Below, piece after piece: positions 1-64,000 of a DNA stretch of 64,000 nt. The stretch covers positions 704,001 to 768,000 of the forward strand of contig CAXWPL010000005.1 in NCBI GenBank assembly GCA_963666215.2, read 5' to 3'. Numbering within the stretch: the first letter of the stretch is position 1; the number at the start of each line of letters is the position of its first letter. The translations under genes were made by a program, and so were the position numbers. The stretch comes from Acidobacteriota bacterium (GTDB lineage Bacteria; Acidobacteriota; UBA890; WLXD01). The notes under the pieces are model-generated. The model saw only the letters and a list, made by a program, of their open reading frames with translations. It had not been told where the DNA came from and did no database searches.

Positions 1-96
1 GCCATGACGTGGGGACCGCAGCCGCACAAGGGGACGATCTTCTTCTCCGACCTGCACTCGGGGCTCTGGGCCGTGCGCCTGGGGGAACGCCCGTAA
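1..96 (+). CDS. C-terminal end of a probable LVIVD-repeat protein (partial, runs in from left edge)
   Basis: Frame 1 reads AMTWGPQPHKGTIFFSDLHSGLWAVRLGERP*; WG..P.KG.IF.SD..SGLW.V resembles the last blade of LVIVD-repeat proteins. Confidence 0.6.
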   Translation, partial: AMTWGPQPHKGTIFFSDLHSGLWAVRLGERP

Positions 97-101
97 CAAA
101 A

Positions 102-140
102 CGCGGGGGCGTCGTCTGCGTTCGAGGACGCCCCGACGCG
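102..140. terminator. GC-rich hairpin after the upstream gene, possible terminator
   Basis: GGGGCGTC (106-113) pairs with GACGCCCC (127-134) just after the TAA at 94-96; A-run on the left side only. Confidence 0.35.
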
Positions 141-304
141 CGAAATCCGAACCGCACTCGATCGCGGCCGCTGTCTCGCACTGCGGTGGGCGAACACTGC
201 ATCGCTCTCCGTGCCCTAGTAGCACCCCGCCGTCGCTGTTGTGCGCTCGTGTATAGTCATTGGAAGCCACCTGAGGCTCCCCGGTCGGCACCGGAGCCCA
301 CATC

Positions 305-1186
305 ATGACGCTACCTTCCGATCCGGATCTGACGCCCAGCGCAGCACCGTCAGCGCCCTCCAACGACATCCTGATCCCGGGCCGGGTCCTGCTGCTCGCT
401 GTTGTGGGTGTAGTGATCGTCGCCGCGCTCGGTTGGATGGTTTACGACCGTATGACGGGGCTCGAGAGCCGCATCGCCGAGCTCGATCAGCAGGTCGTCA
501 ACGCCGAGCGCAACGCGCAAGACGCCAACAACCTCGCCACCGCCGCGCAGCGGCGCTCCGAGCTCGCCGAGCAGAACGCGCGGCAAGCAGCACAGGGACG
601 CCACGCCGCCGTCGAATCGCAACGCGCCGCTGAGAACGAGGCCGACTTCGCCCGCCAGGAAGCAGACGCCGCTATGGAGACGGCGTTCGAGGCTCGCGCC
701 GAGGCCGACGAGATCCGCCGCCGCCGTGACGCCGAGCTCGACAAGCTCCGGGAAACGCTCGGCATGTTCGTCGATGCGCAGCGAACACCGACCGGCCTGG
801 TGATGACGCTCGGTGAAGATGCCATCAACTTCGACTTCGACAAGGCGGTGCTCAAACCTGAAGATCGCGAGCTCTTGGCGCGCATCTCGGGCGTGCTGCT
901 TACAGCCAGCGGCTACCGCGTCCAGGTTTACGGACACACCGACGATGTTGGGTCCCAACGCTACAACCTCGGCCTTTCCGAGCGCCGAGCCTCGGCGGTT
1001 GCCGACTATCTGGTTGCCGCGGGCATCAGCCGCGATCTGCTGGCGACAGAGGGATTTGGCAAGGCCGAGCCGCTGGTCGAAGGCACCGCTTACGAGGCGC
1101 GCGCCAGGAACCGGCGCGTCGAAATCGGCATTATCGATACCGTCGTAAGCTTCACGACAACAGCTGGCGAGCATCGCCAGCGCTAA
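305..1186 (+). CDS. OmpA/MotB-like peptidoglycan-binding protein with TM anchor and coiled coil
   Basis: TM segment, Ala/Gln/Glu heptad region, then FDFDKA..L, GHTD..GS..YN..LSERRA, G.G...P, RNRRVEI motifs. Confidence 0.9.
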   Translation: MTLPSDPDLTPSAAPSAPSNDILIPGRVLLLAVVGVVIVAALGWMVYDRMTGLESRIAELDQQVVNAERNAQDANNLATAAQRRSELAEQNARQAAQGRHAAVESQRAAENEADFARQEADAAMETAFEARAEADEIRRRRDAELDKLRETLGMFVDAQRTPTGLVMTLGEDAINFDFDKAVLKPEDRELLARISGVLLTASGYRVQVYGHTDDVGSQRYNLGLSERRASAVADYLVAAGISRDLLATEGFGKAEPLVEGTAYEARARNRRVEIGIIDTVVSFTTTAGEHRQR

Positions 1187-1214
1187 GACTCCATCCCCCG
1201 CCGAATAAACGCCC

Positions 1215-2714
1215 ATGCAGCCGTTCGTTTCTTCCTCTTCGCGTTCATTCGCGCTAGCGCTCGTGACGATGATCTCGTCGGTGAGCCTTGCCGCGGGACT
1301 GCCCGTAGATCCCGGCACGAGCGCGTCCGCATCTGTGCACGCGCAACTGCCGCGCTCCCCGTACCCCCCGGGCGAGCTCGTAGAGGAGGCCGTGAGCTCG
1401 TTCGACACCACGCAGTCGTACGCCCTCTACTTGCCGTCGCGCTACACATCCGACCGAACGTGGCCGCTACTTATCGTCATGGACCCGCGCGGCCGGGCAT
1501 TGCCGGCGATCAAGCTGTTCACTCGCGCCGCGGAGGAGCTCGGCTACATCGTGCTGAGCTCGTACAACACAGTGAGCGACGGCCCCTGGGAGCCCAACGC
1601 GGTGGCGATGCGAGCGATGCTCGCCGATGTCGAGGCGCTGTGGACGTTCGACAGCCAGCGCATCTACCTGGCCGGGTTTTCGGGCACGGCGAAGGCCGGT
1701 TGGACCTTCACGAATCAGCTCAGCGGCTACATCGCTGGCGTGATCGGTTTCGGTGGCGGGCTGCCGCCGAACACCGAAATCCCCGACACCGGGACGTTCG
1801 CCTTCTTCGGCGCCGCGAGGACAACCGACTTCAATTATCAGGACATGCGCACCACCGACGCGCTTCTCGACGAAACCAACATCCCGCACCGGCTGGCGTT
1901 CTTCGATGGCGGCCATCAATGGGGCCCCGAACAGCTCGCCTACGAGGCGCTGCATTGGATGGAGTTGCAGGCGATCAAGCTCGATCTACGCGGCGCCAAC
2001 GGCCGCTTCGTTGGCAGCTATTCGGAACGCCGACTCGAGGAGGCGCGCAGCTCCGAGGCAGCCGGCGACCTCGTGACCGCCTTTCGGCGCTACGAGGACT
2101 TCGCCGAGGATTTCAACGACATCGCCGACACCGCCATGGTCGAAACTGCGGCCGCCAAGCGCGCCGAGCTCTCCAAGACCGACACGGTCCGCCGGCGACT
2201 CGATCGCGACCGGGAGCTCGAGAATCAGCAGGAAAAGTTCGTCGAGCGATTCCGGGGCTGGCTTGGGCGCTTCGACAGCGCCCAGCGACCGCCTCCGCTG
2301 CACAGCAGCCTGCAAACACTAGGCGTCCGCGAGCTGCAAGCACAGTCGACGTCGGGCGACGACCCGCTCGCGGCTCAGGCCGCGACACGGTTGCTGCAGA
2401 TCGTCGCGGGGCACGCCGTCTTCTACGAGCCGCGTGACCATTTGGAAGACAACCCGCGGCGCGTTCTTGCGATGCTCGAGGTCGCCAAAGTCATCCAGCC
2501 GAACAACCCGCAGGCCTGGATCAACGAGGCTCGCGCCCACGCACAAGCGGGCGACAGCGAAGGTGCGCTGGAGGCGCTCGAGCGACTCGTGGAGCTGGGT
2601 ACGCTGCAAGGCGCCCGCGGCGCCGACTTCATCGAGAGCGATACCTACCTACAGAAGGTCGCAGGCAGTGATGGGGTGGCCGATCTGATTCGCGACCTGC
2701 GCGACAGCACCTAG
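1215..2714 (+). CDS. Secreted alpha/beta hydrolase (esterase-like) with C-terminal TPR-like region
   Basis: Signal-like N-terminus; SYALYLP, DPRGR, RIYLAGFSG nucleophile elbow, FDGGHQW; helical repeat tail. Confidence 0.75.
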   Translation: MQPFVSSSSRSFALALVTMISSVSLAAGLPVDPGTSASASVHAQLPRSPYPPGELVEEAVSSFDTTQSYALYLPSRYTSDRTWPLLIVMDPRGRALPAIKLFTRAAEELGYIVLSSYNTVSDGPWEPNAVAMRAMLADVEALWTFDSQRIYLAGFSGTAKAGWTFTNQLSGYIAGVIGFGGGLPPNTEIPDTGTFAFFGAARTTDFNYQDMRTTDALLDETNIPHRLAFFDGGHQWGPEQLAYEALHWMELQAIKLDLRGANGRFVGSYSERRLEEARSSEAAGDLVTAFRRYEDFAEDFNDIADTAMVETAAAKRAELSKTDTVRRRLDRDRELENQQEKFVERFRGWLGRFDSAQRPPPLHSSLQTLGVRELQAQSTSGDDPLAAQAATRLLQIVAGHAVFYEPRDHLEDNPRRVLAMLEVAKVIQPNNPQAWINEARAHAQAGDSEGALEALERLVELGTLQGARGADFIESDTYLQKVAGSDGVADLIRDLRDST

Positions 2715-2743
2715 CCAGCACGCAAACCGGCGGCGGCGAGACC

Positions 2744-4699
2744 CTACCGTCGGGCGCTCGGCGTCATGGTGATTTCGTGGCGCTCGCCGTCGCGCAGGAA
2801 GACGACCTGAATCTCCTTGTCGACTTTCACGGCGTCGAGGGCGAACGTGTAGTCGTAGATGTTGGAGATCGTCTGGCCAGCGAATTCCACAATCACGTCG
2901 CCGCCGCGGAGCCCGGCTTGTTGCGCGGGTCCACCTTCGATGACACCGCCGAGGAGAAGGCCTTCAACGTCGGCGGCGTAGTCGGGGATCGTGCCGGTGA
3001 AGGCGCGGACGGAGTCGCGATCGCCAGCTGGCGAGCTCGACCGGGCCACCGCGACGAACTCGGGTGGCGTCTCCAGATTGGCGACCCGGCCGGCGAGCAG
3101 TGCTCCGAACCTGGAAATGCGCTCGAGATCTTCGTAGTTGATCGTGTCGGCGTCGTCGGTTGGACGGTGGTAGTCCTCGTGACTGCCGGTAAAGAACGCC
3201 AGCGTCGGCACGCCAGCCTGGTTGAAGCTCGAAGAGTCGGTCGGAAGGTAGGGATCGTCTTGGATCTGGACGTCGAAGCCAATCGGCACGTTGGCGCGCT
3301 CGATCAGCGACGGCCACACCGCGCTGGAGCCAACCGCTTGGAGCACGAGACGGTTGTCGCGCATGCGCCCGACCATGTCGAAGTTGATGTAGGCGGCGAT
3401 GGCTTCGGCATCGATCACGGCCTCCTTGACGAACGCCCCCGAGCCGAGAAGACCCATCTCCTCTCCCGACCAGAAGGCCAGCACGACCGCGCGATTGCGC
3501 TGCCGATTGGCGAGCAGACGGCCCGCCGCAAGCACCGCGGAGACGCCAGAAGCGTTGTCGTCGGAACCGTTGTGGATCTCTCCGATCTCGCCATCGCGAC
3601 CCAGCGAGTTGCCGCCGAGCCCCTCGCCAAGATGGTCGTAGTGAGCGCCCAGGACCAGGAACGGCTTGGAGCCGGGGCCTCCCGGTGACGGGTTCATGGC
3701 GGGCAGGTAGCCGACGACGTTGTTGCCCGTGCGGCGCTCGCGTGTGAGCGCAATCTCGAGATCGATCTCAATGCCCAGGTCGAACCCCGCGACGTGCGGG
3801 TTACCGGTATCGAGCTCGGCCTGCGTAGCCTCGAGGTCCTTACCCGCGGCTGCGAAGAGTGCCTCGCCGGTCCCACCACTGATGCTACCGGCAAGAATTC
3901 CGGAGCCCGCGACGGCTGTGTCGAAGCTCAGTGGCGCGAGCTCGCCGGCGTTGGGCGAACGCGGTCCCGTCAACACCAGCAGTGCGATGGCTCCACGCTC
4001 GCGAGCCTGCATGGCCTTGTAGCGCAGGCCGGAATAGCGCGAGAGGATGGCGCGGGCCTCCTGGTCGACGTCCTCCGGGAAATAGCGCAACACCACAACG
4101 ACTTTGTCTTCGACATCGAGCCCAGCGTAGTTGTCGTAGGGATACCCCTGCCCCTCCGGGATCGCCAGGCCATAGCCAGCGAATACGACGCCAGCCGAAA
4201 CACTGCCGGCGTCGGAAAAGGAAAGGGCGCGGATCTCGGCCGCAGAGTCGGACGCCGTCGCACCACCGGGGTTGCAGCTGGAGCCCGAGCTCGACCAGCG
4301 GCAACCAGCCACCTCGATGGCGCTGCCCGTGTCGTCGACGCCGGCGGTAAATTCGAACGGCACGGTGTAATCCGGATGGCCAGGAAGCGGCTCAGCGCCG
4401 AGGGCCTCGAGCTCCGCGGCAATATGCGCCGCGGCGACGCGAGCGCCATCGGTCCCGATCAATCGACCACCGAGCTCGTCGGATGCAAGAAAGCGGAGAT
4501 CACGCTCGATCAGCTCGCGCGGCGAAAGCTCTTCGCCGACGGAAGCCCGCTGAGGAGTCGCGGGCATCGAGCTCGTCACACCCGGCTCGGTCGGGAATCC
4601 GGCAACGGAAGGGGAAGCGGCGCCAGGATCCGCCATCGCCGAAATCGCCACCAGACCGAGTACCGAGATCACGATCGGACGTCTTGCGGGAATGTTCAT
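2744..4699 (-). CDS. M28 family aminopeptidase with PA and PDZ domains
   Basis: LASDELGGR, GAHYDHLG, GSDDNASG, GEEMGLLGS, NFDMVGR, DYHRPTDD, C-terminal GTIPDY PDZ; start ATG 4699 overlaps upstream TGA (ATGA). Confidence 0.92.
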   Translation of the reverse strand: MNIPARRPIVISVLGLVAISAMADPGAASPSVAGFPTEPGVTSSMPATPQRASVGEELSPRELIERDLRFLASDELGGRLIGTDGARVAAAHIAAELEALGAEPLPGHPDYTVPFEFTAGVDDTGSAIEVAGCRWSSSGSSCNPGGATASDSAAEIRALSFSDAGSVSAGVVFAGYGLAIPEGQGYPYDNYAGLDVEDKVVVVLRYFPEDVDQEARAILSRYSGLRYKAMQARERGAIALLVLTGPRSPNAGELAPLSFDTAVAGSGILAGSISGGTGEALFAAAGKDLEATQAELDTGNPHVAGFDLGIEIDLEIALTRERRTGNNVVGYLPAMNPSPGGPGSKPFLVLGAHYDHLGEGLGGNSLGRDGEIGEIHNGSDDNASGVSAVLAAGRLLANRQRNRAVVLAFWSGEEMGLLGSGAFVKEAVIDAEAIAAYINFDMVGRMRDNRLVLQAVGSSAVWPSLIERANVPIGFDVQIQDDPYLPTDSSSFNQAGVPTLAFFTGSHEDYHRPTDDADTINYEDLERISRFGALLAGRVANLETPPEFVAVARSSSPAGDRDSVRAFTGTIPDYAADVEGLLLGGVIEGGPAQQAGLRGGDVIVEFAGQTISNIYDYTFALDAVKVDKEIQVVFLRDGERHEITMTPSARR

Positions 4700-5943
4700 C
4701 GTTGGTCCTCTGTGGGGTCTACGCTCGACGCCTGCCTCAGTGGCGCGGCGGCGATCGCCTGGCGCGCCGCCTCGTGATCCCAGTCGGCGGTGTAGAGCTG
4801 CCCCAGACGGGCACTCGGATCGTGGCGCGTCGACGTCCAGATGAGACGCGTACCATCGGGCGACGGCACCGGGAGATGATCGAACCCCTCGGTGCAGGTC
4901 ACCCGAACAGGCTCCTTCGTGCCGTCGATGTCGACAAGGTAGAGTTCGAAGTTCTCGAAACCGAGCTTGTTGGAACCGAAGATCACGTACTCCAAAGAGG
5001 GGTGCACGTACGGCGCCCAACTCATGGAGCCGAAGTCGGTCAAGCGGCGCTCGTCGCTGCCGTCGAGCTTCATGGAAAAAACGTCGGCGGTCAGCCCCGA
5101 CTCATCGAAGCGGCGCCAGATGATGCGCGAGCTGTCGGGAAAGAAGAACGGACCGCCGTCGTAGCCCAACGATGTGGTGAGCTGCCGCTGCTCGGAACCG
5201 TCGGCACGCATGATGTAGATGTCGGCGAAGTAAGCCGGGTCGGTCTCCAGCATGCGTTGCTCGTGCTCGCTCAGGTCGCGGTTGTAGGCGTTACGCAACG
5301 ACGTGAACGCAATCCACCTGCCGTCGGAGGAAAAGCTCGCCTCGGCGTCATAGCCGACGGCGTCGGTAAGGCGTCGCAGCTCGCCGGTGGCGCGCTCCGA
5401 CACGAAGATGTCCATCGCCGTCTCGTAGCTCCAGGAGTAACGCGGCTGATTGCCCGCCTCACGCATCTCGTACTCGGCACGCTGCTTATCGAGGATGTCG
5501 GGGTCGAGGTGCGTTGAGCCGAAGAGAATGTCCAGCGTCTTGGGGTGGAAGAATGAGCACGTAGTATTGCCGACGCCGGGCGAAACGCGGCGTGTGTCGC
5601 CGGTCGTCAGATCGAGCTCGTAGATCTGGTAGAAGGGGTTCCCCGGCTCACGCTCGCTCTGAAAAGTGAGCCTCGACCCATCGGCGGAGAAGTAGCCTTC
5701 CCCGGCTCGCCTGCCCTCGTAGGTCAGGCGGCGAGCCCGTTTCAGAAACCGGGTCTCATTGTCATCTCCCTGCGCCGGCGTCGGCGTAACGGACGTCGAC
5801 GAGCCCGCCGAAAAGCCGAGGGCTCCACCTTCGCGATGAGCCGCCGCGTGGGAAACCGCGCCCACCAGCACCATCAGAGTCACAATGGAGCCGACAAGGC
5901 CGACAGCAACAGGCAGGATTCGACGACGGCCGGGAAGGGACAC
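4696..5943 (-). CDS. TolB-like/PD40 beta-propeller protein, secreted
   Basis: AGEGYFSADG, GYDAEASFSSDG, GYDGGPFFFPD, SWAPY repeats; GTG start 5943 after AGAGG. Confidence 0.85.
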   Translation of the reverse strand: MSLPGRRRILPVAVGLVGSIVTLMVLVGAVSHAAAHREGGALGFSAGSSTSVTPTPAQGDDNETRFLKRARRLTYEGRRAGEGYFSADGSRLTFQSEREPGNPFYQIYELDLTTGDTRRVSPGVGNTTCSFFHPKTLDILFGSTHLDPDILDKQRAEYEMREAGNQPRYSWSYETAMDIFVSERATGELRRLTDAVGYDAEASFSSDGRWIAFTSLRNAYNRDLSEHEQRMLETDPAYFADIYIMRADGSEQRQLTTSLGYDGGPFFFPDSSRIIWRRFDESGLTADVFSMKLDGSDERRLTDFGSMSWAPYVHPSLEYVIFGSNKLGFENFELYLVDIDGTKEPVRVTCTEGFDHLPVPSPDGTRLIWTSTRHDPSARLGQLYTADWDHEAARQAIAAAPLRQASSVDPTEDQR

Positions 5944-6074
5944 AGCGACCTCTGAAGGTTTTGAGCTGCGTGGGCGAAGCAGACCCACTGCGCTTGATGA
6001 GAACGTTTGGCGCGAAAGACCACTGGGAGCATGATACCGGCCCGGTCTTCGCGCCGCCCGTTGTTGCCGCGCCA

Positions 6075-6671
6075 TCAGCTGTTGGCGAGCGCCATCCGGA
6101 AGCGGACGGCCCATTCGGCGATGGACGTCCTCAAGTAAATCGCCTCCTCGCCAGGGCCTCGGGCGATCGGGCCCTCGTTGCCCGCCTCCACAGATACCGA
6201 CACGAAAACCGGGCCCGAGGCCGTGAGCAAGCTTGGCAGCGCGGCGTCGTAGGCCTCGGCCTGGACGAAAGCGAACACGCTCGGAAATCCGCAGGCGCGC
6301 GCGACCGCGGCGAAGTCGAGCTTTCCGCCACCCGGCACCGGCTGGCCACCGGTGATCTCGTAGGCGCGATTCTCGACGACCATGAGAATGAGGTTGGTGG
6401 CACCCGACTCGACGATCGTCGCCAGCGTCCCCCGCGACATCAGCATGCTGCCGTCGCCGTTCAAGCAAATCACGCGCCGGTCGGGACGCGCCATCGCGAT
6501 GCCGAGGGCCAGGTCGGCGGCGTGGCCCATGGCGCTATCGGCAGAAGCGAAGTCGAGCGCACTCTGAGACAGTCGCTCCCACGGGCACACAACACCCATC
6601 GTGGTGACGACAACGTCGTTCTGGCGTCGGTGCTCTGCCAGCGGTTGCAGCAGCTCCGCCTTGGTCAGCAC
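6075..6671 (-). CDS. TPP-dependent decarboxylase beta subunit (sulfopyruvate/phosphonopyruvate decarboxylase, ComE-like)
   Basis: AMGHA..LALG.A.ARP, GDGSMLM...EN TPP-binding motif, YEITGGQP. Confidence 0.8.
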   Translation of the reverse strand: MLTKAELLQPLAEHRRQNDVVVTTMGVVCPWERLSQSALDFASADSAMGHAADLALGIAMARPDRRVICLNGDGSMLMSRGTLATIVESGATNLILMVVENRAYEITGGQPVPGGGKLDFAAVARACGFPSVFAFVQAEAYDAALPSLLTASGPVFVSVSVEAGNEGPIARGPGEEAIYLRTSIAEWAVRFRMALANS

Positions 6672-6690
6672 CTGGGCGCCCCCGAGCCAG

Positions 6691-7326
6691 TCACTGCAAG
6701 GCTCCGGTCAGCAGCAGGGCGACCGGACCCCGCCGGCGCTCGGCCAGCCGCCAGGCGCGACCCACCGACGCCACGTCACGGTCGCCGCGATACAGCTCGA
6801 AAGGCACCTCCCAAGCTGCAAGAGTCGGCTCGGTGAGAGCGGCCACCGAGTCGAGATGGCGCGATCGTAGCTGCTCGGCGCGATCATGCTCTCGGCACTC
6901 GCGTTCGGTCGGCGAGCCTCCGAGGGAGGCGTAGCCGCGATAGCCAACCAAGCACAGCAGCGGCACTCCGAGCCGGGTCACGGTGCCCCGCAGCGCGTCG
7001 CCGCTCTCGAGCAGCCCGCTGTTCTGGATCACCGCCACGGGGCGTGCGCCTCCGAGCCACAGGCCCGCGGCAATGGCGAACGCTTCGCCTTCGCGCGTCA
7101 CCGTCAGACGGGCGAGACCACCACCATCAGCAGCGTGCACCGGATTGATACCGAGACGCGCGGCCGGGCTACCGCTGAACAGCACGGCGGTCGCGTTGTC
7201 CGGCAGGCCAATCAGGTGCGTCGCGCCGCAGCCGGCGAGCTCGTCGACGATCACGCTCGCTCGCCGCATCTCCGCGCCCGCCATGGAATCGGCCACCGAG
7301 ATCGAAGCCTCCTCAGATCCCGTCAC
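6691..7326 (-). CDS. TPP-dependent decarboxylase alpha subunit (ComD-like)
   Basis: GLPD, TREGEAFAIAAGLWLGG, IQNSGL, LVGYRG motifs; adjacent to the beta subunit. Confidence 0.8.
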   Translation of the reverse strand: MTGSEEASISVADSMAGAEMRRASVIVDELAGCGATHLIGLPDNATAVLFSGSPAARLGINPVHAADGGGLARLTVTREGEAFAIAAGLWLGGARPVAVIQNSGLLESGDALRGTVTRLGVPLLCLVGYRGYASLGGSPTERECREHDRAEQLRSRHLDSVAALTEPTLAAWEVPFELYRGDRDVASVGRAWRLAERRRGPVALLLTGALQ

Positions 7327-7455
7327 CGCTGGGCTGGCTCAGCCCCGTAGCGGAAATGGATCGGGCCAGCGTGACACAAGGACGTTCGTAGCTGAGCTCC
7401 CTGAACGAGGGCCGTACGCGTTGGGCAAACGGCTCGACGAGTCAAACTAGTCGAA

Positions 7456-9645
7456 CTAGGGCAGCGCAATCGTCCAGGCCCCCCGCCCAAGCGTGGTGAC
7501 AACAAGGCGCGCCCGCTCCGCATCAACAACAAGGTCATGTACCGGGGCGTTGGGCAGGCCCAGGCCATAGCGGCTCCAGCTGCCCCCCTCGTTGTCGCTC
7601 AGGTACACACCGGCGTCGGTCCCGAGAAAGAGCAGCCGCCGCATGCCGTCGTTGTGTACCGCCACGGCGGGGGCTGGTCGATCGGGCAGGTCGCCGTCGA
7701 TCGAGCTCCAGGTGAGGCCACGATCGCGACTCACGCGGATCTGGTCGACGCCGAAGCGGTTGACGGCGAGATAGACGGTCCGATCGTCGAGCGGATCCAC
7801 GGCGAGCTCCCGCGTGACGCGTGGCCACCCTCGCAAGCCACTGAGGGCGAGGTGCCACGTTCTTCCGCCATCGCTGCTCACCTGTACCCGGCCATCGTTC
7901 GTGGCCGCGTAAACGGTGCTCGAATTCGACGGCGCGATCACCAGCGCGCGGATCGCCCAGGGAGTGCCGCTGGTGAGGTCGCCGCTGATCGGCTGCCAGC
8001 TCAGCCCCTGGTTCGTGCTTTCGTAAATCCGGTGCGTCGCGTAGAGCATCCGCGAAGCGTTGTTCGGATCGATCTGGAACGGCGGCAGGAAGCAGTTACG
8101 GTCGCCAGCCGAGATTCCCGCCGATGCAGCCACGAACCCGAGACCACCATTGGAGGAGCGGAAGAGATTGCCAGTGCCCTGGAACTCGACGAAGACGTTG
8201 TTCGGGTTGGTTTGATCGATCGCCGTGTAACCGCCGTCGCCACCAAATACCGAGGTCCAGGTGCCGCCGCTGGCTCGTTTGTTCGAGCCGTTGTCCTGCG
8301 TGCCGGCGAGCACGATCTCCGGATCGTCCGGGTGCAGCGACAGCCCGGGGTAAAACTGAATCGTCCCGAGCCGGTTGTTGAGCACCTGCCAACCGATACC
8401 GCGATCGCTCGATCGGTGCACGCCGCCGTCGTCTGCCACCAGGAGGCGGCCGCTGGCATCGAACCCGATTCCATGGATATCGACGTGGGGCGGTGTGACA
8501 TCGAGGTAGGACGCTCCGCCGTCAGTGGATCTCAGCAGCGGTAGGCCTCCGATGTAGAAGGTGTCCGGATCGGTTGGCTGCACCGCGATGGCGTTGTAGT
8601 AGTAGCCGCCGTCGCTCTGAAGGTTGCCCGGGTGCCGCAGCGTCCAGGTGGAGCCACCATCGTCTGATCGGTAAACGCCCAGCGTCGAAGCTCCCCCGGG
8701 CGAGAAGCCCCCGTTGCTACCCTTGTTGGCGGGGCGCGCGATGAGGGCGTAGACACGACTGCTGTCGGACGGCGCGATGGCGATCGAGATCCGTCCGACG
8801 CTCTTATCCGGGAGCCCACCGCGCAGTCGGCGCCACGACTCGCCGCCGTCGGTGCTGCGATACACGCCGTTGCGCGGATGGCCGAAGATCTCGCCGATGG
8901 CGGCGAACAAGCGGTGGTTGTTCGCCGGGTCGATAACGATGTCACTGGCCGCCTGGTTGGGCAGGCCGCCCCGGAGTCGCTTCCACGACCGCCCCCCGTT
9001 CTGCGATCGGAAGATCCCGCGCGGCCCGTTGCGGCGTGGATGCCCCTTGGTGGCCTCGCGCGCTGGGAAAGTGCCACCAGCACGTGCCACGGCAGCGAGA
9101 ACGACGTCGCTGTTCTCGGTCGAAACCGCAATGCGCGAAAAGGTCCTCCCAGAAAAACGATCGGCTCCCAGAACCTCCCAGGTTCGGCCACCGTTACGAG
9201 TCTTGAACATACCCAGGCCGTAGTTGCTGTGGAAGGCGTAGTTGGCCTCGCCCGAGCCGGCATACACCACGCGATCGTTGTGTGGATCGACGGCAATGGC
9301 GCCGATAGCCAGGATCGGCAAATCGTCACCCACAGAGATCCAGCGAACACCGGCGTTGGTCGTGCGCCACACGCCGCCTCCGGCACCGGCCGCGTAGTAA
9401 CGGCGCGGGTTCGTGGCGCTCGCGGCGATCCCGGCGATGCGCCCCGTTGATCTCGAAAAATTATCAATGGGTTGCGGCCCGAGCTGACGCCAGGTGGCGG
9501 CCCGCAGCGCCAGCGACGTGGACGGCCTCAACGCGACGACAGCGACAGCTAAGGAAACGAGGAGCCCAACGGCGAGCGCAAGCAGTACCCGTCTGTCGAG
9601 CCGTTCTTTTGATGACGATGGCCCGCTGACGCTGCTCGGGCTCAT
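7456..9645 (-). CDS. Secreted BNR/Asp-box repeat protein (VPS10/xyloglucanase-like beta-propeller)
   Basis: Many S.DGG.(S/T)W repeats, GGVWRTT.AG..W, HVDIH, GTQDNG, GGDGG, T.GRGAW. Confidence 0.85.
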   Translation of the reverse strand: MSPSSVSGPSSSKERLDRRVLLALAVGLLVSLAVAVVALRPSTSLALRAATWRQLGPQPIDNFSRSTGRIAGIAASATNPRRYYAAGAGGGVWRTTNAGVRWISVGDDLPILAIGAIAVDPHNDRVVYAGSGEANYAFHSNYGLGMFKTRNGGRTWEVLGADRFSGRTFSRIAVSTENSDVVLAAVARAGGTFPAREATKGHPRRNGPRGIFRSQNGGRSWKRLRGGLPNQAASDIVIDPANNHRLFAAIGEIFGHPRNGVYRSTDGGESWRRLRGGLPDKSVGRISIAIAPSDSSRVYALIARPANKGSNGGFSPGGASTLGVYRSDDGGSTWTLRHPGNLQSDGGYYYNAIAVQPTDPDTFYIGGLPLLRSTDGGASYLDVTPPHVDIHGIGFDASGRLLVADDGGVHRSSDRGIGWQVLNNRLGTIQFYPGLSLHPDDPEIVLAGTQDNGSNKRASGGTWTSVFGGDGGYTAIDQTNPNNVFVEFQGTGNLFRSSNGGLGFVAASAGISAGDRNCFLPPFQIDPNNASRMLYATHRIYESTNQGLSWQPISGDLTSGTPWAIRALVIAPSNSSTVYAATNDGRVQVSSDGGRTWHLALSGLRGWPRVTRELAVDPLDDRTVYLAVNRFGVDQIRVSRDRGLTWSSIDGDLPDRPAPAVAVHNDGMRRLLFLGTDAGVYLSDNEGGSWSRYGLGLPNAPVHDLVVDAERARLVVTTLGRGAWTIALP

Positions 9646-10424
9646 CGTTGGCCTCGCAGATCGGCCGCCGCCCAGAACGAGGCGGACTCCACGCGGAACA
9701 CCAGCTCAGCGACGCGCTCGGCGCCTTCGTCGGTCTGCCGATACACCAGCCGCCACCTGCCCTCGCTGTCGATCCGAATCGACGCGATTCCTTGTGGACC
9801 GCTGGTAGCGCGAACCTCTTGCCCGCGCGGTCCGATGGCCACAACCACCTGAGCTGCCTGCGCCTCACCGTTGAGGTAGAGCCTGACAGGCAGGTCGTAT
9901 GCGGGGCGCAGCAGCGTCGGGCTCTGCAGCGGCCGGATCTCGATGCGACTGCTGGTCTTGGCGGTCATCGCATCGGCCACCGCATAACGCTCGGCGATGG
10001 CCGCGGTGGTCGCGGCTGGAGCCTCCGAAGCTGCCGGATCGGCCGAGGCCGACCAGGAGCAAACGATCGTCTTCGTGCAGCGATCCACACGCCGCCAAGA
10101 ATCCGCATGGCCCTTCTCGGATTCGGGACCCACGTCAACAGCCAGCATGTAACAGCCACGCGGCGCCGCCACACTGATGAGTCTTCCCGCGGGCAATCCC
10201 TGGGGAGCCAACGCGCGCTGTCCTGAGCTGGTACGCAACAACAGTTTGGCAACGTTCAGGCGCGACCAGTCGGCGCCATCGCGGAGCTCGAGCCGCATCG
10301 TCGAAGCGCTTGCCAGCTCCCGCATCTCGAAAACCGGCGGCGGCGGCCCACTCTGCGCCGCCGACACTACGATGGAAAGCGCAAGGAAACTCGAACTTCC
10401 GGCAAGAGAAATCGTGGCTCGCAC
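9642..10424 (-). CDS. Secreted DUF4198-like protein
   Basis: GTG 10424 after GGAGGAG; signal peptide; C-terminal IEIRPL..P......LPVRLY.NG and T...G.A.I.I...GRW pattern. Confidence 0.55.
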   Translation of the reverse strand: MRATISLAGSSSFLALSIVVSAAQSGPPPPVFEMRELASASTMRLELRDGADWSRLNVAKLLLRTSSGQRALAPQGLPAGRLISVAAPRGCYMLAVDVGPESEKGHADSWRRVDRCTKTIVCSWSASADPAASEAPAATTAAIAERYAVADAMTAKTSSRIEIRPLQSPTLLRPAYDLPVRLYLNGEAQAAQVVVAIGPRGQEVRATSGPQGIASIRIDSEGRWRLVYRQTDEGAERVAELVFRVESASFWAAADLRGQR

Positions 10425-10535
10425 AGCTCCTCCGGAGACAGAGGGTACCCGGGGCGTTGTGATCGTACCACCGCCGAGAGAGCGTCCACGCGGTGGCGGC
10501 CGGGACAAGGCCGCAACCTTCAACGTCCGTCTAGG

Positions 10536-11578
10536 TGTGAGTTCTAGGTAGGTTGTTCACGAACTCACCCCTGAGAGCCGAGCGATCGGCGGTGTCATGC
10601 CGATGCCGGCGTGGGGGCGGTGACGATTGTAGTGGTTGAGCCAGGGCCGTAGAGCTCGAGTACGTCGAGCTGAGGTCTGGTAGCAGGTGCCGTAGGCCCA
10701 CTGCTCCTTGAGTGTGCGGATGAAGCGTTCGGCTTTGCCGTTGGTTCTGGGGGTGTAGGGCCGGGTGTAAATGTGCCGGATCTCGAGTTGATGGCATAGG
10801 CGATTGAAGCGCTTCGAGACGTAGCCAGGCCCGTTGTCTGTCATCACTCGGCGCACCGCTACTCCCATCGAAGCGAAGTGCTCGACGGCTCGCTGCAGGA
10901 ACGCTGTGCAGGTGTGTTGGTCTTCGGCGGGCAGCACTTCGACGTACGCCACCCGAGAGTGATCGTCGATAGCGACGTGGGCGTTCTCCCAGCCGACGCC
11001 GTAGGCCCGCTTGGAGCGGTCGCCGTGGATGCGGTGTCCAGGTCGCCGGATACGGGCCAGTTTCTTCGTATCCAGGTGCAGTAGGTCACCGGGGTGCTCG
11101 TACTCGTAGCGAACGATCTCGGGCTTGGGCTCGAGCGCATCAAGCTTGGCGAGTCCGAGCCGCTTCAGCCACGCCGAGACGGTCGAGCGCGGCACAGCCA
11201 ACCTTCGGCTGATCTGCCAGGCCGTCAGTCGCCGCCGACGTAGCTTGTCGATCTGCCTCACAACTCCAGCGCTTGTTGCGTGCGGACAGCACGTCGGCCG
11301 GCTTGATCGATCGAGCAGCCCGGCCTCACCTTCTCGCTCGTATCTATCCAGCCACTTGTAAACCGTTCGAGCCGACACGCCGAGCGCCGCCGCCGTTTCC
11401 GTCACGGGCTCCGCCCGCTCCCGGACTCGGCGGACCATCTCTCGGCGTATATACGGCGTCGTGCGGGCGTTACCATGCAGCTGCATCGGGCGCTCCTTCT
11501 GAGGTCGTGGAGTCTTTTGAACAACCCCATTGATCTCAGAAGTGAGCCCCGATGTGAACAACCTACTTAGAAAACACA
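10536..11578 (-). mobile_element. Complete IS481-family insertion sequence
   Basis: 25-bp terminal inverted repeats (TGTGAGTTCTAGGTAGGTTGTTCAC vs TGTGTTTTCTAAGTAGGTTGTTCAC, 22/25) and 6-bp target duplication TCTAGG at 10530-10535 and 11579-11584. Confidence 0.97.
10557..11486 (-). CDS. IS481 family transposase
   Basis: MQLHGNARTTP, GL.DRSSRP, PGDLLHLDTKKL, HVAIDDHSR, VMTDNG, RPYTPRTNGKAERF, YN.HRPH. Confidence 0.97.
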   Translation of the reverse strand: MQLHGNARTTPYIRREMVRRVRERAEPVTETAAALGVSARTVYKWLDRYEREGEAGLLDRSSRPTCCPHATSAGVVRQIDKLRRRRLTAWQISRRLAVPRSTVSAWLKRLGLAKLDALEPKPEIVRYEYEHPGDLLHLDTKKLARIRRPGHRIHGDRSKRAYGVGWENAHVAIDDHSRVAYVEVLPAEDQHTCTAFLQRAVEHFASMGVAVRRVMTDNGPGYVSKRFNRLCHQLEIRHIYTRPYTPRTNGKAERFIRTLKEQWAYGTCYQTSARRTRALRPWLNHYNRHRPHAGIGMTPPIARLSGVSS

Positions 11579-11579
11579 T

Positions 11580-12860
11580 CTAGGAGCCCTCGAGCTCGAC
11601 GGCGAACGGGATCAACAGCGCGCCGCTCTCGTCGAGCCGCTGAGGGTGCTCGGTCAAGTCGAGATCGAACGGGTTGCTCAGGTTGTTGCCGGCGAGATCC
11701 TCGATAACGCGCGGAGCGCTGATCGCGAACTCGCCCACCTGCCACGGAGAGTCCGGTCGGAAGCTCCAGCTGCGCTCGTCGGGACCGAGCTCGGCTATCC
11801 CGCGGACTCGATCGCCGGCGTGGGTCTGAACACTCAAGAGGCGCAGCATCAGGGCGCTGTCGAGTCCTTCGTCGAGCTCCAGAACAACGGCGCCGAAACC
11901 TCCGGCAGCCGGTGGACGGATCCGCCATTCGGCGACGCTCGGCACCGAATAGTCCGAGTCGATCACGTCGAAGCTCTTGGTGAACCCCTCGCGCAGCGGC
12001 TCTCTGTTGGCGTCCAAGAAGTCGGCATCCACCTCGAGCCGATAGGACTGGCCTGCCCGGAGAGGCGGCCCCAGCTCGTTGTGCGGCACCAGCCCACGCT
12101 TGATGCGCCCCGGGTCGAACAGCACCGTGAGCCGCGTTTGCTCCGCGTTCCACAGCTCGGTGTCGATCTCGACGAAGGCGTCGGCCACGGCCCTGCCGGT
12201 GCTCTCGTCGACTACCCGCACGTGATCGCTCGCTTGTCCACGCCGCATCGGTGCCGAGAAGCTGACGTACATCCGCAGCAGGTTCATCGGCAGCCGCCCC
12301 GCAGTCGGGTAAATACGCACGACATGGGTGCCGCCCGCATCGGCCGAGGTTGTTGTCGAGCTGACGACGATCACTTCGTCAATCCCCAGCGCCGAGTTTT
12401 CCTGCGCCACCGGCACCGCGGCCGAGCCGCCGAGTGCGGCGAGCCGCTGGGGGTAGAACCGCACGCGATACGACATACCGGCCACCAGTGGGTAGCTCGG
12501 GGAAAAGCGAGCCTCGCTCCCGACAATCGAGTAGCGGCCCACCACGCCTGGGGCGTCAGCTTCAATGGCCGCCGCCTCGGTGTGCACCGTGAGAACCTGC
12601 GCCCACTCGCCTTGAGTCATGGAGCGCAGCCGCTCCAGCAGGTTCGGCGGAAGCCCGGCAAGGGCGACCGCCGAGCGCGAGGATCGTCTGGAGATCGCCG
12701 TCGAAGGGTCGCCGGGCGGCAGCGGTTCTTCAACGAGCACTGCGCGCACCGCACCAGGCGTGGAATCGTCCACAGGGCTATGGCCGGCGAGCCGCGCGAC
12801 AGCGATGGCGATCAACAGCAGCCCGAGTGCCAAGCCGAAGAATGTCCGACGGTCGTTCAT
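11580..12860 (-). CDS. Secreted hypothetical protein with Ig-like domains
   Basis: Signal/TM segment; IYPT...LP.NLLRMYVSFSAPM, LTVLFDPGRIKRGL, EDLAGN motifs. Confidence 0.7.
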   Translation of the reverse strand: MNDRRTFFGLALGLLLIAIAVARLAGHSPVDDSTPGAVRAVLVEEPLPPGDPSTAISRRSSRSAVALAGLPPNLLERLRSMTQGEWAQVLTVHTEAAAIEADAPGVVGRYSIVGSEARFSPSYPLVAGMSYRVRFYPQRLAALGGSAAVPVAQENSALGIDEVIVVSSTTTSADAGGTHVVRIYPTAGRLPMNLLRMYVSFSAPMRRGQASDHVRVVDESTGRAVADAFVEIDTELWNAEQTRLTVLFDPGRIKRGLVPHNELGPPLRAGQSYRLEVDADFLDANREPLREGFTKSFDVIDSDYSVPSVAEWRIRPPAAGGFGAVVLELDEGLDSALMLRLLSVQTHAGDRVRGIAELGPDERSWSFRPDSPWQVGEFAISAPRVIEDLAGNNLSNPFDLDLTEHPQRLDESGALLIPFAVELEGS

Positions 12861-13017
12861 TGTGGCGATGATGCGGCTGAGCCGTCTCGCTATCAAGGGC
12901 CGCGCGACCTCCCGATAGCGGGCCGCGCACAGCGACTTGCACGACGAATCAGGTCGCCGAGGCGCGGCGATGCCGCGAGCAAGGCCGTTTTCGAGCGGCA
13001 TCGTAGAATCCGCCAAC

Positions 13018-14043
13018 ATGTCGATACCTACGACCCCGCCTGACGCACCGGTGCTGGCGGCCGATATCGGCGGATCGAAGACACGGCTGGCGCTGTGGGC
13101 TAGCGGCGCCGAGATCGGCGACGCCGAGCCCCTCCGCCAGGCCACCGTTCGCACCGCCGAGTTCGCGAGCGCCGAAGCGTTGCTGGCCTCCTTCGTTGAC
13201 TCTCGTCCGATCTCGAGTGCCGCGATCGCCGTCGCCGGCGCCGTTACCGAGGGGGTGGCCAGGGGCTCGAACCTTCCCTGGCACGTCGACGCCGCCGAGA
13301 TCGCTGCGGCGCTGTGCTGCGCAATCAGCGTTATCAACGATCTCGAGGCGACCGCGCTGTCGCTCCTCGGCGCACGGCCGTCGTCCGTCAATTTGCAGCG
13401 AGGCCAGCGCGACCCACGCGGCGTGATCGGGATCGTGGCGCCCGGCACCGGAATTGGCGAGGCTGGCCTCGTGCGCTGCGGCGGATCGTTCATGGCCCTG
13501 CGCTCCGAGGGCGGCCACGCCGACTTCGCGCCCAATGGCGAGCTGCAGCGCGAGCTACTGGCCTACCTGGCCTCTCGCTACGGCCACGTGAGCTTGGAGC
13601 GAGCCTGCTCGGGCGTAGCGATACCGACGATCTACCGCTTCCTGAGTGAGCGAGCCGCGAACCACGGCTCCACCCCCACGAGCTTCTCCGAGACGACCGC
13701 ACTGGAAATCGCCGAAGCGACCGACCCCACGCCAACGATCGCGACGGCCGCGATGGAAGGCACCTGCGACCGCTGCGTGGAAGCGATGAATCTGTTCGTC
13801 TCGATTCTCGGCGCCGCGGCGGGCAACCTGGCGCTCCGCCTGGTCGCAACAGGCGGGGTATATCTCGCGGGCGGCATCCCACCGCGCATCCTCCCTCTAC
13901 TGCTCCAGTCTGTTTTCCTCGAGGCTTTCAACGGCAAAGGTCGATTCGAGTTCCTTGCCAGGACGATTCCCGTAGATGTACTGATGAATCCGGATGCCGC
14001 GCTTCACGGCGCCGCACGAATCGCGCTCACCCAGAGCCCCTGA
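13018..14043 (+). CDS. glk: Glucokinase
   Basis: LAADIGGSKT, AVAG.V, INDLEA, APGTGIGEA, SEGGHADFAP, S.ER.CSG, GGVYLAGGI.PRI. Confidence 0.93.
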   Translation: MSIPTTPPDAPVLAADIGGSKTRLALWASGAEIGDAEPLRQATVRTAEFASAEALLASFVDSRPISSAAIAVAGAVTEGVARGSNLPWHVDAAEIAAALCCAISVINDLEATALSLLGARPSSVNLQRGQRDPRGVIGIVAPGTGIGEAGLVRCGGSFMALRSEGGHADFAPNGELQRELLAYLASRYGHVSLERACSGVAIPTIYRFLSERAANHGSTPTSFSETTALEIAEATDPTPTIATAAMEGTCDRCVEAMNLFVSILGAAAGNLALRLVATGGVYLAGGIPPRILPLLLQSVFLEAFNGKGRFEFLARTIPVDVLMNPDAALHGAARIALTQSP

Positions 14044-14046
14044 CAC

Positions 14047-14064
14047 ACTCTCGGCTTCGAGAGT
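14047..14064. terminator. Hairpin after glk
   Basis: ACTCTCG-GCTT-CGAGAGT perfect 7-bp stem 3 nt after the stop; no U-tract. Confidence 0.3.
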
Positions 14065-14238
14065 ACGCTCGGGCGCACCAGCCGCATGCAACGCAAAACC
14101 AGCCCCTAGCATCGATTTGACAGCCCTGCGACCGTCTCGCAACATGTCGGAACTCGGCATTTCCGGTCGGCAGACTTCTGCGTCTCCGGTCCCCAGTTCG
14201 CCCGACTCAGCTCGCACGCACGACCAAGGAAAACCGTC

Positions 14239-15261
14239 ATGACGTTGGCATCCATCGCGAACCAAATCGTTGGCCCAAACAAGGGCGTTCTTGCCGCCGA
14301 CGAGAGCTCGCCGACCATCAAGAAGCGTTTCGACTCGATCAGCGTCGAGTCCAACGAGGAGAACCGGCGGAGCTACCGCGAGCTGCTGTTTACGGCTGCG
14401 GCGGCAGCTCCCTACGTCGGTGGCGTGATCCTGTTCGAAGAGACGCTCGGGCAAAAAGCGAGCGACGGACGTCCGTTCGCCGAGGTGCTTACGGCGCAGG
14501 GAGTCGTCCCCGGCATCAAAGTCGACAAGGGTGCCAAGCCTCTCGCGGGCACTGACGGCGAGACGGTGACGGAAGGGCTCGACGGACTCCGTGAGCGCCT
14601 CGAGACCTACTACGCCCAGGGAGCGCGGTTCACCAAGTGGCGCGCGGTCATCAAGATCGGCGATGGCATCCCGAGCCGCACCTGCATCGAGGCGAACGCT
14701 CATGCTCTGGCGCGCTACGCGGCGCTGAGTCAAGAGCAGGGATTCGTACCGATCGTCGAGCCCGAAGTGCTGATGAACGGCGATCACACCATCGAGCGCT
14801 GCGCGGAGGTCACCGAGACCACACTCACCGAGGTCTATCACCAGCTTCATGTTCAGCGCGTCGAGCTCGAAGGCAGTCTTCTGAAGCCGAACATGGTGGT
14901 TTCTGGCGATACGTGCCCCGAGCAAGCGGGCGCCGAGCGCGTGGCGGAGATGACGCTTCGGACCCTCAAGCGCACCGTCCCTGGCGCCGTTCCTGGAATC
15001 GTCTTCCTGTCGGGTGGTTTGTCAGAAACCAACGCCACAGCCTTCCTCAACGAGATGAACAAGAGTGCACCGCACCCGTGGGAGGTGAGCTACTCCTTCG
15101 GCCGCGCACTGCAGGCGTCGGCGCTACAGGCGTGGGGTGGTCACTCCGAGAACGTCGCGGCTGCTCAGGCCGCCTTCGCGCATCGAGCACGATGCAACGG
15201 CATGGCGCGCAGCGGCCAGTACACCGCCGCTATGGAGGAGCAGCGGATCGCTGCTGTTTGA
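14239..15261 (+). CDS. Class I fructose-bisphosphate aldolase (eukaryote-type glycolytic family)
   Basis: KGVLAADES, GIKVDKG, KWRAV, VPIVEPEV, LLKPNMV, FLSGG, SFGRALQ. Confidence 0.95.
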   Translation: MTLASIANQIVGPNKGVLAADESSPTIKKRFDSISVESNEENRRSYRELLFTAAAAAPYVGGVILFEETLGQKASDGRPFAEVLTAQGVVPGIKVDKGAKPLAGTDGETVTEGLDGLRERLETYYAQGARFTKWRAVIKIGDGIPSRTCIEANAHALARYAALSQEQGFVPIVEPEVLMNGDHTIERCAEVTETTLTEVYHQLHVQRVELEGSLLKPNMVVSGDTCPEQAGAERVAEMTLRTLKRTVPGAVPGIVFLSGGLSETNATAFLNEMNKSAPHPWEVSYSFGRALQASALQAWGGHSENVAAAQAAFAHRARCNGMARSGQYTAAMEEQRIAAV

Positions 15262-15491
15262 CCCGGATCGAGCGGACTGACAGGGGGACGGGATCGGCTG
15301 AGCCCGTTGTGGCCGTCGAGCCCTTCCCTACTCGGTGTCGCCGACCCAGAGCTCCGTATCCTTGCCGGGAACTGAGGCACTTCCTCGTCGAGCGAAATGC
15401 ACTCATCGGCGGATAATGAGATACGGTTAGCTGTACTGACGCTCCGCGTCGCAACGGTGCCGCGGCGCCGCAAGGTCCAACGGACAATTCG

Positions 15492-15935
15492 ATGATCTAT
15501 ACCGACTCGGCCAAGTACGCCCTTCGCGCGGTGACGCACATCGCGGGGCACGACGATCCGCAGGCGCCAGTCTCCGCCACTGAGATCGCCGAGGCTGAGG
15601 GAATTCCTCCCTACTACATGGCCAAGGTGCTGCAGGATCTGGCTCGCGCGAAAGTGCTGAAGTCAGTACGAGGGCGAGGCGGCGGCTTTCGACTAGCACA
15701 GCCGGCGAACAAGACTCATGTGCTCGACGTGATCGCGGCGGTGGAGGACATCGGCCGCATCACCAAGGAGTGCGTCCTCGGGCTCGACGAGTGCAACGAC
15801 ACCGTCTCGTGCCCGATGCACGACACCTGGAAGCGTTTTCGTGAGTCGCTGCTCAAACGACTCGGCCGCATGACGGTGGCCGATCTGGCGAAGGAAATGA
15901 AGCGCAAGCGGCGAGGCCTGGCGGCGGCACTCTAA
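15492..15935 (+). CDS. Rrf2 family transcriptional regulator (Fe-S type)
   Basis: YALRA, IAE...IP..Y.AKVLQ.L, S.RG.GGGF.L, three Cys in CVLGLDECNDTVSCPMH. Confidence 0.93.
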   Translation: MIYTDSAKYALRAVTHIAGHDDPQAPVSATEIAEAEGIPPYYMAKVLQDLARAKVLKSVRGRGGGFRLAQPANKTHVLDVIAAVEDIGRITKECVLGLDECNDTVSCPMHDTWKRFRESLLKRLGRMTVADLAKEMKRKRRGLAAAL

Positions 15936-16697
15936 AGCGCGCGCTGGGACCAGGCGTGCCGCCACACACGGACTCCGTTGATCGCGCTTGCCGTCGTGGC
16001 GAGCAGCAGCAGCGCCGACGCCAACGAGACCGTCCACAGCGCCTCGAGGACCCGCCCCCCCCCCCCCCCCCCCCCGGCCAGTAGTGGTACACCGAGCGTC
16101 CAGGCAGCGAACGTCATCGCTTGCAGCCGCCGGTCTGCCATGTCGTATTGCGACAGTGGCGGAGCCTCGAACCCCGAGCCTACGTATCCCTGAATCCAGG
16201 CCACCGTCGGCAGTAGCCGCATCTGGACGCCGATGACCAGCTGACCGAGAAAGCCCAGCAGCCCGAGGACGCCGTAGACCGTCATCACACGCAGCTGGAG
16301 CTCGGAGAGCGGCACAATGACGAGGTAGATCGCGAGCACAAGACAGGCAATCAGATAGGCCACCGACTGCAGCGCGTGCAGCACGCCGAAATCTGGGCGC
16401 CGCAAGCCGCGCGGTGCTGGACGGGAGTTGTCGCGCAAGCGAAGCGTTGTTGTTGCGAGCCCGGCCAGCGTAAAGAGCACGACCGCGGTGCCGATGGGGG
16501 CGGCAGGAGGCCAGGCGACGAAGCCGACGAAAAGCAACAAGACTCCGATCTCGAGCGCCCACGCCGTGCGCGTACCGGTGCTCTCGTCGGGCATGGCGAG
16601 GATCCGTGGTTGAAGCGCCAGAACCGCGAACGCGATCGCAAGCGCGATGTGGGCAGCCGCGAAGTAGGCCGCCGGAACACCCCGCGGCGGCGGCGCT
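15932..16697 (-). pseudogene. Polytopic membrane protein remnant (family seen near Rrf2/nitrosative-stress genes), no clear start, probable internal deletion
   Basis: P.AYF.AAH.AL, YGVLGLLGFLGQLVIGV..RLLP hydrophobic segments; abrupt join at PRILA|MPDES; 21-nt poly-G tract in frame. Confidence 0.55.
16055..16075. repeat. C21 homopolymer (G21 on the coding strand)
   Basis: Direct count of 21 consecutive C. Confidence 0.9.
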
Positions 16698-17821
16698 TTA
16701 CTCGGTGCGGCCGTAGCGTCGCTCCATCTCTTCTCGAATGCGCCGCATCTGCCCCTCCGCCCCGGCCTCGAACCAGGCGTGCTCGGGCCGGGCGAGGATC
16801 TCGTCGATGACGCGGTCAACCTCGAAACCGGCCGAGCCCTGAGCGGCAATCTCCCGGGCCTGCGGGATGAGCTCCATATAGAACCTCTCGGCCACCTCGA
16901 ACATGCCGTGCCAATGGGTGTAGTCCGGCGCCTATCATGGAGGCTCCATGGCGAGCGCGCCGGCCCTCGTGGTACCAGAGGAAAAACCATGTCCACTCGA
17001 TTTCCTCGCGCCATGATTGCCTCCCCGGGCTTGGCGAACTTCTCGTTGTAGAGGATAACGAGGTCGTCGTACTGGCTGTAGAAGGCGTTGACGTAGTCCG
17101 GCGTGTGGCACGTCGAACAGACCTCCTTCATGCGGGTGCGCTTGTCCTGCCAGGTATCAACGATGCGATCGCGGCGCTCCTGATCGTCGAGCGAGGTGAC
17201 GATGACGTGATCGGCATCCGTATCCATCAATCGGCTGACAGGAGGCCGGTTCGTCCACGAGATGCGCTCGTCCGGATCGTGCGTAATGCGACCTCTGTTA
17301 CACAGATTGCCGGACATGTGGCAGCTGGCGCACGTCGGCGCCGCGGAATAGTCGCGTCCGAGCACCCACTCAGTGGCGTCGAGGTTCATCTCATCCCTGA
17401 GATCGCGATAGGCCACGCCGTGCTTGGACTCCTCGTAGATTTCCTTTTGCGGGTGGTCCGGCCCGAGGTGACACTTTCCGCAGTTCTCGGGCTGGCGGGC
17501 GCGACGCGGCGAGAAATCGTGGCGACTGTGGCAGGCCGTGCACGAACCACGCGATCCGTCGAGATTGAGGCGCCCAATTCCTGTGTTCGGCCACGTTCCC
17601 GAGTCGTACAGCGGGCGCCCATCTTCGTCTCTCGAGATGCGCTCGACGACCGCGAGATCTGTGGGTAATCCGTCGTCACCTGGAGGCAGATCCGCGACGG
17701 TGATGCTGGCGCCACCGTCGGCGGCCAGTAGCGCCACCGTCGAGCCGTGACACTGCTGGCACCCAGAGAACGCGCTGGCGAAGCCGCTGACGATCTCGAC
17801 GTCCATGCCGGGTGTGGGCGA
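16698..17821 (-). pseudogene. Hydroxylamine oxidoreductase (HAO)-family multiheme cytochrome c, 5'-truncated and frameshifted
   Basis: CQQCH, CTACH(SRHDFS), CGKCH(LGPDHPQKEIYEESKHG), APTCASCH, CSTCH; after frameshifts near 17008 and 16933 reads EEIEWTWFFLWYHEGRRARHGASMMAPDYTHWHGMFEVAERFY. Confidence 0.9.
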
Positions 17822-17890
17822 GAAAGCGAGCAGAATTCCGGTAACAATCTGGACGACGAACAGATAGGCTGGCGTGCCGCCCAGCGCGAG
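17822..17890 (-). pseudogene. Cytochrome b (b6-like) fragment, helix A only
   Basis: LALGGTPAYLFVVQIVTGILLAF matches the LG......F..Q..TG..LA cytochrome b signature. Confidence 0.7.
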
Positions 17891-18129
17891 TCGTTCCCTT
17901 GTGGGGCCTCCGCGGTGCCGAGAATGTGGCCCACCCAACCCTCGAGCCCGTCGAAGTAGCCAGCGGCTTCGTCGGAGCTGGCCAGCAGCGCCTCGACATG
18001 CTGGCGCAGCTCCGCATCATCCCCGCAGCGATCGTCGAGGAAGGCGCCGCGTTCCTCCGCCGGCAGTGCCAGCACCTCGAGCAGCAACGCCTGGACTTGT
18101 CGGGCGCGTGGATGTTCCTGTAGCGACAT
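17891..18129 (-). pseudogene. N-terminal fragment of an ECF-associated Ser/Thr protein kinase
   Basis: RQVQALLLEVLALPAEERGAFLDDRCGDDAELRQHVEALLAS is the typical pre-kinase helical segment; no kinase domain follows. Confidence 0.7.
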
Positions 18130-18582
18130 CAGTCGTGGCTCGTCATCGGGGCTGGGAAGGCTGGTCGATTGTTTCAGGGAGAGCGCTGGGTTGCCAGTCC
18201 GCCGGAGATGGTGGCACCCGCTGGGCCGAGCTCGAAGCCGACATTTTGACTGGATCCCGATTCCAGAAGAGGAGTCGACATCGGACGCACGCTCGCCACC
18301 CTCGCGTCGCGCCTGGCGAGACCAGGCCGCGGCATCAGTGAAGGAGTCGGGATCGAGGGTCAACCAGCGGCGGGACCTGCGTCAGGGCAACCCATCACAG
18401 CTCGGTCGCTCTGTCGGCGTATCATGATCTCGGCAAATCCTCGATTGTACGTTCGGTAGCCGAACCGCTCGCGTTGAGCGGCGTGTGAGCCGCGACAGGA
18501 GCGACCCCGCCGACATGGACCCGGCAATTGACACTGGAGCTTCATCCTGCGGCACCTGCCACGAAGCTCGGGGACGACTGAC

Positions 18583-19614
18583 TTGAGCGAAGCGCCGTTC
18601 TTCAGCGTCGTCATTCCCACCTACCAGCGAGCGGCGGTCCTCGCCAGGGCGGTGGAGTCGGTTCTTGCGCAGACGTTCGATGACTTCGAGCTCATCGTCG
18701 TCGACGATGGCTCTACCGACAGCACCACCGATGTCCTCGAGCGCCTCGCGCATCCCAGGCTGCGAGCCCTTCGACGCCAGCACGCCGGCGTGTCGGCGGC
18801 CCGCAATGCCGGCGCCGACACCGCTCGCGGCAGATTTCTGGCGTTTCTCGACAGCGACGACTCCGTGAAGCCTGGCTGGCTGCAGGCACTCCACAAGGCG
18901 ATCGAGCCGGGAACAGGTTTCGTGAGTTGCGGTATCCAGCTCATCCGGATGGGCTCCGAGGTCACGAGCGAGCGAGTACTTACCCCAGAACCTCTGGGAC
19001 CCGCGTTCGCCGACATCTCGTCTCGTTTCGTAGCGGGCTCGTTCGCCGTTGAGCGCTCTCTGTTCGACGCTGTTGGCGGCTACGTGGCCGAGCTCACCTT
19101 CTCGGAGAACACCGAGCTCGTCTTGCGCCTCGCACACGCCTGTCGCGCGGCTGGCCTCGAGGCTACGGTGATCGAATCGCCTCTCGTGGTGTACAACCGC
19201 ATGGAGACCGGGCGCGATATCCAAGAACAATCCGCCAGGGTCCTGACGAGCATGGAGATCATCCTCGACCGCCATCGTGAACACCTGGGGCGCGATCGGC
19301 AGCTGCTGGGGCAATATCACGCGGTGGCGGCGGTCCAAGCTGGACGACTGCGGCGCGGCGATCGGGCACGATTTCATAGCCTGCGCTCGATTCGCGCCCA
19401 CCCGACGGTAATGCGCCACTGGGGCCGGCTAGCGCTGGTTCTGGCGGGGCCGCGGGGACGCCTCTACTGGTCGCACCAAAGCCGTCGCGCCGCGGCCGGC
19501 AGACTGGGCAGGTCCAGTCGCGTCCGTGACCACACGCACGACAGCCCGCCTCAGGCACCGAAGCAGGACTCAGCCCCCGGAGACGCTCCAGGCGAGCGAC
19601 CCAAGGTCCTTTAG
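18583..19614 (+). CDS. Glycosyltransferase family 2
   Basis: FSVVIPTYQR, SVLAQTF.DFELIVVDDGSTD, G.SAARNAG, AFLDSDD. Confidence 0.9.
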   Translation: MSEAPFFSVVIPTYQRAAVLARAVESVLAQTFDDFELIVVDDGSTDSTTDVLERLAHPRLRALRRQHAGVSAARNAGADTARGRFLAFLDSDDSVKPGWLQALHKAIEPGTGFVSCGIQLIRMGSEVTSERVLTPEPLGPAFADISSRFVAGSFAVERSLFDAVGGYVAELTFSENTELVLRLAHACRAAGLEATVIESPLVVYNRMETGRDIQEQSARVLTSMEIILDRHREHLGRDRQLLGQYHAVAAVQAGRLRRGDRARFHSLRSIRAHPTVMRHWGRLALVLAGPRGRLYWSHQSRRAAAGRLGRSSRVRDHTHDSPPQAPKQDSAPGDAPGERPKVL

Positions 19615-19641
19615 ATCCACTAGATAGAGGCGATTGTCGGT

Positions 19642-19939
19642 ATGGATGAGGCAGTCGAGTTAACACGGCTACTCAACGCCGCGCAGGCCGGCGACAACGC
19701 CGCCATGGACCAGGCTTTCGCCAACGTCTATCCGCGCTTGCAACGAATCTCTCGGGCGCGCCGGCGCGGCTGGGTGGGCGCGCCAACGCTCGACACGGCA
19801 CTGGTGCATGAGGCGTACCTGAAGCTGGCAAAAACGCGCGCCTTCCGCTTTCGAAGCCGAGGCCATTTCTTCGCGACGATCTCGAAAGCGATGAGGCACG
19901 CGCTGGTCAATTACGCAGAAGGACGCCGGGCGACCAAGC
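19642..19939 (+). pseudogene. ECF sigma factor (TIGR02999-like), truncated before region 4
   Basis: ELTRLL.A...GD..A.D..F..VY..L..I, TL.TALVHEAYLKL, R.HFFA....AMR..LV.YA..R.A.KR, then runs into IS481 end sequence. Confidence 0.85.
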
Positions 19940-19979
19940 GAAGTGAGCCCCGATGTGAACAACCTACTTAGAAAACACA
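19940..19979 (-). mobile_element. Solo 40-bp end of the IS481 element
   Basis: Identical to 11539-11578 and followed by ACTAGG (NCTAGN target). Confidence 0.95.
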
Positions 19980-20053
19980 ACTAGGGCGCTGACCTGATCG
20001 GTGATCTCGTGCAGGCCTTGGCCGCTCACATCCACCACCAAGCGTTCGAGCAT
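19980..20053 (-). pseudogene. yjbQ: 5' fragment of YjbQ/UPF0047 (secondary thiamine-phosphate synthase family), interrupted by IS481
   Basis: MLERLVVDVSGQGLHEITDQVSAL matches the YjbQ N-terminal (T/S)xGxGxxEITxxV pattern; ends at the CTAG target. Confidence 0.65.
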
Positions 20054-20268
20054 GGTCGGATTCTAGCCGCTCGGCTAGCAGGTAGCTGTCGGGCTCCTAC
20101 GCCGCGACCGCCTGCCGCCACAGGAGCTGCCCGCCGAGCGGACGTCGCATTCGGCCGCTATTGGCCGTACTTGGCCGCCGCCGTCCGTGCATGACGCCGT
20201 TGCTCGCACTAGAATGCTGCCCAGTGCTCCGACATCAAGAGCCTGGGGTCCAGAGTCAGGAGAAGCTC

Positions 20269-20703
20269 ATGAGGTCCATCGTCGTTTCACTCACAGCGCT
20301 CGCCGCACTCGTGACGCTCGCCGGTATGCCAGCGGTGGCCGAAGCGTACGGTGAGAAGCGCTTCGCACCCCGACGCACGCACCGCTACGCGTACGGCGGC
20401 TACGGCTACGGATACGGTGGGTCGAGATACGGTTATGCTCGGGCATCTTCGTATGGCGCCTATCGCTATTCTCGGCCGTCAATCGGTTACTCGCGCTACT
20501 CGTACGGCAATCGCTATCCAAGCGTGCGTAGTCCTGTCTACTCGGGCCGTCCGTCGCCCTACCGCACGTACGCCTACCGCAGCTCCCTGTACGGCTCCTA
20601 TGGGTATGGCAACACGAGGTATCGGACCTACAGGACCTATGGGACCTACGGGGCGCCGCGCAGGGTTGTAAGCCCGTACTACGGCTACAGACGGCTGCGC
20701 TGA
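20269..20703 (+). CDS. Secreted Tyr/Gly/Ser/Arg-rich low-complexity protein
   Basis: AGGAG RBS; signal peptide ending AEA; 29 Tyr in about 118 mature residues. Confidence 0.7.
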   Translation: MRSIVVSLTALAALVTLAGMPAVAEAYGEKRFAPRRTHRYAYGGYGYGYGGSRYGYARASSYGAYRYSRPSIGYSRYSYGNRYPSVRSPVYSGRPSPYRTYAYRSSLYGSYGYGNTRYRTYRTYGTYGAPRRVVSPYYGYRRLR

Positions 20704-20745
20704 GGGCGAGCTTTTCTTCGGGCAGCACGTGAGCGGTGTGCGAAG

Positions 20746-21156
20746 TTGGGCAACGTGAATCTAGCCCTACGCGTGCTGCCAGGTCGGTTTGCGGTCTGCC
20801 GCGTGGCAGGAGGCCTGGCGACAACGTGGCCAGCGTCGCTGGCGGCGGCAAGCGCGCTTTGGTCGATCACGAAGACCGACGACGAGGTCTCGCTCGTGTG
20901 CGACTGGGCCGCGGCGCCCACGGAGGCGCGCGTGGAGGGACCGTTCGCAGCACTGCGCGTGGAAGGAACGCTCGACTTCGCCCTCGTCGGCATTCTTTCG
21001 CGCCTTTGTGGTGCGCTCGCCGAAGCGGGGGTCAGCGTCTTCGCCCTTTCGACGTTCGATACCGATTACCTGCTGGTTCGCGAAGCTCAACGCTCGAGCG
21101 CCATCGAGGCGCTACGCGGCACCGGCTGTTCCGTGGCGATACCAGCACGCCAGTAG
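20746..21156 (+). CDS. ACT domain-containing protein (ACT_7 type)
   Basis: SIT.T.DEVSLVC, LRVEGTLDFALVGILS, LAEAGVSVFALSTFDTDYLLV. Confidence 0.9.
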   Translation: MGNVNLALRVLPGRFAVCRVAGGLATTWPASLAAASALWSITKTDDEVSLVCDWAAAPTEARVEGPFAALRVEGTLDFALVGILSRLCGALAEAGVSVFALSTFDTDYLLVREAQRSSAIEALRGTGCSVAIPARQ

Positions 21157-21163
21157 GGCCCGG

Positions 21164-21421
21164 CTATCCGTCGACGTCCGCTTCGCGATCTGGCGCCTTC
21201 TGGAGCGGGTAACCCGCGTCGCGGTTGCGCTGCCGTGCGTCATCACCGCAGCGCGGACACACGGCCACCACGTCTCTCTCGGTGATCCACAGCTCGTGTT
21301 CTGCGAGCCACTCGTGTTCCCCGAAGCCCTTCTTGCAGAGTGGGCAGGGAATCCAATGCTTGCCGCGAATCCAGGAATAGGCTCGATGCAGCAGCCTCGG
21401 CCGGTAAGGCATGGCGCTCAT
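21164..21421 (-). CDS. Small hypothetical protein with two CxxC motifs (zinc-ribbon-like)
   Basis: CPLC...CPRC; fills the gap between two genes. Confidence 0.45.
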   Translation of the reverse strand: MSAMPYRPRLLHRAYSWIRGKHWIPCPLCKKGFGEHEWLAEHELWITERDVVAVCPRCGDDARQRNRDAGYPLQKAPDREADVDG

Positions 21422-21495
21422 TGGGGGAAGGCGCACGGGAAAACCCGAGATACACCATCCTATAGTCCAAGTGCGGCCGCCGGTACAGGCACGAG

Positions 21496-22107
21496 CTAGT
21501 TGGTGCCAGAGCCCTCGCCGGCCCCGCCGCTGTCGTCGCCCCAGCCACAGCCGTCACCAGGTTGCCAAAGGGGCTCGGGTGTCGAGCTCGCCTGGTTCTC
21601 GAAGCGGGCCATCACGAACAAGGCGTCGGACAGACGATTTAGATACGCCAGCGCGGCGCCGACGTCAGCCTCAGCCGCCAGCAGCACGAGATCGCGCTCC
21701 GCACGCCGACAGACGGTACGAGCAACATGCAGCGCCGCGGCCCCGGCCGAGCCTCCGGGGAGCACGAAGTTTTCGAGCGGCTGCAGCTCCGCATTGAGTC
21801 GATCGATCAGTCGCTCGAGCTCGGCCACGTGCGTGTTCTCGATACGCGGCACCTCGAACTCAACGCTCACCTCGCGTGGAGTGGCCACGTCGGCCCCCAA
21901 ATCGAACAGCTGATTCTGCAGGTGGAGCACCGCTCGCTGCAAGACGGGACACAGCTCGATGGTAGCCGCCACGCCAAGCTGGGCGTTGAGCTCGTCGACG
22001 GTACCGTAGGCGGCAACGCGCGAACAGTTCTTCGCCACCTGTTCGCCGTGAGCCAAGCGCGTCGTGCCGTCGTCACCTGTACGTGTGTAGATTCGCGTTA
22101 ACCGCAC
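21496..22107 (-). CDS. ATP:cob(I)alamin adenosyltransferase, PduO type
   Basis: IYTRTGDDGTT, YGTVDELNA, QNQLFDLGAD, FVLPGG, LHVARTVCRRAER, YLNRLSD.LF. Confidence 0.95.
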   Translation of the reverse strand: MRLTRIYTRTGDDGTTRLAHGEQVAKNCSRVAAYGTVDELNAQLGVAATIELCPVLQRAVLHLQNQLFDLGADVATPREVSVEFEVPRIENTHVAELERLIDRLNAELQPLENFVLPGGSAGAAALHVARTVCRRAERDLVLLAAEADVGAALAYLNRLSDALFVMARFENQASSTPEPLWQPGDGCGWGDDSGGAGEGSGTN

Positions 22108-22417
22108 GGTCCACTCCCTCGATAGCGCGTGCCCCGCTAGCCGCATTCGGTCCGCGCGCTCTGTCACTTCCGTCGAACCCGTCCGATCGTACCAAGAAGA
22201 TAGGCGACGGAGAGGCTGCCGGGTGTTGCCGCGACTCAGCTGCTGCGGTTCGCGAGTCGAGCGCCGCGGCCACCACCAGCACGATCGCCGCCGCGACCAA
22301 GACAATGGCCCCAACCACCAGCGCGGCGGCGGTGAGTCTTACGCGTCGCTCAACCACCTCCGTGCGCCGCATCAACTCGGGGATACTCGCGCGAACCTCC
22401 TCCCATCGCTTCCGCAT
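22073..22417 (-). CDS. Small membrane protein, hypothetical
   Basis: GAGGA RBS, one long hydrophobic helix; overlaps the next gene by 35 nt. Confidence 0.4.
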   Translation of the reverse strand: MRKRWEEVRASIPELMRRTEVVERRVRLTAAALVVGAIVLVAAAIVLVVAAALDSRTAAAESRQHPAASPSPIFLVRSDGFDGSDRARGPNAASGARAIEGVDRAVNANLHTYR

Positions 22418-22516
22418 GTCCTCGCCTCTGGAACCGCCGTCGTACGTTTGCTGTTATCACCAGTTGTGCCTCTCCCCGCGCTTTCATTCGCGTCGATCGC
22501 GACTATCTTTAGCCGC

Positions 22517-23467
22517 ATGGCTTGCACTCAGGGACAAACCACGCCGCCAAGATCAGCAACCCTGCGACTCGCACGCACCACGTTTTGCGGCGTACTGCTG
22601 GTGGGCCTGCCGACGGTCGGCCACATCACCGAGGCCAGCGGGACTGCCCAGGCTCGGATTCCGAGCGCGATGGCGCCGGTTGGACCCTTCGTCAACGTCG
22701 CGCACGATCTGGGTCTGCGCACGCCCAACGCCAGCGGAGGACTCGAGAAGCGCTACCTGGTGGAAACCCCGGGCACGGGGGCGGCCTGGATCGACTTCGA
22801 TCGCGACGGACGCATTGACCTCTTCCTGCCGAATGGGCATGGCGGACGCTATGTCGACTACGAGGACGGCAGCTCGCGGCTTCGAGTCGATCGACGCCCG
22901 CCCGACGAGCTCTATCGACAGAGCGTCGAGCGAGGCTTCGAGGAGGTCGGGCTGGACGCTGGCGTCGCGGCAACCGGCTGGGCGGCGGGCGCAACCACCG
23001 GCGACATCGACAACGACGGCTGGCCGGATCTCTACGTCACGCAGCTCGGCTCCAACGTGCTGTATCGCAACAATGGCGACGGCAGCTTCTCCGACATCAC
23101 CGACGCCGCCCGAGCCGACGACGCTCGATGGAGCAATTCTGCCGCGTTCGCCGACCTCGATGGCAACGGCTTCTTCGACCTCTATGTGACCAACTATGTG
23201 CGCTTCGACCTCGACGATCCGCCGTTCGACGGCAAGGACATCTGTACGTTCAACGGCGTCAGCGGCAGCTGCGGGCCGGTGATGTTCGAGCACGACAGCG
23301 ACCTGTTGCTCTGGGGTGGCGTCGAGGACCCCGGGGCTGGTATCCGCTTCCGCAGGCAGGATCAGCGCGAGATCCTCAACGCCGCCTACGCCGGCCTCGG
23401 TGTGATGCCCATCGACATCGAGCGTTGGTTTTTCGCGGCACACACTGGCCGCGATTCAATTATTTGA
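22517..23467 (+). pseudogene. FG-GAP/CRTAC1-family protein, 3'-truncated
   Basis: DFDRDGRIDL, DIDNDGWPDLYV, LYRNNGDGSF, DLDGNGFFDLYVTNY; similarity breaks at GLGVMPIDIE (about 23422); no ASPIC/UnbV domain. Confidence 0.75.
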
Positions 23468-23500
23468 ACGGCGGTTTCAAAACGCCGAAGAGTGCCCGTC

Positions 23501-23872
23501 TCAAAGCTGCAGCCGTTGTGCCAAGCCATAGAAGGTTGTGGGTTTCAGACCCAAGAGCGCGGCCGCTCTTGCCCGGTTACCACCGGTTTGCGCAAGAGCC
23601 GCGCGAACCAATCCACGCCGTACATCGTCGAGAGTTTCAGCGAGCGGTGCGCCGGGGCGCACCACGAACAGTTGCACATCGCCCAGGGCCACCGCCGCGC
23701 GCACCGTCAGGTGGACGGTCGCGTCGGCGCGAAGGTCGTGCGAACACTCGGGGCAGCGGACGCCGGCGATGGCCGGCAGGAGCAGATCGCCGCGGACCTG
23801 CTCCTCGATGTCAGCGCTGCCACCGCCCGTATCCGCGTCGAGGGCGCCATCCTCTGGGGGGATGCCAGGCAC
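23501..23872 (-). CDS. Small Fis-type HTH protein with a CxxC motif
   Basis: AAGGAGG RBS; CPEC; LVRAALAQTGGNRARAAALLGLKPTTFY HTH_8 signature; no AAA+ domain. Confidence 0.75.
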   Translation of the reverse strand: MPGIPPEDGALDADTGGGSADIEEQVRGDLLLPAIAGVRCPECSHDLRADATVHLTVRAAVALGDVQLFVVRPGAPLAETLDDVRRGLVRAALAQTGGNRARAAALLGLKPTTFYGLAQRLQL

Positions 23873-23875
23873 GCG

Positions 23876-25021
23876 CTACTCCTCCTTCGTCACCCTCGCC
23901 GCCTGCTCGGGCCGCGCGAGTGAGATCACGAACGGGTTCTGCCGCTGCCGCTCCCGGAACACCTCGCGGCTATCGAGCCCGACCCAGCCCTCTTCGATCA
24001 GCACCTGTGCGACCGCCACGCCGAGTGAGTCGCCCGGGCCGAGCAACACCAACCGGTCTGGAGCATACTCGCGGATGGCGGTTCGTACGACGGCAGTAAA
24101 GTCGAACGGCTCGGTGACCTGCGTCGACAGCGTGTAGTCGTAGAGTTCGTCCGGGTCGGCGATCCGCGGCCTCCACTGCACGCCACGACCGTCAATGAGA
24201 GGCACCTCGGGCGAGCGCCAGGGCAACTCGCTCAGCTCCTTCAGCCCGAGAGAAGCCGCCGGGTGCATGATCGGCGAGTGGAACGCCGCGTTGCCGGCAA
24301 GTCGCAACGGATAGTCGTTCGATCCGAGCGTTACCGTGGGCAACGAGCCGATCAACGCCGCCCGCCCCTCGGCGCTCGACCAGAGCACGCGGAAGCCGCC
24401 GAAGCGAATCGAGTCGCCTCGCGAAAGACCGGGGGAAGCGCCAGGCTCCGCTCGCCGACCGAGAGCAGCCTCCACCGCGGCCGTGCGCTCAGGGTCGTCG
24501 CGCCAATCCTCTCCAACGGTCGGATAAACAACCTGCGCTCCGCCACAATCCTCTGTGGCCTCCGCCATCGTGGCCACCAACCGCATCGTGGCGCCGGCGT
24601 CGAGGACTCCGGCGCAGCAGAGGGCGGTGTACCAGCCCATGCTGTTGCCACCAATGGCGACAACATCAACGCGTTCGCGATCGAGCCCCAGATAGTCCTG
24701 CGCCGTGCACGCAAAAATCACCGGAGCGATATTCGGACCGCGCAGGAAGCGGCTGCGGAAGTTCCAGGCGCCATCGAGCTCACGCACGCCTAGCCAGCGA
24801 CTGCCGTCGTGCGAGCGTTGGCTGTCGAAAGAACTCACAGCGTCCGACAGCTCCCGCAGAGCTCCGGTGCCTGGTTCGTCGAGCGCCGCCAGCGAGCCCA
24901 GGTCGTTGGCTCCATAGCTTCCCCTCCCGGGGCACAGCACCACCACGCGCTCGCGCGTCGATCCATTCGGGCGTTCGACGCCGGGCCGCCGTCCATCCGG
25001 AGCTTCCTCGGTGCGACTCAT
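23876..25021 (-). CDS. FabD-fold acyltransferase (atypical ACP S-malonyltransferase-like)
   Basis: CPGRGSY, GNSMG nucleophile motif, AAFHSP, YTL..QV.EPFDF, LGPG; ATGA overlap with upstream E1. Confidence 0.85.
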   Translation of the reverse strand: MSRTEEAPDGRRPGVERPNGSTRERVVVLCPGRGSYGANDLGSLAALDEPGTGALRELSDAVSSFDSQRSHDGSRWLGVRELDGAWNFRSRFLRGPNIAPVIFACTAQDYLGLDRERVDVVAIGGNSMGWYTALCCAGVLDAGATMRLVATMAEATEDCGGAQVVYPTVGEDWRDDPERTAAVEAALGRRAEPGASPGLSRGDSIRFGGFRVLWSSAEGRAALIGSLPTVTLGSNDYPLRLAGNAAFHSPIMHPAASLGLKELSELPWRSPEVPLIDGRGVQWRPRIADPDELYDYTLSTQVTEPFDFTAVVRTAIREYAPDRLVLLGPGDSLGVAVAQVLIEEGWVGLDSREVFRERQRQNPFVISLARPEQAARVTKEE

Positions 25022-27420
25022 GCGCGCGCCGGCGCCGCGGCGTACCGGTGGCGGACGAGCTGCAGGGCGCGCTCGACGATTCGGTCCTCCGACGGCAGCA
25101 GCTGCTCCCACGACGGACCGAGTGTCACGAAGCTGTCTTCAGCACAGACGCGCGCCAGGTTAGGCGCGCCACGACCCTCGCCCGGATCGTCCGGGTCGTC
25201 GTGCGGACTCAGTCCCTCGACGATCGCGGTAACGACCGCCTCGCTGAGCCCGCCGGTTCGACGTCCCTCATCCACAACCAAAACGGATCCGGCGCGTCGC
25301 GACTGCGTTATCAAGGTCTCGAGGTCGAGCGGTTGCAACCAGCGCAAATCCACGACGCGCACGCGCAGGTCGTTGTCCCGCTCGAGGCGACGCGCGGCGC
25401 GCAACGATCGCCACAGGCCGTTGCCCCAGCTGACAATCAGCAGGTCACACGTGCTCGTCGGCGGCGACCTGTCGTGGCGTTCCGATCCGTCGAGTCCAAC
25501 GCCACCCGGCTCGTACACCCGCGCCTTCGAGAACGGCGCGGCTGCAGTACGCCCTCCGGGCGCGGGGAACTTGGTCATCCATAGACCGTCTCCGCTGTCG
25601 TACAGGTCGCGGACGAGGTACAGCGCGATCGGCTCCAGAAATAACACCACCCGGCCGTCGACTCGAGCGAGCGCCATGCAGGTGCGCAGCATCCCAACCG
25701 CATCGTCGCCGCGGCTCGGGCAGGCGACGATGACGCCCGGGATGTCGCGCAGCGCGGCGATCGCGTTGTCGTTGTGGAAATGGCCGCCGAAGCCTCGCTG
25801 GTACCCCCAGGAGGCGATCCGCACGACCATGGGGTTGCGAAACTGGCCCTTCGAGAAGAACTGCAGCGTCGCGGCCTCGCCGCGGATCTGGTCGATTGCG
25901 TTGTGCAGGTAGGCGAGATACTGGATCTCGGGAACCGGCAGCATGCCCAGCTGGCCGGCGCCCAGCGCCATACCGAGAATGCTTTGCTCGTCGAGCAGAG
26001 TGTCGAACACACGTTGATCACCCGCCGCGGCTTGCAGCTCGTCGGTGATGCCGTACACGCCGCCGCGACGACCGACGTCCTCCCCGAAGGCCAACATCTC
26101 TGGATACTTGGCCAGAAGATCGCGAAGGCCCCAGTTGATCAGCCTGCCCAGACGCTCAGGGCCGCGCTGCTCCGGCAGTGATCTGCCCACCGCGGCACGA
26201 CTCTCGCCTGGCGAGTGGTCGACGAAGAACATGGCTTCGCGCTCGTCTCGATAGTCTCCGCGGCTGGACTCCGCGGCAACCGCATCAACGCTGAGCGGTG
26301 CGAGTGGCTCGACAATCTCCGACACACTGCGCAGATGAGGCCGCGACGCGGCTTCGCGCTCGGCCGCCTCCACGCGCTGACCGATTTCCTCGTAGCAACG
26401 CAGCAAAAAGGCGGCCGACGCGACCCCCGAGTCGATCGCGATCTCGCACGAGCGCCGCAGCGGATCGCGTGCCTCCGTCGCCTTGATCTCCTCCGACGTT
26501 CGGTAGGAAAGCTCGATGTCGTTGCCAGCGTGACCAAGAAGCCTCTCGAGGTCGAGTCGAAGCAACGCCGGCACCCGCTGCGAACGGCAGACGTTGGCCG
26601 CCTGCAGGGTGACCTCGAACGTCTCGACCAGATCGAGGCCATCGGCCTCGAAATAGCTCAGTCCAGGCCGGCTTCCCCACGCCTCTCGGACCCACCCCTC
26701 CGGCGTTTGTACCGAGATTCCGATGCCGTTGTCTTCACAGACGAACAGAATCGGCATCGGCCAACCCCGACGCAACGCCCACAGTGCAGCGTTGATCGCG
26801 CCGACGCTGGTTGAATGATTGATCGACGCGTCGCCCAGCGAACAGACGACGATAGCGTCCGACGGCACCGGCATCGGCAACCCGAGAACGCCACCACGGT
26901 CGATCGCGAATGCCATGCCCATCGCCTTGGGCAGATGCGACGCAATCGTGCTCGTCTGCGGCAGGATCCACATCGCACGACTACCGAACACCTTGTGCCG
27001 GCCGCCGGAAATCGGATCGTCGGCTGCGGCGCACAGCGACAGCAGAACATCGAAGATCGGTGTTTGACCTTCCAGCTGACGCGCGCGGGCCGCGAAGAAG
27101 CCGCCCGAACGGTAGTGCAAGAACGCTGGATCATCGGGCCGCAGCGCCGCCGCAACCGCGGCATTGCCCTCATGACCGGCGCTGCCGATCGTGTAGAAAC
27201 CCGTGCCGGCGCGCTTGAGCCGGCGGGCCGCCAAGTCGAGATGTCGCGCTTGAAACTGACACTCGATCAGCTCGAGGAGCGCGCGTCCGCTCAATCGCGA
27301 GCCCGGCCGAACAGCCTCGGCAAGATCTGCCTCTGACACTACAGGGTCACCTGACTCCACGCGAGCCGCCAGCTCGTCCCGCAAGTTACGGTCGATGGTC
27401 GGAGTCTGTGAGCTGCTCAT
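25018..27420 (-). CDS. Fused 2-oxoacid dehydrogenase E1 alpha+beta (TPP-dependent)
   Basis: FYTIGSAGHE, LHYRS, GDASIN...CEDN, FGEDVG..GGVY, RVFDTLLDEQ, EIQYLAY, GGHFHN, VVDLRWL.PLD. Confidence 0.93.
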   Translation of the reverse strand: MSSSQTPTIDRNLRDELAARVESGDPVVSEADLAEAVRPGSRLSGRALLELIECQFQARHLDLAARRLKRAGTGFYTIGSAGHEGNAAVAAALRPDDPAFLHYRSGGFFAARARQLEGQTPIFDVLLSLCAAADDPISGGRHKVFGSRAMWILPQTSTIASHLPKAMGMAFAIDRGGVLGLPMPVPSDAIVVCSLGDASINHSTSVGAINAALWALRRGWPMPILFVCEDNGIGISVQTPEGWVREAWGSRPGLSYFEADGLDLVETFEVTLQAANVCRSQRVPALLRLDLERLLGHAGNDIELSYRTSEEIKATEARDPLRRSCEIAIDSGVASAAFLLRCYEEIGQRVEAAEREAASRPHLRSVSEIVEPLAPLSVDAVAAESSRGDYRDEREAMFFVDHSPGESRAAVGRSLPEQRGPERLGRLINWGLRDLLAKYPEMLAFGEDVGRRGGVYGITDELQAAAGDQRVFDTLLDEQSILGMALGAGQLGMLPVPEIQYLAYLHNAIDQIRGEAATLQFFSKGQFRNPMVVRIASWGYQRGFGGHFHNDNAIAALRDIPGVIVACPSRGDDAVGMLRTCMALARVDGRVVLFLEPIALYLVRDLYDSGDGLWMTKFPAPGGRTAAAPFSKARVYEPGGVGLDGSERHDRSPPTSTCDLLIVSWGNGLWRSLRAARRLERDNDLRVRVVDLRWLQPLDLETLITQSRRAGSVLVVDEGRRTGGLSEAVVTAIVEGLSPHDDPDDPGEGRGAPNLARVCAEDSFVTLGPSWEQLLPSEDRIVERALQLVRHRYAAAPARA

Positions 27421-27445
27421 GGAGTAAGCGCCGGGTTGAAGCCGG

Positions 27446-30400
27446 TTATGCGCCCGCGAGAGCCTCGTCCGGCGAGCCCTCACCGCGACGTCTCAGGAAG
27501 GCCTCGCGTAGGTCCATTGCCAGCGAGAAAACCGCGGGCACGAGAAACAGCGTGAAGATTGTCGACACCGCCAGCCCACCAACGACAACGCTTCCGAGTC
27601 CGCGATAGATCTCCGATCCGGCACCGGTCACAAGCACCAGCGGTGCCATCCCCATCACGGAGGTCATCGTGCTCATGAAGATCGGCCGGACACGGTCCGA
27701 GACCGCTTCGCGGAGAGCCTCGCGGTGCGGCAGATCGCGGTCGCGCATGTAATTCAGCGTTTGGTGAACGATGAGGATGGCGTTGTTGACCACGATGCCG
27801 ATCAGAATCACGAACCCGAGCATCGCGATGACGTCGAGCGACTGCGGCGCGACGAACGCGTTCACCAGCGCCAGCCCCATGAGTCCGCCGACAGCCGCGA
27901 AAGGCACCGAGAACAGAATCACGAACGGGTACAGAAACGACTCGAACAAAGCCGCCATCAGGAGGTAGGTCACCAACAGCGCCAGGACAAAATTCGACTG
28001 CAGCGCTTGACGCGCCGTGACCAGCTTATCGGCGGTACCCGCGAGCCGCGCCTCGTAGGGCAACGATAGCGAGCCGTCTGCCCTCATCGGCGCCACGATG
28101 TTGTCGCGGATATGCGTCATGGCGGTCTCGAGCGGCATGTCAGCTGCCGGGACCACGCGGATTTTCACGGCGCGCTGACGCTCGATGTGGTTGATCTGCA
28201 CCGGCCCCGAAGCCGCGACCACCCGCCCGACATCGCCGATACTCACCACGCGGCCCGTAGGAGTCGCGATGTTGAGCGCCTGAATATCCTGGCTGCGTGC
28301 CGCATACGAGGCCACCCCGCGCAGCATGAGATCGATGGCGCGCCCCTCATGCTGGTACTCGCTGACCTTCACTCCATCAACGAGGGCGTTCAGCGCGAAG
28401 CCGATGTCGGCGGCGGTCATGCCGAGCTCAGCGGCGCGCTCACGATCGGGGACGACCCGAATCTCCGGGTTGCCCAGATCGAGCCCGGGTATCGGCTGTG
28501 CCTGTGCGCCGGGCATCGTCGCCCGAACGGCACCGAACACACGGGCTCCGAGTTGCAGCAGACGAGCCAAGTCCGGACCCGTCAGATCGACGTCAATCGC
28601 GCGGCCTGGATCGGCGCCACGTTGAAAGATCGACGGCTGCTGAACCACCGCGAAGGTGCCGGGGATACCGGCGACAGCCCTCTGGATCACCGGCACGAGC
28701 TCGCCGGTCCGGTCGGCGAACTCCGGATACCCAATGGCCCCTATGAACGCGCCTCCGGCGAAGGAAACGAAGAAGAAGTACTCGATGGGCGGCGCGTCGA
28801 GCCTCGCGGCGGCAGCGCTACCGGGGGCGGCCTCCCAATACGGACTCAGCTGCGCCTCCGCAAGCTCGCCGATGGCGACGTACTCATCAACGTTGTAGCC
28901 AGGCGGCGGCAACATTATGCCGAACGCGAAGTTCTGATTCCCGGTCGGCAGGTACTCCGTCTGCGGGATCAGCAACCACGAGATCAGCAACGCACCTACC
29001 GTGAACGCCACCACAACGCCGAGCCGCAGCGAGGCTGAGCCGGTGAGCCAGTAGATCGAGTCGGCGATCCAACCATTGATGCCGGCGCCCCACGCCGCGA
29101 TCCCGCGCGAGCTCCCGCCGTCAGCGGAGTGGACCTTGCTGGTGCGAAGCACACGCGCGGCCAAGCTCGGAATCAACGTAATTGAGACGATCAACGAGAT
29201 CAGCACTGCCGCGCTTACGGCCACTGCGATGTCGCGAAACAGCTGGCCGGCCTCCTCCTGGACAAACAACACAGGCAAGAAAACCGCCACGGTCGTGAGC
29301 ACCGATGCCAGCACGGCCCCCCAGACCTCGACCGAGCCGTCGTAGGCGGCCTGGCGGCGCGGCTTGCCGCGCTGCAGGTGCCGGTAGATGTTCTCGAGAA
29401 CAACGATCGACGCGTCGACGATCATGCCGACGGCGAAGGCGAGTCCGGCGAGACTCACGACGTTGATATTGCGACCCAGCGCGGTCATCGCCAGGAACGT
29501 CCCTACGATGCTCACCGGAATCCCCAGGCCGATGACGAACGTGCTCGAGATGCTTCGCAAGAAAATCAGCAGCACGACCACGGCGAGCCCGCCACCAATC
29601 AGGATGTTGCGTTGAACGAGTCCGATCGCACGTTCGATGTAGTCGGCTTCGGAAAAATTGATCGTGGCTCGCATCCCCCGCTCGCTCAGCACGCCGGCAT
29701 TCAGCCCCGCCAGCGCATCTTCGAGCCCCGCCGTCACCTCCAGTGTGTTTGAGCCGGTTCGACGCAGAACGTTCATCGCCAATGCGGGCCGCCCGCGCTG
29801 ACGAACGATCGACTCGGCGTCGGCGTAGCCCAAGCTGACGGTCGCCACGTCGCCGACGTACACCGGCGCGCCGGCGCGCCAGGCAAGCACCACCTGCTCG
29901 ACATGTTCGGGTGTGGTGTACTCGCCCACGGTTCGAACAACGTAGCGCCGCTTGCCCTCGTCGAAGTCGCCCGCGCTGATGTCGCGATTCTCGGCGTCGA
30001 GCGCAACTGCCATGCGCTGCAGCGACAGCCCGCGAACGGCCAGCTTCTGCGGGTCGACGGTGACGTGCAGCTCACGTTCGCGGCCGCCGTGAACATTGGC
30101 CACGGCGACGCCAGGTACGCGTTCAATCGTGGCTTTGACGACCTCCTCGGCGAACTGTCTCTCGAGCTCGATATCGAGATCGACTCCCTCGAGGGTCTCG
30201 ATCGTGAGCCAGGCGATCGACTGCTCCTCGAAAGGGTCCTTACTGGTGATCACGGGCTTGAGCGCGGTGTCGGGATACGACTGCACCTGCTCGAGCTTGT
30301 TGTTGACTCGCAGCAGCAGCCCGTCCTGGTCGGTCCCGGTTTGGAAGCGCAGCTTGACTACACCCTGCGAGCGACGGCTCTCGCTGGTGATCTCGATGAG

Positions 30401-30628
30401 GCCCTCGAGCGACTTGAGCTGGTCCTCCTGCTCCTGGACGATCTCGGTTTCGATCTCCTCGGGCGAAGCACCCGGCCAGATCGTGGTGACGATGGCCTGC
30501 GGCACGTCCACATCTGGAATCAGCTGTACCGGGATACGAAACAGCGAAAGCAGGCCGAACAGACTCACCAGCAAAACGCCAACGGTGACGGTCACCGGGA
30601 AGCGAATCGAAGACTCGACGAGCTTCAT
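27446..30628 (-). CDS. RND efflux transporter permease (AcrB/AcrD/AcrF family)
   Basis: 1060 aa; WPGASPEEIE, GMIVDASIVVLENI, ALFESF..PF, GIVVNNAIL, RVRPIFMST. Confidence 0.95.
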   Translation of the reverse strand: MKLVESSIRFPVTVTVGVLLVSLFGLLSLFRIPVQLIPDVDVPQAIVTTIWPGASPEEIETEIVQEQEDQLKSLEGLIEITSESRRSQGVVKLRFQTGTDQDGLLLRVNNKLEQVQSYPDTALKPVITSKDPFEEQSIAWLTIETLEGVDLDIELERQFAEEVVKATIERVPGVAVANVHGGRERELHVTVDPQKLAVRGLSLQRMAVALDAENRDISAGDFDEGKRRYVVRTVGEYTTPEHVEQVVLAWRAGAPVYVGDVATVSLGYADAESIVRQRGRPALAMNVLRRTGSNTLEVTAGLEDALAGLNAGVLSERGMRATINFSEADYIERAIGLVQRNILIGGGLAVVVLLIFLRSISSTFVIGLGIPVSIVGTFLAMTALGRNINVVSLAGLAFAVGMIVDASIVVLENIYRHLQRGKPRRQAAYDGSVEVWGAVLASVLTTVAVFLPVLFVQEEAGQLFRDIAVAVSAAVLISLIVSITLIPSLAARVLRTSKVHSADGGSSRGIAAWGAGINGWIADSIYWLTGSASLRLGVVVAFTVGALLISWLLIPQTEYLPTGNQNFAFGIMLPPPGYNVDEYVAIGELAEAQLSPYWEAAPGSAAAARLDAPPIEYFFFVSFAGGAFIGAIGYPEFADRTGELVPVIQRAVAGIPGTFAVVQQPSIFQRGADPGRAIDVDLTGPDLARLLQLGARVFGAVRATMPGAQAQPIPGLDLGNPEIRVVPDRERAAELGMTAADIGFALNALVDGVKVSEYQHEGRAIDLMLRGVASYAARSQDIQALNIATPTGRVVSIGDVGRVVAASGPVQINHIERQRAVKIRVVPAADMPLETAMTHIRDNIVAPMRADGSLSLPYEARLAGTADKLVTARQALQSNFVLALLVTYLLMAALFESFLYPFVILFSVPFAAVGGLMGLALVNAFVAPQSLDVIAMLGFVILIGIVVNNAILIVHQTLNYMRDRDLPHREALREAVSDRVRPIFMSTMTSVMGMAPLVLVTGAGSEIYRGLGSVVVGGLAVSTIFTLFLVPAVFSLAMDLREAFLRRRGEGSPDEALAGA

Positions 30629-31947
30629 GGATTGTCTTCCTCTGGATTGGCCGGAGCGCTCGGTTCTTGCTGCCTGGCGGCCGTCTGCGGGTCGGCGGCG
30701 ATGGGCCGATCGGGATCGGCTTCTGGCACCTCGAGCTCCAGAACCTGCGCGATCCGCACCGGCTGACCGGGGAATATGCGCTCGTTGCCACGCACGACCA
30801 TCAGGTCGCCGGGCGCCAGGGCGCCATAGACGATCTGCCAGTGGCCGCGCGCCGGCCCGGTTTCCACCGCCAGCTCTTCAACAGCTCCGGCGCTACCGAC
30901 ACCCTCAGCCCCGCGCACCCGGTAAATGAAAACGGTGTCTCCGCGCCGCACCAGCGCGTCCTTGCTCACCAACATTGCCGGCTGGGCACTCCCCAGCTGT
31001 GCCATCACTCGCGCGGCCATGCCCCCCTTGACGCGCTCCCCGGGATTGAGCACGCGGACGAGCACCGGGAACGTCCTTGCCTCAGGGATCGCCTGCGGCA
31101 CGACGGCCCTGACGATCCCCTCGTAGAGCTCACCGGGCAGCGCATCGAACCGCACGTCGACGGGGAAACCCGCTTCGACGGCGCTGATAAAACGCTCGGC
31201 GATCTGCACCGAGACCTCGACCTCCGACAGGTCCACTAACGACACGATGGAGTCGCCGGTGCCGACCCACTCCCCCAGCTCGACGTGTACGGCTGTAACA
31301 CGCCCGCCGAACGGCGCACGCACGGTCGCTCGAGACAGAAGATCTTGCAGGCGCGAGGCGTCGGCGTCGTAGCGAGCGAGGCTCTGCTCCAGTGCATCGC
31401 GGTCGGCGACCGCTTCATCGTACTCGCGCTGCGAGATCGCCCGGCGCTCCAGAAGATTCGCCAGGCGGTCGAAGTCGGAGGAAGCGCGGCTCAGCCGCGC
31501 CACCGCCTCTTGCTTGGACGCCACGGCGGCGGCGACCTCCATCTGCATCGTCGTCGAGCGCAACCTGACAAGGACCTGTCCGGCTCGCACGCGGTCGCCC
31601 TCGTCTACTAGGAGCTCGGCGGCGAGACCATCCACTTCGCTGGCGACCAGGGAGTTGCGACGAGCCGCAACCGTACCCAGCAGCTGCACGGGCTCGGCAG
31701 CGATGGTCTCTACTGCGGCTACCACGTCCACTGGCGCTGGCGGCGGGCCGGCTGGCATGCCGCCGTCGGCTGCCGCCGCGGGAGCCGCTCCGCTGCCGGC
31801 CGCCACAGGCTGCGGCGCAGTCCCACCCATCACCCGCGGCCACAAGAAGGCAACGGCTGCGGCAGCCAGGACGCCAATGAGGAAGCCGCCCAGCCACGAC
31901 CCACCCGAGCGTCGAGCTGTCGATGAGCCGGTCTTGTTGGTGTCCAC
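30625..31947 (-). CDS. RND efflux periplasmic adaptor (membrane fusion protein)
   Basis: TM anchor; VASEVDG....LLVDEGDRV..GQ.L, VRAPF.G, GE.V..G, RTF.V; start approximate (GTG 31947). Confidence 0.9.
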   Translation of the reverse strand: MDTNKTGSSTARRSGGSWLGGFLIGVLAAAAVAFLWPRVMGGTAPQPVAAGSGAAPAAAADGGMPAGPPPAPVDVVAAVETIAAEPVQLLGTVAARRNSLVASEVDGLAAELLVDEGDRVRAGQVLVRLRSTTMQMEVAAAVASKQEAVARLSRASSDFDRLANLLERRAISQREYDEAVADRDALEQSLARYDADASRLQDLLSRATVRAPFGGRVTAVHVELGEWVGTGDSIVSLVDLSEVEVSVQIAERFISAVEAGFPVDVRFDALPGELYEGIVRAVVPQAIPEARTFPVLVRVLNPGERVKGGMAARVMAQLGSAQPAMLVSKDALVRRGDTVFIYRVRGAEGVGSAGAVEELAVETGPARGHWQIVYGALAPGDLMVVRGNERIFPGQPVRIAQVLELEVPEADPDRPIAADPQTAARQQEPSAPANPEEDNP

Positions 31948-32146
31948 AGGAGTACCTATCGAAAGGGGCAGGGGAAAGGCGAAGCGAGGAGCGCCGAGAG
32001 CCAGCGACTCGCCCAGCCTATGGGGCTGTCGCGGTGTGGGCAAGATGCCCAAAGTGCAAAGGCGGCCGACTCTCCCCCGGTCGCCGCAGCGACGCCTAGT
32101 GAGGTTCGACCAGCGGGCGGGGACGTGGTTGACCGAGCGGCACGCT

Positions 32147-32226
32147 CTCAACCACTTCTCCGGCCCGATTGATCCACAGCTCGTGGCTCAACCACTTCTC
32201 CGGCCCGATTGATCCACAGCTCGTGG
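32147..32226. repeat. Perfect 2 x 40-bp tandem duplication
   Basis: CTCAACCACTTCTCCGGCCCGATTGATCCACAGCTCGTGG at 32147-32186 and 32187-32226. Confidence 0.95.
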
Positions 32227-34172
32227 TCGATCCGTGAGGCCAACTCGGTGCCCTCGACCACGGTCTGCTCGCCATCCGGCCACAGAATTCTCAGCTTCTC
32301 GACCCGTGCCGGCGGTTCGGTGAGCGCGTCGGAGCCGCCGAGACCGAACGTGAGCGTGCTCTCGTGCTGCGACAAGTAAGAAGACCCAGAACGCACGCGG
32401 CCACGCTGCACACCCCGCGACGTCTCCAGAGTCACAACAGCCCCGATTGCCGGGCTCCAGACGCCATCCTGACGCGCAGCGGGCGCCTGGGACGGGCCCG
32501 GGGCGATCACCGGCAGCACTCGCAGCACGCTCGGTACAGCCGAGGACGGGTCGGAGGCCGAAGGACCGGCAGCGGGATCGATGTCACGGGGCGAATTCGT
32601 CGCCGTCCATGGTGGGCGTGCGTCGCGCGTGGTGTTGCGCCACAGGTAGGCTGGCCCATCGTTGGTTGTCACAACAACATCGAGATCGCCGTCGCGATCG
32701 AAGTCACCGTAGGCCGCACCGCGCCCCACGATGGGGCGAGCGAACGGCCCGCCGAGGCGTGTTCCCACCTCCTCCAGGCGCGGTGTGGAGCTTGCCGGCT
32801 CAGCGCCGAGGTTGCGGAACAGGAGCGGCAGCTGCGGATAGGTAATGCTGGCCTCGACCTCGTTGATACGGTGTTCGATGTGGCCGTTGACGGCCAGGAT
32901 GTCGAGCCATCCATCGAGGTCGTAGTCGAAGAAAAACAGACCGAAGGTCAGCGCGGAGAAGCTGCTGCGGCCCACGCCGGAGCGCGCTGCCACGTCCACG
33001 AACAGACCCCCGGGACGACGCTGAAAGAGGCCGATCATCTCCTTGCTGAAGTTGCCCACCACCAGCGCCGGTTCGCCCTCGCGCGCCAGGTCGCCGCTGT
33101 CGATACCCATGCCGGCGCGTGCCCTGCCGTTGGCATCGAACGCCACTCCGGAGAGCAAGCCCACCTCCAAGAAGGTGCCGTCACGCTGGTTTTCGAAGAG
33201 AAAATTGGGCTCCGTATCGTTCGCCACAGCCAAATCGGGCCAGCCATCGCCGTCGAAGTCGTCCACCGCGATGCCAAGCGACTTGCCACCCTCAGCGAAC
33301 AGACCCGCCTCCCGGGTAACGTCGGCAAATACCGTGCCGTCGTTGCGGTACAGCGCCGACGGCTCGCCCACATACGACTCAGGCGTGCAGTACGACTTAT
33401 TGCTGCCGTCGAGCGTGCACCAGATGTCCTCATCGGGGCTCCAGACCACGTAGTTCGCGACGTACAGGTCGAGGTCGCCGTCACGGTCGTAATCGAACCA
33501 CGCCGCCGAGGTCCCCCACCCCGGATGGTCGACGCCCATCGCCTCGGTGACGTCTTCGAATCGCACCACCCCGCCGTCGCCGACGTTGCGGAACAGTCGG
33601 TTGGCGCCGTAGGCCGTGACGTAGAGATCAACGCGACCGTCCCTGTCGAAGTCCGCAGGCGCCGCCCCGAACCCGTACAGAGAAACATCGAGCCCCGAGC
33701 CGGCGGTTATATTGACGAAGCCGCCCGCTTGGTCGTTGCGATACAGCTGCATCGTCGCTGCAAGCTGCTCGCTGTCGACGGCCTCCTCGTGACCAGGCCA
33801 AGCACCACTCTGGACGAACAAGAGGTCGAGCCATCGATCGCCATCAGCGTCGAACACCGCAACACCCGATCCGAGCGACTCCGGCATCCACTTGTCGCCG
33901 AAAGCACCGCTGACGTGCTCGAAGGCGATGCCGGCCTCTGCGGTCGCGTCGATGAACCCACTTCCGCCATCCGCCACCGCGTTGACCGGAGGCTGGGCTT
34001 GGCCCGCCGGCTGCCCGTTCTGAGCCCCGGCCGCACTGCACAGCACGGCGAGCGCGAGCACCGTCGCTACCCGGCTGAGCGCGCCGGTCTCGATGCTCAT
34101 CCGCACCGGCGAAATCTCAACCATTCGCTGCTCGCATTCGTTGCACGCAATAGCTGCACGGATCAACTGCAC
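32148..34172 (-). CDS. CRTAC1-family protein (FG-GAP repeats plus ASPIC/UnbV domain)
   Basis: Multiple DxDxDGxxDL repeats, GRGAAYGDFDRDGDLD, GSSYLSQ....LTFGLG, I.WPDG; start uncertain. Confidence 0.9.
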   Translation of the reverse strand: MQLIRAAIACNECEQRMVEISPVRMSIETGALSRVATVLALAVLCSAAGAQNGQPAGQAQPPVNAVADGGSGFIDATAEAGIAFEHVSGAFGDKWMPESLGSGVAVFDADGDRWLDLLFVQSGAWPGHEEAVDSEQLAATMQLYRNDQAGGFVNITAGSGLDVSLYGFGAAPADFDRDGRVDLYVTAYGANRLFRNVGDGGVVRFEDVTEAMGVDHPGWGTSAAWFDYDRDGDLDLYVANYVVWSPDEDIWCTLDGSNKSYCTPESYVGEPSALYRNDGTVFADVTREAGLFAEGGKSLGIAVDDFDGDGWPDLAVANDTEPNFLFENQRDGTFLEVGLLSGVAFDANGRARAGMGIDSGDLAREGEPALVVGNFSKEMIGLFQRRPGGLFVDVAARSGVGRSSFSALTFGLFFFDYDLDGWLDILAVNGHIEHRINEVEASITYPQLPLLFRNLGAEPASSTPRLEEVGTRLGGPFARPIVGRGAAYGDFDRDGDLDVVVTTNDGPAYLWRNTTRDARPPWTATNSPRDIDPAAGPSASDPSSAVPSVLRVLPVIAPGPSQAPAARQDGVWSPAIGAVVTLETSRGVQRGRVRSGSSYLSQHESTLTFGLGGSDALTEPPARVEKLRILWPDGEQTVVEGTELASRIDHELWINRAGEVVEPRAVDQSGRRSG

Positions 34173-34499
34173 CTCGATCGAGAGCCCCCAACGCGGAAAC
34201 GCTAGCGGTAGCTGCCGTCGACGGCCCTACGCCGCCACGGCGCCATCGGCCCGGGGAATTCAGTGGGCGGTTTGGCGTAACGACCACCCTCGAGAAACTC
34301 GCTAGGAGGAAAGCGGTCCGCGGCGCTGAAGCGATCACCCGGCGCGGTCAGCGAATGCCGGTGAACCTGGGTCCAGGTACTCGACCCGACCATCTCGCGC
34401 GACCACGCTCGCGTCATCCGCGAGGGTGACGAATTCGTCATCGAGGACCTCGGCAGCACGCACGGTACGTACGTAAACCAGGAACGAATCGACCGCCGC

Positions 34500-35951
34500 G
34501 TGCTGGCGCCCAACGACAAGATCCGCCTCGGGGGCGCCATGAGCCACATCATGACGTTCCGCAGCGGCGACGAGTTCACCATGATGGTGGGCACCACCGG
34601 AAAAGTAACCGCCGCCGGTGTCGTCACGAGCACGCCGCACACGCGTGGCAGCTCGGTGAACGTCGCGGCTCTCCTCGAGATCAGCAAGGCACTCAACTCG
34701 TCGCTGCGCCTCAAGGACGTGCTCGAGAAGGTGATCGACGCCGTGATGGCTCTCACCAAAGCCGAGCGCGGGCTCCTGCTCCTCGGCAGGAGCGCAGACG
34801 CGCTCAACATCGAGGTGCGGCGCGGTGAAGAGGGCACGGGTAACGAGTCGCAGTTCAGCAGGAGCGTTGTGGGCGCTGTGTTCGAGACCGGCGAGGCACA
34901 AATCCTCACTGATATCGCCGGAGACGAGCGCTTCAACGCGCAGCAGAGCATCGTGGGCTTGCAGTTGCGTACGGTGATGTGCGTTCCGCTGCGCCTGAGT
35001 CACTTCGGCCAGGACATCGAGGACGACGACCTAGAGCCGTACCAAACCGACGCGAGCAACCCGGGGGCCGGCGCCAACAAGACGCGCATCCTCGGCGTTG
35101 TCTACGTCGACCGTCGATCGCCCACCAACTACTTCAACGACGAGGATCTTCAGGTCTTCGAGTCGATGACCGGCCACGCGGCGATCGCCATCGACAACGC
35201 CCGTCTCTATGAGGAGGCGCTCGAGAAACGACGGCTGGACGAGGACCTGCAGGTCGCCAGCCGAATTCAGCAGAGCCTGCTGCTGTCGGATTTCCCCGAC
35301 CTGCCGTGGGCCGACGTGCACGCGATGAACCTGGCGGCACGCGTTGTCGGAGGCGACTACTACGAGTTCTTCGATGCACCGAGCGGAGCCCTCGGCTTCG
35401 CCGTGGGTGATGTTTCGGGCAAGGGCTTCCCGGCCGCCATGTTGATGAGCACCTTGCAGGCGGCTTTCCTGGCGGCCGCTTCAACCAGCGAAGATCTCGC
35501 GGCGATCTGCGCCCAGCTCAACCAGTTCGTCGTCAAACGTACCTCGCCCGAGCGCTACGCGACGTTTTTTGTTGGACTGCTCAGCGAAGACGGCCACGTG
35601 CGCTACGTCAACTGCGGCCACAACCCGGCGATCCATCTGAGCTCCGCGGAGCCCGCGACACTCATGGGCGGCGGGCTACCGATCGGCCTCTTCCCCGATC
35701 GCACGTACGAGGTTCAGGAGCTGCAACTGGCGCGCGGCGACACGCTGGTAGTTTTTTCTGACGGAGTGACGGAGGCGAACGATCCCGAGGAGAACGAGCT
35801 CGGCGACGAAAGGCTCACCCGGGTGGTGGTGGCGAATAGGAACGAATCCGCCGAGCGTATGGTCAAGGCGGTGTTCGACGACGTCCACGAGTTCGCTGCC
35901 GGCGCTCCGCAGCACGACGACGTCACCATGATGATCATCAAGTACGGCTAG
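34500..35951 (+). CDS. (Partial FHA)-GAF-PP2C/SpoIIE serine phosphatase
   Basis: GAF (MCVPL, GVVYVD, AAIAIDNARL), VGGDYY, GDVSGKG, YVNCGHNP, FSDGVTEA, DDVT; the frame is open back to 34365 with a partial FHA (ISRDHA, DLGSTHGTYVN) but no start codon. Confidence 0.85.
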   Translation: MLAPNDKIRLGGAMSHIMTFRSGDEFTMMVGTTGKVTAAGVVTSTPHTRGSSVNVAALLEISKALNSSLRLKDVLEKVIDAVMALTKAERGLLLLGRSADALNIEVRRGEEGTGNESQFSRSVVGAVFETGEAQILTDIAGDERFNAQQSIVGLQLRTVMCVPLRLSHFGQDIEDDDLEPYQTDASNPGAGANKTRILGVVYVDRRSPTNYFNDEDLQVFESMTGHAAIAIDNARLYEEALEKRRLDEDLQVASRIQQSLLLSDFPDLPWADVHAMNLAARVVGGDYYEFFDAPSGALGFAVGDVSGKGFPAAMLMSTLQAAFLAAASTSEDLAAICAQLNQFVVKRTSPERYATFFVGLLSEDGHVRYVNCGHNPAIHLSSAEPATLMGGGLPIGLFPDRTYEVQELQLARGDTLVVFSDGVTEANDPEENELGDERLTRVVVANRNESAERMVKAVFDDVHEFAAGAPQHDDVTMMIIKYG

Positions 35952-36037
35952 GAGTCGTCCGGGAATCGGACCGCCCTGGCGAGCTGGAGGCTGGCAAAAA
36001 CGGCGCGCTGGCCTCGCAATTTGGCGGCTTCAGACCT

Positions 36038-37438
36038 CTACCGCGACGCCGCGCTGCGGGTGAACCACGCACCGCCCTGTCCCGCGAAGCTCTCTCCCGC
36101 ACCCCAGACGATGTGGTTGCGACCGTCCGACCCGACCTCGAGGCCGAGGTAGTCGCCGTACGGAAACAGGAAACCGCGGGCCCGTTTGTAGGGTGCGCCC
36201 GAGCCCTGGTCGGAGAGCCGCACCGCCCGACTCCAGTGCTTGCCCGCATCGCTGGTCTCGCGATACCAGGCGTTCCAGGCCTCGGTCGGCGCCTTGCGAT
36301 CGTCGACCCAGACCACCCGAAAGTCGCCCGACTCTTGCCCTGCCGCCAGGGCCGGGAAAGCATTGTTGACCCCGCTCGCGGCAACCGAAAGACGTTGTGC
36401 CCGGCTCCATTTGCGACCGTTGGTGGAAGTGCGGAACCACAGCTGCTGCGCCGCACCGGCCGTCTCGCTGGCGTGGTAGACCACCATGACCGTACCCGCA
36501 GCGTCGACCGCCAGGGCAACCGAGGGGCCCAGGTATCCGAAGTAGCAACCCTTTGCCCATTCGCAACCTGGCGCCTCGGCCGATGTGTCCACCCGAGTTG
36601 CCCGCCAGCTCGCTCCCCGGTCCCGCGAGCGCAGCACCGAGATGTGCGAAGCGCCGCTGTAGTCGGAGCGGAAGTCGGTGGCGCCCACGTAGAGCGTGCC
36701 GTCGGGGGCCACCGCCGCCGCGCTGTGGAACCAATACCGCTGCCCATGATCGGTGCGCACCGGAGGAAGAAACGTCACCCCGCCATCGTGTGATGCGGCG
36801 ATCAAGCTTCGCCTGGCGTTGAAAGCCACGTAGACATCGCGGCCGTCAGGCGAAACGAACAGGATCGGCCGATCCGACCAGTCGAGGTCGAACGCTGGAT
36901 ACGCCGGCGAGCTCCACGTGCGACCACCGTCGGTCGACCTGACAACGGCCACACCCGGTCGCCAGTCGTGGAGGTAAGCGACAAAAACCGCGCCGTTCTC
37001 GGCAACTCGAACCTGGGCGTCGCCTTGAGTCCCGGAAGAAAGGTCGACGTAGACGTCAGGACCCCAGGTCGCGCCGCCGTCGTCCGACCGCCGCACCACC
37101 ACCGCAGGATCGGCGCAGCCCTCGCAAGCGGGTACGCCGTAGCGCGTCACAGCTTGGTAAACACGCTCGGAAGAAGGGTCGGCGGCGACAACCGGCTCCC
37201 AGTCGATATGCTCACTCCAGAGCCGCTCTGAATCCCAGCCGGCGGAGCCCGATACCGGCGAAACCTGTACATCAAACGGGAAGTGAACGGCAGTCATCGC
37301 GGCGCGCGCGCGCACCGAGCGACCCTCCTCGTAGGGTCGCCCCGAGCCGCTGCCAGGCGCAGGCTCGCCTTCGAGAGCCGACGTGCCGCAGGCCGTGAGC
37401 AGCGGCAACAGGACGATTCCGAGACGTGCGCGACGCAT
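36038..37438 (-). CDS. Sialidase-like BNR/Asp-box lipoprotein
   Basis: Lipobox LLTAC; RSDDGGATW, RSTDGGRTW, SHDGGVTF, RSRDRGASW repeats; GDY.GL near the C-terminus. Confidence 0.8.
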   Translation of the reverse strand: MRRARLGIVLLPLLTACGTSALEGEPAPGSGSGRPYEEGRSVRARAAMTAVHFPFDVQVSPVSGSAGWDSERLWSEHIDWEPVVAADPSSERVYQAVTRYGVPACEGCADPAVVVRRSDDGGATWGPDVYVDLSSGTQGDAQVRVAENGAVFVAYLHDWRPGVAVVRSTDGGRTWSSPAYPAFDLDWSDRPILFVSPDGRDVYVAFNARRSLIAASHDGGVTFLPPVRTDHGQRYWFHSAAAVAPDGTLYVGATDFRSDYSGASHISVLRSRDRGASWRATRVDTSAEAPGCEWAKGCYFGYLGPSVALAVDAAGTVMVVYHASETAGAAQQLWFRTSTNGRKWSRAQRLSVAASGVNNAFPALAAGQESGDFRVVWVDDRKAPTEAWNAWYRETSDAGKHWSRAVRLSDQGSGAPYKRARGFLFPYGDYLGLEVGSDGRNHIVWGAGESFAGQGGAWFTRSAASR

Positions 37439-37551
37439 AGCGACTAGGTTAGCGGTCGGCGTCGTCGGCGGCGAGGCCTCTCCAGGATGACACTCGGCGG
37501 GTAGCTGCGGTTGTTGACGAACGACGAGGGCTACCCGGTAGGATGGGGCCT

Positions 37552-38377
37552 ATGAAGTTTGACCTGCGGTACGCGTTCCTGGTGTCGGCCGTGATCCACG
37601 CCGTGTTTCTGCAGGCCCTTGGTGGCGCTCTGGCATCGCGTCCCCAACCCGTTGCGGACGCCGGCAGTGAGACGCTGCGCCTGGTCTTCAACCTGGTCGA
37701 CCCGGTCGATTTCGACCCGACGCGGTTCGCGGATCACACGACTCGTCCCGATTCACTCGCCAACGACCGCGGCGAGGGCGCCAGCGCAACCGACGGGAAT
37801 GAGACCGCGGCGAGGGCAGCAAGTCCGGGGAACTCAACGGATCTTGCGGAATCCGCGGATTTCCGCGGAATCCGCAGACGGGGGCCGTGACGACACGCGG
37901 GAGAGCTGGCTGCAGCGGCGCGAGGCACGTGTTCGCGAGAGCATTGAGAGTCTGGCAACGCAGATCGGGATCGAGCTACCGCCGGCCGACCTGGCCACGA
38001 TGCAGCTAGCCTTCCCTGCCCTCTACCGCTTTGCGCGAGCCGAGACGGTGCCCAGCGCAGCCACGTACCGAGAGCTTCTCCGCACCTACATCGACCTGCG
38101 CATGGGCTACCCGCACGCCGTTCTCCCCGACCTACAACGTAACGAGCTCCAGCGCTTCCTTGGTGAGCTCATCGTCCGCGTCGACATTGACGGACAGTTC
38201 CACTTCGTGGGCTTCCAGCTCCATGCCGAAGTCAGCGACCCCACCGGTCGCATCGGGCGACACTATCGTGCTGCACTGACACATGCGGCAGCCGAGCCGT
38301 TCGTACCGCCGCACAAGGCCGATCTGGCGGCACCGCACTACCTCGAATATCGCCTGCTCAATCCGCTCTACCGCTGA
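37552..38377 (+). pseudogene. Hypothetical protein with TonB-like N-terminal anchor, split by a 1-bp frameshift near 37860
   Basis: AFLVSAVIHAVFL (SxxxH); removing one T in GATTTCC restores DLAESA-DSAESA-DGGRDD and joins the two ORFs. Confidence 0.55.
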
Positions 38378-38418
38378 GCTCACAACACCACCGCTCGAGC
38401 CGCGGCGAATCGACGACT

Positions 38419-39258
38419 TCAGTCGCGGAGAATCGGCCGCGTCAGGCAGGTGGCGCCGCCCTCCGCCTTCACCGAGATCTCGTCCCCGGTGTAGGTCCGG
38501 ACCTCGCACCCGACCGCCTCGAGCCGCCGCTGCGTTACCGGATTGCCCGCGAGCATGACGCAGCGCCGCGGCGAGAGGGCCAGGACGTTGGGCCCGAGCG
38601 AAGAGAGCTCTTCTTCGGGCACCGGCACGATGTGGATGCCCTGATCGCGAAGCTTGCTCCAGAACGGCACCGGCAAGAGCGGCTCGTAGGCGACCGCGAG
38701 GTTGTCGTCCACCATGCTCACCAGCGACATCAGGTGCAGACACGCCACCTCACCACTGGCGTACGGCAGCTGTACGGGTACGAGGTCGACGTCCGTGCCG
38801 TCGAACGCCGTTCTCAGCTGTCGCAAGCCCTCGGCGTTCGTTCGAAAGCCTTGCCCGACGGCCAGAGTGTGGCGATCGAGCCAAAGCAGATCGCCGCCTT
38901 CGGCCGTGGCTTCGCCGCGCAGGCGGGCGTGAATCGGAACCCCGGCTGCCTCTAGGGCCTCGCCAATCGCATTCTCCTCGCCGCGGCGCAGCGCCTTCCC
39001 CATTCGCAGCAGGATCGCGCCTTGATTGCCCACGATCACCGGATCGTGAACGAACTGAGCGTCCGCGGCGCCTTCAATGTGAGTGTCGTGCTCGATAACC
39101 TCGCAACCAGCGCTCGCAACAATCTCCACGAATGCGGCGTGCTCGGCGCGAGCACGTCCCAGGTCGGGAGCGCCGGCGTAATGCCAGCGTTCGGGATCCG
39201 CGGCGCCAAACGCCGCGCTCGGGGCTCGCACCAGGACGCGCCGTAGCGCGCCGACCAT
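38419..39258 (-). CDS. Amidinotransferase / dimethylargininase-like (pentein) protein
   Basis: LRRVLV, A..EH, F..DP, R.GE, EGGD, RTN.EG, HL, N.L.L.P, GGATCLTRP; may start at CTG 39330. Confidence 0.88.
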   Translation of the reverse strand: MVGALRRVLVRAPSAAFGAADPERWHYAGAPDLGRARAEHAAFVEIVASAGCEVIEHDTHIEGAADAQFVHDPVIVGNQGAILLRMGKALRRGEENAIGEALEAAGVPIHARLRGEATAEGGDLLWLDRHTLAVGQGFRTNAEGLRQLRTAFDGTDVDLVPVQLPYASGEVACLHLMSLVSMVDDNLAVAYEPLLPVPFWSKLRDQGIHIVPVPEEELSSLGPNVLALSPRRCVMLAGNPVTQRRLEAVGCEVRTYTGDEISVKAEGGATCLTRPILRD

Positions 39259-39326
39259 GCTCTGGCACCCGAATCGGCGCGCGGAGTGGGCCGGCGGCGG
39301 TAGAACCGCCCCCGGCTGGAGGGCGC

Positions 39327-40277
39327 TCAGCTCGCGATCCCCATGGAGAGGGGATCCTCCCGACCTACGAGCAAAGTCGCTTCGGCCGTGATCCAGGCAC
39401 GGCCGGTGAGCGTCGGTATCACGCCGTTGCCGTCAGGAACGACACGGTAGGAGCCCTCGAACTGGCTGCCGATGATGCTCTCTTGGTGCCACGTCTGCCC
39501 TTCGGCGAGCTTCCCGTCGGCCGCCAAACAGGCGATCTTGGCAGCAGTGCCCGTGCCACAGGGCGAGCGATCGTACGCATTGCCCGGACACAGCACGAAG
39601 TTCTTGCTGTCGGCGCCGTCGCGCTCCGGCAACCCGAAGATCTCGACGTGATCCACCTCGGCCCCCTCGTCGCCACGAATGCCGGAACGCCGCAACGCCT
39701 GCCGAACGTCGACCGCAAAGGCGGTGAGATCGGTGAGCCGCCGACTGCTCACCACCTGCTCTGGCTCGTTCACGAGAAAGAACCAGTTGCCACCGTAGGC
39801 GACGTCCCCTTTTACCGTCCCATGGTGTGAGGTCGCAACGGAGACGTTTTCGATCAGCCTGTAGCTGCGAACGTTCTCCACCGACACCGCGCCGCCAGTG
39901 TGAAGCTCGACCGCGACGTCACCCACCGGAGTCTCGAAACGATGCCGGCCGAGCTGCAGGCGCCCGAGGTGAGCGAGCGTCACCGTCGCCCCGATCGTGC
40001 CGTGCACGCACATGCCCAGATAGCCGACGTTATTGAAAAAAATCAGCTGCGCCGCCGACTCGGAGCTCAACGGCTCGCCCACGAGCGTCCCCACCATCGC
40101 ATCGTGCCCGCGCGGCTCGTTCACCACACACGACCGGAAGTTGTCGTGCTCTCGCCGCAACCGTTCGAGACGGTCGGCCGCACTACCGCCGCCCAGGTCG
40201 GGAGCGCCGTCCACGACGACGCGCGTCGGCTCCCCCTCGGTATGCGAGTCGATGATTGTGATTCGCGTGTGCTCCAT
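39327..40277 (-). CDS. Proline racemase family, probable 4-hydroxyproline 2-epimerase
   Basis: IDSHTEGEPTR, EPRGH, FFNNVGYLGMCVHGTIG, YGGNWF, DRSPCGTGT (two catalytic Cys). Confidence 0.92.
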   Translation of the reverse strand: MEHTRITIIDSHTEGEPTRVVVDGAPDLGGGSAADRLERLRREHDNFRSCVVNEPRGHDAMVGTLVGEPLSSESAAQLIFFNNVGYLGMCVHGTIGATVTLAHLGRLQLGRHRFETPVGDVAVELHTGGAVSVENVRSYRLIENVSVATSHHGTVKGDVAYGGNWFFLVNEPEQVVSSRRLTDLTAFAVDVRQALRRSGIRGDEGAEVDHVEIFGLPERDGADSKNFVLCPGNAYDRSPCGTGTAAKIACLAADGKLAEGQTWHQESIIGSQFEGSYRVVPDGNGVIPTLTGRAWITAEATLLVGREDPLSMGIAS

Positions 40278-40612
40278 CGCTATCCGCCGGGCCGCGGGCG
40301 CCTCCCACTCAAGAAGCGCCCGAACATATCATGGTCACCGGGACGGGAGACCTCGGCGACGCCGCCCACACAGCCAAGCCGCGTCGTATCTGAGCGCTAG
40401 AGCGGTCTCTGTCCGCCGCGTGGTTCGGGGTCGAGACGGTCGATGCCGGCGGCTAACCACGGACCACGTCCAAGAAGTCCGCCAACAGCGCGGGTAGAAA
40501 CCGCCGTGCGCCGACTCGCACTCTTGTGTGACAGGCGACTATCCTGGAGCGAACCGCGATCGGCGGTCTCCAACCGCAGCCTCTGCCACCGCCACGCCCC
40601 TTCGAGGCACCC

Positions 40613-41092
40613 ATGCGCAAGCTCGCTCGCACCGTTCTACCCGCGCTGCTCGTCGGCTCGCTGGCCGCAACCGGCTGCGGCGGCTTTCACGGCCTCACCA
40701 AGCCCGACGTTGCCGTCGTGGGACTCCGAATCACCGACGTCAACGCCCTCGCCTCGACGGCCATCTTCGAGGTCAAGATCGACAACCCGAACCCGCAACC
40801 GGTCTACCTCGAGGGCTCGGTCCACCGCGTGAAGCTCAACAGCAAGGACATCGGTCGCGGCCTTATCGGTGAGCCCATGGAGCTCGAGCCGTTCGGCACG
40901 CTGACGGTCCCGGTCGAGATCAGTTTCTCGAACCTGCGAGTGGCCGACCGCTTGCGGACAATGATCGAGCGTCGCCGGATGGACTACGAGGTCAAGAGCG
41001 AGCTTCATGCAGTGATCGATGGCGAGCGTGCCAAGGCCAAAGTGTCGAAGAAGGGCCGTCTCGATCTCGATGGGCTCGTGCGAACTCGTTAG
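40613..41092 (+). CDS. LEA type 2 (LEA14-like) lipoprotein
   Basis: Lipobox ATGC; P.V.V, IDNPN motif, LN.K.IG.G. Confidence 0.8.
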   Translation: MRKLARTVLPALLVGSLAATGCGGFHGLTKPDVAVVGLRITDVNALASTAIFEVKIDNPNPQPVYLEGSVHRVKLNSKDIGRGLIGEPMELEPFGTLTVPVEISFSNLRVADRLRTMIERRRMDYEVKSELHAVIDGERAKAKVSKKGRLDLDGLVRTR

Positions 41093-41156
41093 TACGGGGC
41101 GCCGGCAAATTGACAAGGATCTCTGCGCAGATCCCTTCGGGGTGGCGGCCCGCGCT

Positions 41157-41558
41157 GTGAGCAACACGGACACCTCGGAGCTCCCCGAAGCGACGATCGA
41201 GCTGCCCATCGACGGCACGCTGGATCTGCACGCCTTCGCGCCCGGCGACGCCGCCGCGCTCGTCGGCGACTACCTCGACGAGTGCCGAAGCCGGCGGATT
41301 CTCGAGGTCCGCATCATCCACGGCAAAGGAATCGGCACGCTGCGTCGCATCGTGCATGCCGCTCTCGAGAGGCGCGACGACGTCGCCGCCTACAGGCTCG
41401 CTGGCGATGCCTCGAGTTGGGGCGCTACCCTCGTCAGTCTTGTCGAGCCTGATCCCGATATCTCTGATCAGAGCGATACGCCCGATCAGCCTGATCAGCC
41501 CGATCAAACGGCTCGGCCCGACCCCCTCTCCACCATCGGCCGAGGAGGCCCCACATGA
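41157..41558 (+). CDS. Smr (small MutS-related) domain protein
   Basis: LPIDGTLDLHAF, VRIIHGKGIGTLR, WGATLV. Confidence 0.9.
   Translation: MSNTDTSELPEATIELPIDGTLDLHAFAPGDAAALVGDYLDECRSRRILEVRIIHGKGIGTLRRIVHAALERRDDVAAYRLAGDASSWGATLVSLVEPDPDISDQSDTPDQPDQPDQTARPDPLSTIGRGGPT
41481..41507 (+). repeat. 3 x 9-bp coding tandem repeat (PDQ)
   Basis: CCCGATCAG CCTGATCAG CCCGATCAA in the Smr tail. Confidence 0.7.
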
Positions 41559-42592
41559 ACCTGCCGCGCACGCTCCTCTCCAGCACGCCGAGGCGCGGCC
41601 TCCGCGCACTCCTGGGCCTGCTTGTTGTGTCGCTCGCCGGCTGCGCTACCACGGCCACGCCCGCGTCCCCGAGCTCGGTCGACCGCGCTGCGCCACCAAC
41701 ACCCGTATCGAGCGACCGCGGTGAGCCGGAGGCCGTGTCGCTGCTCGGCGTCGAGCTGTTTCGGCCGCAGCTCTCGGAGCAGCGCCGCAGCCAGCTCGAG
41801 GCAAATCTCGCGGCCGCTCGCGCCGACTACGACGCCGACCCGAGCGCCGAGGAGAACATCATTTGGCTGGGCCGCCGAACGGCGTACCTGAGCCGCTATC
41901 GCCAAGCCATCGAGATCTACTCGGCCGGCCTCGACCAGCACCCCGACTCGTTCAGGTTGCTGCGCCACCGCGGCCATCGCTACATCTCGGTCCGTCGCTT
42001 CGACGATGCCATCGCCGATCTGTCGCGAGCCGCCGCGTTGCTCGAGAGCACAGACGACGAGATCGAAGCCGACGGCGTCCCGAACAGCATCAACACGCCG
42101 CTCTCCACGACGCAGTTCAACATCTGGTACCACTTGGGCCTAGCGCACTACCTGAAGGGCGAGTTCGAGGAGGCGCTGGCAGCCTACCGGCGCTGCCTCG
42201 AGGTATCGACGAACTCTGACCTGCTCGTGGCGACGAGCGACTGGATGTACATGACGCTGCGCCGCCTGGGCCGCGACACCGCTAGAGAAGCCGCCGCTCT
42301 GCTCGAGCCCATCACCGCCGACCTCGCGATCGTCGAGAACGACGCTTACCACCGGCGCCTGCTGATGTACAAAGGCGAAATCGCCCCAGATGATCTGCTC
42401 GACCTGCGCGCCGTCGACGACCCCGATCAGGCGCTCGCCATCGCCACGCAGGGTTACGGCGTGGGCAACTGGTACCTGGTCAACGGCCAGACGGCACGCG
42501 CCCTCGACGTCTTCGAGGCCATCGTCGAGGGGACGAGCTGGGCCGCCTTCGGCTACATCGCCGCGGAAGCCGATTTGGCCCGCTTGCGCTAG
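41555..42592 (+). CDS. TPR-repeat lipoprotein
   Basis: Lipobox LAGC; IW.GRR.AYL, RHRGHRYIS.R.F..AI.DL, WYHLGLA.YL.G.FE.A, FGYIAAEADL. Confidence 0.85.
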   Translation: MNLPRTLLSSTPRRGLRALLGLLVVSLAGCATTATPASPSSVDRAAPPTPVSSDRGEPEAVSLLGVELFRPQLSEQRRSQLEANLAAARADYDADPSAEENIIWLGRRTAYLSRYRQAIEIYSAGLDQHPDSFRLLRHRGHRYISVRRFDDAIADLSRAAALLESTDDEIEADGVPNSINTPLSTTQFNIWYHLGLAHYLKGEFEEALAAYRRCLEVSTNSDLLVATSDWMYMTLRRLGRDTAREAAALLEPITADLAIVENDAYHRRLLMYKGEIAPDDLLDLRAVDDPDQALAIATQGYGVGNWYLVNGQTARALDVFEAIVEGTSWAAFGYIAAEADLARLR

Positions 42593-42681
42593 CTGGAAGA
42601 TGGCCGCCAAAGCCAATTTCGGCCGCGTGCACTAGCTGGAACATCGCCGCCAAAGCCGATTTGGCCCTCCAGCCCTAGCTG
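42555..42681 (+). repeat. Three diverged 43-bp tandem copies of the TPR gene 3' end including its stop
   Basis: Units start at 42555, 42598 and 42641; consensus ACATCGCCGCCAAAGCCGATTTGGCCCGC.TGC.CTAGCTGGA. Confidence 0.85.
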
Positions 42682-42748
42682 ATCGCCGAGGCTGAGCCGT
42701 AGCGAATCGCGGAAGAACTCTTCATCCAGGGCATTCCTGGCGACTTGT

Positions 42749-42803
42749 CCGACAAATTTTCCCTTCGGTCTTGACAGGCCCAACCGACAGGAATATTTTT
42801 CGG
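42749..42803 (+). promoter_or_regulatory. Sigma70-type promoter bracketed by two 20-bp operator-like palindromes
   Basis: TTGACA 42771-42776, 17-bp spacer, TATTTT 42794-42799; CCGACA-N8-YTTCGG at 42749-42768 and 42784-42803. Confidence 0.65.
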
Positions 42804-42850
42804 TAATCCCCCCCCCATATCTCGATCCGCGCGAAGAAAGGGAATCCCCG

Positions 42851-43717
42851 ATGCACGTGACTCAACCTGCCAGCGCCCGTCGCTTCGAGATCGAGCTCGA
42901 GCTCGCCGCCCCGCGTGAAGAGGTATGGCGCGCGATCGCCACCGCCGAAGGACTCTCCAGCTGGTTCTCGGCCGAGGCTGAGGTCGAGCCGTATGTCGGC
43001 GGACGAATGGCCTGGGACTGGGGCGAGGCCTACCACTGGCCGCTGACGATCGACGTGTGGGAGCCTGGGAAACGACTCGTCGCCCGCCACGACTCGGCCG
43101 TCGACGACAACAGCGACGCGGCCGGTGGCAAGCTGCCACTGTTCGTCGAGTTCATTCTCGAGGGCGACGGTGGGCAGACCGTCCTTCGCCTGGTGCATTC
43201 GGGCTTCGGAGCAGAGGCCGACTTCGACGAGGAGTACGACGGCATCAGCCAGGGCTGGCCGGTGGAGCTGCAGAGCCTGAAGCTCTATCTCGAGTGCCAC
43301 CGCGGCGAGCGGCGACAGCTGGCCTGGGCCCGAGTCTCGACCAGCCTTTCGCCGGTCGAGGCCATGAAGCGACTCCTTGGCGACGAGGGGATCGCTTTCA
43401 GCTCAAACCGTGATCTCGGTTCGTTGAGGGCCGGCGACAGGTTCTCCGCGCGCCTGGCCGAGAATGCCGCGCTCGAGCTCGTGGCCACGAGCTCGCCGGG
43501 GGCGACGGGATTGGCAGGCAGCTCGCCCGAGCTCAACAACGCCTTCTTTCATGCGCATTCCTACCACCATCCCGAACACCAGGTCACTCACGTCTGGCTG
43601 TGGCTGGCTCAATACGGAGCTCCTGAAGAGCGCGTTCAGCGCTACCGCGCCAGCATGGAGGCGACACTCGCGCGCCTCTTCGCGCGCGCAGTGGCGCCCG
43701 TTGGGGCGAGCGCTTGA
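42851..43717 (+). CDS. SRPBCC/AHSA1-domain protein
   Basis: AP.E.VWRAIAT.EGL..WF, WEPG.RL, T.LRLVHSGF, GW...L..L..YLE. Confidence 0.85.
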   Translation: MHVTQPASARRFEIELELAAPREEVWRAIATAEGLSSWFSAEAEVEPYVGGRMAWDWGEAYHWPLTIDVWEPGKRLVARHDSAVDDNSDAAGGKLPLFVEFILEGDGGQTVLRLVHSGFGAEADFDEEYDGISQGWPVELQSLKLYLECHRGERRQLAWARVSTSLSPVEAMKRLLGDEGIAFSSNRDLGSLRAGDRFSARLAENAALELVATSSPGATGLAGSSPELNNAFFHAHSYHHPEHQVTHVWLWLAQYGAPEERVQRYRASMEATLARLFARAVAPVGASA

Positions 43718-44352
43718 GAGATCGCGTTGACGTTATCGCCGAGCCCAAGCGGGCGCAGATGCTCCTGCACCCGACTCGGCTCGCGATTCTCGAAGCACTC
43801 GACGCCCCGGGCTCGGCAACGACGCTGGCACGACGGCTCGAGGCGCCGCGGCAGAAGCTCAACTACCACCTGCGCGAGCTCGAAGCCGTTGGACTCGTCC
43901 AGCTCGTCGAAGAGCGCAAGCGCGGCAGCGTTTGCGAACGAATCTACGAGCGCGCCGGCAACAGCTACGCCATCTCGACGGCGGCGCTGGGCAGGCTCGG
44001 CAGCAGCCCCGATCGGGTGAGCGACCGGCGCTCCGCCGAGTACCAGATCGCCGTCGCCTCGCAGGCAATCGTCGACATCGCCGCGCTGGGTGACGCAGCC
44101 GCCGAGGCCGGCAAGCGGCTACCAACGCTGACACTTGATGGCGAGGTGGCGTTCGAGTCGCCCGAGGCTCGTCGCAGGTTCGGCGAGGAGCTCACCGACG
44201 CCGTGGCGCGGCTCGTCCGCAAGTACCACTCCGGAGCTGCCGAGAGCCGCGCCTACAAGCTCTACCTCGGGGCCTATCCCAAACCCAAGTTGCCAACCGA
44301 ACAACAGCGCCCCAACGGCGCGGGCAGAGAGAAAGGACAGACCGATGCCTGA
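43714..44352 (+). CDS. ArsR-like winged-helix regulator (HTH_20)
   Basis: LHPTRLAILEAL..PGSAT.LARRL..PRQKLNYHLRELE..GLV.LVEER. Confidence 0.88.
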   Translation: MRDRVDVIAEPKRAQMLLHPTRLAILEALDAPGSATTLARRLEAPRQKLNYHLRELEAVGLVQLVEERKRGSVCERIYERAGNSYAISTAALGRLGSSPDRVSDRRSAEYQIAVASQAIVDIAALGDAAAEAGKRLPTLTLDGEVAFESPEARRRFGEELTDAVARLVRKYHSGAAESRAYKLYLGAYPKPKLPTEQQRPNGAGREKGQTDA

Positions 44353-44779
44353 CATCCATCACGAGTTGACGGTGAACGCTTCACCAGAGGAGATCTTCGC
44401 GGCCATCAGCACGCCAACCGGTCTCGACCAGTGGTGGACCCTCACCAGCGCCGGCCAGGCGCGCGTCGGTTCCGAGTTCGAGCTTGGCTTCGGGCCCGAC
44501 TGTTGCTGGCGTGCCGAGGTTAGCCGCGCCGTCCCGGCCGCCGAGTTCGAGCTCGTGCTCGTTGAAGCCCACGACGATTGGCTGGGCTCGCGAGTCGGCT
44601 TCGAGCTCACGGCCAACGACGCTGGCGGCACCAACGTTCGCTTCCGCCACGTCGGCTGGCCCGAAGACAATGCCCACTACCGCGAGTCGATGGGATGCTG
44701 GTCGGCCTACCTCGGCCTCATGGCCCGAGCAGTCGAGACCGGCGAGACGGTGCCCTATGGCAGGCGGCTAGACAACTAG
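44345..44779 (+). CDS. SRPBCC/AHSA1-domain protein
   Basis: MPDIHH, ASPEEIF.AIST..GL..WWT, DW.G..V.F.L, RFRH.GW. Confidence 0.88.
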   Translation: MPDIHHELTVNASPEEIFAAISTPTGLDQWWTLTSAGQARVGSEFELGFGPDCCWRAEVSRAVPAAEFELVLVEAHDDWLGSRVGFELTANDAGGTNVRFRHVGWPEDNAHYRESMGCWSAYLGLMARAVETGETVPYGRRLDN

Positions 44780-44780
44780 G

Positions 44781-44895
44781 TGTATTTTCCAGGTCGCTCC
44801 GATGCCCCCGGCTCGCCCCCGACGGCGTCGGCATGACATCACCGATGGCTCGGGTCCCAGGAGTGAGTCCGTGACCAACCTCCCTAGAACTCACA
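44781..44895 (+). mobile_element. 115-bp internally deleted IS481 relic (MITE-like)
   Basis: Starts TGTATTTTCCAGGT, ends GTGACCAACCTCCCTAGAACTCACA; last 35 bp match the intact IS end at 31/35; retains degenerate transposase 3' end; flanked by ACTAGG/GCTAGG. Confidence 0.88.
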
Positions 44896-44896
44896 G

Positions 44897-45379
44897 CTAG
44901 GCGGGTTCTTCGGGTTGAAAACGCTGTTTCTGCTCCGGGCCCCGGAAAGGTCCGGGACGAATCAGCAACAGCGACGTCGCCTCGAGCATCTGCACGCCGT
45001 GCCCACCGGCGACCAGAACAGCGCAATCGCCGGTCGCAAGCTCGCGACTGGCGATGAGCCGGCGGCCGTCATCGTAGATATCGATCCGACAACGACCATC
45101 GCGCACAACGAGAACTTCTGAGGTTCCCGGCGTTCCGTGCTCTTGGCGCTCGTCGCTTACGTGCACGTGCGGCGCAACCACTTCGCCCGGCCCGTAGACC
45201 ATCAGGCCCACCTGCTGCTCGCACTCGGGCGGGGTGGCGAAGTGAGAAGCCGACGGCCGCAAGGTGGCGCAGATCAAGTAGGCGAGCGTTACCCCGTTTG
45301 CCTCGATGACCTCTGGGCCTGCGCCCGTCCCGATGCAGAGGTCGTCGTCCATTCCGCCCGGCGCTGACCCTTCCGACAC
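44897..45379 (-). CDS. Cupin-fold protein
   Basis: F.TP....QQVG, PHVH, TSEVLVV..G, L..GD..VL..GGHG. Confidence 0.7.
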   Translation of the reverse strand: MSEGSAPGGMDDDLCIGTGAGPEVIEANGVTLAYLICATLRPSASHFATPPECEQQVGLMVYGPGEVVAPHVHVSDERQEHGTPGTSEVLVVRDGRCRIDIYDDGRRLIASRELATGDCAVLVAGGHGVQMLEATSLLLIRPGPFRGPEQKQRFQPEEPA

Positions 45380-46771
45380 TCAGCTGCTCCGCGACGAGCG
45401 CGAGAAATCGATGCGATTGCCCGACGGGAAATGAATGGTCAACCGATCACCGTCGAGCTCAACGCGCGCGACCTCCGGGGTCGTGGCGGCCTCATCGGGA
45501 GTCGTCACGCTCTTGCGCAACAACGCCAACGGCAGCCCTGGAAGCGGCTCTCCCTGCGAGAAGTGATGTTCGTGGTGAAAGCTCAGCTGGTTGCCATCGA
45601 GCTCGTAGGTTCCCCCCTCCCCCGATGCGCGTGCCGCGTTGCCGTCCGCATCGAGAACAAAGAACAGCACCTGCCAGTCGCGATCGGTAAAGAAGATACG
45701 ACCGACAAGGGGATGCTCGGTGCCGTCGGCGAGCACATAACGCTCGGCTCTCCAGGAGCCGGCGAGCGGAACAGCGACCGACTGCAATTGCGCCGGCGAT
45801 AGCGATGGCGATGGCAATTTTTCGGCCGCTTCGCGAATGAAGTCACCGAGGGTGTCGAAGACCACCGCAGGCTCCTCGATGAAGGGAAAGTGGCCCGAGC
45901 GTTCGAGAACCACGACCCGCGCGTCGGGTATCGCGTCGCCGAGCGCCCGAACCATCTCGAGTGGAATCGAATCGTGAGCGCCGTGCAGCAGCAACGTGGG
46001 CGCATCGACCTCGCCCAGCCGATCCCACAGGTCGAGTCCGCCGCCCTCGGTGATCTTGGCGAACACCGCAGCGCCATACGCCCCCATGTTGGCGAACGTC
46101 GAGGGCTGAAAGTCGAGATTCAATTTCGCCATCGCGCGACGATCGAAGAACGTGCTGCGGAAGCTAGCGGCCAGCAGCGCGGCGGTCGCGCTCAGGTCGC
46201 CCGGCTGCAACCGAACCGCGTCCAGAAGCTGGTTGCGCTCGGCCTCGTCCTGCGTGGTTCGCGCGGCGCGCGCACGCTCGGCCGTGAGCTGAGCGAATCG
46301 CTGCCCGGGCTCGGAGGGCGAGATCAACGTCAGCGACGCCAAGCGCCCCGGGTGCTCCAGAGCATAGAGAACCGCGACGATGGCGCCGAACGAGTGCCCC
46401 ATCAGGTGCATGCGCTCGGCCCCCTGCGCAGCTCGCAGCGCATCGATGTCGGCGACCTGGTTCGTCAGGTTCAACGCGTCGGCGGAAACATCGCCCGCCG
46501 AGCTGCCAACGGCCCGTGGGTCGAACAGCAACAACCGGTGGCTCGACGCCAGCCGCATGAAGTGCGGCAGCAGGTACGTGTGTTCCAAGCCCGGGCCACC
46601 CGGCACTACGACTACAAGCTCACCCTCGCCGACCACGGCGACGTGCAGCGCCAGCCCGTTGGCCAAGACGTCGGTGTAATCGAGGGGGGCGTGCGCTTCC
46701 TGCGCCCAGATCGATCCGGCGCACCCCATCGCAATCAGCAGGGCTGCTCGCGTCGGGCCCCGCCAGCTCAC
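45380..46771 (-). CDS. Secreted alpha/beta hydrolase (proline iminopeptidase-like, S33) with C-terminal lipocalin-like domain
   Basis: GGPG, FDPRAVG.S, GHSFG, HGAHD, SGHFPFIEEP; tail LAGSW...GTYELDGN.L. Confidence 0.8.
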   Translation of the reverse strand: MSWRGPTRAALLIAMGCAGSIWAQEAHAPLDYTDVLANGLALHVAVVGEGELVVVVPGGPGLEHTYLLPHFMRLASSHRLLLFDPRAVGSSAGDVSADALNLTNQVADIDALRAAQGAERMHLMGHSFGAIVAVLYALEHPGRLASLTLISPSEPGQRFAQLTAERARAARTTQDEAERNQLLDAVRLQPGDLSATAALLAASFRSTFFDRRAMAKLNLDFQPSTFANMGAYGAAVFAKITEGGGLDLWDRLGEVDAPTLLLHGAHDSIPLEMVRALGDAIPDARVVVLERSGHFPFIEEPAVVFDTLGDFIREAAEKLPSPSLSPAQLQSVAVPLAGSWRAERYVLADGTEHPLVGRIFFTDRDWQVLFFVLDADGNAARASGEGGTYELDGNQLSFHHEHHFSQGEPLPGLPLALLRKSVTTPDEAATTPEVARVELDGDRLTIHFPSGNRIDFSRSSRSS

Positions 46772-46991
46772 CGTCTCGTCACGTGAAGGCCTATGCGAAG
46801 GCCATCGCCGCAGCGTGAACGCGCCTTGGCCAGCGGGTTGAAACAGCCGCGGCCGGCGAAACCGCCGGCCGCGCACGAACTCCGGCCGAAGCGCACCATA
46901 ATCAAGTCGCGGGCACACTGCAAAACTCGGCAGAACCGCCGGGCGGTCCCGAGGCGTGTTCCCAGGCTCTTCGGCGACTCGCCGGCCCGGA

Positions 46992-49229
46992 TCAGCGCTC
47001 GCCAAACGTCCCGGCGTCCAGCTCACCGCGCTCCCGAGCGCTTTCGCGCACCTCAGCTGGGTCCCCGAGAAGCCCGTCACCCGTGTTGGTCGTCTTCTCC
47101 TTCTTCTCGGCCTGCTCGGCCTCGAAAGCCTTCTCGGACATCGGCTCGATGCCGACGGCCTCGGCGAAGGTGTAGAGGTAGCGCCTCAGACGGTCCATCT
47201 GCAGCCTCGGCTCGCCGATGCCGTGCCCCTGGCGCGGGTAGGAGACGTACGTGACGTCTTTGCCCAAATCCTTCAACGCCCGATAGAACTCGACGGCCTG
47301 CTCGGGGGGCACGCGCGCGTCGTTGGCGCCGTGCATGATCAAGATCTTGGCGGTGACGTTCTTGACGTGACGGATGGGTGACAGACGGCGGTAGATCTCC
47401 TCGTTCTCCCAGGGAGTGCCGAAGAACCAGCCGAGATAGTTCGAGATGTCCGTGGTCGAATACATGGAATAGAGGTTCGAAAGCCCGGCGCCCGGCGAGA
47501 TGACCTTGAAGCGGTCGGTCTGGGTGGACATCCAGAACGTCATGTAGCCGCCGTAGCTCCAGCCGTACGCCACCATGCGATCCTCGTCGGCCCAGCCTTG
47601 GCCCACGACGTAGTCGACGCCGGTCATGATGTCGTCGTAGTCGCGCACGCCCCAGTAGTTGCGGTTGGCGTTGAGGAACTCCTGCCCGTAGTTCGAGCTA
47701 CCGCGAAAGTTGGGCTGCAGCACCAGGAAACCGTTGCCGGAAAGGAACTGGTTGGTGGCGTTGAACGACGTCAACACCGCGCCGCTCGGACCGCCATGCG
47801 GGTTGACGATGAGCGGATAGCGCACGCCCTCGGTAAAGCCGGCCGGCTTGTGCAGGACCCCCTCGATCGCCTGCCCCTCGCTGTTGGTCCAGGTGATGGC
47901 CTCGACGTCGGCAAGCCGCAGGCCCTCGTTGCGTATCCATGCGTTGGCGTCGGTCAGGCGCGTCGGCTGGGACAGGTCGGTGACGGGAGCCGTGACGATG
48001 TCGCCCGGCCAGCTCGGCGACGCGTGTACCCACACCCAGCGTCCACCGTCCGGGGAGAGCTGGAACTGTGAGTTGGCGCCAGCCGGCGGGACGTGGCCGA
48101 GCGTTTCACCGGTGGCGACCTGAACCGAGAGTAGATTGATGCTGGTGCCGTCGCCGGTGGACCAGTAGATGTCCTGGCCACCGGGCGCCCAGATCGGCGT
48201 GGAGAAGTTCAGGTCGAAGTCCTCGAGCAGGATCTCCGGCTGGCCGCCAGCGGCCGGAATCAGGTAGAGCTTGTTGTACCAGGTGGTAGTGCTGGTGTTG
48301 CGGTTGGCCGAAAAGGCGATCGTCGAGCCGTCGGGAGACCAGCGCGGCGACGCGTCGGGGCCGGGGTTCTCGAAGAGCTTGCGACTGTCGCCCGACGCCA
48401 GGTCGGCCACGAAGATGTCGCTGTTCCAGCCGTCGTCGAGGTTGTTGCTGTAGCGCGCAACGTAGGCGACGCGCGTGGAGTCGGGCGACCACTGAGGGTC
48501 GGTGACGGTGAAGGCGCCCTCGGTCAGCCGACGCGGCTCGCCCTTGCCGCTGGCGCTCGCTTCATCGAGATCCTGTACCCAAATGTGGCTGGCGCGGAAA
48601 TCCTCGTCGACAACAACGGCGTCGTCCTTTTCCTTCTTGCGGCGCTTGTCCTCGTCGGTCTCGGGATCGCGAGCGGTGTAGAGGATCTTCGTCCCGTCGG
48701 GCGAGATCGAGAACGACTGCACACCGCCCTCGTGATCGGTCGCCGCCCAGGCCTCGCCACCGTCGGTGTACAGCACGTAGACCTGATCGTTGGGCTCCTC
48801 TTCCGCATCACGATCGGATCTGAAGGCAATCCGATCGCCCTGCGGGAACCATCGCGGCGACGACGCCCCCTTGGCGGCGCGGGTGAGCTGGCGGCGCATC
48901 TCGCCGTCGACGCGTACGCGCCAGATCTGGCTCACACGACCCAGATCTTCCGACTCCATGTCGCGCTCGGTTTGCGTAAAGAGCACCCAGCGGCCGTCGG
49001 GTGAGATGCGAGGAGCCGAAACGCCATTGATGCGCAGGGTGTCGCGAGCCGAAAGCAGCGCCGACTCGGCGGCCTCCTCGGCGCTCGACTGACTGCCCGA
49101 GCGCGAAGACCCGTGCGCCAATGCCGGCGCGGATGTCGACACCAGCGCGACGCCCGCCATCGCGGCCCAGGCGATTGCCAACTGCATCTTGCCGGTGATT
49201 CTCGGGGTGCTGACTCGTGTTGCCATCAT
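46992..49229 (-). CDS. S9 family peptidase (prolyl oligopeptidase / acylaminoacyl peptidase-like)
   Basis: WSPDG propeller repeats, PHGGP, PNFRGS..YG, GWSYGG, HG.ND.RVP, YPRQGH. Confidence 0.93.
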   Translation of the reverse strand: MMATRVSTPRITGKMQLAIAWAAMAGVALVSTSAPALAHGSSRSGSQSSAEEAAESALLSARDTLRINGVSAPRISPDGRWVLFTQTERDMESEDLGRVSQIWRVRVDGEMRRQLTRAAKGASSPRWFPQGDRIAFRSDRDAEEEPNDQVYVLYTDGGEAWAATDHEGGVQSFSISPDGTKILYTARDPETDEDKRRKKEKDDAVVVDEDFRASHIWVQDLDEASASGKGEPRRLTEGAFTVTDPQWSPDSTRVAYVARYSNNLDDGWNSDIFVADLASGDSRKLFENPGPDASPRWSPDGSTIAFSANRNTSTTTWYNKLYLIPAAGGQPEILLEDFDLNFSTPIWAPGGQDIYWSTGDGTSINLLSVQVATGETLGHVPPAGANSQFQLSPDGGRWVWVHASPSWPGDIVTAPVTDLSQPTRLTDANAWIRNEGLRLADVEAITWTNSEGQAIEGVLHKPAGFTEGVRYPLIVNPHGGPSGAVLTSFNATNQFLSGNGFLVLQPNFRGSSNYGQEFLNANRNYWGVRDYDDIMTGVDYVVGQGWADEDRMVAYGWSYGGYMTFWMSTQTDRFKVISPGAGLSNLYSMYSTTDISNYLGWFFGTPWENEEIYRRLSPIRHVKNVTAKILIMHGANDARVPPEQAVEFYRALKDLGKDVTYVSYPRQGHGIGEPRLQMDRLRRYLYTFAEAVGIEPMSEKAFEAEQAEKKEKTTNTGDGLLGDPAEVRESARERGELDAGTFGER

Positions 49230-49243
49230 CTCGATGTCTCCTG

Positions 49244-50749
49244 TCAGAGGTCGTAGATTTCGCCAAACTTCGAACGTACATAGGCCAGCCAGCTGTCGGC
49301 CCGTAGGCCCTCTCCGGTGGCACGTTGCAACAACTCCGTTGCCGTGAGCTTGCGTCCGTGACGGTGAATCTTGTCGCGCAGCCAGCCTCGCAGCTCACCG
49401 AACGAGCCCTGGGCGATCTGCTCGTCGAGGTCGCCGAGATCGGCCTTGGCGGCTTGCCAAAGCTGCGTCGAGATCAGGTTGCCGAGCGCGTAGGTCGGGA
49501 AATACCCGATGGCACCGAACGACCAGTGGATGTCCTGCAAAGCGCCCTCGGCGTCGCTGCCGGGGCGCAGGCCGAGATAGGCCTCTGAGCGCTCGTTCCA
49601 TTCGGCAGGAAGATCCTCCACCGCAAGCTCTCCGTCGAGCAGGGCGCGCTCGAGCTCGAAGCGCAACATGATGTGCAGGTTGTAGGTGACCTCGTCGGCT
49701 TCCACGCGAATCAACGAAGGCTCGACGCGGTTGATCGCTCGATAGAACGTCTCGAGCTCGACCGTCGCCAGCTGCTGCGGAAACGCCGACTGCAGCGGCG
49801 CGAAGTAGTGCTGCCAAAAGCCGCGGCTGCGGCCCACGAGGTTCTCCCAAAGGCGGGATTGTGACTCGTGGATGCCGAGCGACGTGCCGCTGGCGAGCAC
49901 AGTGCGCTCCAGGGCAGGATCGACGCCCTGTTCGTACATCGCGTGGCCGGCCTCGTGCAGCGTGCCGAACAGGCAGCTGGGTAGGTAATCAGGCTGGACT
50001 CGCGTGGTGATCCGACAGTCGTTGACCGAAAAGCTGGTGGAGAACGGGTGCGCCGATCGATCCTGACGACCACGGGTGAAGTCGTAGCCGAAGTCGCCGA
50101 TGACCGAGAGGCCAAAGTCCCACTGCGCCTGCTCGTTGAACGTCTGCCGAAGTATCGCGGCGTTCGGCGACGGGCGCCCGCCGATTGCGTGAACTATCGG
50201 CACCAGCTCCTTGCGCAGGTCGGTGAAGATGGTCGCCACCTCCGCCGTCTTCATGTCGGGCTCGTACTCGTCGAGCAACGCGTCGTATCGGCAGCCGCCG
50301 TCGTCGTAGCCGAAGGCATCGGCTTTTTCGCGCACCAGAAGCAGAATCTCCTCGAGGTGCGGCGCAAACAGGTTGAACTGCGACCGCTGGCGAGCGTCCT
50401 TCCAGGCGTGTTGTGCCTGCGCGGAAACACGCGTCAGCGCCGCCACCAGGTCGGCCGGGAGCCGTGTGGCGCGATCGTAGTCACGGCGCACAACCGATAG
50501 CAGGCGAGCGTCGTCGGAGTCGGCGTCGAGGTCGACCGTCTCTTCGGCGGCCCGGGCCAGCAGGTCCCCGACCTCGGGATCGGTGAAAAGCTCGTGTCCC
50601 AGGCGAGCGAGCGTGGCGAGCTGGTGGGAACGCGCCTCCACGCCGCCGCTGGGCATGTAGGTTTCCTGATCCCAGCCGAGAACCGCCTGCGCGCCTCCCA
50701 GATCGGTGACGCACTCGAGGCGTTGCTTCAGGTCGGCCAGAGCCGTCAC
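49244..50749 (-). CDS. M32 carboxypeptidase (carboxypeptidase Taq family)
   Basis: WDQETYMP, SAHPF, HEAGH, HESQS, IRVEADEVTY, QDIHW, GYFPTY. Confidence 0.95.
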   Translation of the reverse strand: MTALADLKQRLECVTDLGGAQAVLGWDQETYMPSGGVEARSHQLATLARLGHELFTDPEVGDLLARAAEETVDLDADSDDARLLSVVRRDYDRATRLPADLVAALTRVSAQAQHAWKDARQRSQFNLFAPHLEEILLLVREKADAFGYDDGGCRYDALLDEYEPDMKTAEVATIFTDLRKELVPIVHAIGGRPSPNAAILRQTFNEQAQWDFGLSVIGDFGYDFTRGRQDRSAHPFSTSFSVNDCRITTRVQPDYLPSCLFGTLHEAGHAMYEQGVDPALERTVLASGTSLGIHESQSRLWENLVGRSRGFWQHYFAPLQSAFPQQLATVELETFYRAINRVEPSLIRVEADEVTYNLHIMLRFELERALLDGELAVEDLPAEWNERSEAYLGLRPGSDAEGALQDIHWSFGAIGYFPTYALGNLISTQLWQAAKADLGDLDEQIAQGSFGELRGWLRDKIHRHGRKLTATELLQRATGEGLRADSWLAYVRSKFGEIYDL

Positions 50750-50783
50750 GCCGGGTCGATCTCCACGATGACCGCGAGAGCGC

Positions 50784-51191
50784 TCACTGCAAACCACCGC
50801 TGCCGAAGATCGGCCGGCCGATCGCAACGACCCCGAGCCCAACGCACGTCAGCGTCAGGAGCACCCCTACGAGAAGAAAGGCGTGACTCTGCCGTTCCTT
50901 GGGCCGTTTCCGGTTGACGATCACGAAAGCGTGCGCCACAACGGCCGCCAGCAGCATCATGACGATGTGGCCCGCCAATGCCCCGTAGAAAGGCACTGCC
51001 GTCAGCAGCAGCATGCCGAGCAGGACCTGCAGGTCGAGCAGCCCGGTGAATGCGCCCATGATTATGCGCGAGGTGTCGTCGAGAGGCCGACGTTTCGCGG
51101 CACCGACAACCAGAAAAACCATCGCGACCACGGCGGATAGCAGCACGAGATAGCGAACGCCCGAGTGGGCGTAGAAGAGCGGCGCCAGCAT
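50784..51191 (-). CDS. Four-helix membrane protein, hypothetical
   Basis: AHSG.RYLVL, DLQVLLG, H..MM..A...AH hydrophobic pattern. Confidence 0.65.
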   Translation of the reverse strand: MLAPLFYAHSGVRYLVLLSAVVAMVFLVVGAAKRRPLDDTSRIIMGAFTGLLDLQVLLGMLLLTAVPFYGALAGHIVMMLLAAVVAHAFVIVNRKRPKERQSHAFLLVGVLLTLTCVGLGVVAIGRPIFGSGGLQ

Positions 51192-51192
51192 C

Positions 51193-52626
51193 CTAGCTCC
51201 CGTCCCCGGCCTGCAAACGAGCAGCCACCGCCTCGACCTCGCGCCACACGCGAAGTGTATTTCCGCTCCACAACATACCAATCTCCTGTTCTGTGTAGCC
51301 GCGCCTCACCAGCTCGTGCGTGACGTTGAACGTTTCGCTGGCGTCATTCCAACCCACCACGCCGCCGCCACCGTCGAAGTCGGAGGAGATGGCGACGTGT
51401 TGAACGCCAATCAGATCGACCGCATGGTCGATGTGATCCACAAAGTCGGCAACGTCGGGCGCCGGATGCAACGGATCGACCTCGTCGCGGATCATCGCGC
51501 GCGCGGCCTCCATCTGCCGCTCGAGCTCGGCACGCTCGTCGTCCGGCACCCCGCGCATGCGACCGAACATCTCACCCATACCCGACACACCCATCTCGCG
51601 TTGCAACAGCTCGCCGATGGCCCGCTCGCGCTCGGGCGTCTGTTTCACGAAGGCACCCAGGGCGACCGTCTGCATGACGCCACCGTTTTCCCTCAACGCC
51701 AGCAGCTGTTCATCGTCCATGTTGCGCGCCACATCGCAGAGGGCACGGCAACTCGAATGCGAAGCGATGACCGGCGCGGCCGACAGCCGCGCCGCCTCCA
51801 GCATCGCCGCCTTCGAGATGTGCGAGACGTCGACCATGATTCCGAGTCGATTCATCTCGGCGATCACCTCGGCGCCGAAGTCACTGATACCGCCGTGAAG
51901 CTCTGCGGGCTCGTCACCGCTGGGGTTGGCCGAATCGGCGATCTGGTTGTGGCCGTTGTGAGCCAGCGTGATGTAGCGCCCGCCGAGCCGGTGAAACTCA
52001 GCCAGGTTGGCGAGATCGTTCCCGACGGGCCAGCCGTTCTCGATCCCGATTGCGGCGACCAGCTTGCCGGACTCGACGATGCGCTCGACATCATCGGCGC
52101 TGTGCGCCAGCTCGATCTGATCGGGGTACATCTCGTCGGTCAGTCGGTGGATCGCTTCAAACTTGGTGATCGCCTGCTGGTAGGCGCTGGCGTAGCCTGC
52201 CGGGGTGTTCTCGCCTTGGCCGACGTAAACCACGAAAAAGGCGACGTCGAGGCCGCCGTCGCGCATCTTCGGCAGGTCGACCTGCCTGTCGCCCCGCACC
52301 CCGGGGTCGACCTCGGGAGTTGCGAAGTTGAACGGGATGTCGTCGTGCGTGTCGAGCGTCAGGGCGCGCCCATGGATACCGCGCGCGACCGCTTCGACGT
52401 CGGCCTCGCCGACCTCGATCTGAGTCGGTTGGTCGGCTGGCGCACAGGCGAACACCCCCATCAGCACGGCCATCGCAAGCGCGGCCGCTCCGTGGTGGGC
52501 GTCAGGCGCTGTGGGCTCGACAATCAAAGGGTCGCGACCGGAGGCCCGGTAGCGGCCCCGGCTCGGCTGACCACCTGAAGGGATGCGGCTGCTTCGGGGC
52601 ATGCTCTCTCTCGCCAGATCCGTCAT
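51193..52626 (-). CDS. M19 membrane dipeptidase (probable lipoprotein)
   Basis: DTHDD, VDLPKM..GGL, GIENG, MNRLGIMVDVSH, IASHS, HIDH.V, SDFDGGG. Confidence 0.93.
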   Translation of the reverse strand: MTDLARESMPRSSRIPSGGQPSRGRYRASGRDPLIVEPTAPDAHHGAAALAMAVLMGVFACAPADQPTQIEVGEADVEAVARGIHGRALTLDTHDDIPFNFATPEVDPGVRGDRQVDLPKMRDGGLDVAFFVVYVGQGENTPAGYASAYQQAITKFEAIHRLTDEMYPDQIELAHSADDVERIVESGKLVAAIGIENGWPVGNDLANLAEFHRLGGRYITLAHNGHNQIADSANPSGDEPAELHGGISDFGAEVIAEMNRLGIMVDVSHISKAAMLEAARLSAAPVIASHSSCRALCDVARNMDDEQLLALRENGGVMQTVALGAFVKQTPERERAIGELLQREMGVSGMGEMFGRMRGVPDDERAELERQMEAARAMIRDEVDPLHPAPDVADFVDHIDHAVDLIGVQHVAISSDFDGGGGVVGWNDASETFNVTHELVRRGYTEQEIGMLWSGNTLRVWREVEAVAARLQAGDGS

Positions 52627-53687
52627 TCGGCGAACACAGTAAGGGCCGAGACGATCTCGCGCTCCTCGATGCCGCCCGTGGGTCGATTGATCAGAACGCC
52701 GTCGACAACCAGCGTCGACGACCCGCCGCCATCGAGGTTGAGGGCTTCGACGCATCCGAGATCCTGCATCACACCGGCCAACTCCACCAGGTCGAGCCCG
52801 CGACTCTCGCGCTGCCGCCCGTCGACAACCAGCAGGATAAGCTCACCAGCGGTCGTAGTCCCCACCGCGGTCCGCGGATGGGCCTGGGGAATCGTCGAGC
52901 CGAAGAAAACCTCCTCATCGGTGGTGATACGAACCTGCCCGTCGGTGAGCAGCGACGGGCCCGCGGCAACCGCGTCGCGAACGTTCCACTCCGGCAGCCC
53001 CGCGAGATCGATAGATTCGATCGGCTGCTCGGCGGCGTTGGCCAGCGGCTCGACGAGCTCATAGAGCACGCCATCGCGACTTCCGACCCAAGCGATATCG
53101 ACGCCGCCATCAGCGCGAAGACCGAGCGCCGCGCGAGCCGTGAAGTAGCGAACGTCAGCGCGAATCACCGAGTCGATGGCTGGTTCGATCAGCCGACCGC
53201 CGACCTTCAGCAGACCGATATGGCTGCTCGGGTCGGTGTCCATACGGAAATAGCCACCATTAACGACCACGCGCGCCGATGTGCGGCGCGAGAAGTCGCT
53301 GGCCGTCTCGGTGCCGTCGGCATCAACCGACGCGGCCACACGCGTCGTAATGCCGTCGGCGGCCTCGCTCACGCGGACGTACCACGCGCGCAGCGGAATG
53401 CTGAGATCGGCGGCCGCGAAGACCTCGATCCCTTCGGGCAGATGCTCGTTGAGTGACGCCTCGGCCACCCATCGCAGGCTCAAACGCTGGTTGTCATCAG
53501 CGGCGCCCGAGGTCGACTCGCCAGATCTACAAGCCAGGGTCGCAAGCGCACCCATCGCTGCCACCAAGACTGCTGCTGACCGGACCGAGCGGTGCGAGGA
53601 GAGTGCGCTCACCGGCGCACATCGGCCCGCGGACGAGATGGACGCGCGCGCACCACCTACAGGCCTTCTGGACGCAGGTCTCTGCAT
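52623..53687 (-). CDS. Phosphodiester glycosidase family protein (NAGPA/DUF2233)
   Basis: VNGGYF, AGP.L, HPRTAVG, VVDGRQ, ALNLDGGGSS. Confidence 0.9.
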   Translation of the reverse strand: MQRPASRRPVGGARASISSAGRCAPVSALSSHRSVRSAAVLVAAMGALATLACRSGESTSGAADDNQRLSLRWVAEASLNEHLPEGIEVFAAADLSIPLRAWYVRVSEAADGITTRVAASVDADGTETASDFSRRTSARVVVNGGYFRMDTDPSSHIGLLKVGGRLIEPAIDSVIRADVRYFTARAALGLRADGGVDIAWVGSRDGVLYELVEPLANAAEQPIESIDLAGLPEWNVRDAVAAGPSLLTDGQVRITTDEEVFFGSTIPQAHPRTAVGTTTAGELILLVVDGRQRESRGLDLVELAGVMQDLGCVEALNLDGGGSSTLVVDGVLINRPTGGIEEREIVSALTVFAE

Positions 53688-53691
53688 GAAT

Positions 53692-54318
53692 TCACCCGGC
53701 CTCGAGCAGCCACAGATGCTGGAAGGCCGCGACCACAAGCGCGTGATGGATCTCGCCCGCGGAAATCAGGCGCCCGACCCTCGCGAGCGGCACCAAACGC
53801 GTCGCAATCTCCTCGTTGCCGTCGAGCGCCGGCTCACCAACGACGACCGTTCCCCGTACCAGCACGGTGTAGCAACGATTGTTCAGGATTGCGGGGTTGG
53901 GAGTAACCGAACCGATCAACTGCGCATCTCCGCCGGCAAAGCCGGTCTCTTCGCGTAGTTCCCGGAGCCCGGCCTCGAGCGGGGCCTCACCCGGATCCAC
54001 CATGCCGCCCGGGATCTCGAGCGTGACCTCGCCGCTGCCGTGTCGAAATTGCTCGATCAGCACGACATGTTCGTCATCGGTAACCGCAATCACGTTCACC
54101 CAATCGGGCGAATCGAGGTAAACGAAATTCGCTGGCGCGTCCGGTCGGCCAGGCGAAACGGCCGTGTGTTGACGCAGCGTGAAGATCGGCGTCACAGCGA
54201 GCTCACGGTCGTCTGTCCGGTGCCATGCGGCGATACTGCCCTGCGCGCCACCGTCCGCGTCATGGCCGAGATGCGCTTCATGCGCGGGGCCAGCGCCCTG
54301 CGGACGCTCAGGACTCAA
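53692..54318 (-). CDS. NUDIX hydrolase (ADP-ribose pyrophosphatase-like)
   Basis: QFRHG....TLEIPGGMVDPGE.PLEAGLRELREETG Nudix box; start uncertain. Confidence 0.9.
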   Translation of the reverse strand: MSPERPQGAGPAHEAHLGHDADGGAQGSIAAWHRTDDRELAVTPIFTLRQHTAVSPGRPDAPANFVYLDSPDWVNVIAVTDDEHVVLIEQFRHGSGEVTLEIPGGMVDPGEAPLEAGLRELREETGFAGGDAQLIGSVTPNPAILNNRCYTVLVRGTVVVGEPALDGNEEIATRLVPLARVGRLISAGEIHHALVVAAFQHLWLLEAG

Positions 54319-54868
54319 TCGCCACCCCCAACCCGTCGGCGATCCGATTTGCGTAGGCGTAGTACGACGTCACCTCGGTAATCGCGAGGATATCGGCGTC
54401 CTCGAAGCCGACGGCTCGAAGCGCGTCGGCGTCGGTGCGACTCATACCCGAAGGTGTCTGAGTGAGCTTCGCCGCATAGGTCAGCATCGCCCGACGACGA
54501 GAGTCCACGTTGGCGATTTTCCAGTCGCTCTCGACCGCCTCGAGCAACACAGGGTCGTCTCGCCACAGCCGGCGCAGTCCGCGCCGGTGATGCGCTACTC
54601 AGTAGTGGCACGCGTTCAACTCGCTTACTGCCAGCGCAATCAACTCCCGATCAACGGCACGCAGCCCTCGCGTGCCGCGCATGGCTGCGCGATAGAGCTC
54701 GTAGTGCGCCCGCAAACCACGCGGGTGCAGCGAATGCACCCTCATGATGTTGTCGAGCGCGCCGCTCTCAGGGTCGGACACGCGCTCGTACAGCTCGCGG
54801 AGATCGCCCTCCGCCTCTTCCTTCGAGACGGTTTCGATCCACGCGGGCGCTACAGCATCGGTGGGCAT
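54308..54868 (-). CDS. AhpD/CMD-like peroxidase-related enzyme, probable selenoprotein (CxxU)
   Basis: RELIALAVSELNACHY-TGA-VAHH continues in frame to YA.KLT.TP, LRAVGF.D..I, YANRIADGLG. Confidence 0.85.
54562..54598 (-). promoter_or_regulatory. Candidate bacterial SECIS element
   Basis: CCGGCGC-GGACT-GCGCCGG hairpin beginning 11 nt after the in-frame UGA; loop begins with G. Confidence 0.7.
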
Positions 54869-54996
54869 GGCGCCATGGTAAACGAAGCCGCCGTCGTGCC
54901 GGCGACTCGCGGGCTTTCGCGCCGCGTTCCTGGCCGACTGAGTACCGCGCCATAGGCTCAGCTTCCGCGCCGCGGGCCTCCTTTTCTAGCTCTTCT

Positions 54997-55086
54997 TCAC
55001 TGGTCGACGCTCCACTCGCCGCCATCATTGAACGAGAGGAACAAGAAGATGCAGCAGAAGAGGAGCGCCCACTCGCCTCCGTTAGC
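54997..55086 (-). pseudogene. C-terminal fragment of a DoxX-family membrane protein
   Basis: NGGEWALLFCCIFLFLSFNDGGEWSVD* matches the NGGE.A.L...IFL.....G.G.WS.D DoxX tail. Confidence 0.7.
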
Positions 55087-55520
55087 GCCCGCCGAGCAAC
55101 CTCGAGCCCGATGTCTCCCAGTCCGACCAGACCGATGGTCCTGCCATGCAGTTGCCGCACGCCGTCGAAGCGCATCCAGTTGAAAGCGATGGTTCGTTCG
55201 TCGGTCGCTACAGGCTCGATCCCCAGCTCGCGGTAGGCGCCGGCGGCGCATTGCAGATGACCGGGCACCAATCTGCGAACCAGACCCAACACCAACGCCA
55301 GCGTATGCTCGGCCACCGCGGTCGCACCCCGATGCGGCATGAACGACACCGGCACGCCGGCCCTGCCGGCAGCTTCGAGGTTCACCGCCCACGGAGCACG
55401 TCCCTGAACCTGCAGCAGGCGGAGCGACGCCCCCCAGATCCGGCAGACTCGAACGATTCGATCAGTGCCGCGGTAACCCGTCGTTGTCCGGTGACGATCA
55501 CGTCCGTAACACTCTGAACC
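55087..55520 (-). pseudogene. D-isomer-specific 2-hydroxyacid dehydrogenase fragment
   Basis: VNLEAA.RAGVPV, AVAEHTLALVL.L.R, L.GRTIGLVGLGDIG.EVARR; frameshifted upstream part; cut right after the GxGxxG motif. Confidence 0.8.
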
Positions 55521-55667
55521 CCAAGTCCCTTGTCCTGCGGGCGTTTCACGTCCCGCCAGGAGGCCTCAGCTGCGCACAGTCGACTTGACTTGACAGTACC
55601 CGCAAGCCAGCCGGCGTTTGATACGCTCCTTTCTCTCCAGCGACGCGTTCTTGGGAGGTAATCGATC

Positions 55668-56921
55668 GTGGATGTGGCACAGGGAAAGGTCGTGCTCGCG
55701 TACAGCGGCGGGCTCGACACATCGGTCATCTTGAAGTGGCTCGCGAGGCAGGGGTATGAGCTGATCGCGTACATCGCGGACGTGGGGCAGGAAGAGGACT
55801 TCGATCGCGTCCGCGAGAAGGCGATGGCGACGGGCGCCTCGAAGGTGTACGTGGAGGATTTGAGGGAGGAGTTCGTCACCGACTACATCTTCCCTGCGTT
55901 CAAGGCCAACGCTATCTACGAGGGGAGCTACCTGCTGGGAACGGCTCTCGCCCGGCCGCTGATCGCGAAGCGCCAGATCGAGATCGCACACGAGGAGCAG
56001 GCGGAGTACGTCTCCCACGGAGCGACCGGAAAGGGGAACGATCAGGTTCGCTTCGAGCTGGCCTACTACGCGCTCGATCCGTCCATCCGCGTGATCTCGC
56101 CGTGGAAGGACAGGGCTTTCTTGGGACGGTTCAAGGGACGTCCCGAGCTTCTGGCGTACGCGGAAGAGCACGGCATCCCGGTGACGGCGTCACGGGAGAT
56201 GCCCTATAGCGAGGACGACAACCTGCTCCACATCAGCCACGAGTCGGGCATTCTCGAGGACCCGGCTCACGAGGTGGGAGAGGAGATCTTCTCCAGGACC
56301 AAGGCTCCCGAGGTCGCTCCCGACAGTCCCACGCGGATTGCCATAACGTTCCGGGACGGCATTCCGGTGCGGGTCGCCAACCTCGATGACGGTACGACGG
56401 TGGAGGCCCCGCTCGCCCTGTTCGAGTATCTCAACCGGCTCGGCAGCGAGAACGGCATCGGCCGTCTCGACCTCGTGGAGAACCGATTTGTGGGGGTCAA
56501 GTCGCGGGGCATCTACGAGACTCCCGGTGGCACGATCCTCCACATTGCCCACCTGGACATCGAGGGCATCGCCATGGACCGCGAGGTGCGCCGGCTTCGC
56601 GACACGCTCACGGCCAAGCTCAGCGAGCTGATCTACAACGGCTTCTGGTTCAGCCCGGAGATGGACTTCCTCATGGCGGCCATCGACAAGAGCCAGGAGA
56701 TCATCGACGGCACGGTGAAGCTGAAGCTCTACAAGGGGAACGTGACGGTCCTTGGGCGGGAATCCACAAGCTCGCTCTACGATCGGGAGCTTTCCAGCAT
56801 GGACATCGAGGGCGGTTTCGATCAGACGGACTCCGCGGGCTTCATCAAGATCAACGCCATCAGGCTCATGGCTCATCACGCGATCATGAAGAGGAAGCAG
56901 CGGAATCGGGTCGACAAGTGA
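55668..56921 (+). CDS. argG: Argininosuccinate synthase
   Basis: [51 protein letters not shown]. Confidence 0.97.
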
Positions 56922-58114
56922 AGCTCTGGAACAAGGGTTACGACCTAGACGAAGAGATCGAGCGCTACACGGTGGGCGACGATCGGGACCTTGACCGCGT
57001 TTTGCTCCCGTACGACTGCGTCGCGTCCATGGTGCACGCCCATGTGCTGGAGAGAGCCGGCGTGCTCAGACCGGAAGAGACGACCCGTCTCGTCGCGGCG
57101 CTGGAGGATCTGAAGGCGGCGGCCGACAAGGGAGAGCTTCTCATCCAGCCCGGCGAGGAGGACTGTCACACCGCCCTGGAAAACCGTCTGGTCGCGGAGC
57201 TCGGTGATCTCGGAAAGAAGATCCACACGGCGCGATCCCGAAACGACCAGGTCGCGGTCGCACTCAGGCTGTACGTGAAGGACCGGCTCGCCGCGGTGGC
57301 CGGGCTGATCGACGGACTCGTCGTCGCCATGGAGGGGAAGGTCGAGCAAGAGGGAGACGTCCCCCTCCCCGGCTACAGCCACATGCGAAAGGCGATGGCC
57401 TCCTCCGTCTCCATGTGGCTGGGCGCGTTCATCGAGAGCATGGACGACAACAAGAGGATGCTGGAGGCGGCTTTCGCCCTCATCGACCAGAATCCTCTGG
57501 GCTCGGGAGCGGGCTACGGGATTCCCGTGTTCGATATCGACCGGCAACTCAGTGCGAAGGAGCTCGGCTTCGCGAGGGTCCAGGAAAACCCGCTCTACGT
57601 GCAGAACAGTCGCGGGAAGTTCGAGGCCATCGTCGTGGGCGCCCTCGTCAACGTCATGACCGATCTCAACAAGCTGGCGTCGGACCTGATGCTGTTCACC
57701 ATGGACGAGTTCGGCTTCTTCTCGCTACCCAGGGAGATCTGCACGGGCAGCTCCATCATGCCCCAGAAGCTCAACCCTGACGTGCTGGAGATCCTGCGCG
57801 CTCGGTACCACGAGGTGTCGGCCAACGAGCTCCGGATCCGGAGCACGACCGCCGATCTGATCTCCGGATACCACCGGGATCTCCAGCTCACCAAGAAGCC
57901 GCTGATGGAGAGCTTCGGCATCGCCGAGAGCTCGCTGGGGGTGATCACGCACGTCATCGAGAACCTCGGCGTGAATCGGGCCGCGTGTGAGCAGGCGTGC
58001 ACGGACGAGATCTACGCGACGGAGCGCGTCAACGTACTGGTAAAGCAGGGGATTCCCTTCCGCGACGCATACCGGCAGGTGGCCTCGGAGCTGTTCCAGG
58101 ACGATTCGGACTAA
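56918..58114 (+). CDS. argH: Argininosuccinate lyase (short form)
   Basis: [57 protein letters not shown]. Confidence 0.95.
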
Positions 58115-58196
58115 GATCAACTCTTCGTTTCCACAGGTGTTTGCCGATGTGCTGCGGTGACTGCGGATAACCAGATATAGGCTTCGGGACGGCATT

Positions 58197-58530
58197 GGGG
58201 GATGTCCCACCGTCCGTTGAACTAAGGCGACGGTGAAGTGGTTGGGCCAGTTACTGCTGCACCTGCCTGGCTGTGCGCGCTACGAACCTCCGCGACACGC
58301 TCGAGCGACTCGTGCCCGACGAAGCTCGCCCGTCGTCGAGCCGCTCTAACGAGCGCTCGTACTTGCGCGTGGTGACGCCGCACAGGATCTGCTCTACGGC
58401 GCGCTCTTCGAGCGGATCTGTTCCCTTGAACCTCTCCCAGTGCGGCAGCGGCAGCTCTTGGCCATCGACGCTCCGAGCCCGCGGCTTGCGTACCTTGACC
58501 CGCCGGCCGCCCATCACCAGCGAGCCCTCG
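58197..58530 (-). mobile_element. IS256-family relic (internal transposase fragment plus probable right end)
   Basis: GSLVMGGRRVKVRKPRARSVDG.E..L, GVTTRKY, GTSRSSVSRRFV; downstream TTCAACGGACGGTGGGACATCCCCC resembles ends of this IS256 subgroup (from memory). Confidence 0.75.
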
Positions 58531-58836
58531 GCGTAGACGTCGTAGTTGGCAAGAAAGCCATCGACGTCGGTGGCGAAAAACTTCAACGACAGTAGATTGC
58601 TGCGGCTCATCCCGGCGCCCTCGAGGACAGCATCAACATTTGGCGAGCGCGGCCTGCATCTGCCCGCGAATGTCGTTCGGATGCAGCACCTTGAAGCCCA
58701 GATCCGACTCCGAATCCGGCTCCACGGCAACCTGGCCAGAGCAGTGGAGCGTGCGGCTCAAGCCCTCCACAAGCTCGCCTTGGTCCATGCTGACCCGCAG
58801 TCCCCAGTCCCATGGATTCACCGACATTCGTTTCAT
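58531..58836 (-). pseudogene. RidA/YjgF-family protein, frameshifted and 3'-truncated
   Basis: VNPW.W......QG, LHCSGQ.A, D...Q...AL.N.DAVL..AGM...N; extra A near 58640. Confidence 0.8.
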
Positions 58837-58931
58837 CTCGTCCGTCTCCCGGTGGTGGACAAGGCGATCTATTGACCGCCTGGAAGAGGTGCAACCGTGC
58901 CGCGCACGAGCGTTCCGCTGCCCATTTTCGG

Positions 58932-60650
58932 CTATTGCGGTAGCTTCATCAATTCGGCTGAGACCAGATCGATGAGAGGCGCGACGGTGGCCTGGTCGAA
59001 GGAAAACACAGCCTCCGCCGACGCGAACAGCTCGGGCAAACGACGCGAGCCGCCGAGCGCCAAGGCGCGACGGTAGGCGGCGAGTGCGCGCGCGTGATCG
59101 CGCTTGGCGTTGCGCCAGATCTGCAGCGCGCCGAGCTGGGCGATGCCGTACTCGATGTAATAGAACGGATAGCAGAAGAGGTGGAGCTGACGCTGCCACG
59201 ATGATTGCCGGGCGGCCGTGTGCTCGCCCCACTCGACGGGCTCTCCGAACCGAGACTCGAGCGCCAGCCACTTAGCGGTCCGGTCTTCCCGGGAATGATC
59301 CGGATGGGTGTAGATCCAGTGCTGAAAAGCGTCGATCCGCGCGACCCAGGGAAGCAGCTGAATGATGCCCTCGAGGTGCTTGCGCTTGGCCCGCGCCGCG
59401 TCGGCGTCGCTGTAGAAGGCGTCGAGATGGTCGTCTCCGAACAGCTCCATCGTCATCGAGGCGACCTCCGCGAACTCGATCGGGGCGTGACGATAGCCAA
59501 CCAGGGGCTCAGCGCGCGCCGCAATCGCGTGGAAGGCGTGCCCCGACTCGTGGAGCAGGGTCTCGACATCGCGATGCACACCGGCCGCGTTCATGAAAAT
59601 GAACGGCCGGCGCACCTCTTCGAGCGTCGACATGTAACCGCCGGGCGCCTTGCCCTTGCGCGACTCGAGGTCGAGCTCCCCGTGTGTACGCATCGAAGCG
59701 AACTGTGCGGCCAGCTCTGGATCGAGACGCGCGAAGATCTCGGCCACGCCGTCGGCAAGCTCCGCTCCCTCTGAAAACGGGCGCAGCGGAGGCCGTCCCA
59801 GTGAGTCCGCGGCCATGTCCCAGGGGCGCAGCTCTTCGAGGCCCATCGTCTGTCGGCGCTGTTCGGCGAGCTCACGCGCGAGCGGCACCACGGTTCGCTC
59901 CACCGCATCGTGGAAGTCGAAGCAGTCGGCGGGCGTATAGTCGAAACGCTGCAGAGCGCGGAAGGTGTAGTCGCGGTAGCCCGCGCAGTCGGCGTTGGCG
60001 GCAATACGCGCGCGCAGCGCGATCAGCTCGTCGAAGATCTCGTCGCACGTGTCGCGGTCGGTGAGCCGCCGCTCGACAATCGCCGTCCAGGCCTCGCGCC
60101 GCAGATCACGATCCTGCTCCTCGAGGTGCTTGGCCATCTGCGGCATCGTCTGCTCTTGGCCGCGGAACTGCATCGTCATTGAACCGGAAACCTTCTGGTA
60201 CCGCTGACTGAGCAGACTGGCCTCCGTCTGCAGCGGAATGTTCTCCTCGCGGTAGAGTTCGATCTCGGCGGCGATCTCGCGGTCGAGCACGTCGTAGCGA
60301 CCCGATCCCTCGGCCAGGAGCTGCTGACGTGCAGGCGCCGCGAGGTAAGTCTGATTGAGACCGTGCAGGTGCGGCTTCACCTTCGGTAGGAAGCCCTCGA
60401 CAAGCTCGAGGTAGCGGCGCTCGGCAATCTCGTCGCCAGTGTCGCGGGTCATCGCGATGTAGCGCCGCGAGCGCTCCTCGGCCATGCATGCCTGCAGCTC
60501 GCTGACGTCGAGCAGCCAGGTCTCGAGATCACTCGCCGTGTCGAGCGGACGCGCCAGTAGCCGCTCCAGAAGCGGACGGACAGCCTCGAAGTCGCCAACA
60601 TCGAGCGACTCCGGGACGAAAGTGCGCGGGAATTCCTTGTCTGCGTTCAT
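58932..60650 (-). CDS. M3 family oligoendopeptidase (PepF-like)
   Basis: R.DY.P, L.PWD, SRKGKAPGGY, PFIFMN, LLHESGHAFH, EFAEVASMTMEL, FYYIEY. Confidence 0.93.
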   Translation of the reverse strand: MNADKEFPRTFVPESLDVGDFEAVRPLLERLLARPLDTASDLETWLLDVSELQACMAEERSRRYIAMTRDTGDEIAERRYLELVEGFLPKVKPHLHGLNQTYLAAPARQQLLAEGSGRYDVLDREIAAEIELYREENIPLQTEASLLSQRYQKVSGSMTMQFRGQEQTMPQMAKHLEEQDRDLRREAWTAIVERRLTDRDTCDEIFDELIALRARIAANADCAGYRDYTFRALQRFDYTPADCFDFHDAVERTVVPLARELAEQRRQTMGLEELRPWDMAADSLGRPPLRPFSEGAELADGVAEIFARLDPELAAQFASMRTHGELDLESRKGKAPGGYMSTLEEVRRPFIFMNAAGVHRDVETLLHESGHAFHAIAARAEPLVGYRHAPIEFAEVASMTMELFGDDHLDAFYSDADAARAKRKHLEGIIQLLPWVARIDAFQHWIYTHPDHSREDRTAKWLALESRFGEPVEWGEHTAARQSSWQRQLHLFCYPFYYIEYGIAQLGALQIWRNAKRDHARALAAYRRALALGGSRRLPELFASAEAVFSFDQATVAPLIDLVSAELMKLPQ

Positions 60651-60744
60651 GACTGAGACCCTTGCGTTGACGCGCGTCGGAGCCAACCGAGCGCCGGAGA
60701 ATCGGCTCGTCCCCTCAGGCCTACCGCGCGCACGCCACGTCTCG

Positions 60745-62193
60745 CTAGGTAGCCGCGATGACCGGATCGGGGGGTGGCGCGACCGGTGCGTCGTGGCTCG
60801 GCAGCGCCGAGCGCAGCCACAGGCCAAAGATGGTGGACGCGACGATGCTCACCACGAGGAGCCCGACGACGAGCCCGTAGATGTCGGTATAGCCCAACGA
60901 GCGACCGATGCGGATGCCGATCCATGAGACGGGAACTGTGAGGATTGCGGCGCGAAGCGCGGCCATGATCATGCCGGGCTTCCCCATGCCCATGGCCTCG
61001 AACACAGGTCGGAGCAGCAGCGACGGAGTGCCGGCAAGGCAGGCCAACGGAACCAGGTAAATCGCGAAGCGCGCGTACATTGCGGTCAGCGGAGACTCCG
61101 CCAGCGACTCGGCAAGCCACGGGCCCATGAGCCACAGGATCGGGCCAACAATCACCAGGCTGTAGCCCGCGGAGAGCAGGAGTGACTGCCGAATTCCGGC
61201 GCGCACGCCGCGGTAGTCCTCGCGACCCACCAGCCGCCCCATGAACGGCAGCATTGCTACCGACATCGCGATGATCGGATTGTATGCGAACAGCATCACC
61301 CGGTGGTAAATCGAGTACGCCGCGATCGACTCCGTGGGGTCGCCCATGTTGGCGAGCAGCACATTGATAATCGCCATCTCGACAGCGGTCAACACGAAGG
61401 TCAGCCCGGCGGGCACGGCCAGCGACAGGATTGTGGCGAAGGGAGCGGGGTCGGTGCCGGGGAGATTGTGCGTCCCGGCCGCAATACGACCCGACTCGTG
61501 AGCCCGCGCGCGCGCCGTAGCGTAGGCAAGGCCGCCAACACGTCCGATGACCGTCGACAGGGCGATGCCGAAGATCCCCCAGTGGAAGACGAACAGGAAG
61601 ACCGTGTTGAGCACGATGTTGATGACGTTCGACGTGATCCCAGCCCACATCATCGAACGTGTGTCCTGGTGCGCCTTGACGATCGAGTCCGGGATAACCG
61701 ACCAGAAAGAGGTGCACGCCGAGCCGATGATCATCACGGTGGCGTAAACCACGAACATCCCGTACACCTCGTCGCTCAGAGTCCACTGAGGCGCCGCGAA
61801 CCAGATACCTACGCCCAGCAGAAGGAACGCTGGAGAAACAATCCAGGCGAGGCGCCAGGCGCACGAGAGGTACTGCTCGATCTTGTCGCCCTGTCGCGAG
61901 GCCATCGTGCGCGAAAGCGCCGAGGTGAGGCCGGTCGACAGCCCGACCCAAATCGCGATCATCAGGAACTCGAGCGGCACGGTGAGGCCGATCGCCGCCA
62001 CCGCCTCGTCACCGATTGTCGCCGCGTAGATCGTATCGACGAACGTGAACGCCGCACGCATGACGAACGACACCACCAGCGGCATCGTCATCGCCATCAG
62101 GGTGGGACCCGTATCGACCGAATCGCGGCCATGGCCCGGGGCAAGGCCACCGCCGGGCGAGGTCGATTCGGGCGGTTTCTCGCTACTCACCAA
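60745..62193 (-). CDS. MATE family efflux transporter
   Basis: P......AF.FVDTIY...IG.EAVAAIG, GDT-like motif, NI.LN.VF.F...WGI.G.AL.T; two-repeat hydrophobic profile. Confidence 0.88.
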   Translation of the reverse strand: MVSSEKPPESTSPGGGLAPGHGRDSVDTGPTLMAMTMPLVVSFVMRAAFTFVDTIYAATIGDEAVAAIGLTVPLEFLMIAIWVGLSTGLTSALSRTMASRQGDKIEQYLSCAWRLAWIVSPAFLLLGVGIWFAAPQWTLSDEVYGMFVVYATVMIIGSACTSFWSVIPDSIVKAHQDTRSMMWAGITSNVINIVLNTVFLFVFHWGIFGIALSTVIGRVGGLAYATARARAHESGRIAAGTHNLPGTDPAPFATILSLAVPAGLTFVLTAVEMAIINVLLANMGDPTESIAAYSIYHRVMLFAYNPIIAMSVAMLPFMGRLVGREDYRGVRAGIRQSLLLSAGYSLVIVGPILWLMGPWLAESLAESPLTAMYARFAIYLVPLACLAGTPSLLLRPVFEAMGMGKPGMIMAALRAAILTVPVSWIGIRIGRSLGYTDIYGLVVGLLVVSIVASTIFGLWLRSALPSHDAPVAPPPDPVIAAT

Positions 62194-62235
62194 TAGCGCC
62201 CCATACGCGTCGACGGCAGAACGTCCGCAAGAAAG

Positions 62236-62532
62236 CTACTTCTTCCGCTTGCGACGGAAGAGGGAGAACCCACCAAAGCCACTGATGATGGCGATGTAGA
62301 AGCCGCAATCGTAGGCCCAACCGGCATTACGCGCCTCATAGATCCGAATTCCAGGGTTCAGGAACCCGAGCACCAGCGACAGCGGCGCGATCCAGCCGTG
62401 CCAGATGCCCACCAGAAACCCCGGTGGGCCGCTCCTCGTGGCCTGGGGAGTGCCTGGCAAACAGGCCGCTGTCGCGACCGCGGCAACGACAATCAGCACG
62501 ACTGCGGCACGCCTCGCTGTCGGGTGGGTCAT
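62236..62532 (-). CDS. Small membrane lipoprotein, conserved hypothetical
   Basis: Lipobox-like TAAC; GF..GIWHGWIAP.SL, IYE..N.GW.YD.GF. Confidence 0.75.
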   Translation of the reverse strand: MTHPTARRAAVVLIVVAAVATAACLPGTPQATRSGPPGFLVGIWHGWIAPLSLVLGFLNPGIRIYEARNAGWAYDCGFYIAIISGFGGFSLFRRKRKK

Positions 62533-62718
62533 TCCGAGCTGCTCTGAGTGAAATGCAATCGCGCCGTCTCTGCCAGACACGGAAGGGGCGCGGTCGGTGC
62601 TCTTTGAATCGATTCGGCGCGTCATTGTGCCGCATCTGGCTCGGCAGCATGGCAGACTTCTGTGGTTTCCGTCGTTTGTCGATGGCCGCACCACGCCTGG
62701 GAGTCAGCAAGCCCTCGT

Positions 62719-63957
62719 ATGAACGAGCGTAGTTGGTTTCCCGTGTGGGCTGAGCGAGCGCTTCTGCTCGTTGCCGCGCCGCTACTTTTCGCGGTGGTGG
62801 CCGAGGCGATGGTCCGGCTCGCCGGCGTCGAGACCGACGTCGCGCGCAACCGGAACGCCCAGATCGCGGTTCCGGTTTGGCTGCTCGCCGACGCAAGCTG
62901 GGCGAGCACGAGCCGCGATCAGATCGCACGCGAGGGCCGCCCGATCGCGGCCGAGGAGCTGGCCTGGCTGCACCACTTCGAGGAGGCTCGGTACCTGACC
63001 TACAAGCTGAAGCCCGACCTCGACGTCAAGGCGATCAACCCGTTCAACAGCATCGACGTCGCCAAGGGCGTTGAATTCGCGATCCGACCGAACAGCGACG
63101 GCTTCCGTGGAGACGACTTTCAGCCCAAGCCCCACGATCGGCTGCGCATCGTCACACTCGGCGACTCGAGCACGTTCGGGTGGGGAGTCGACGAGGCCGA
63201 CACGTACCAACAGCTTCTGCTCGAACGCCTGCGGCGTTGGCAAGGCGAGCGAATCGAGATCGTCAACCTCGGCATGCCCGGTCACAACAGCCGTCACGGG
63301 CGCGAGGTCATGCAGCGCTACGCGCTCCGCCTGGAGCCCGATCTGCTGATCATCAGCTACGGCGCCAACGACGGCCGCCTCGTCCTGCAGCCCGCCGAGG
63401 AGTTGGTGGCAGCCCACTACGGCTGGCAGGCCGATCTGCGGTTCGCCTTACTGCGGCTGCGGTCCTATCGTCTACTGCGCCGCCTGCTGATTGGCGCCAT
63501 CGACCCGTTGCGCGCCGATGTGACGAATGTTCTCGAGAGGGCTGCGGCGGTCCCCACGATCGATTACCAGCGCAACCTCAAGCGCATGATCGAAGCTGGC
63601 GTGACTGTTGATGCCAACACGATCCTGCTCTCGGTGTGCACGCAACCACCCTACGAGGCGGCCATTCGGTTCGTTGCCAGTGAGGTCGGTGTGCCTCTTG
63701 TTTCTGCGCGCAAGGCGTTCGTCAACACCCGCAGCCGGGTGGAGTCGGGCGAGCTCTACCCGGAGCAGCTGTCGCGGTACCGCGAGATCTACGGAACCGC
63801 CACTTTCGAAGCGCAGCCACCGCTCTATTTCACGAGCGACGGCTGCCATCCACATGCGGTGGGACACAACATCATCGCCGACGAGCTCGAGCGCGTGGTC
63901 AAACAGGCGCTGCGCCCAAAGCTGGCGGTACTAGCCTCGAGCCGGCGTACGCAGTAG
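62719..63957 (+). CDS. SGNH/GDSL hydrolase family protein, membrane-anchored
   Basis: NS.GFRG, RIV.LGDSSTFG.GV, N.GMPG, YGAND, DGCHP...GH. Confidence 0.9.
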   Translation: MNERSWFPVWAERALLLVAAPLLFAVVAEAMVRLAGVETDVARNRNAQIAVPVWLLADASWASTSRDQIAREGRPIAAEELAWLHHFEEARYLTYKLKPDLDVKAINPFNSIDVAKGVEFAIRPNSDGFRGDDFQPKPHDRLRIVTLGDSSTFGWGVDEADTYQQLLLERLRRWQGERIEIVNLGMPGHNSRHGREVMQRYALRLEPDLLIISYGANDGRLVLQPAEELVAAHYGWQADLRFALLRLRSYRLLRRLLIGAIDPLRADVTNVLERAAAVPTIDYQRNLKRMIEAGVTVDANTILLSVCTQPPYEAAIRFVASEVGVPLVSARKAFVNTRSRVESGELYPEQLSRYREIYGTATFEAQPPLYFTSDGCHPHAVGHNIIADELERVVKQALRPKLAVLASSRRTQ

Positions 63958-64000
63958 CGTGTCGACCTACCCGCCGCACACTTTGGACCGCCCACCGAAC

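Follow-up and report, generated by a model that had tools for sequence, protein, structure and literature searches.

Organisation of the locus

The window analysed here is a stretch of 64,000 nt from an Acidobacteriota bacterium (C5:704001-768000), in which three adjoining genes lie on the minus strand:

25018..27420, minus strand: predicted fused E1 alpha-beta (E1ab), a TPP-dependent 2-oxoacid dehydrogenase E1; 800 aa plus stop, ATG at 27420, TGA at 25020-25018
23876..25021, minus strand: predicted divergent FabD-fold acyltransferase (AT); 381 aa plus stop, ATG at 25021-25019, TAG at 23878-23876
23501..23872, minus strand: small Fis-type HTH protein (HTH_8); 123 aa, GTG start at 23872

Inspection of the window sequence showed that the AT start overlaps the E1ab stop as ATGA, implying translational coupling of AT to E1ab. 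The Fis-type gene begins after a gap of 3 nt (CGC) behind the AT stop, and AGGAGG lies upstream of its GTG start. The coordinates, overlap and gap had all been described in a sequence-only reading of this DNA and were verified, as were the AT motifs that it had listed, seen here as GNSMG (Ser127), AAFHS (His248) and RLVATMA.

That reading had also counted the Fis-type protein as part of the system, and this was not borne out. The protein carries an HTH_8 match at residues 82-115 (3.4e-8, 33.5 bits, cut-off 22), but no homologue adjoins the pair in any of 84 + 11 other loci, leaving the window alone among 96, and the gene was not found in four genomes of the same family with the same synteny. 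Having been seen in this genome only, it was rejected as a module part. The wider neighbours (a response regulator and kinase, MipA, a polyprenyl synthase, ThyX, a MetH fragment, cation efflux, OmpA, an M14 peptidase and MoxR/DUF58) represent lineage-specific synteny with no shared theme, and they were not taken as module parts either. The surroundings of the pair are rich in peptidases.

E1ab carries the residues of an acylating E1

Three Pfam domains were recognised in E1ab: E1_dh (7e-23, 81.5 bits, cut-off 22), Transket_pyr (1.2e-17, 64.6 bits, cut-off 27) and Transketolase_C (5.9e-16, 59 bits, cut-off 25.9). The TPP/Mg motif GDA...EDNG (G196-D197 ... E229-D230-N231) is invariant in 28/28 family members. 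Also invariant in the family are the catalytic histidine of the beta part, His549 (GGHFHND), which aligns with His128 of 1w85_B, and the alpha-loop histidine, His297 (LLGHAGND), which aligns with the histidine of YHGHSMSD in human PDHA1; in E1 enzymes both of these histidines, in the beta active site and the alpha loop, serve the reductive acylation of lipoyl. The closest solved relatives are the E1 beta subunits of PDH and BCKDH, and the start at 27420 is consistent with the family alignment. Judged by its domains, TPP motif and histidines, E1ab is predicted with confidence to be an alpha-beta type 2-oxoacid dehydrogenase E1.

AT has a FabD fold and an altered acyl-binding site

AT matched no Pfam family even at E<=10, and scored only 29.2 bits against NCBIfam fabD (TIGR00128; cut-off 260.9). 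Its AlphaFold model (pLDDT 93.3) nevertheless matched FabD structures in Foldseek (E 1.8e-18; target-normalised TM 0.79-0.83), so that on this model the FabD fold is real although the sequence is very divergent. The family is large, AT being matched by >2100 clusters at 90% identity.

Ser127, His248 and Gln301 of AT correspond to Ser92, His201 and Gln250 in FabD from E. coli and are kept in 39/39 family members, whereas the position of Arg117 is occupied by Met152 in the window AT and by Met, Leu or Val in the family (36, 2 and 1, respectively; n=39). This alignment confirmed the earlier proposal that AT lacks the malonate-binding arginine while keeping the Ser-His dyad. Two further FabD residues are uniformly exchanged in all 39 members, Gln11 for arginine (Arg33 in AT) and His91 for asparagine (Asn126). 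The same members all carry GNSMG and PGRGSY in place of the FabD motifs GHSxG and PGQGSQ, and about 45 conserved residues extend AT at its C terminus.

The pair is widespread and strongly conserved

The conservation of the pair was assessed in 95 related loci, 84 of them from metagenomes or genome contigs and 11 from genomes of the phylum to which the window belongs. AT is directly preceded by E1ab in 90 of them: in 79 of the 84 loci, including 4/4 genome loci, and in 11/11 genomes of the phylum. Three loci were not assessable, and the two exceptions (L029 and L056) have AT without E1ab. By ORF coordinates the 4-nt overlap recurs in L001 and L002, and the two genes are occasionally fused, fully in at least one protein (P0389, 1082 aa, with E1_dh, Transket_pyr and AT) and partially in P0260. 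The statement in the earlier reading that the pair exists in other bacteria was borne out. The literature, which was covered at abstract level and with most subscription journals outside coverage, gave no description of a pairing between an E1 and a FabD-like protein. The pair is widespread in bacteria and uncharacterised.

Glutaryl-CoA dehydrogenase is the commonest neighbour

The commonest neighbour of the pair is glutaryl-CoA dehydrogenase (GCDH). It is adjacent in 32 of the 66 loci whose flank reaches 1.3 kb or more to one side, and in 27 of the 52 where flank was available on both sides. The gene is upstream on the same strand in 24 of the 32 cases, divergent in 2, within 70 nt downstream in 5 and about 1.2 kb downstream in 1; for one of the five close-downstream genes the ORF call overlaps the AT end. 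Each of the 32 neighbours shares 47-100% identity with one protein, whose own match to solved GCDHs is at 1e-186. Co-occurrence with an acyl-CoA dehydrogenase, which the sequence-only reading had raised, was thus confirmed, and the prevalence of GCDH beside the pair indicates CoA as the acceptor and, as the substrate, 2-oxoadipate from the catabolism of lysine or tryptophan.

The 129 immediate neighbours included ACAD (28), ArgR (10), aldehyde dehydrogenases (9), and aminotransferases of class I/II (8) and class V (4), and LysR clusters lay near the pair in 15 and 7 loci. In 9 loci the immediate neighbour is an aldehyde dehydrogenase of GabD/SSADH type (TIGR01780, 713 bits, cut-off 646), and most of these genes follow AT directly, in the same orientation. 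No CoA-transferase or ligase was recurrent among the pair's neighbours. At the genome level GCDH is present in 17/18 AT-positive genomes of the phylum sample versus 195/301 overall, a weak association given the background of 65% and the non-independence of related genomes.

The distribution of neighbour types was followed on an AT tree (quick search, SH-aLRT only, midpoint root), which was used for this purpose only. The window AT sits in an 18-row half of the tree in which no locus has GCDH beside the pair, and where a class V aminotransferase is the neighbour that recurs. A GCDH-like gene of the window's genome lies about 590 kb from the pair. Since GCDH linkage was never seen in the window's own clade, the assignment of 2-oxoadipate to the window pair is a transfer from homologues at 35-45% identity.

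E2, E3 and lipoyl carriers are encoded elsewhere in the genome

Whole-genome family searches placed no E2, no E3 over cut-off, and no true lipoyl domain, GcvH, ACP or ketosynthase in the window, as had been claimed before. The sole Biotin_lipoyl match there, at about 31.5 kb, is sub-threshold and falls in the barrel-sandwich of an HlyD-type efflux protein. Homologues of E2, E3, GcvH and ACP were likewise absent from the 84 related loci and from a 23-kb stretch of the window (E<=1e-4), and of the families matched by at least two of the 129 immediate neighbours none was PP-binding, ketosynthase, NRPS or PKS. In this the locus differs from an E1-E2-E3 operon, where the E1 is accompanied by a cognate E2 carrying a lipoyl domain and usually by an E3. 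Elsewhere, however, the genome encodes two ordinary E1-E2 sets, one E3 and GcvH. The description of the system as E2-less consequently holds for the locus and fails for the genome; similarly, the expected absence of a nearby E2 was found, while a gcvH beside the pair was not, and ACP as an acceptor received no support.

The same genome carries a second orphan fused E1ab, without AT. SucA was not found in it, and E1o (SucA) was found in only 2/26 genomes of the window's order. A role for the pair as an OGDH substitute was rejected, because AT-less genomes of the order are without E1o too.

A proposed route from 2-oxoadipate to glutaryl-CoA

We propose, at slightly less than an even chance, that E1ab and AT form one two-gene catabolic unit that converts 2-oxoadipate to glutaryl-CoA and feeds GCDH without an E2 of its own. 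The substrate would be a dicarboxylic 2-oxoacid, most likely 2-oxoadipate derived from the breakdown of lysine, hydroxylysine or tryptophan. E1ab, using TPP and both catalytic histidines, would decarboxylate it and reductively glutarylate a lipoyl-lysine arm. E1ab does not encode such an arm, which might be borrowed from a resident E2 lipoyl domain or from GcvH. AT would then act as the E2 catalytic domain: Ser127, with His248 as its activator, would accept glutaryl from S-glutaryl-dihydrolipoyl, forming an acyl-serine ester, and pass it to CoA, and the resident E3 would reoxidise the arm. This would be the ping-pong chemistry of FabD, presumably run in the direction from carrier to CoA. The loss of Arg117 would remove the clamp for the alpha-carboxylate of malonyl, and Arg33, invariant where FabD has Gln11, might hold the more distant carboxylate of glutaryl.

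The most serious competitor, which we regard as unlikely though worth keeping in mind, is an orphan E1 that uses a shared E2: E1ab would dock on a resident E2 core, in the manner of human DHTKD1 on E2o, and that core would supply both the lipoyl arm and transfer to CoA. AT would then be an accessory that, for example, clears wrongly acylated lipoyl arms or shuttles acyl groups between CoA and another thiol. The two ordinary E2s of the genome, complete with their E1s, E3 and GcvH, could carry out the entire conversion; in known complexes of alpha-beta type E1s, to which E1ab belongs, the C-terminal domain of the beta part binds the peripheral-subunit-binding domain of E2; and the AT-less second E1ab indicates that orphan E1s do occur here. 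An accessory AT, however, leaves the near-obligate coupling (90/95 loci, the ATGA overlap and the fusions) unexplained, and E1o, presumably together with an E2 able to handle dicarboxylic acyl groups, was found in few genomes of the order. An always-coupled AT would similarly be left without a function if E1ab were a non-oxidative decarboxylase of 2-oxoadipate or 2-oxoglutarate, the resulting glutarate or succinate semialdehyde being oxidised by a GabD-type enzyme and AT acting as a hydrolase or transferase with some other role. The downstream GabD-type genes in 9 loci would fit this route, as they would succinyl rather than glutaryl chemistry. Yet GCDH, which requires glutaryl-CoA and not glutarate, is far commoner as a neighbour (32 loci versus 13), no CoA-transferase or ligase recurs there, and both lipoyl-acylation histidines of E1 are invariant, making this route improbable.

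Two other explanations take their cue from the usual business of FabD-fold enzymes, whose common partners are ACPs. An E1-like enzyme could make an acyl unit that AT loads onto an ACP to supply a lipid or natural product; the quinocarcin QncN/QncL/QncM system is a precedent for E1-to-ACP loading, and such E1-to-carrier pathways had been mentioned in the earlier reading. We consider this very improbable, as an ACP was found in neither the 84 loci nor the window, the window lacks a ketosynthase, no carrier-protein or synthase family is among those shared by two or more immediate neighbours, and the recurrent neighbours are catabolic (GCDH, LysR, ArgR and aminotransferases) in peptidase-rich surroundings. 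Public annotation instead suggests an ordinary malonyl-CoA:ACP transacylase, with which the fold agrees: the names given to relatives of the pair range from 'ACP S-malonyltransferase' and '2-oxoisovalerate dehydrogenase E1' to 'MFS transporter', and in the ESM Atlas the automatic 'S-malonyltransferase' names stand alone. AT is almost certainly no such enzyme. Arg117, Gln11 and His91 are all replaced, the scores fall far below the fabD and Pfam cut-offs, none of the ACP, fatty-acid synthase or polyketide synthase genes that typically accompany FabD was found with AT, and a canonical FabD with all the FabD residues is encoded at C2:520560-521471, followed by an ACP about 1 kb downstream.

Relation to known systems

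2-Oxoacid dehydrogenase complexes are built around a CAT-fold E2 core. If the glutaryl-CoA route is correct, the pair may represent a third architecture, an idea we hold tentatively and at somewhat below an even chance, in which a stand-alone FabD-fold transacylase replaces this core and unloads glutaryl from a borrowed lipoyl arm to CoA, as a 'trans-AT' for the lipoyl arm. AcoC of the acetoin dehydrogenase system, which combines a lipoyl domain with an acetyltransferase of alpha/beta-hydrolase fold, offers a precedent for a serine-hydrolase-type fold as the acyl-transferring replacement of the CAT-fold core; it has its own lipoyl domain and a different fold, whereas AT has no lipoyl domain. 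In corynebacterial and mycobacterial OdhA/Kgd, E1o is fused to a succinyltransferase domain and the lipoyl domains are borrowed from the E2 of PDH. As proposed for the pair, the E1 there is linked to an acyltransferase of its own and is served by a lipoyl arm in trans, but the transferase is CAT-fold, E2-like and fused, while AT has the FabD fold and usually its own gene, translationally coupled to that of E1ab.

With FabD/MCAT and the trans-ATs of PKSs, AT shares the fold, the Ser-His dyad, the equivalent of Gln250 and a stand-alone format of about 350 aa. It differs from them in lacking Arg117, Gln11 and His91, in its C-terminal extension, and in having E1ab upstream, with no adjoining ACP or ketosynthase found.

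Human DHTKD1 is likewise an E1 without its own E2, and shares E2o (10.1101/2020.01.20.912931). DHTKD1, together with E2o (DLST) and E3, is reported to convert 2-oxoadipate to glutaryl-CoA upstream of GCDH, as we propose for the pair. Unlike the pair, in which a fused alpha-beta E1 is coupled to a FabD-fold AT, DHTKD1 is a homodimeric E1o-type enzyme that uses the CAT-fold E2o; because E1o was found in so few genomes of the window's order, an E2o to share in this way is probably unavailable there.

If the proposal is true, the acyl-transfer step of these complexes would have been reinvented with fatty-acid-synthase chemistry, and lipoyl arms could be served in trans. A function would be assigned to the large AT family, and the step from 2-oxoadipate to glutaryl-CoA in lysine and tryptophan catabolism would be filled in for marine and soil bacteria. 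The compact two-gene route to glutaryl-CoA would lend itself to engineering, and many bacteria, including lineages without E1o/E2o, would gain this missing step.

Gene layout and conservation of the pair

The sequence-only reading had described a fused thiamine-dependent 2-oxoacid dehydrogenase E1 alpha-beta (E1ab), an atypical FabD-fold acyltransferase (AT) and a Fis-type gene in succession, with none of the usual partners nearby. All three genes are read on the minus strand, and whole-genome family searches placed no E2, no E3 above the family cut-off, and no lipoyl domain, GcvH, ACP or ketosynthase in the window. The gene coordinates, the domain content and these empty searches therefore confirm the observation.

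Genes of the locus
27446-34172, minus strand: FG-GAP/ASPIC (UnbV) protein, HlyD-type membrane-fusion protein (MFP) and AcrB-type RND pump, directly upstream of E1ab
27420 (ATG) to 25020-25018 (TGA), minus strand: E1ab, 800 aa, with the Pfam domains E1_dh, Transket_pyr and Transketolase_C
25021-25019 (ATG) to 23878-23876 (TAG), minus strand: AT, 381 aa, its start overlapping the E1ab stop as ATGA
From 23872 (GTG), minus strand: Fis-type gene, 123 aa, 3 bases past the AT stop, with AGGAGG before the start

E1ab starts 25 nt beyond the RND stop, and the order ASPIC-MFP-RND-E1ab-AT is kept in four same-family genomes; a second FG-GAP protein and a cobalamin adenosyltransferase lie downstream of the three genes. 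The Fis-type protein carries an HTH_8 domain at its C-terminus (Pfam, 33.5 bits), and a gene of this type was seen beside the pair at no other locus, including those four genomes. Elsewhere in the window, positions 15935-17938 (minus strand) encode a multi-haem cytochrome of 668 aa with Multi-haem_cyto and MtrC/MtrF-like domains.

E1ab and AT are one unit. E1ab lay directly upstream of AT at all four orthologous loci from named genomes (Pleionea, a Parvularculaceae MAG, a Pseudomonadota MAG and a 'Deltaproteobacteria' MAG), at 79 of the 84 loci obtained by adding 80 metagenome loci, near-duplicates included (L022/L023, L040/L045 and L090/L091), and in 11/11 genomes of the window's phylum. Three of the five misses had fewer than 175 bases upstream and were not assessable, while at the metagenome loci L029 and L056, sister rows in the AT tree, AT is truly without E1ab; its neighbours there are beta-helix proteins at one locus and a transhydrogenase at the other. 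At L090 and L091 the alpha part runs in the opposite orientation, which leaves the beta part alone next to AT. A search for longer proteins returned one full E1ab-AT fusion (P0389, 1082 aa) and a fragment that joins Transketolase_C to AT (P0260); single-base errors where the two genes overlap as ATGA could be an alternative source of such fusions.

Features of E1ab and AT

The closest solved relatives of E1ab are the PDH and BCKDH E1 subunits. The TPP motif, the beta-subunit histidine (His128 of 1w85_B) and the alpha-loop histidine are all present, and are invariant in 28/28 relatives. In E1 enzymes these histidines serve the reductive acylation of lipoyl. E1ab therefore appears to be a functional E1 that depends on lipoyl, and not just a decarboxylase. 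The public names of both genes are generic or wrong: many NCBI records of the E1ab family say 'MFS transporter', an evident annotation error, JGI uses '2-oxoisovalerate dehydrogenase E1 component', and AT is called 'ACP S-malonyltransferase'.

The AT sequence is too divergent for Pfam, with no match even at E≤10, and it scored 29 bits against the fabD model (cut-off 261), while phmmer matched FabD structures at about 1e-8. Its AlphaFold model, built on 39 relatives, reached a pLDDT of 93.3 and a pTM of 0.91, and Foldseek aligned it to FabD and PKS AT structures (E 1.8e-18; TM 0.79-0.83, normalised to the target; 14-22% identity), so that the predicted fold is that of FabD despite the divergence of the sequence.

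With E. coli FabD added to the family alignment as a residue reference, Ser92, His201 and Gln250 corresponded to Ser127, His248 and Gln301 of AT, kept in 39/39 members. The position of FabD Arg117 is occupied by Met in 36 members, Leu in two and Val in one, and Gln11, His91 and Gln14 are replaced by Arg, Asn and Tyr, respectively, in 39/39. The Arg117 replacement fits a substrate without a carboxylate beside the thioester, and the invariant Arg33, at the Gln11 position, may be the residue that holds a distal carboxylate. The family signature comprises CPGRGSY, GNSMGWY, TMG, AAFHSP and IDGRG, together with a conserved C-terminal extension of ~45 residues. This family is large and discrete, with at least 2100 clusters (90% identity) at E≤0.001 when 8000 candidates were scored, and 88 representatives at E≤1e-30 after clustering at 50%.

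Neighbours of the pair

All ORFs of 85 loci were clustered, and a Pfam census covered 129 immediate neighbours (one upstream and one downstream per locus, two duplicate loci dropped). The dominant neighbour was acyl-CoA dehydrogenase (28/129). Each of the 32 proteins in the corresponding cluster shares 47-100% identity with one that aligns to solved glutaryl-CoA dehydrogenases (GCDHs) at 1e-186. Among the 66 loci whose flank reaches 1.3 kb or more on one side, 32 have GCDH, as do 27 of the 52 with flank on both. Twenty-four of these genes lie directly upstream on the same strand, two are divergent, five are at most 70 nt downstream (one ORF call overlapping the AT end) and one is ~1.2 kb downstream, so the linkage has persisted through rearrangement. 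Further genes that recur beside the pair were LysR regulators (clusters in 15 and 7 loci), ArgR (11 loci), a GabD/SSADH-type aldehyde dehydrogenase (13 loci, 9 among immediate neighbours), class I/II aminotransferases (5 loci by ORF cluster, 8 Pfam matches) and a class V aminotransferase (4). At L035 a single strand carries GCDH immediately before E1ab and the aldehyde dehydrogenase immediately after AT.

Peptidases are also common around the pair, including tricorn protease at L001 (Pleionea sp. CnH1-48, a gammaproteobacterial isolate) and L002 (an alphaproteobacterial MAG), M14 at L022, and M28, S9, M32 and M19 in the window. The tricorn-protease homologue (~1100 aa; L001:1475-4696 and L002:1959-5366) is upstream of the pair on the same strand, with a methyltransferase gene in between at L001. 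The window's peptidase-rich stretches (2747-5020 and 45383-52755, minus strand) encode an M28 peptidase with PDZ, an S33-type hydrolase, an S9 prolyl oligopeptidase, an M32 carboxypeptidase and an M19 dipeptidase, a set that suggests a lifestyle of peptide and amino-acid degradation.

In a quick tree of 85 AT sequences (SH-aLRT support, midpoint root, all rows kept), all 32 GCDH-linked loci fell in one half of 67 rows and the window in the other, of 18 rows, where the recurrent neighbour is the class V aminotransferase (L019, L020, L022, L023 and three sister-family genomes). Since the window lies outside the GCDH-linked half, the putative substrate of its own copy is assigned by homology (35-45% identity to GCDH-linked members, with all signature residues in common) and by the GCDH-like gene about 590 kb from the pair.

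Distribution across genomes

The AT family is patchy in the window's phylum (18/301 genomes sampled). GCDH (E≤1e-90) was found in 195/301 genomes overall, a background tally that includes three flagged as unpublished (G024, G049 and G152), and in 17/18 AT-positive genomes, the sole miss being 69% complete. This co-occurrence agrees with the glutaryl-CoA hypothesis, although only weakly, as genomes that share ancestry do not count as independent.

The SucA-type 2-oxoglutarate dehydrogenase E1 (E1o, TIGR00239) matched in 2/26 genomes of the window's order irrespective of AT, only one of them above the family cut-off, and was not detectable in the window's genome; of the 24 order genomes that lack a match, ten have a completeness of 90% or more. 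The order seems to be without classical 2-oxoglutarate dehydrogenase and, since the scarcity is independent of AT, a role of the pair as its substitute was ruled out. An E2o partner to lend to a 2-oxoadipate E1 is probably missing from the order as well.

Proposed mechanism and rival readings

An E1 needs an oxidant to make an acyl thioester, a part played in this family by the lipoyl disulfide. The main rival reading, which we regard as rather unlikely, is that a resident E2 performs both jobs and AT is accessory. Besides GcvH, the genome that contains the window (91.7% complete) encodes two ordinary split E1-E2 sets, of which one includes E3; its sole AT homologue is the window's own. A second orphan fused E1ab, a 782-aa frame outside the window (contig C4, 834470-836407) that shares 27% identity with the window's E1ab, has no AT, and neither E2 gene is located with it. 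The same contig holds a stand-alone biotin/lipoyl-domain frame of 87 aa (138037-138297; Biotin_lipoyl, 49.5 bits), outside the window and away from the pair.

Three further readings match the data less well. A non-oxidative decarboxylase feeding an aldehyde dehydrogenase, which we consider improbable, has on its side the GabD/SSADH-type aldehyde dehydrogenases; against it stand the invariant E1 histidines. Loading of an ACP by AT in a biosynthetic role appears very improbable, as homologues of ACP, like those of E2, E3, GcvH and small biotin/lipoyl proteins, were found neither in the 84 related loci nor in the window's 23-kb stretch. Plain malonyl transfer is hardly credible: Arg117 is replaced in AT, and a separate canonical FabD with every FabD residue is encoded near an ACP on contig C2 of the same genome.

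We found no description of a FabD-like protein linked to an E1 in those parts of the literature that our searches covered. The most economical reading, which we hold tentatively and at somewhat less than even chances, is that E1ab would place a glutaryl group on a lipoyl arm whose gene lies elsewhere, and that AT would take the glutaryl group as an acyl-Ser127 intermediate and hand it to CoA, yielding glutaryl-CoA that would then serve GCDH.
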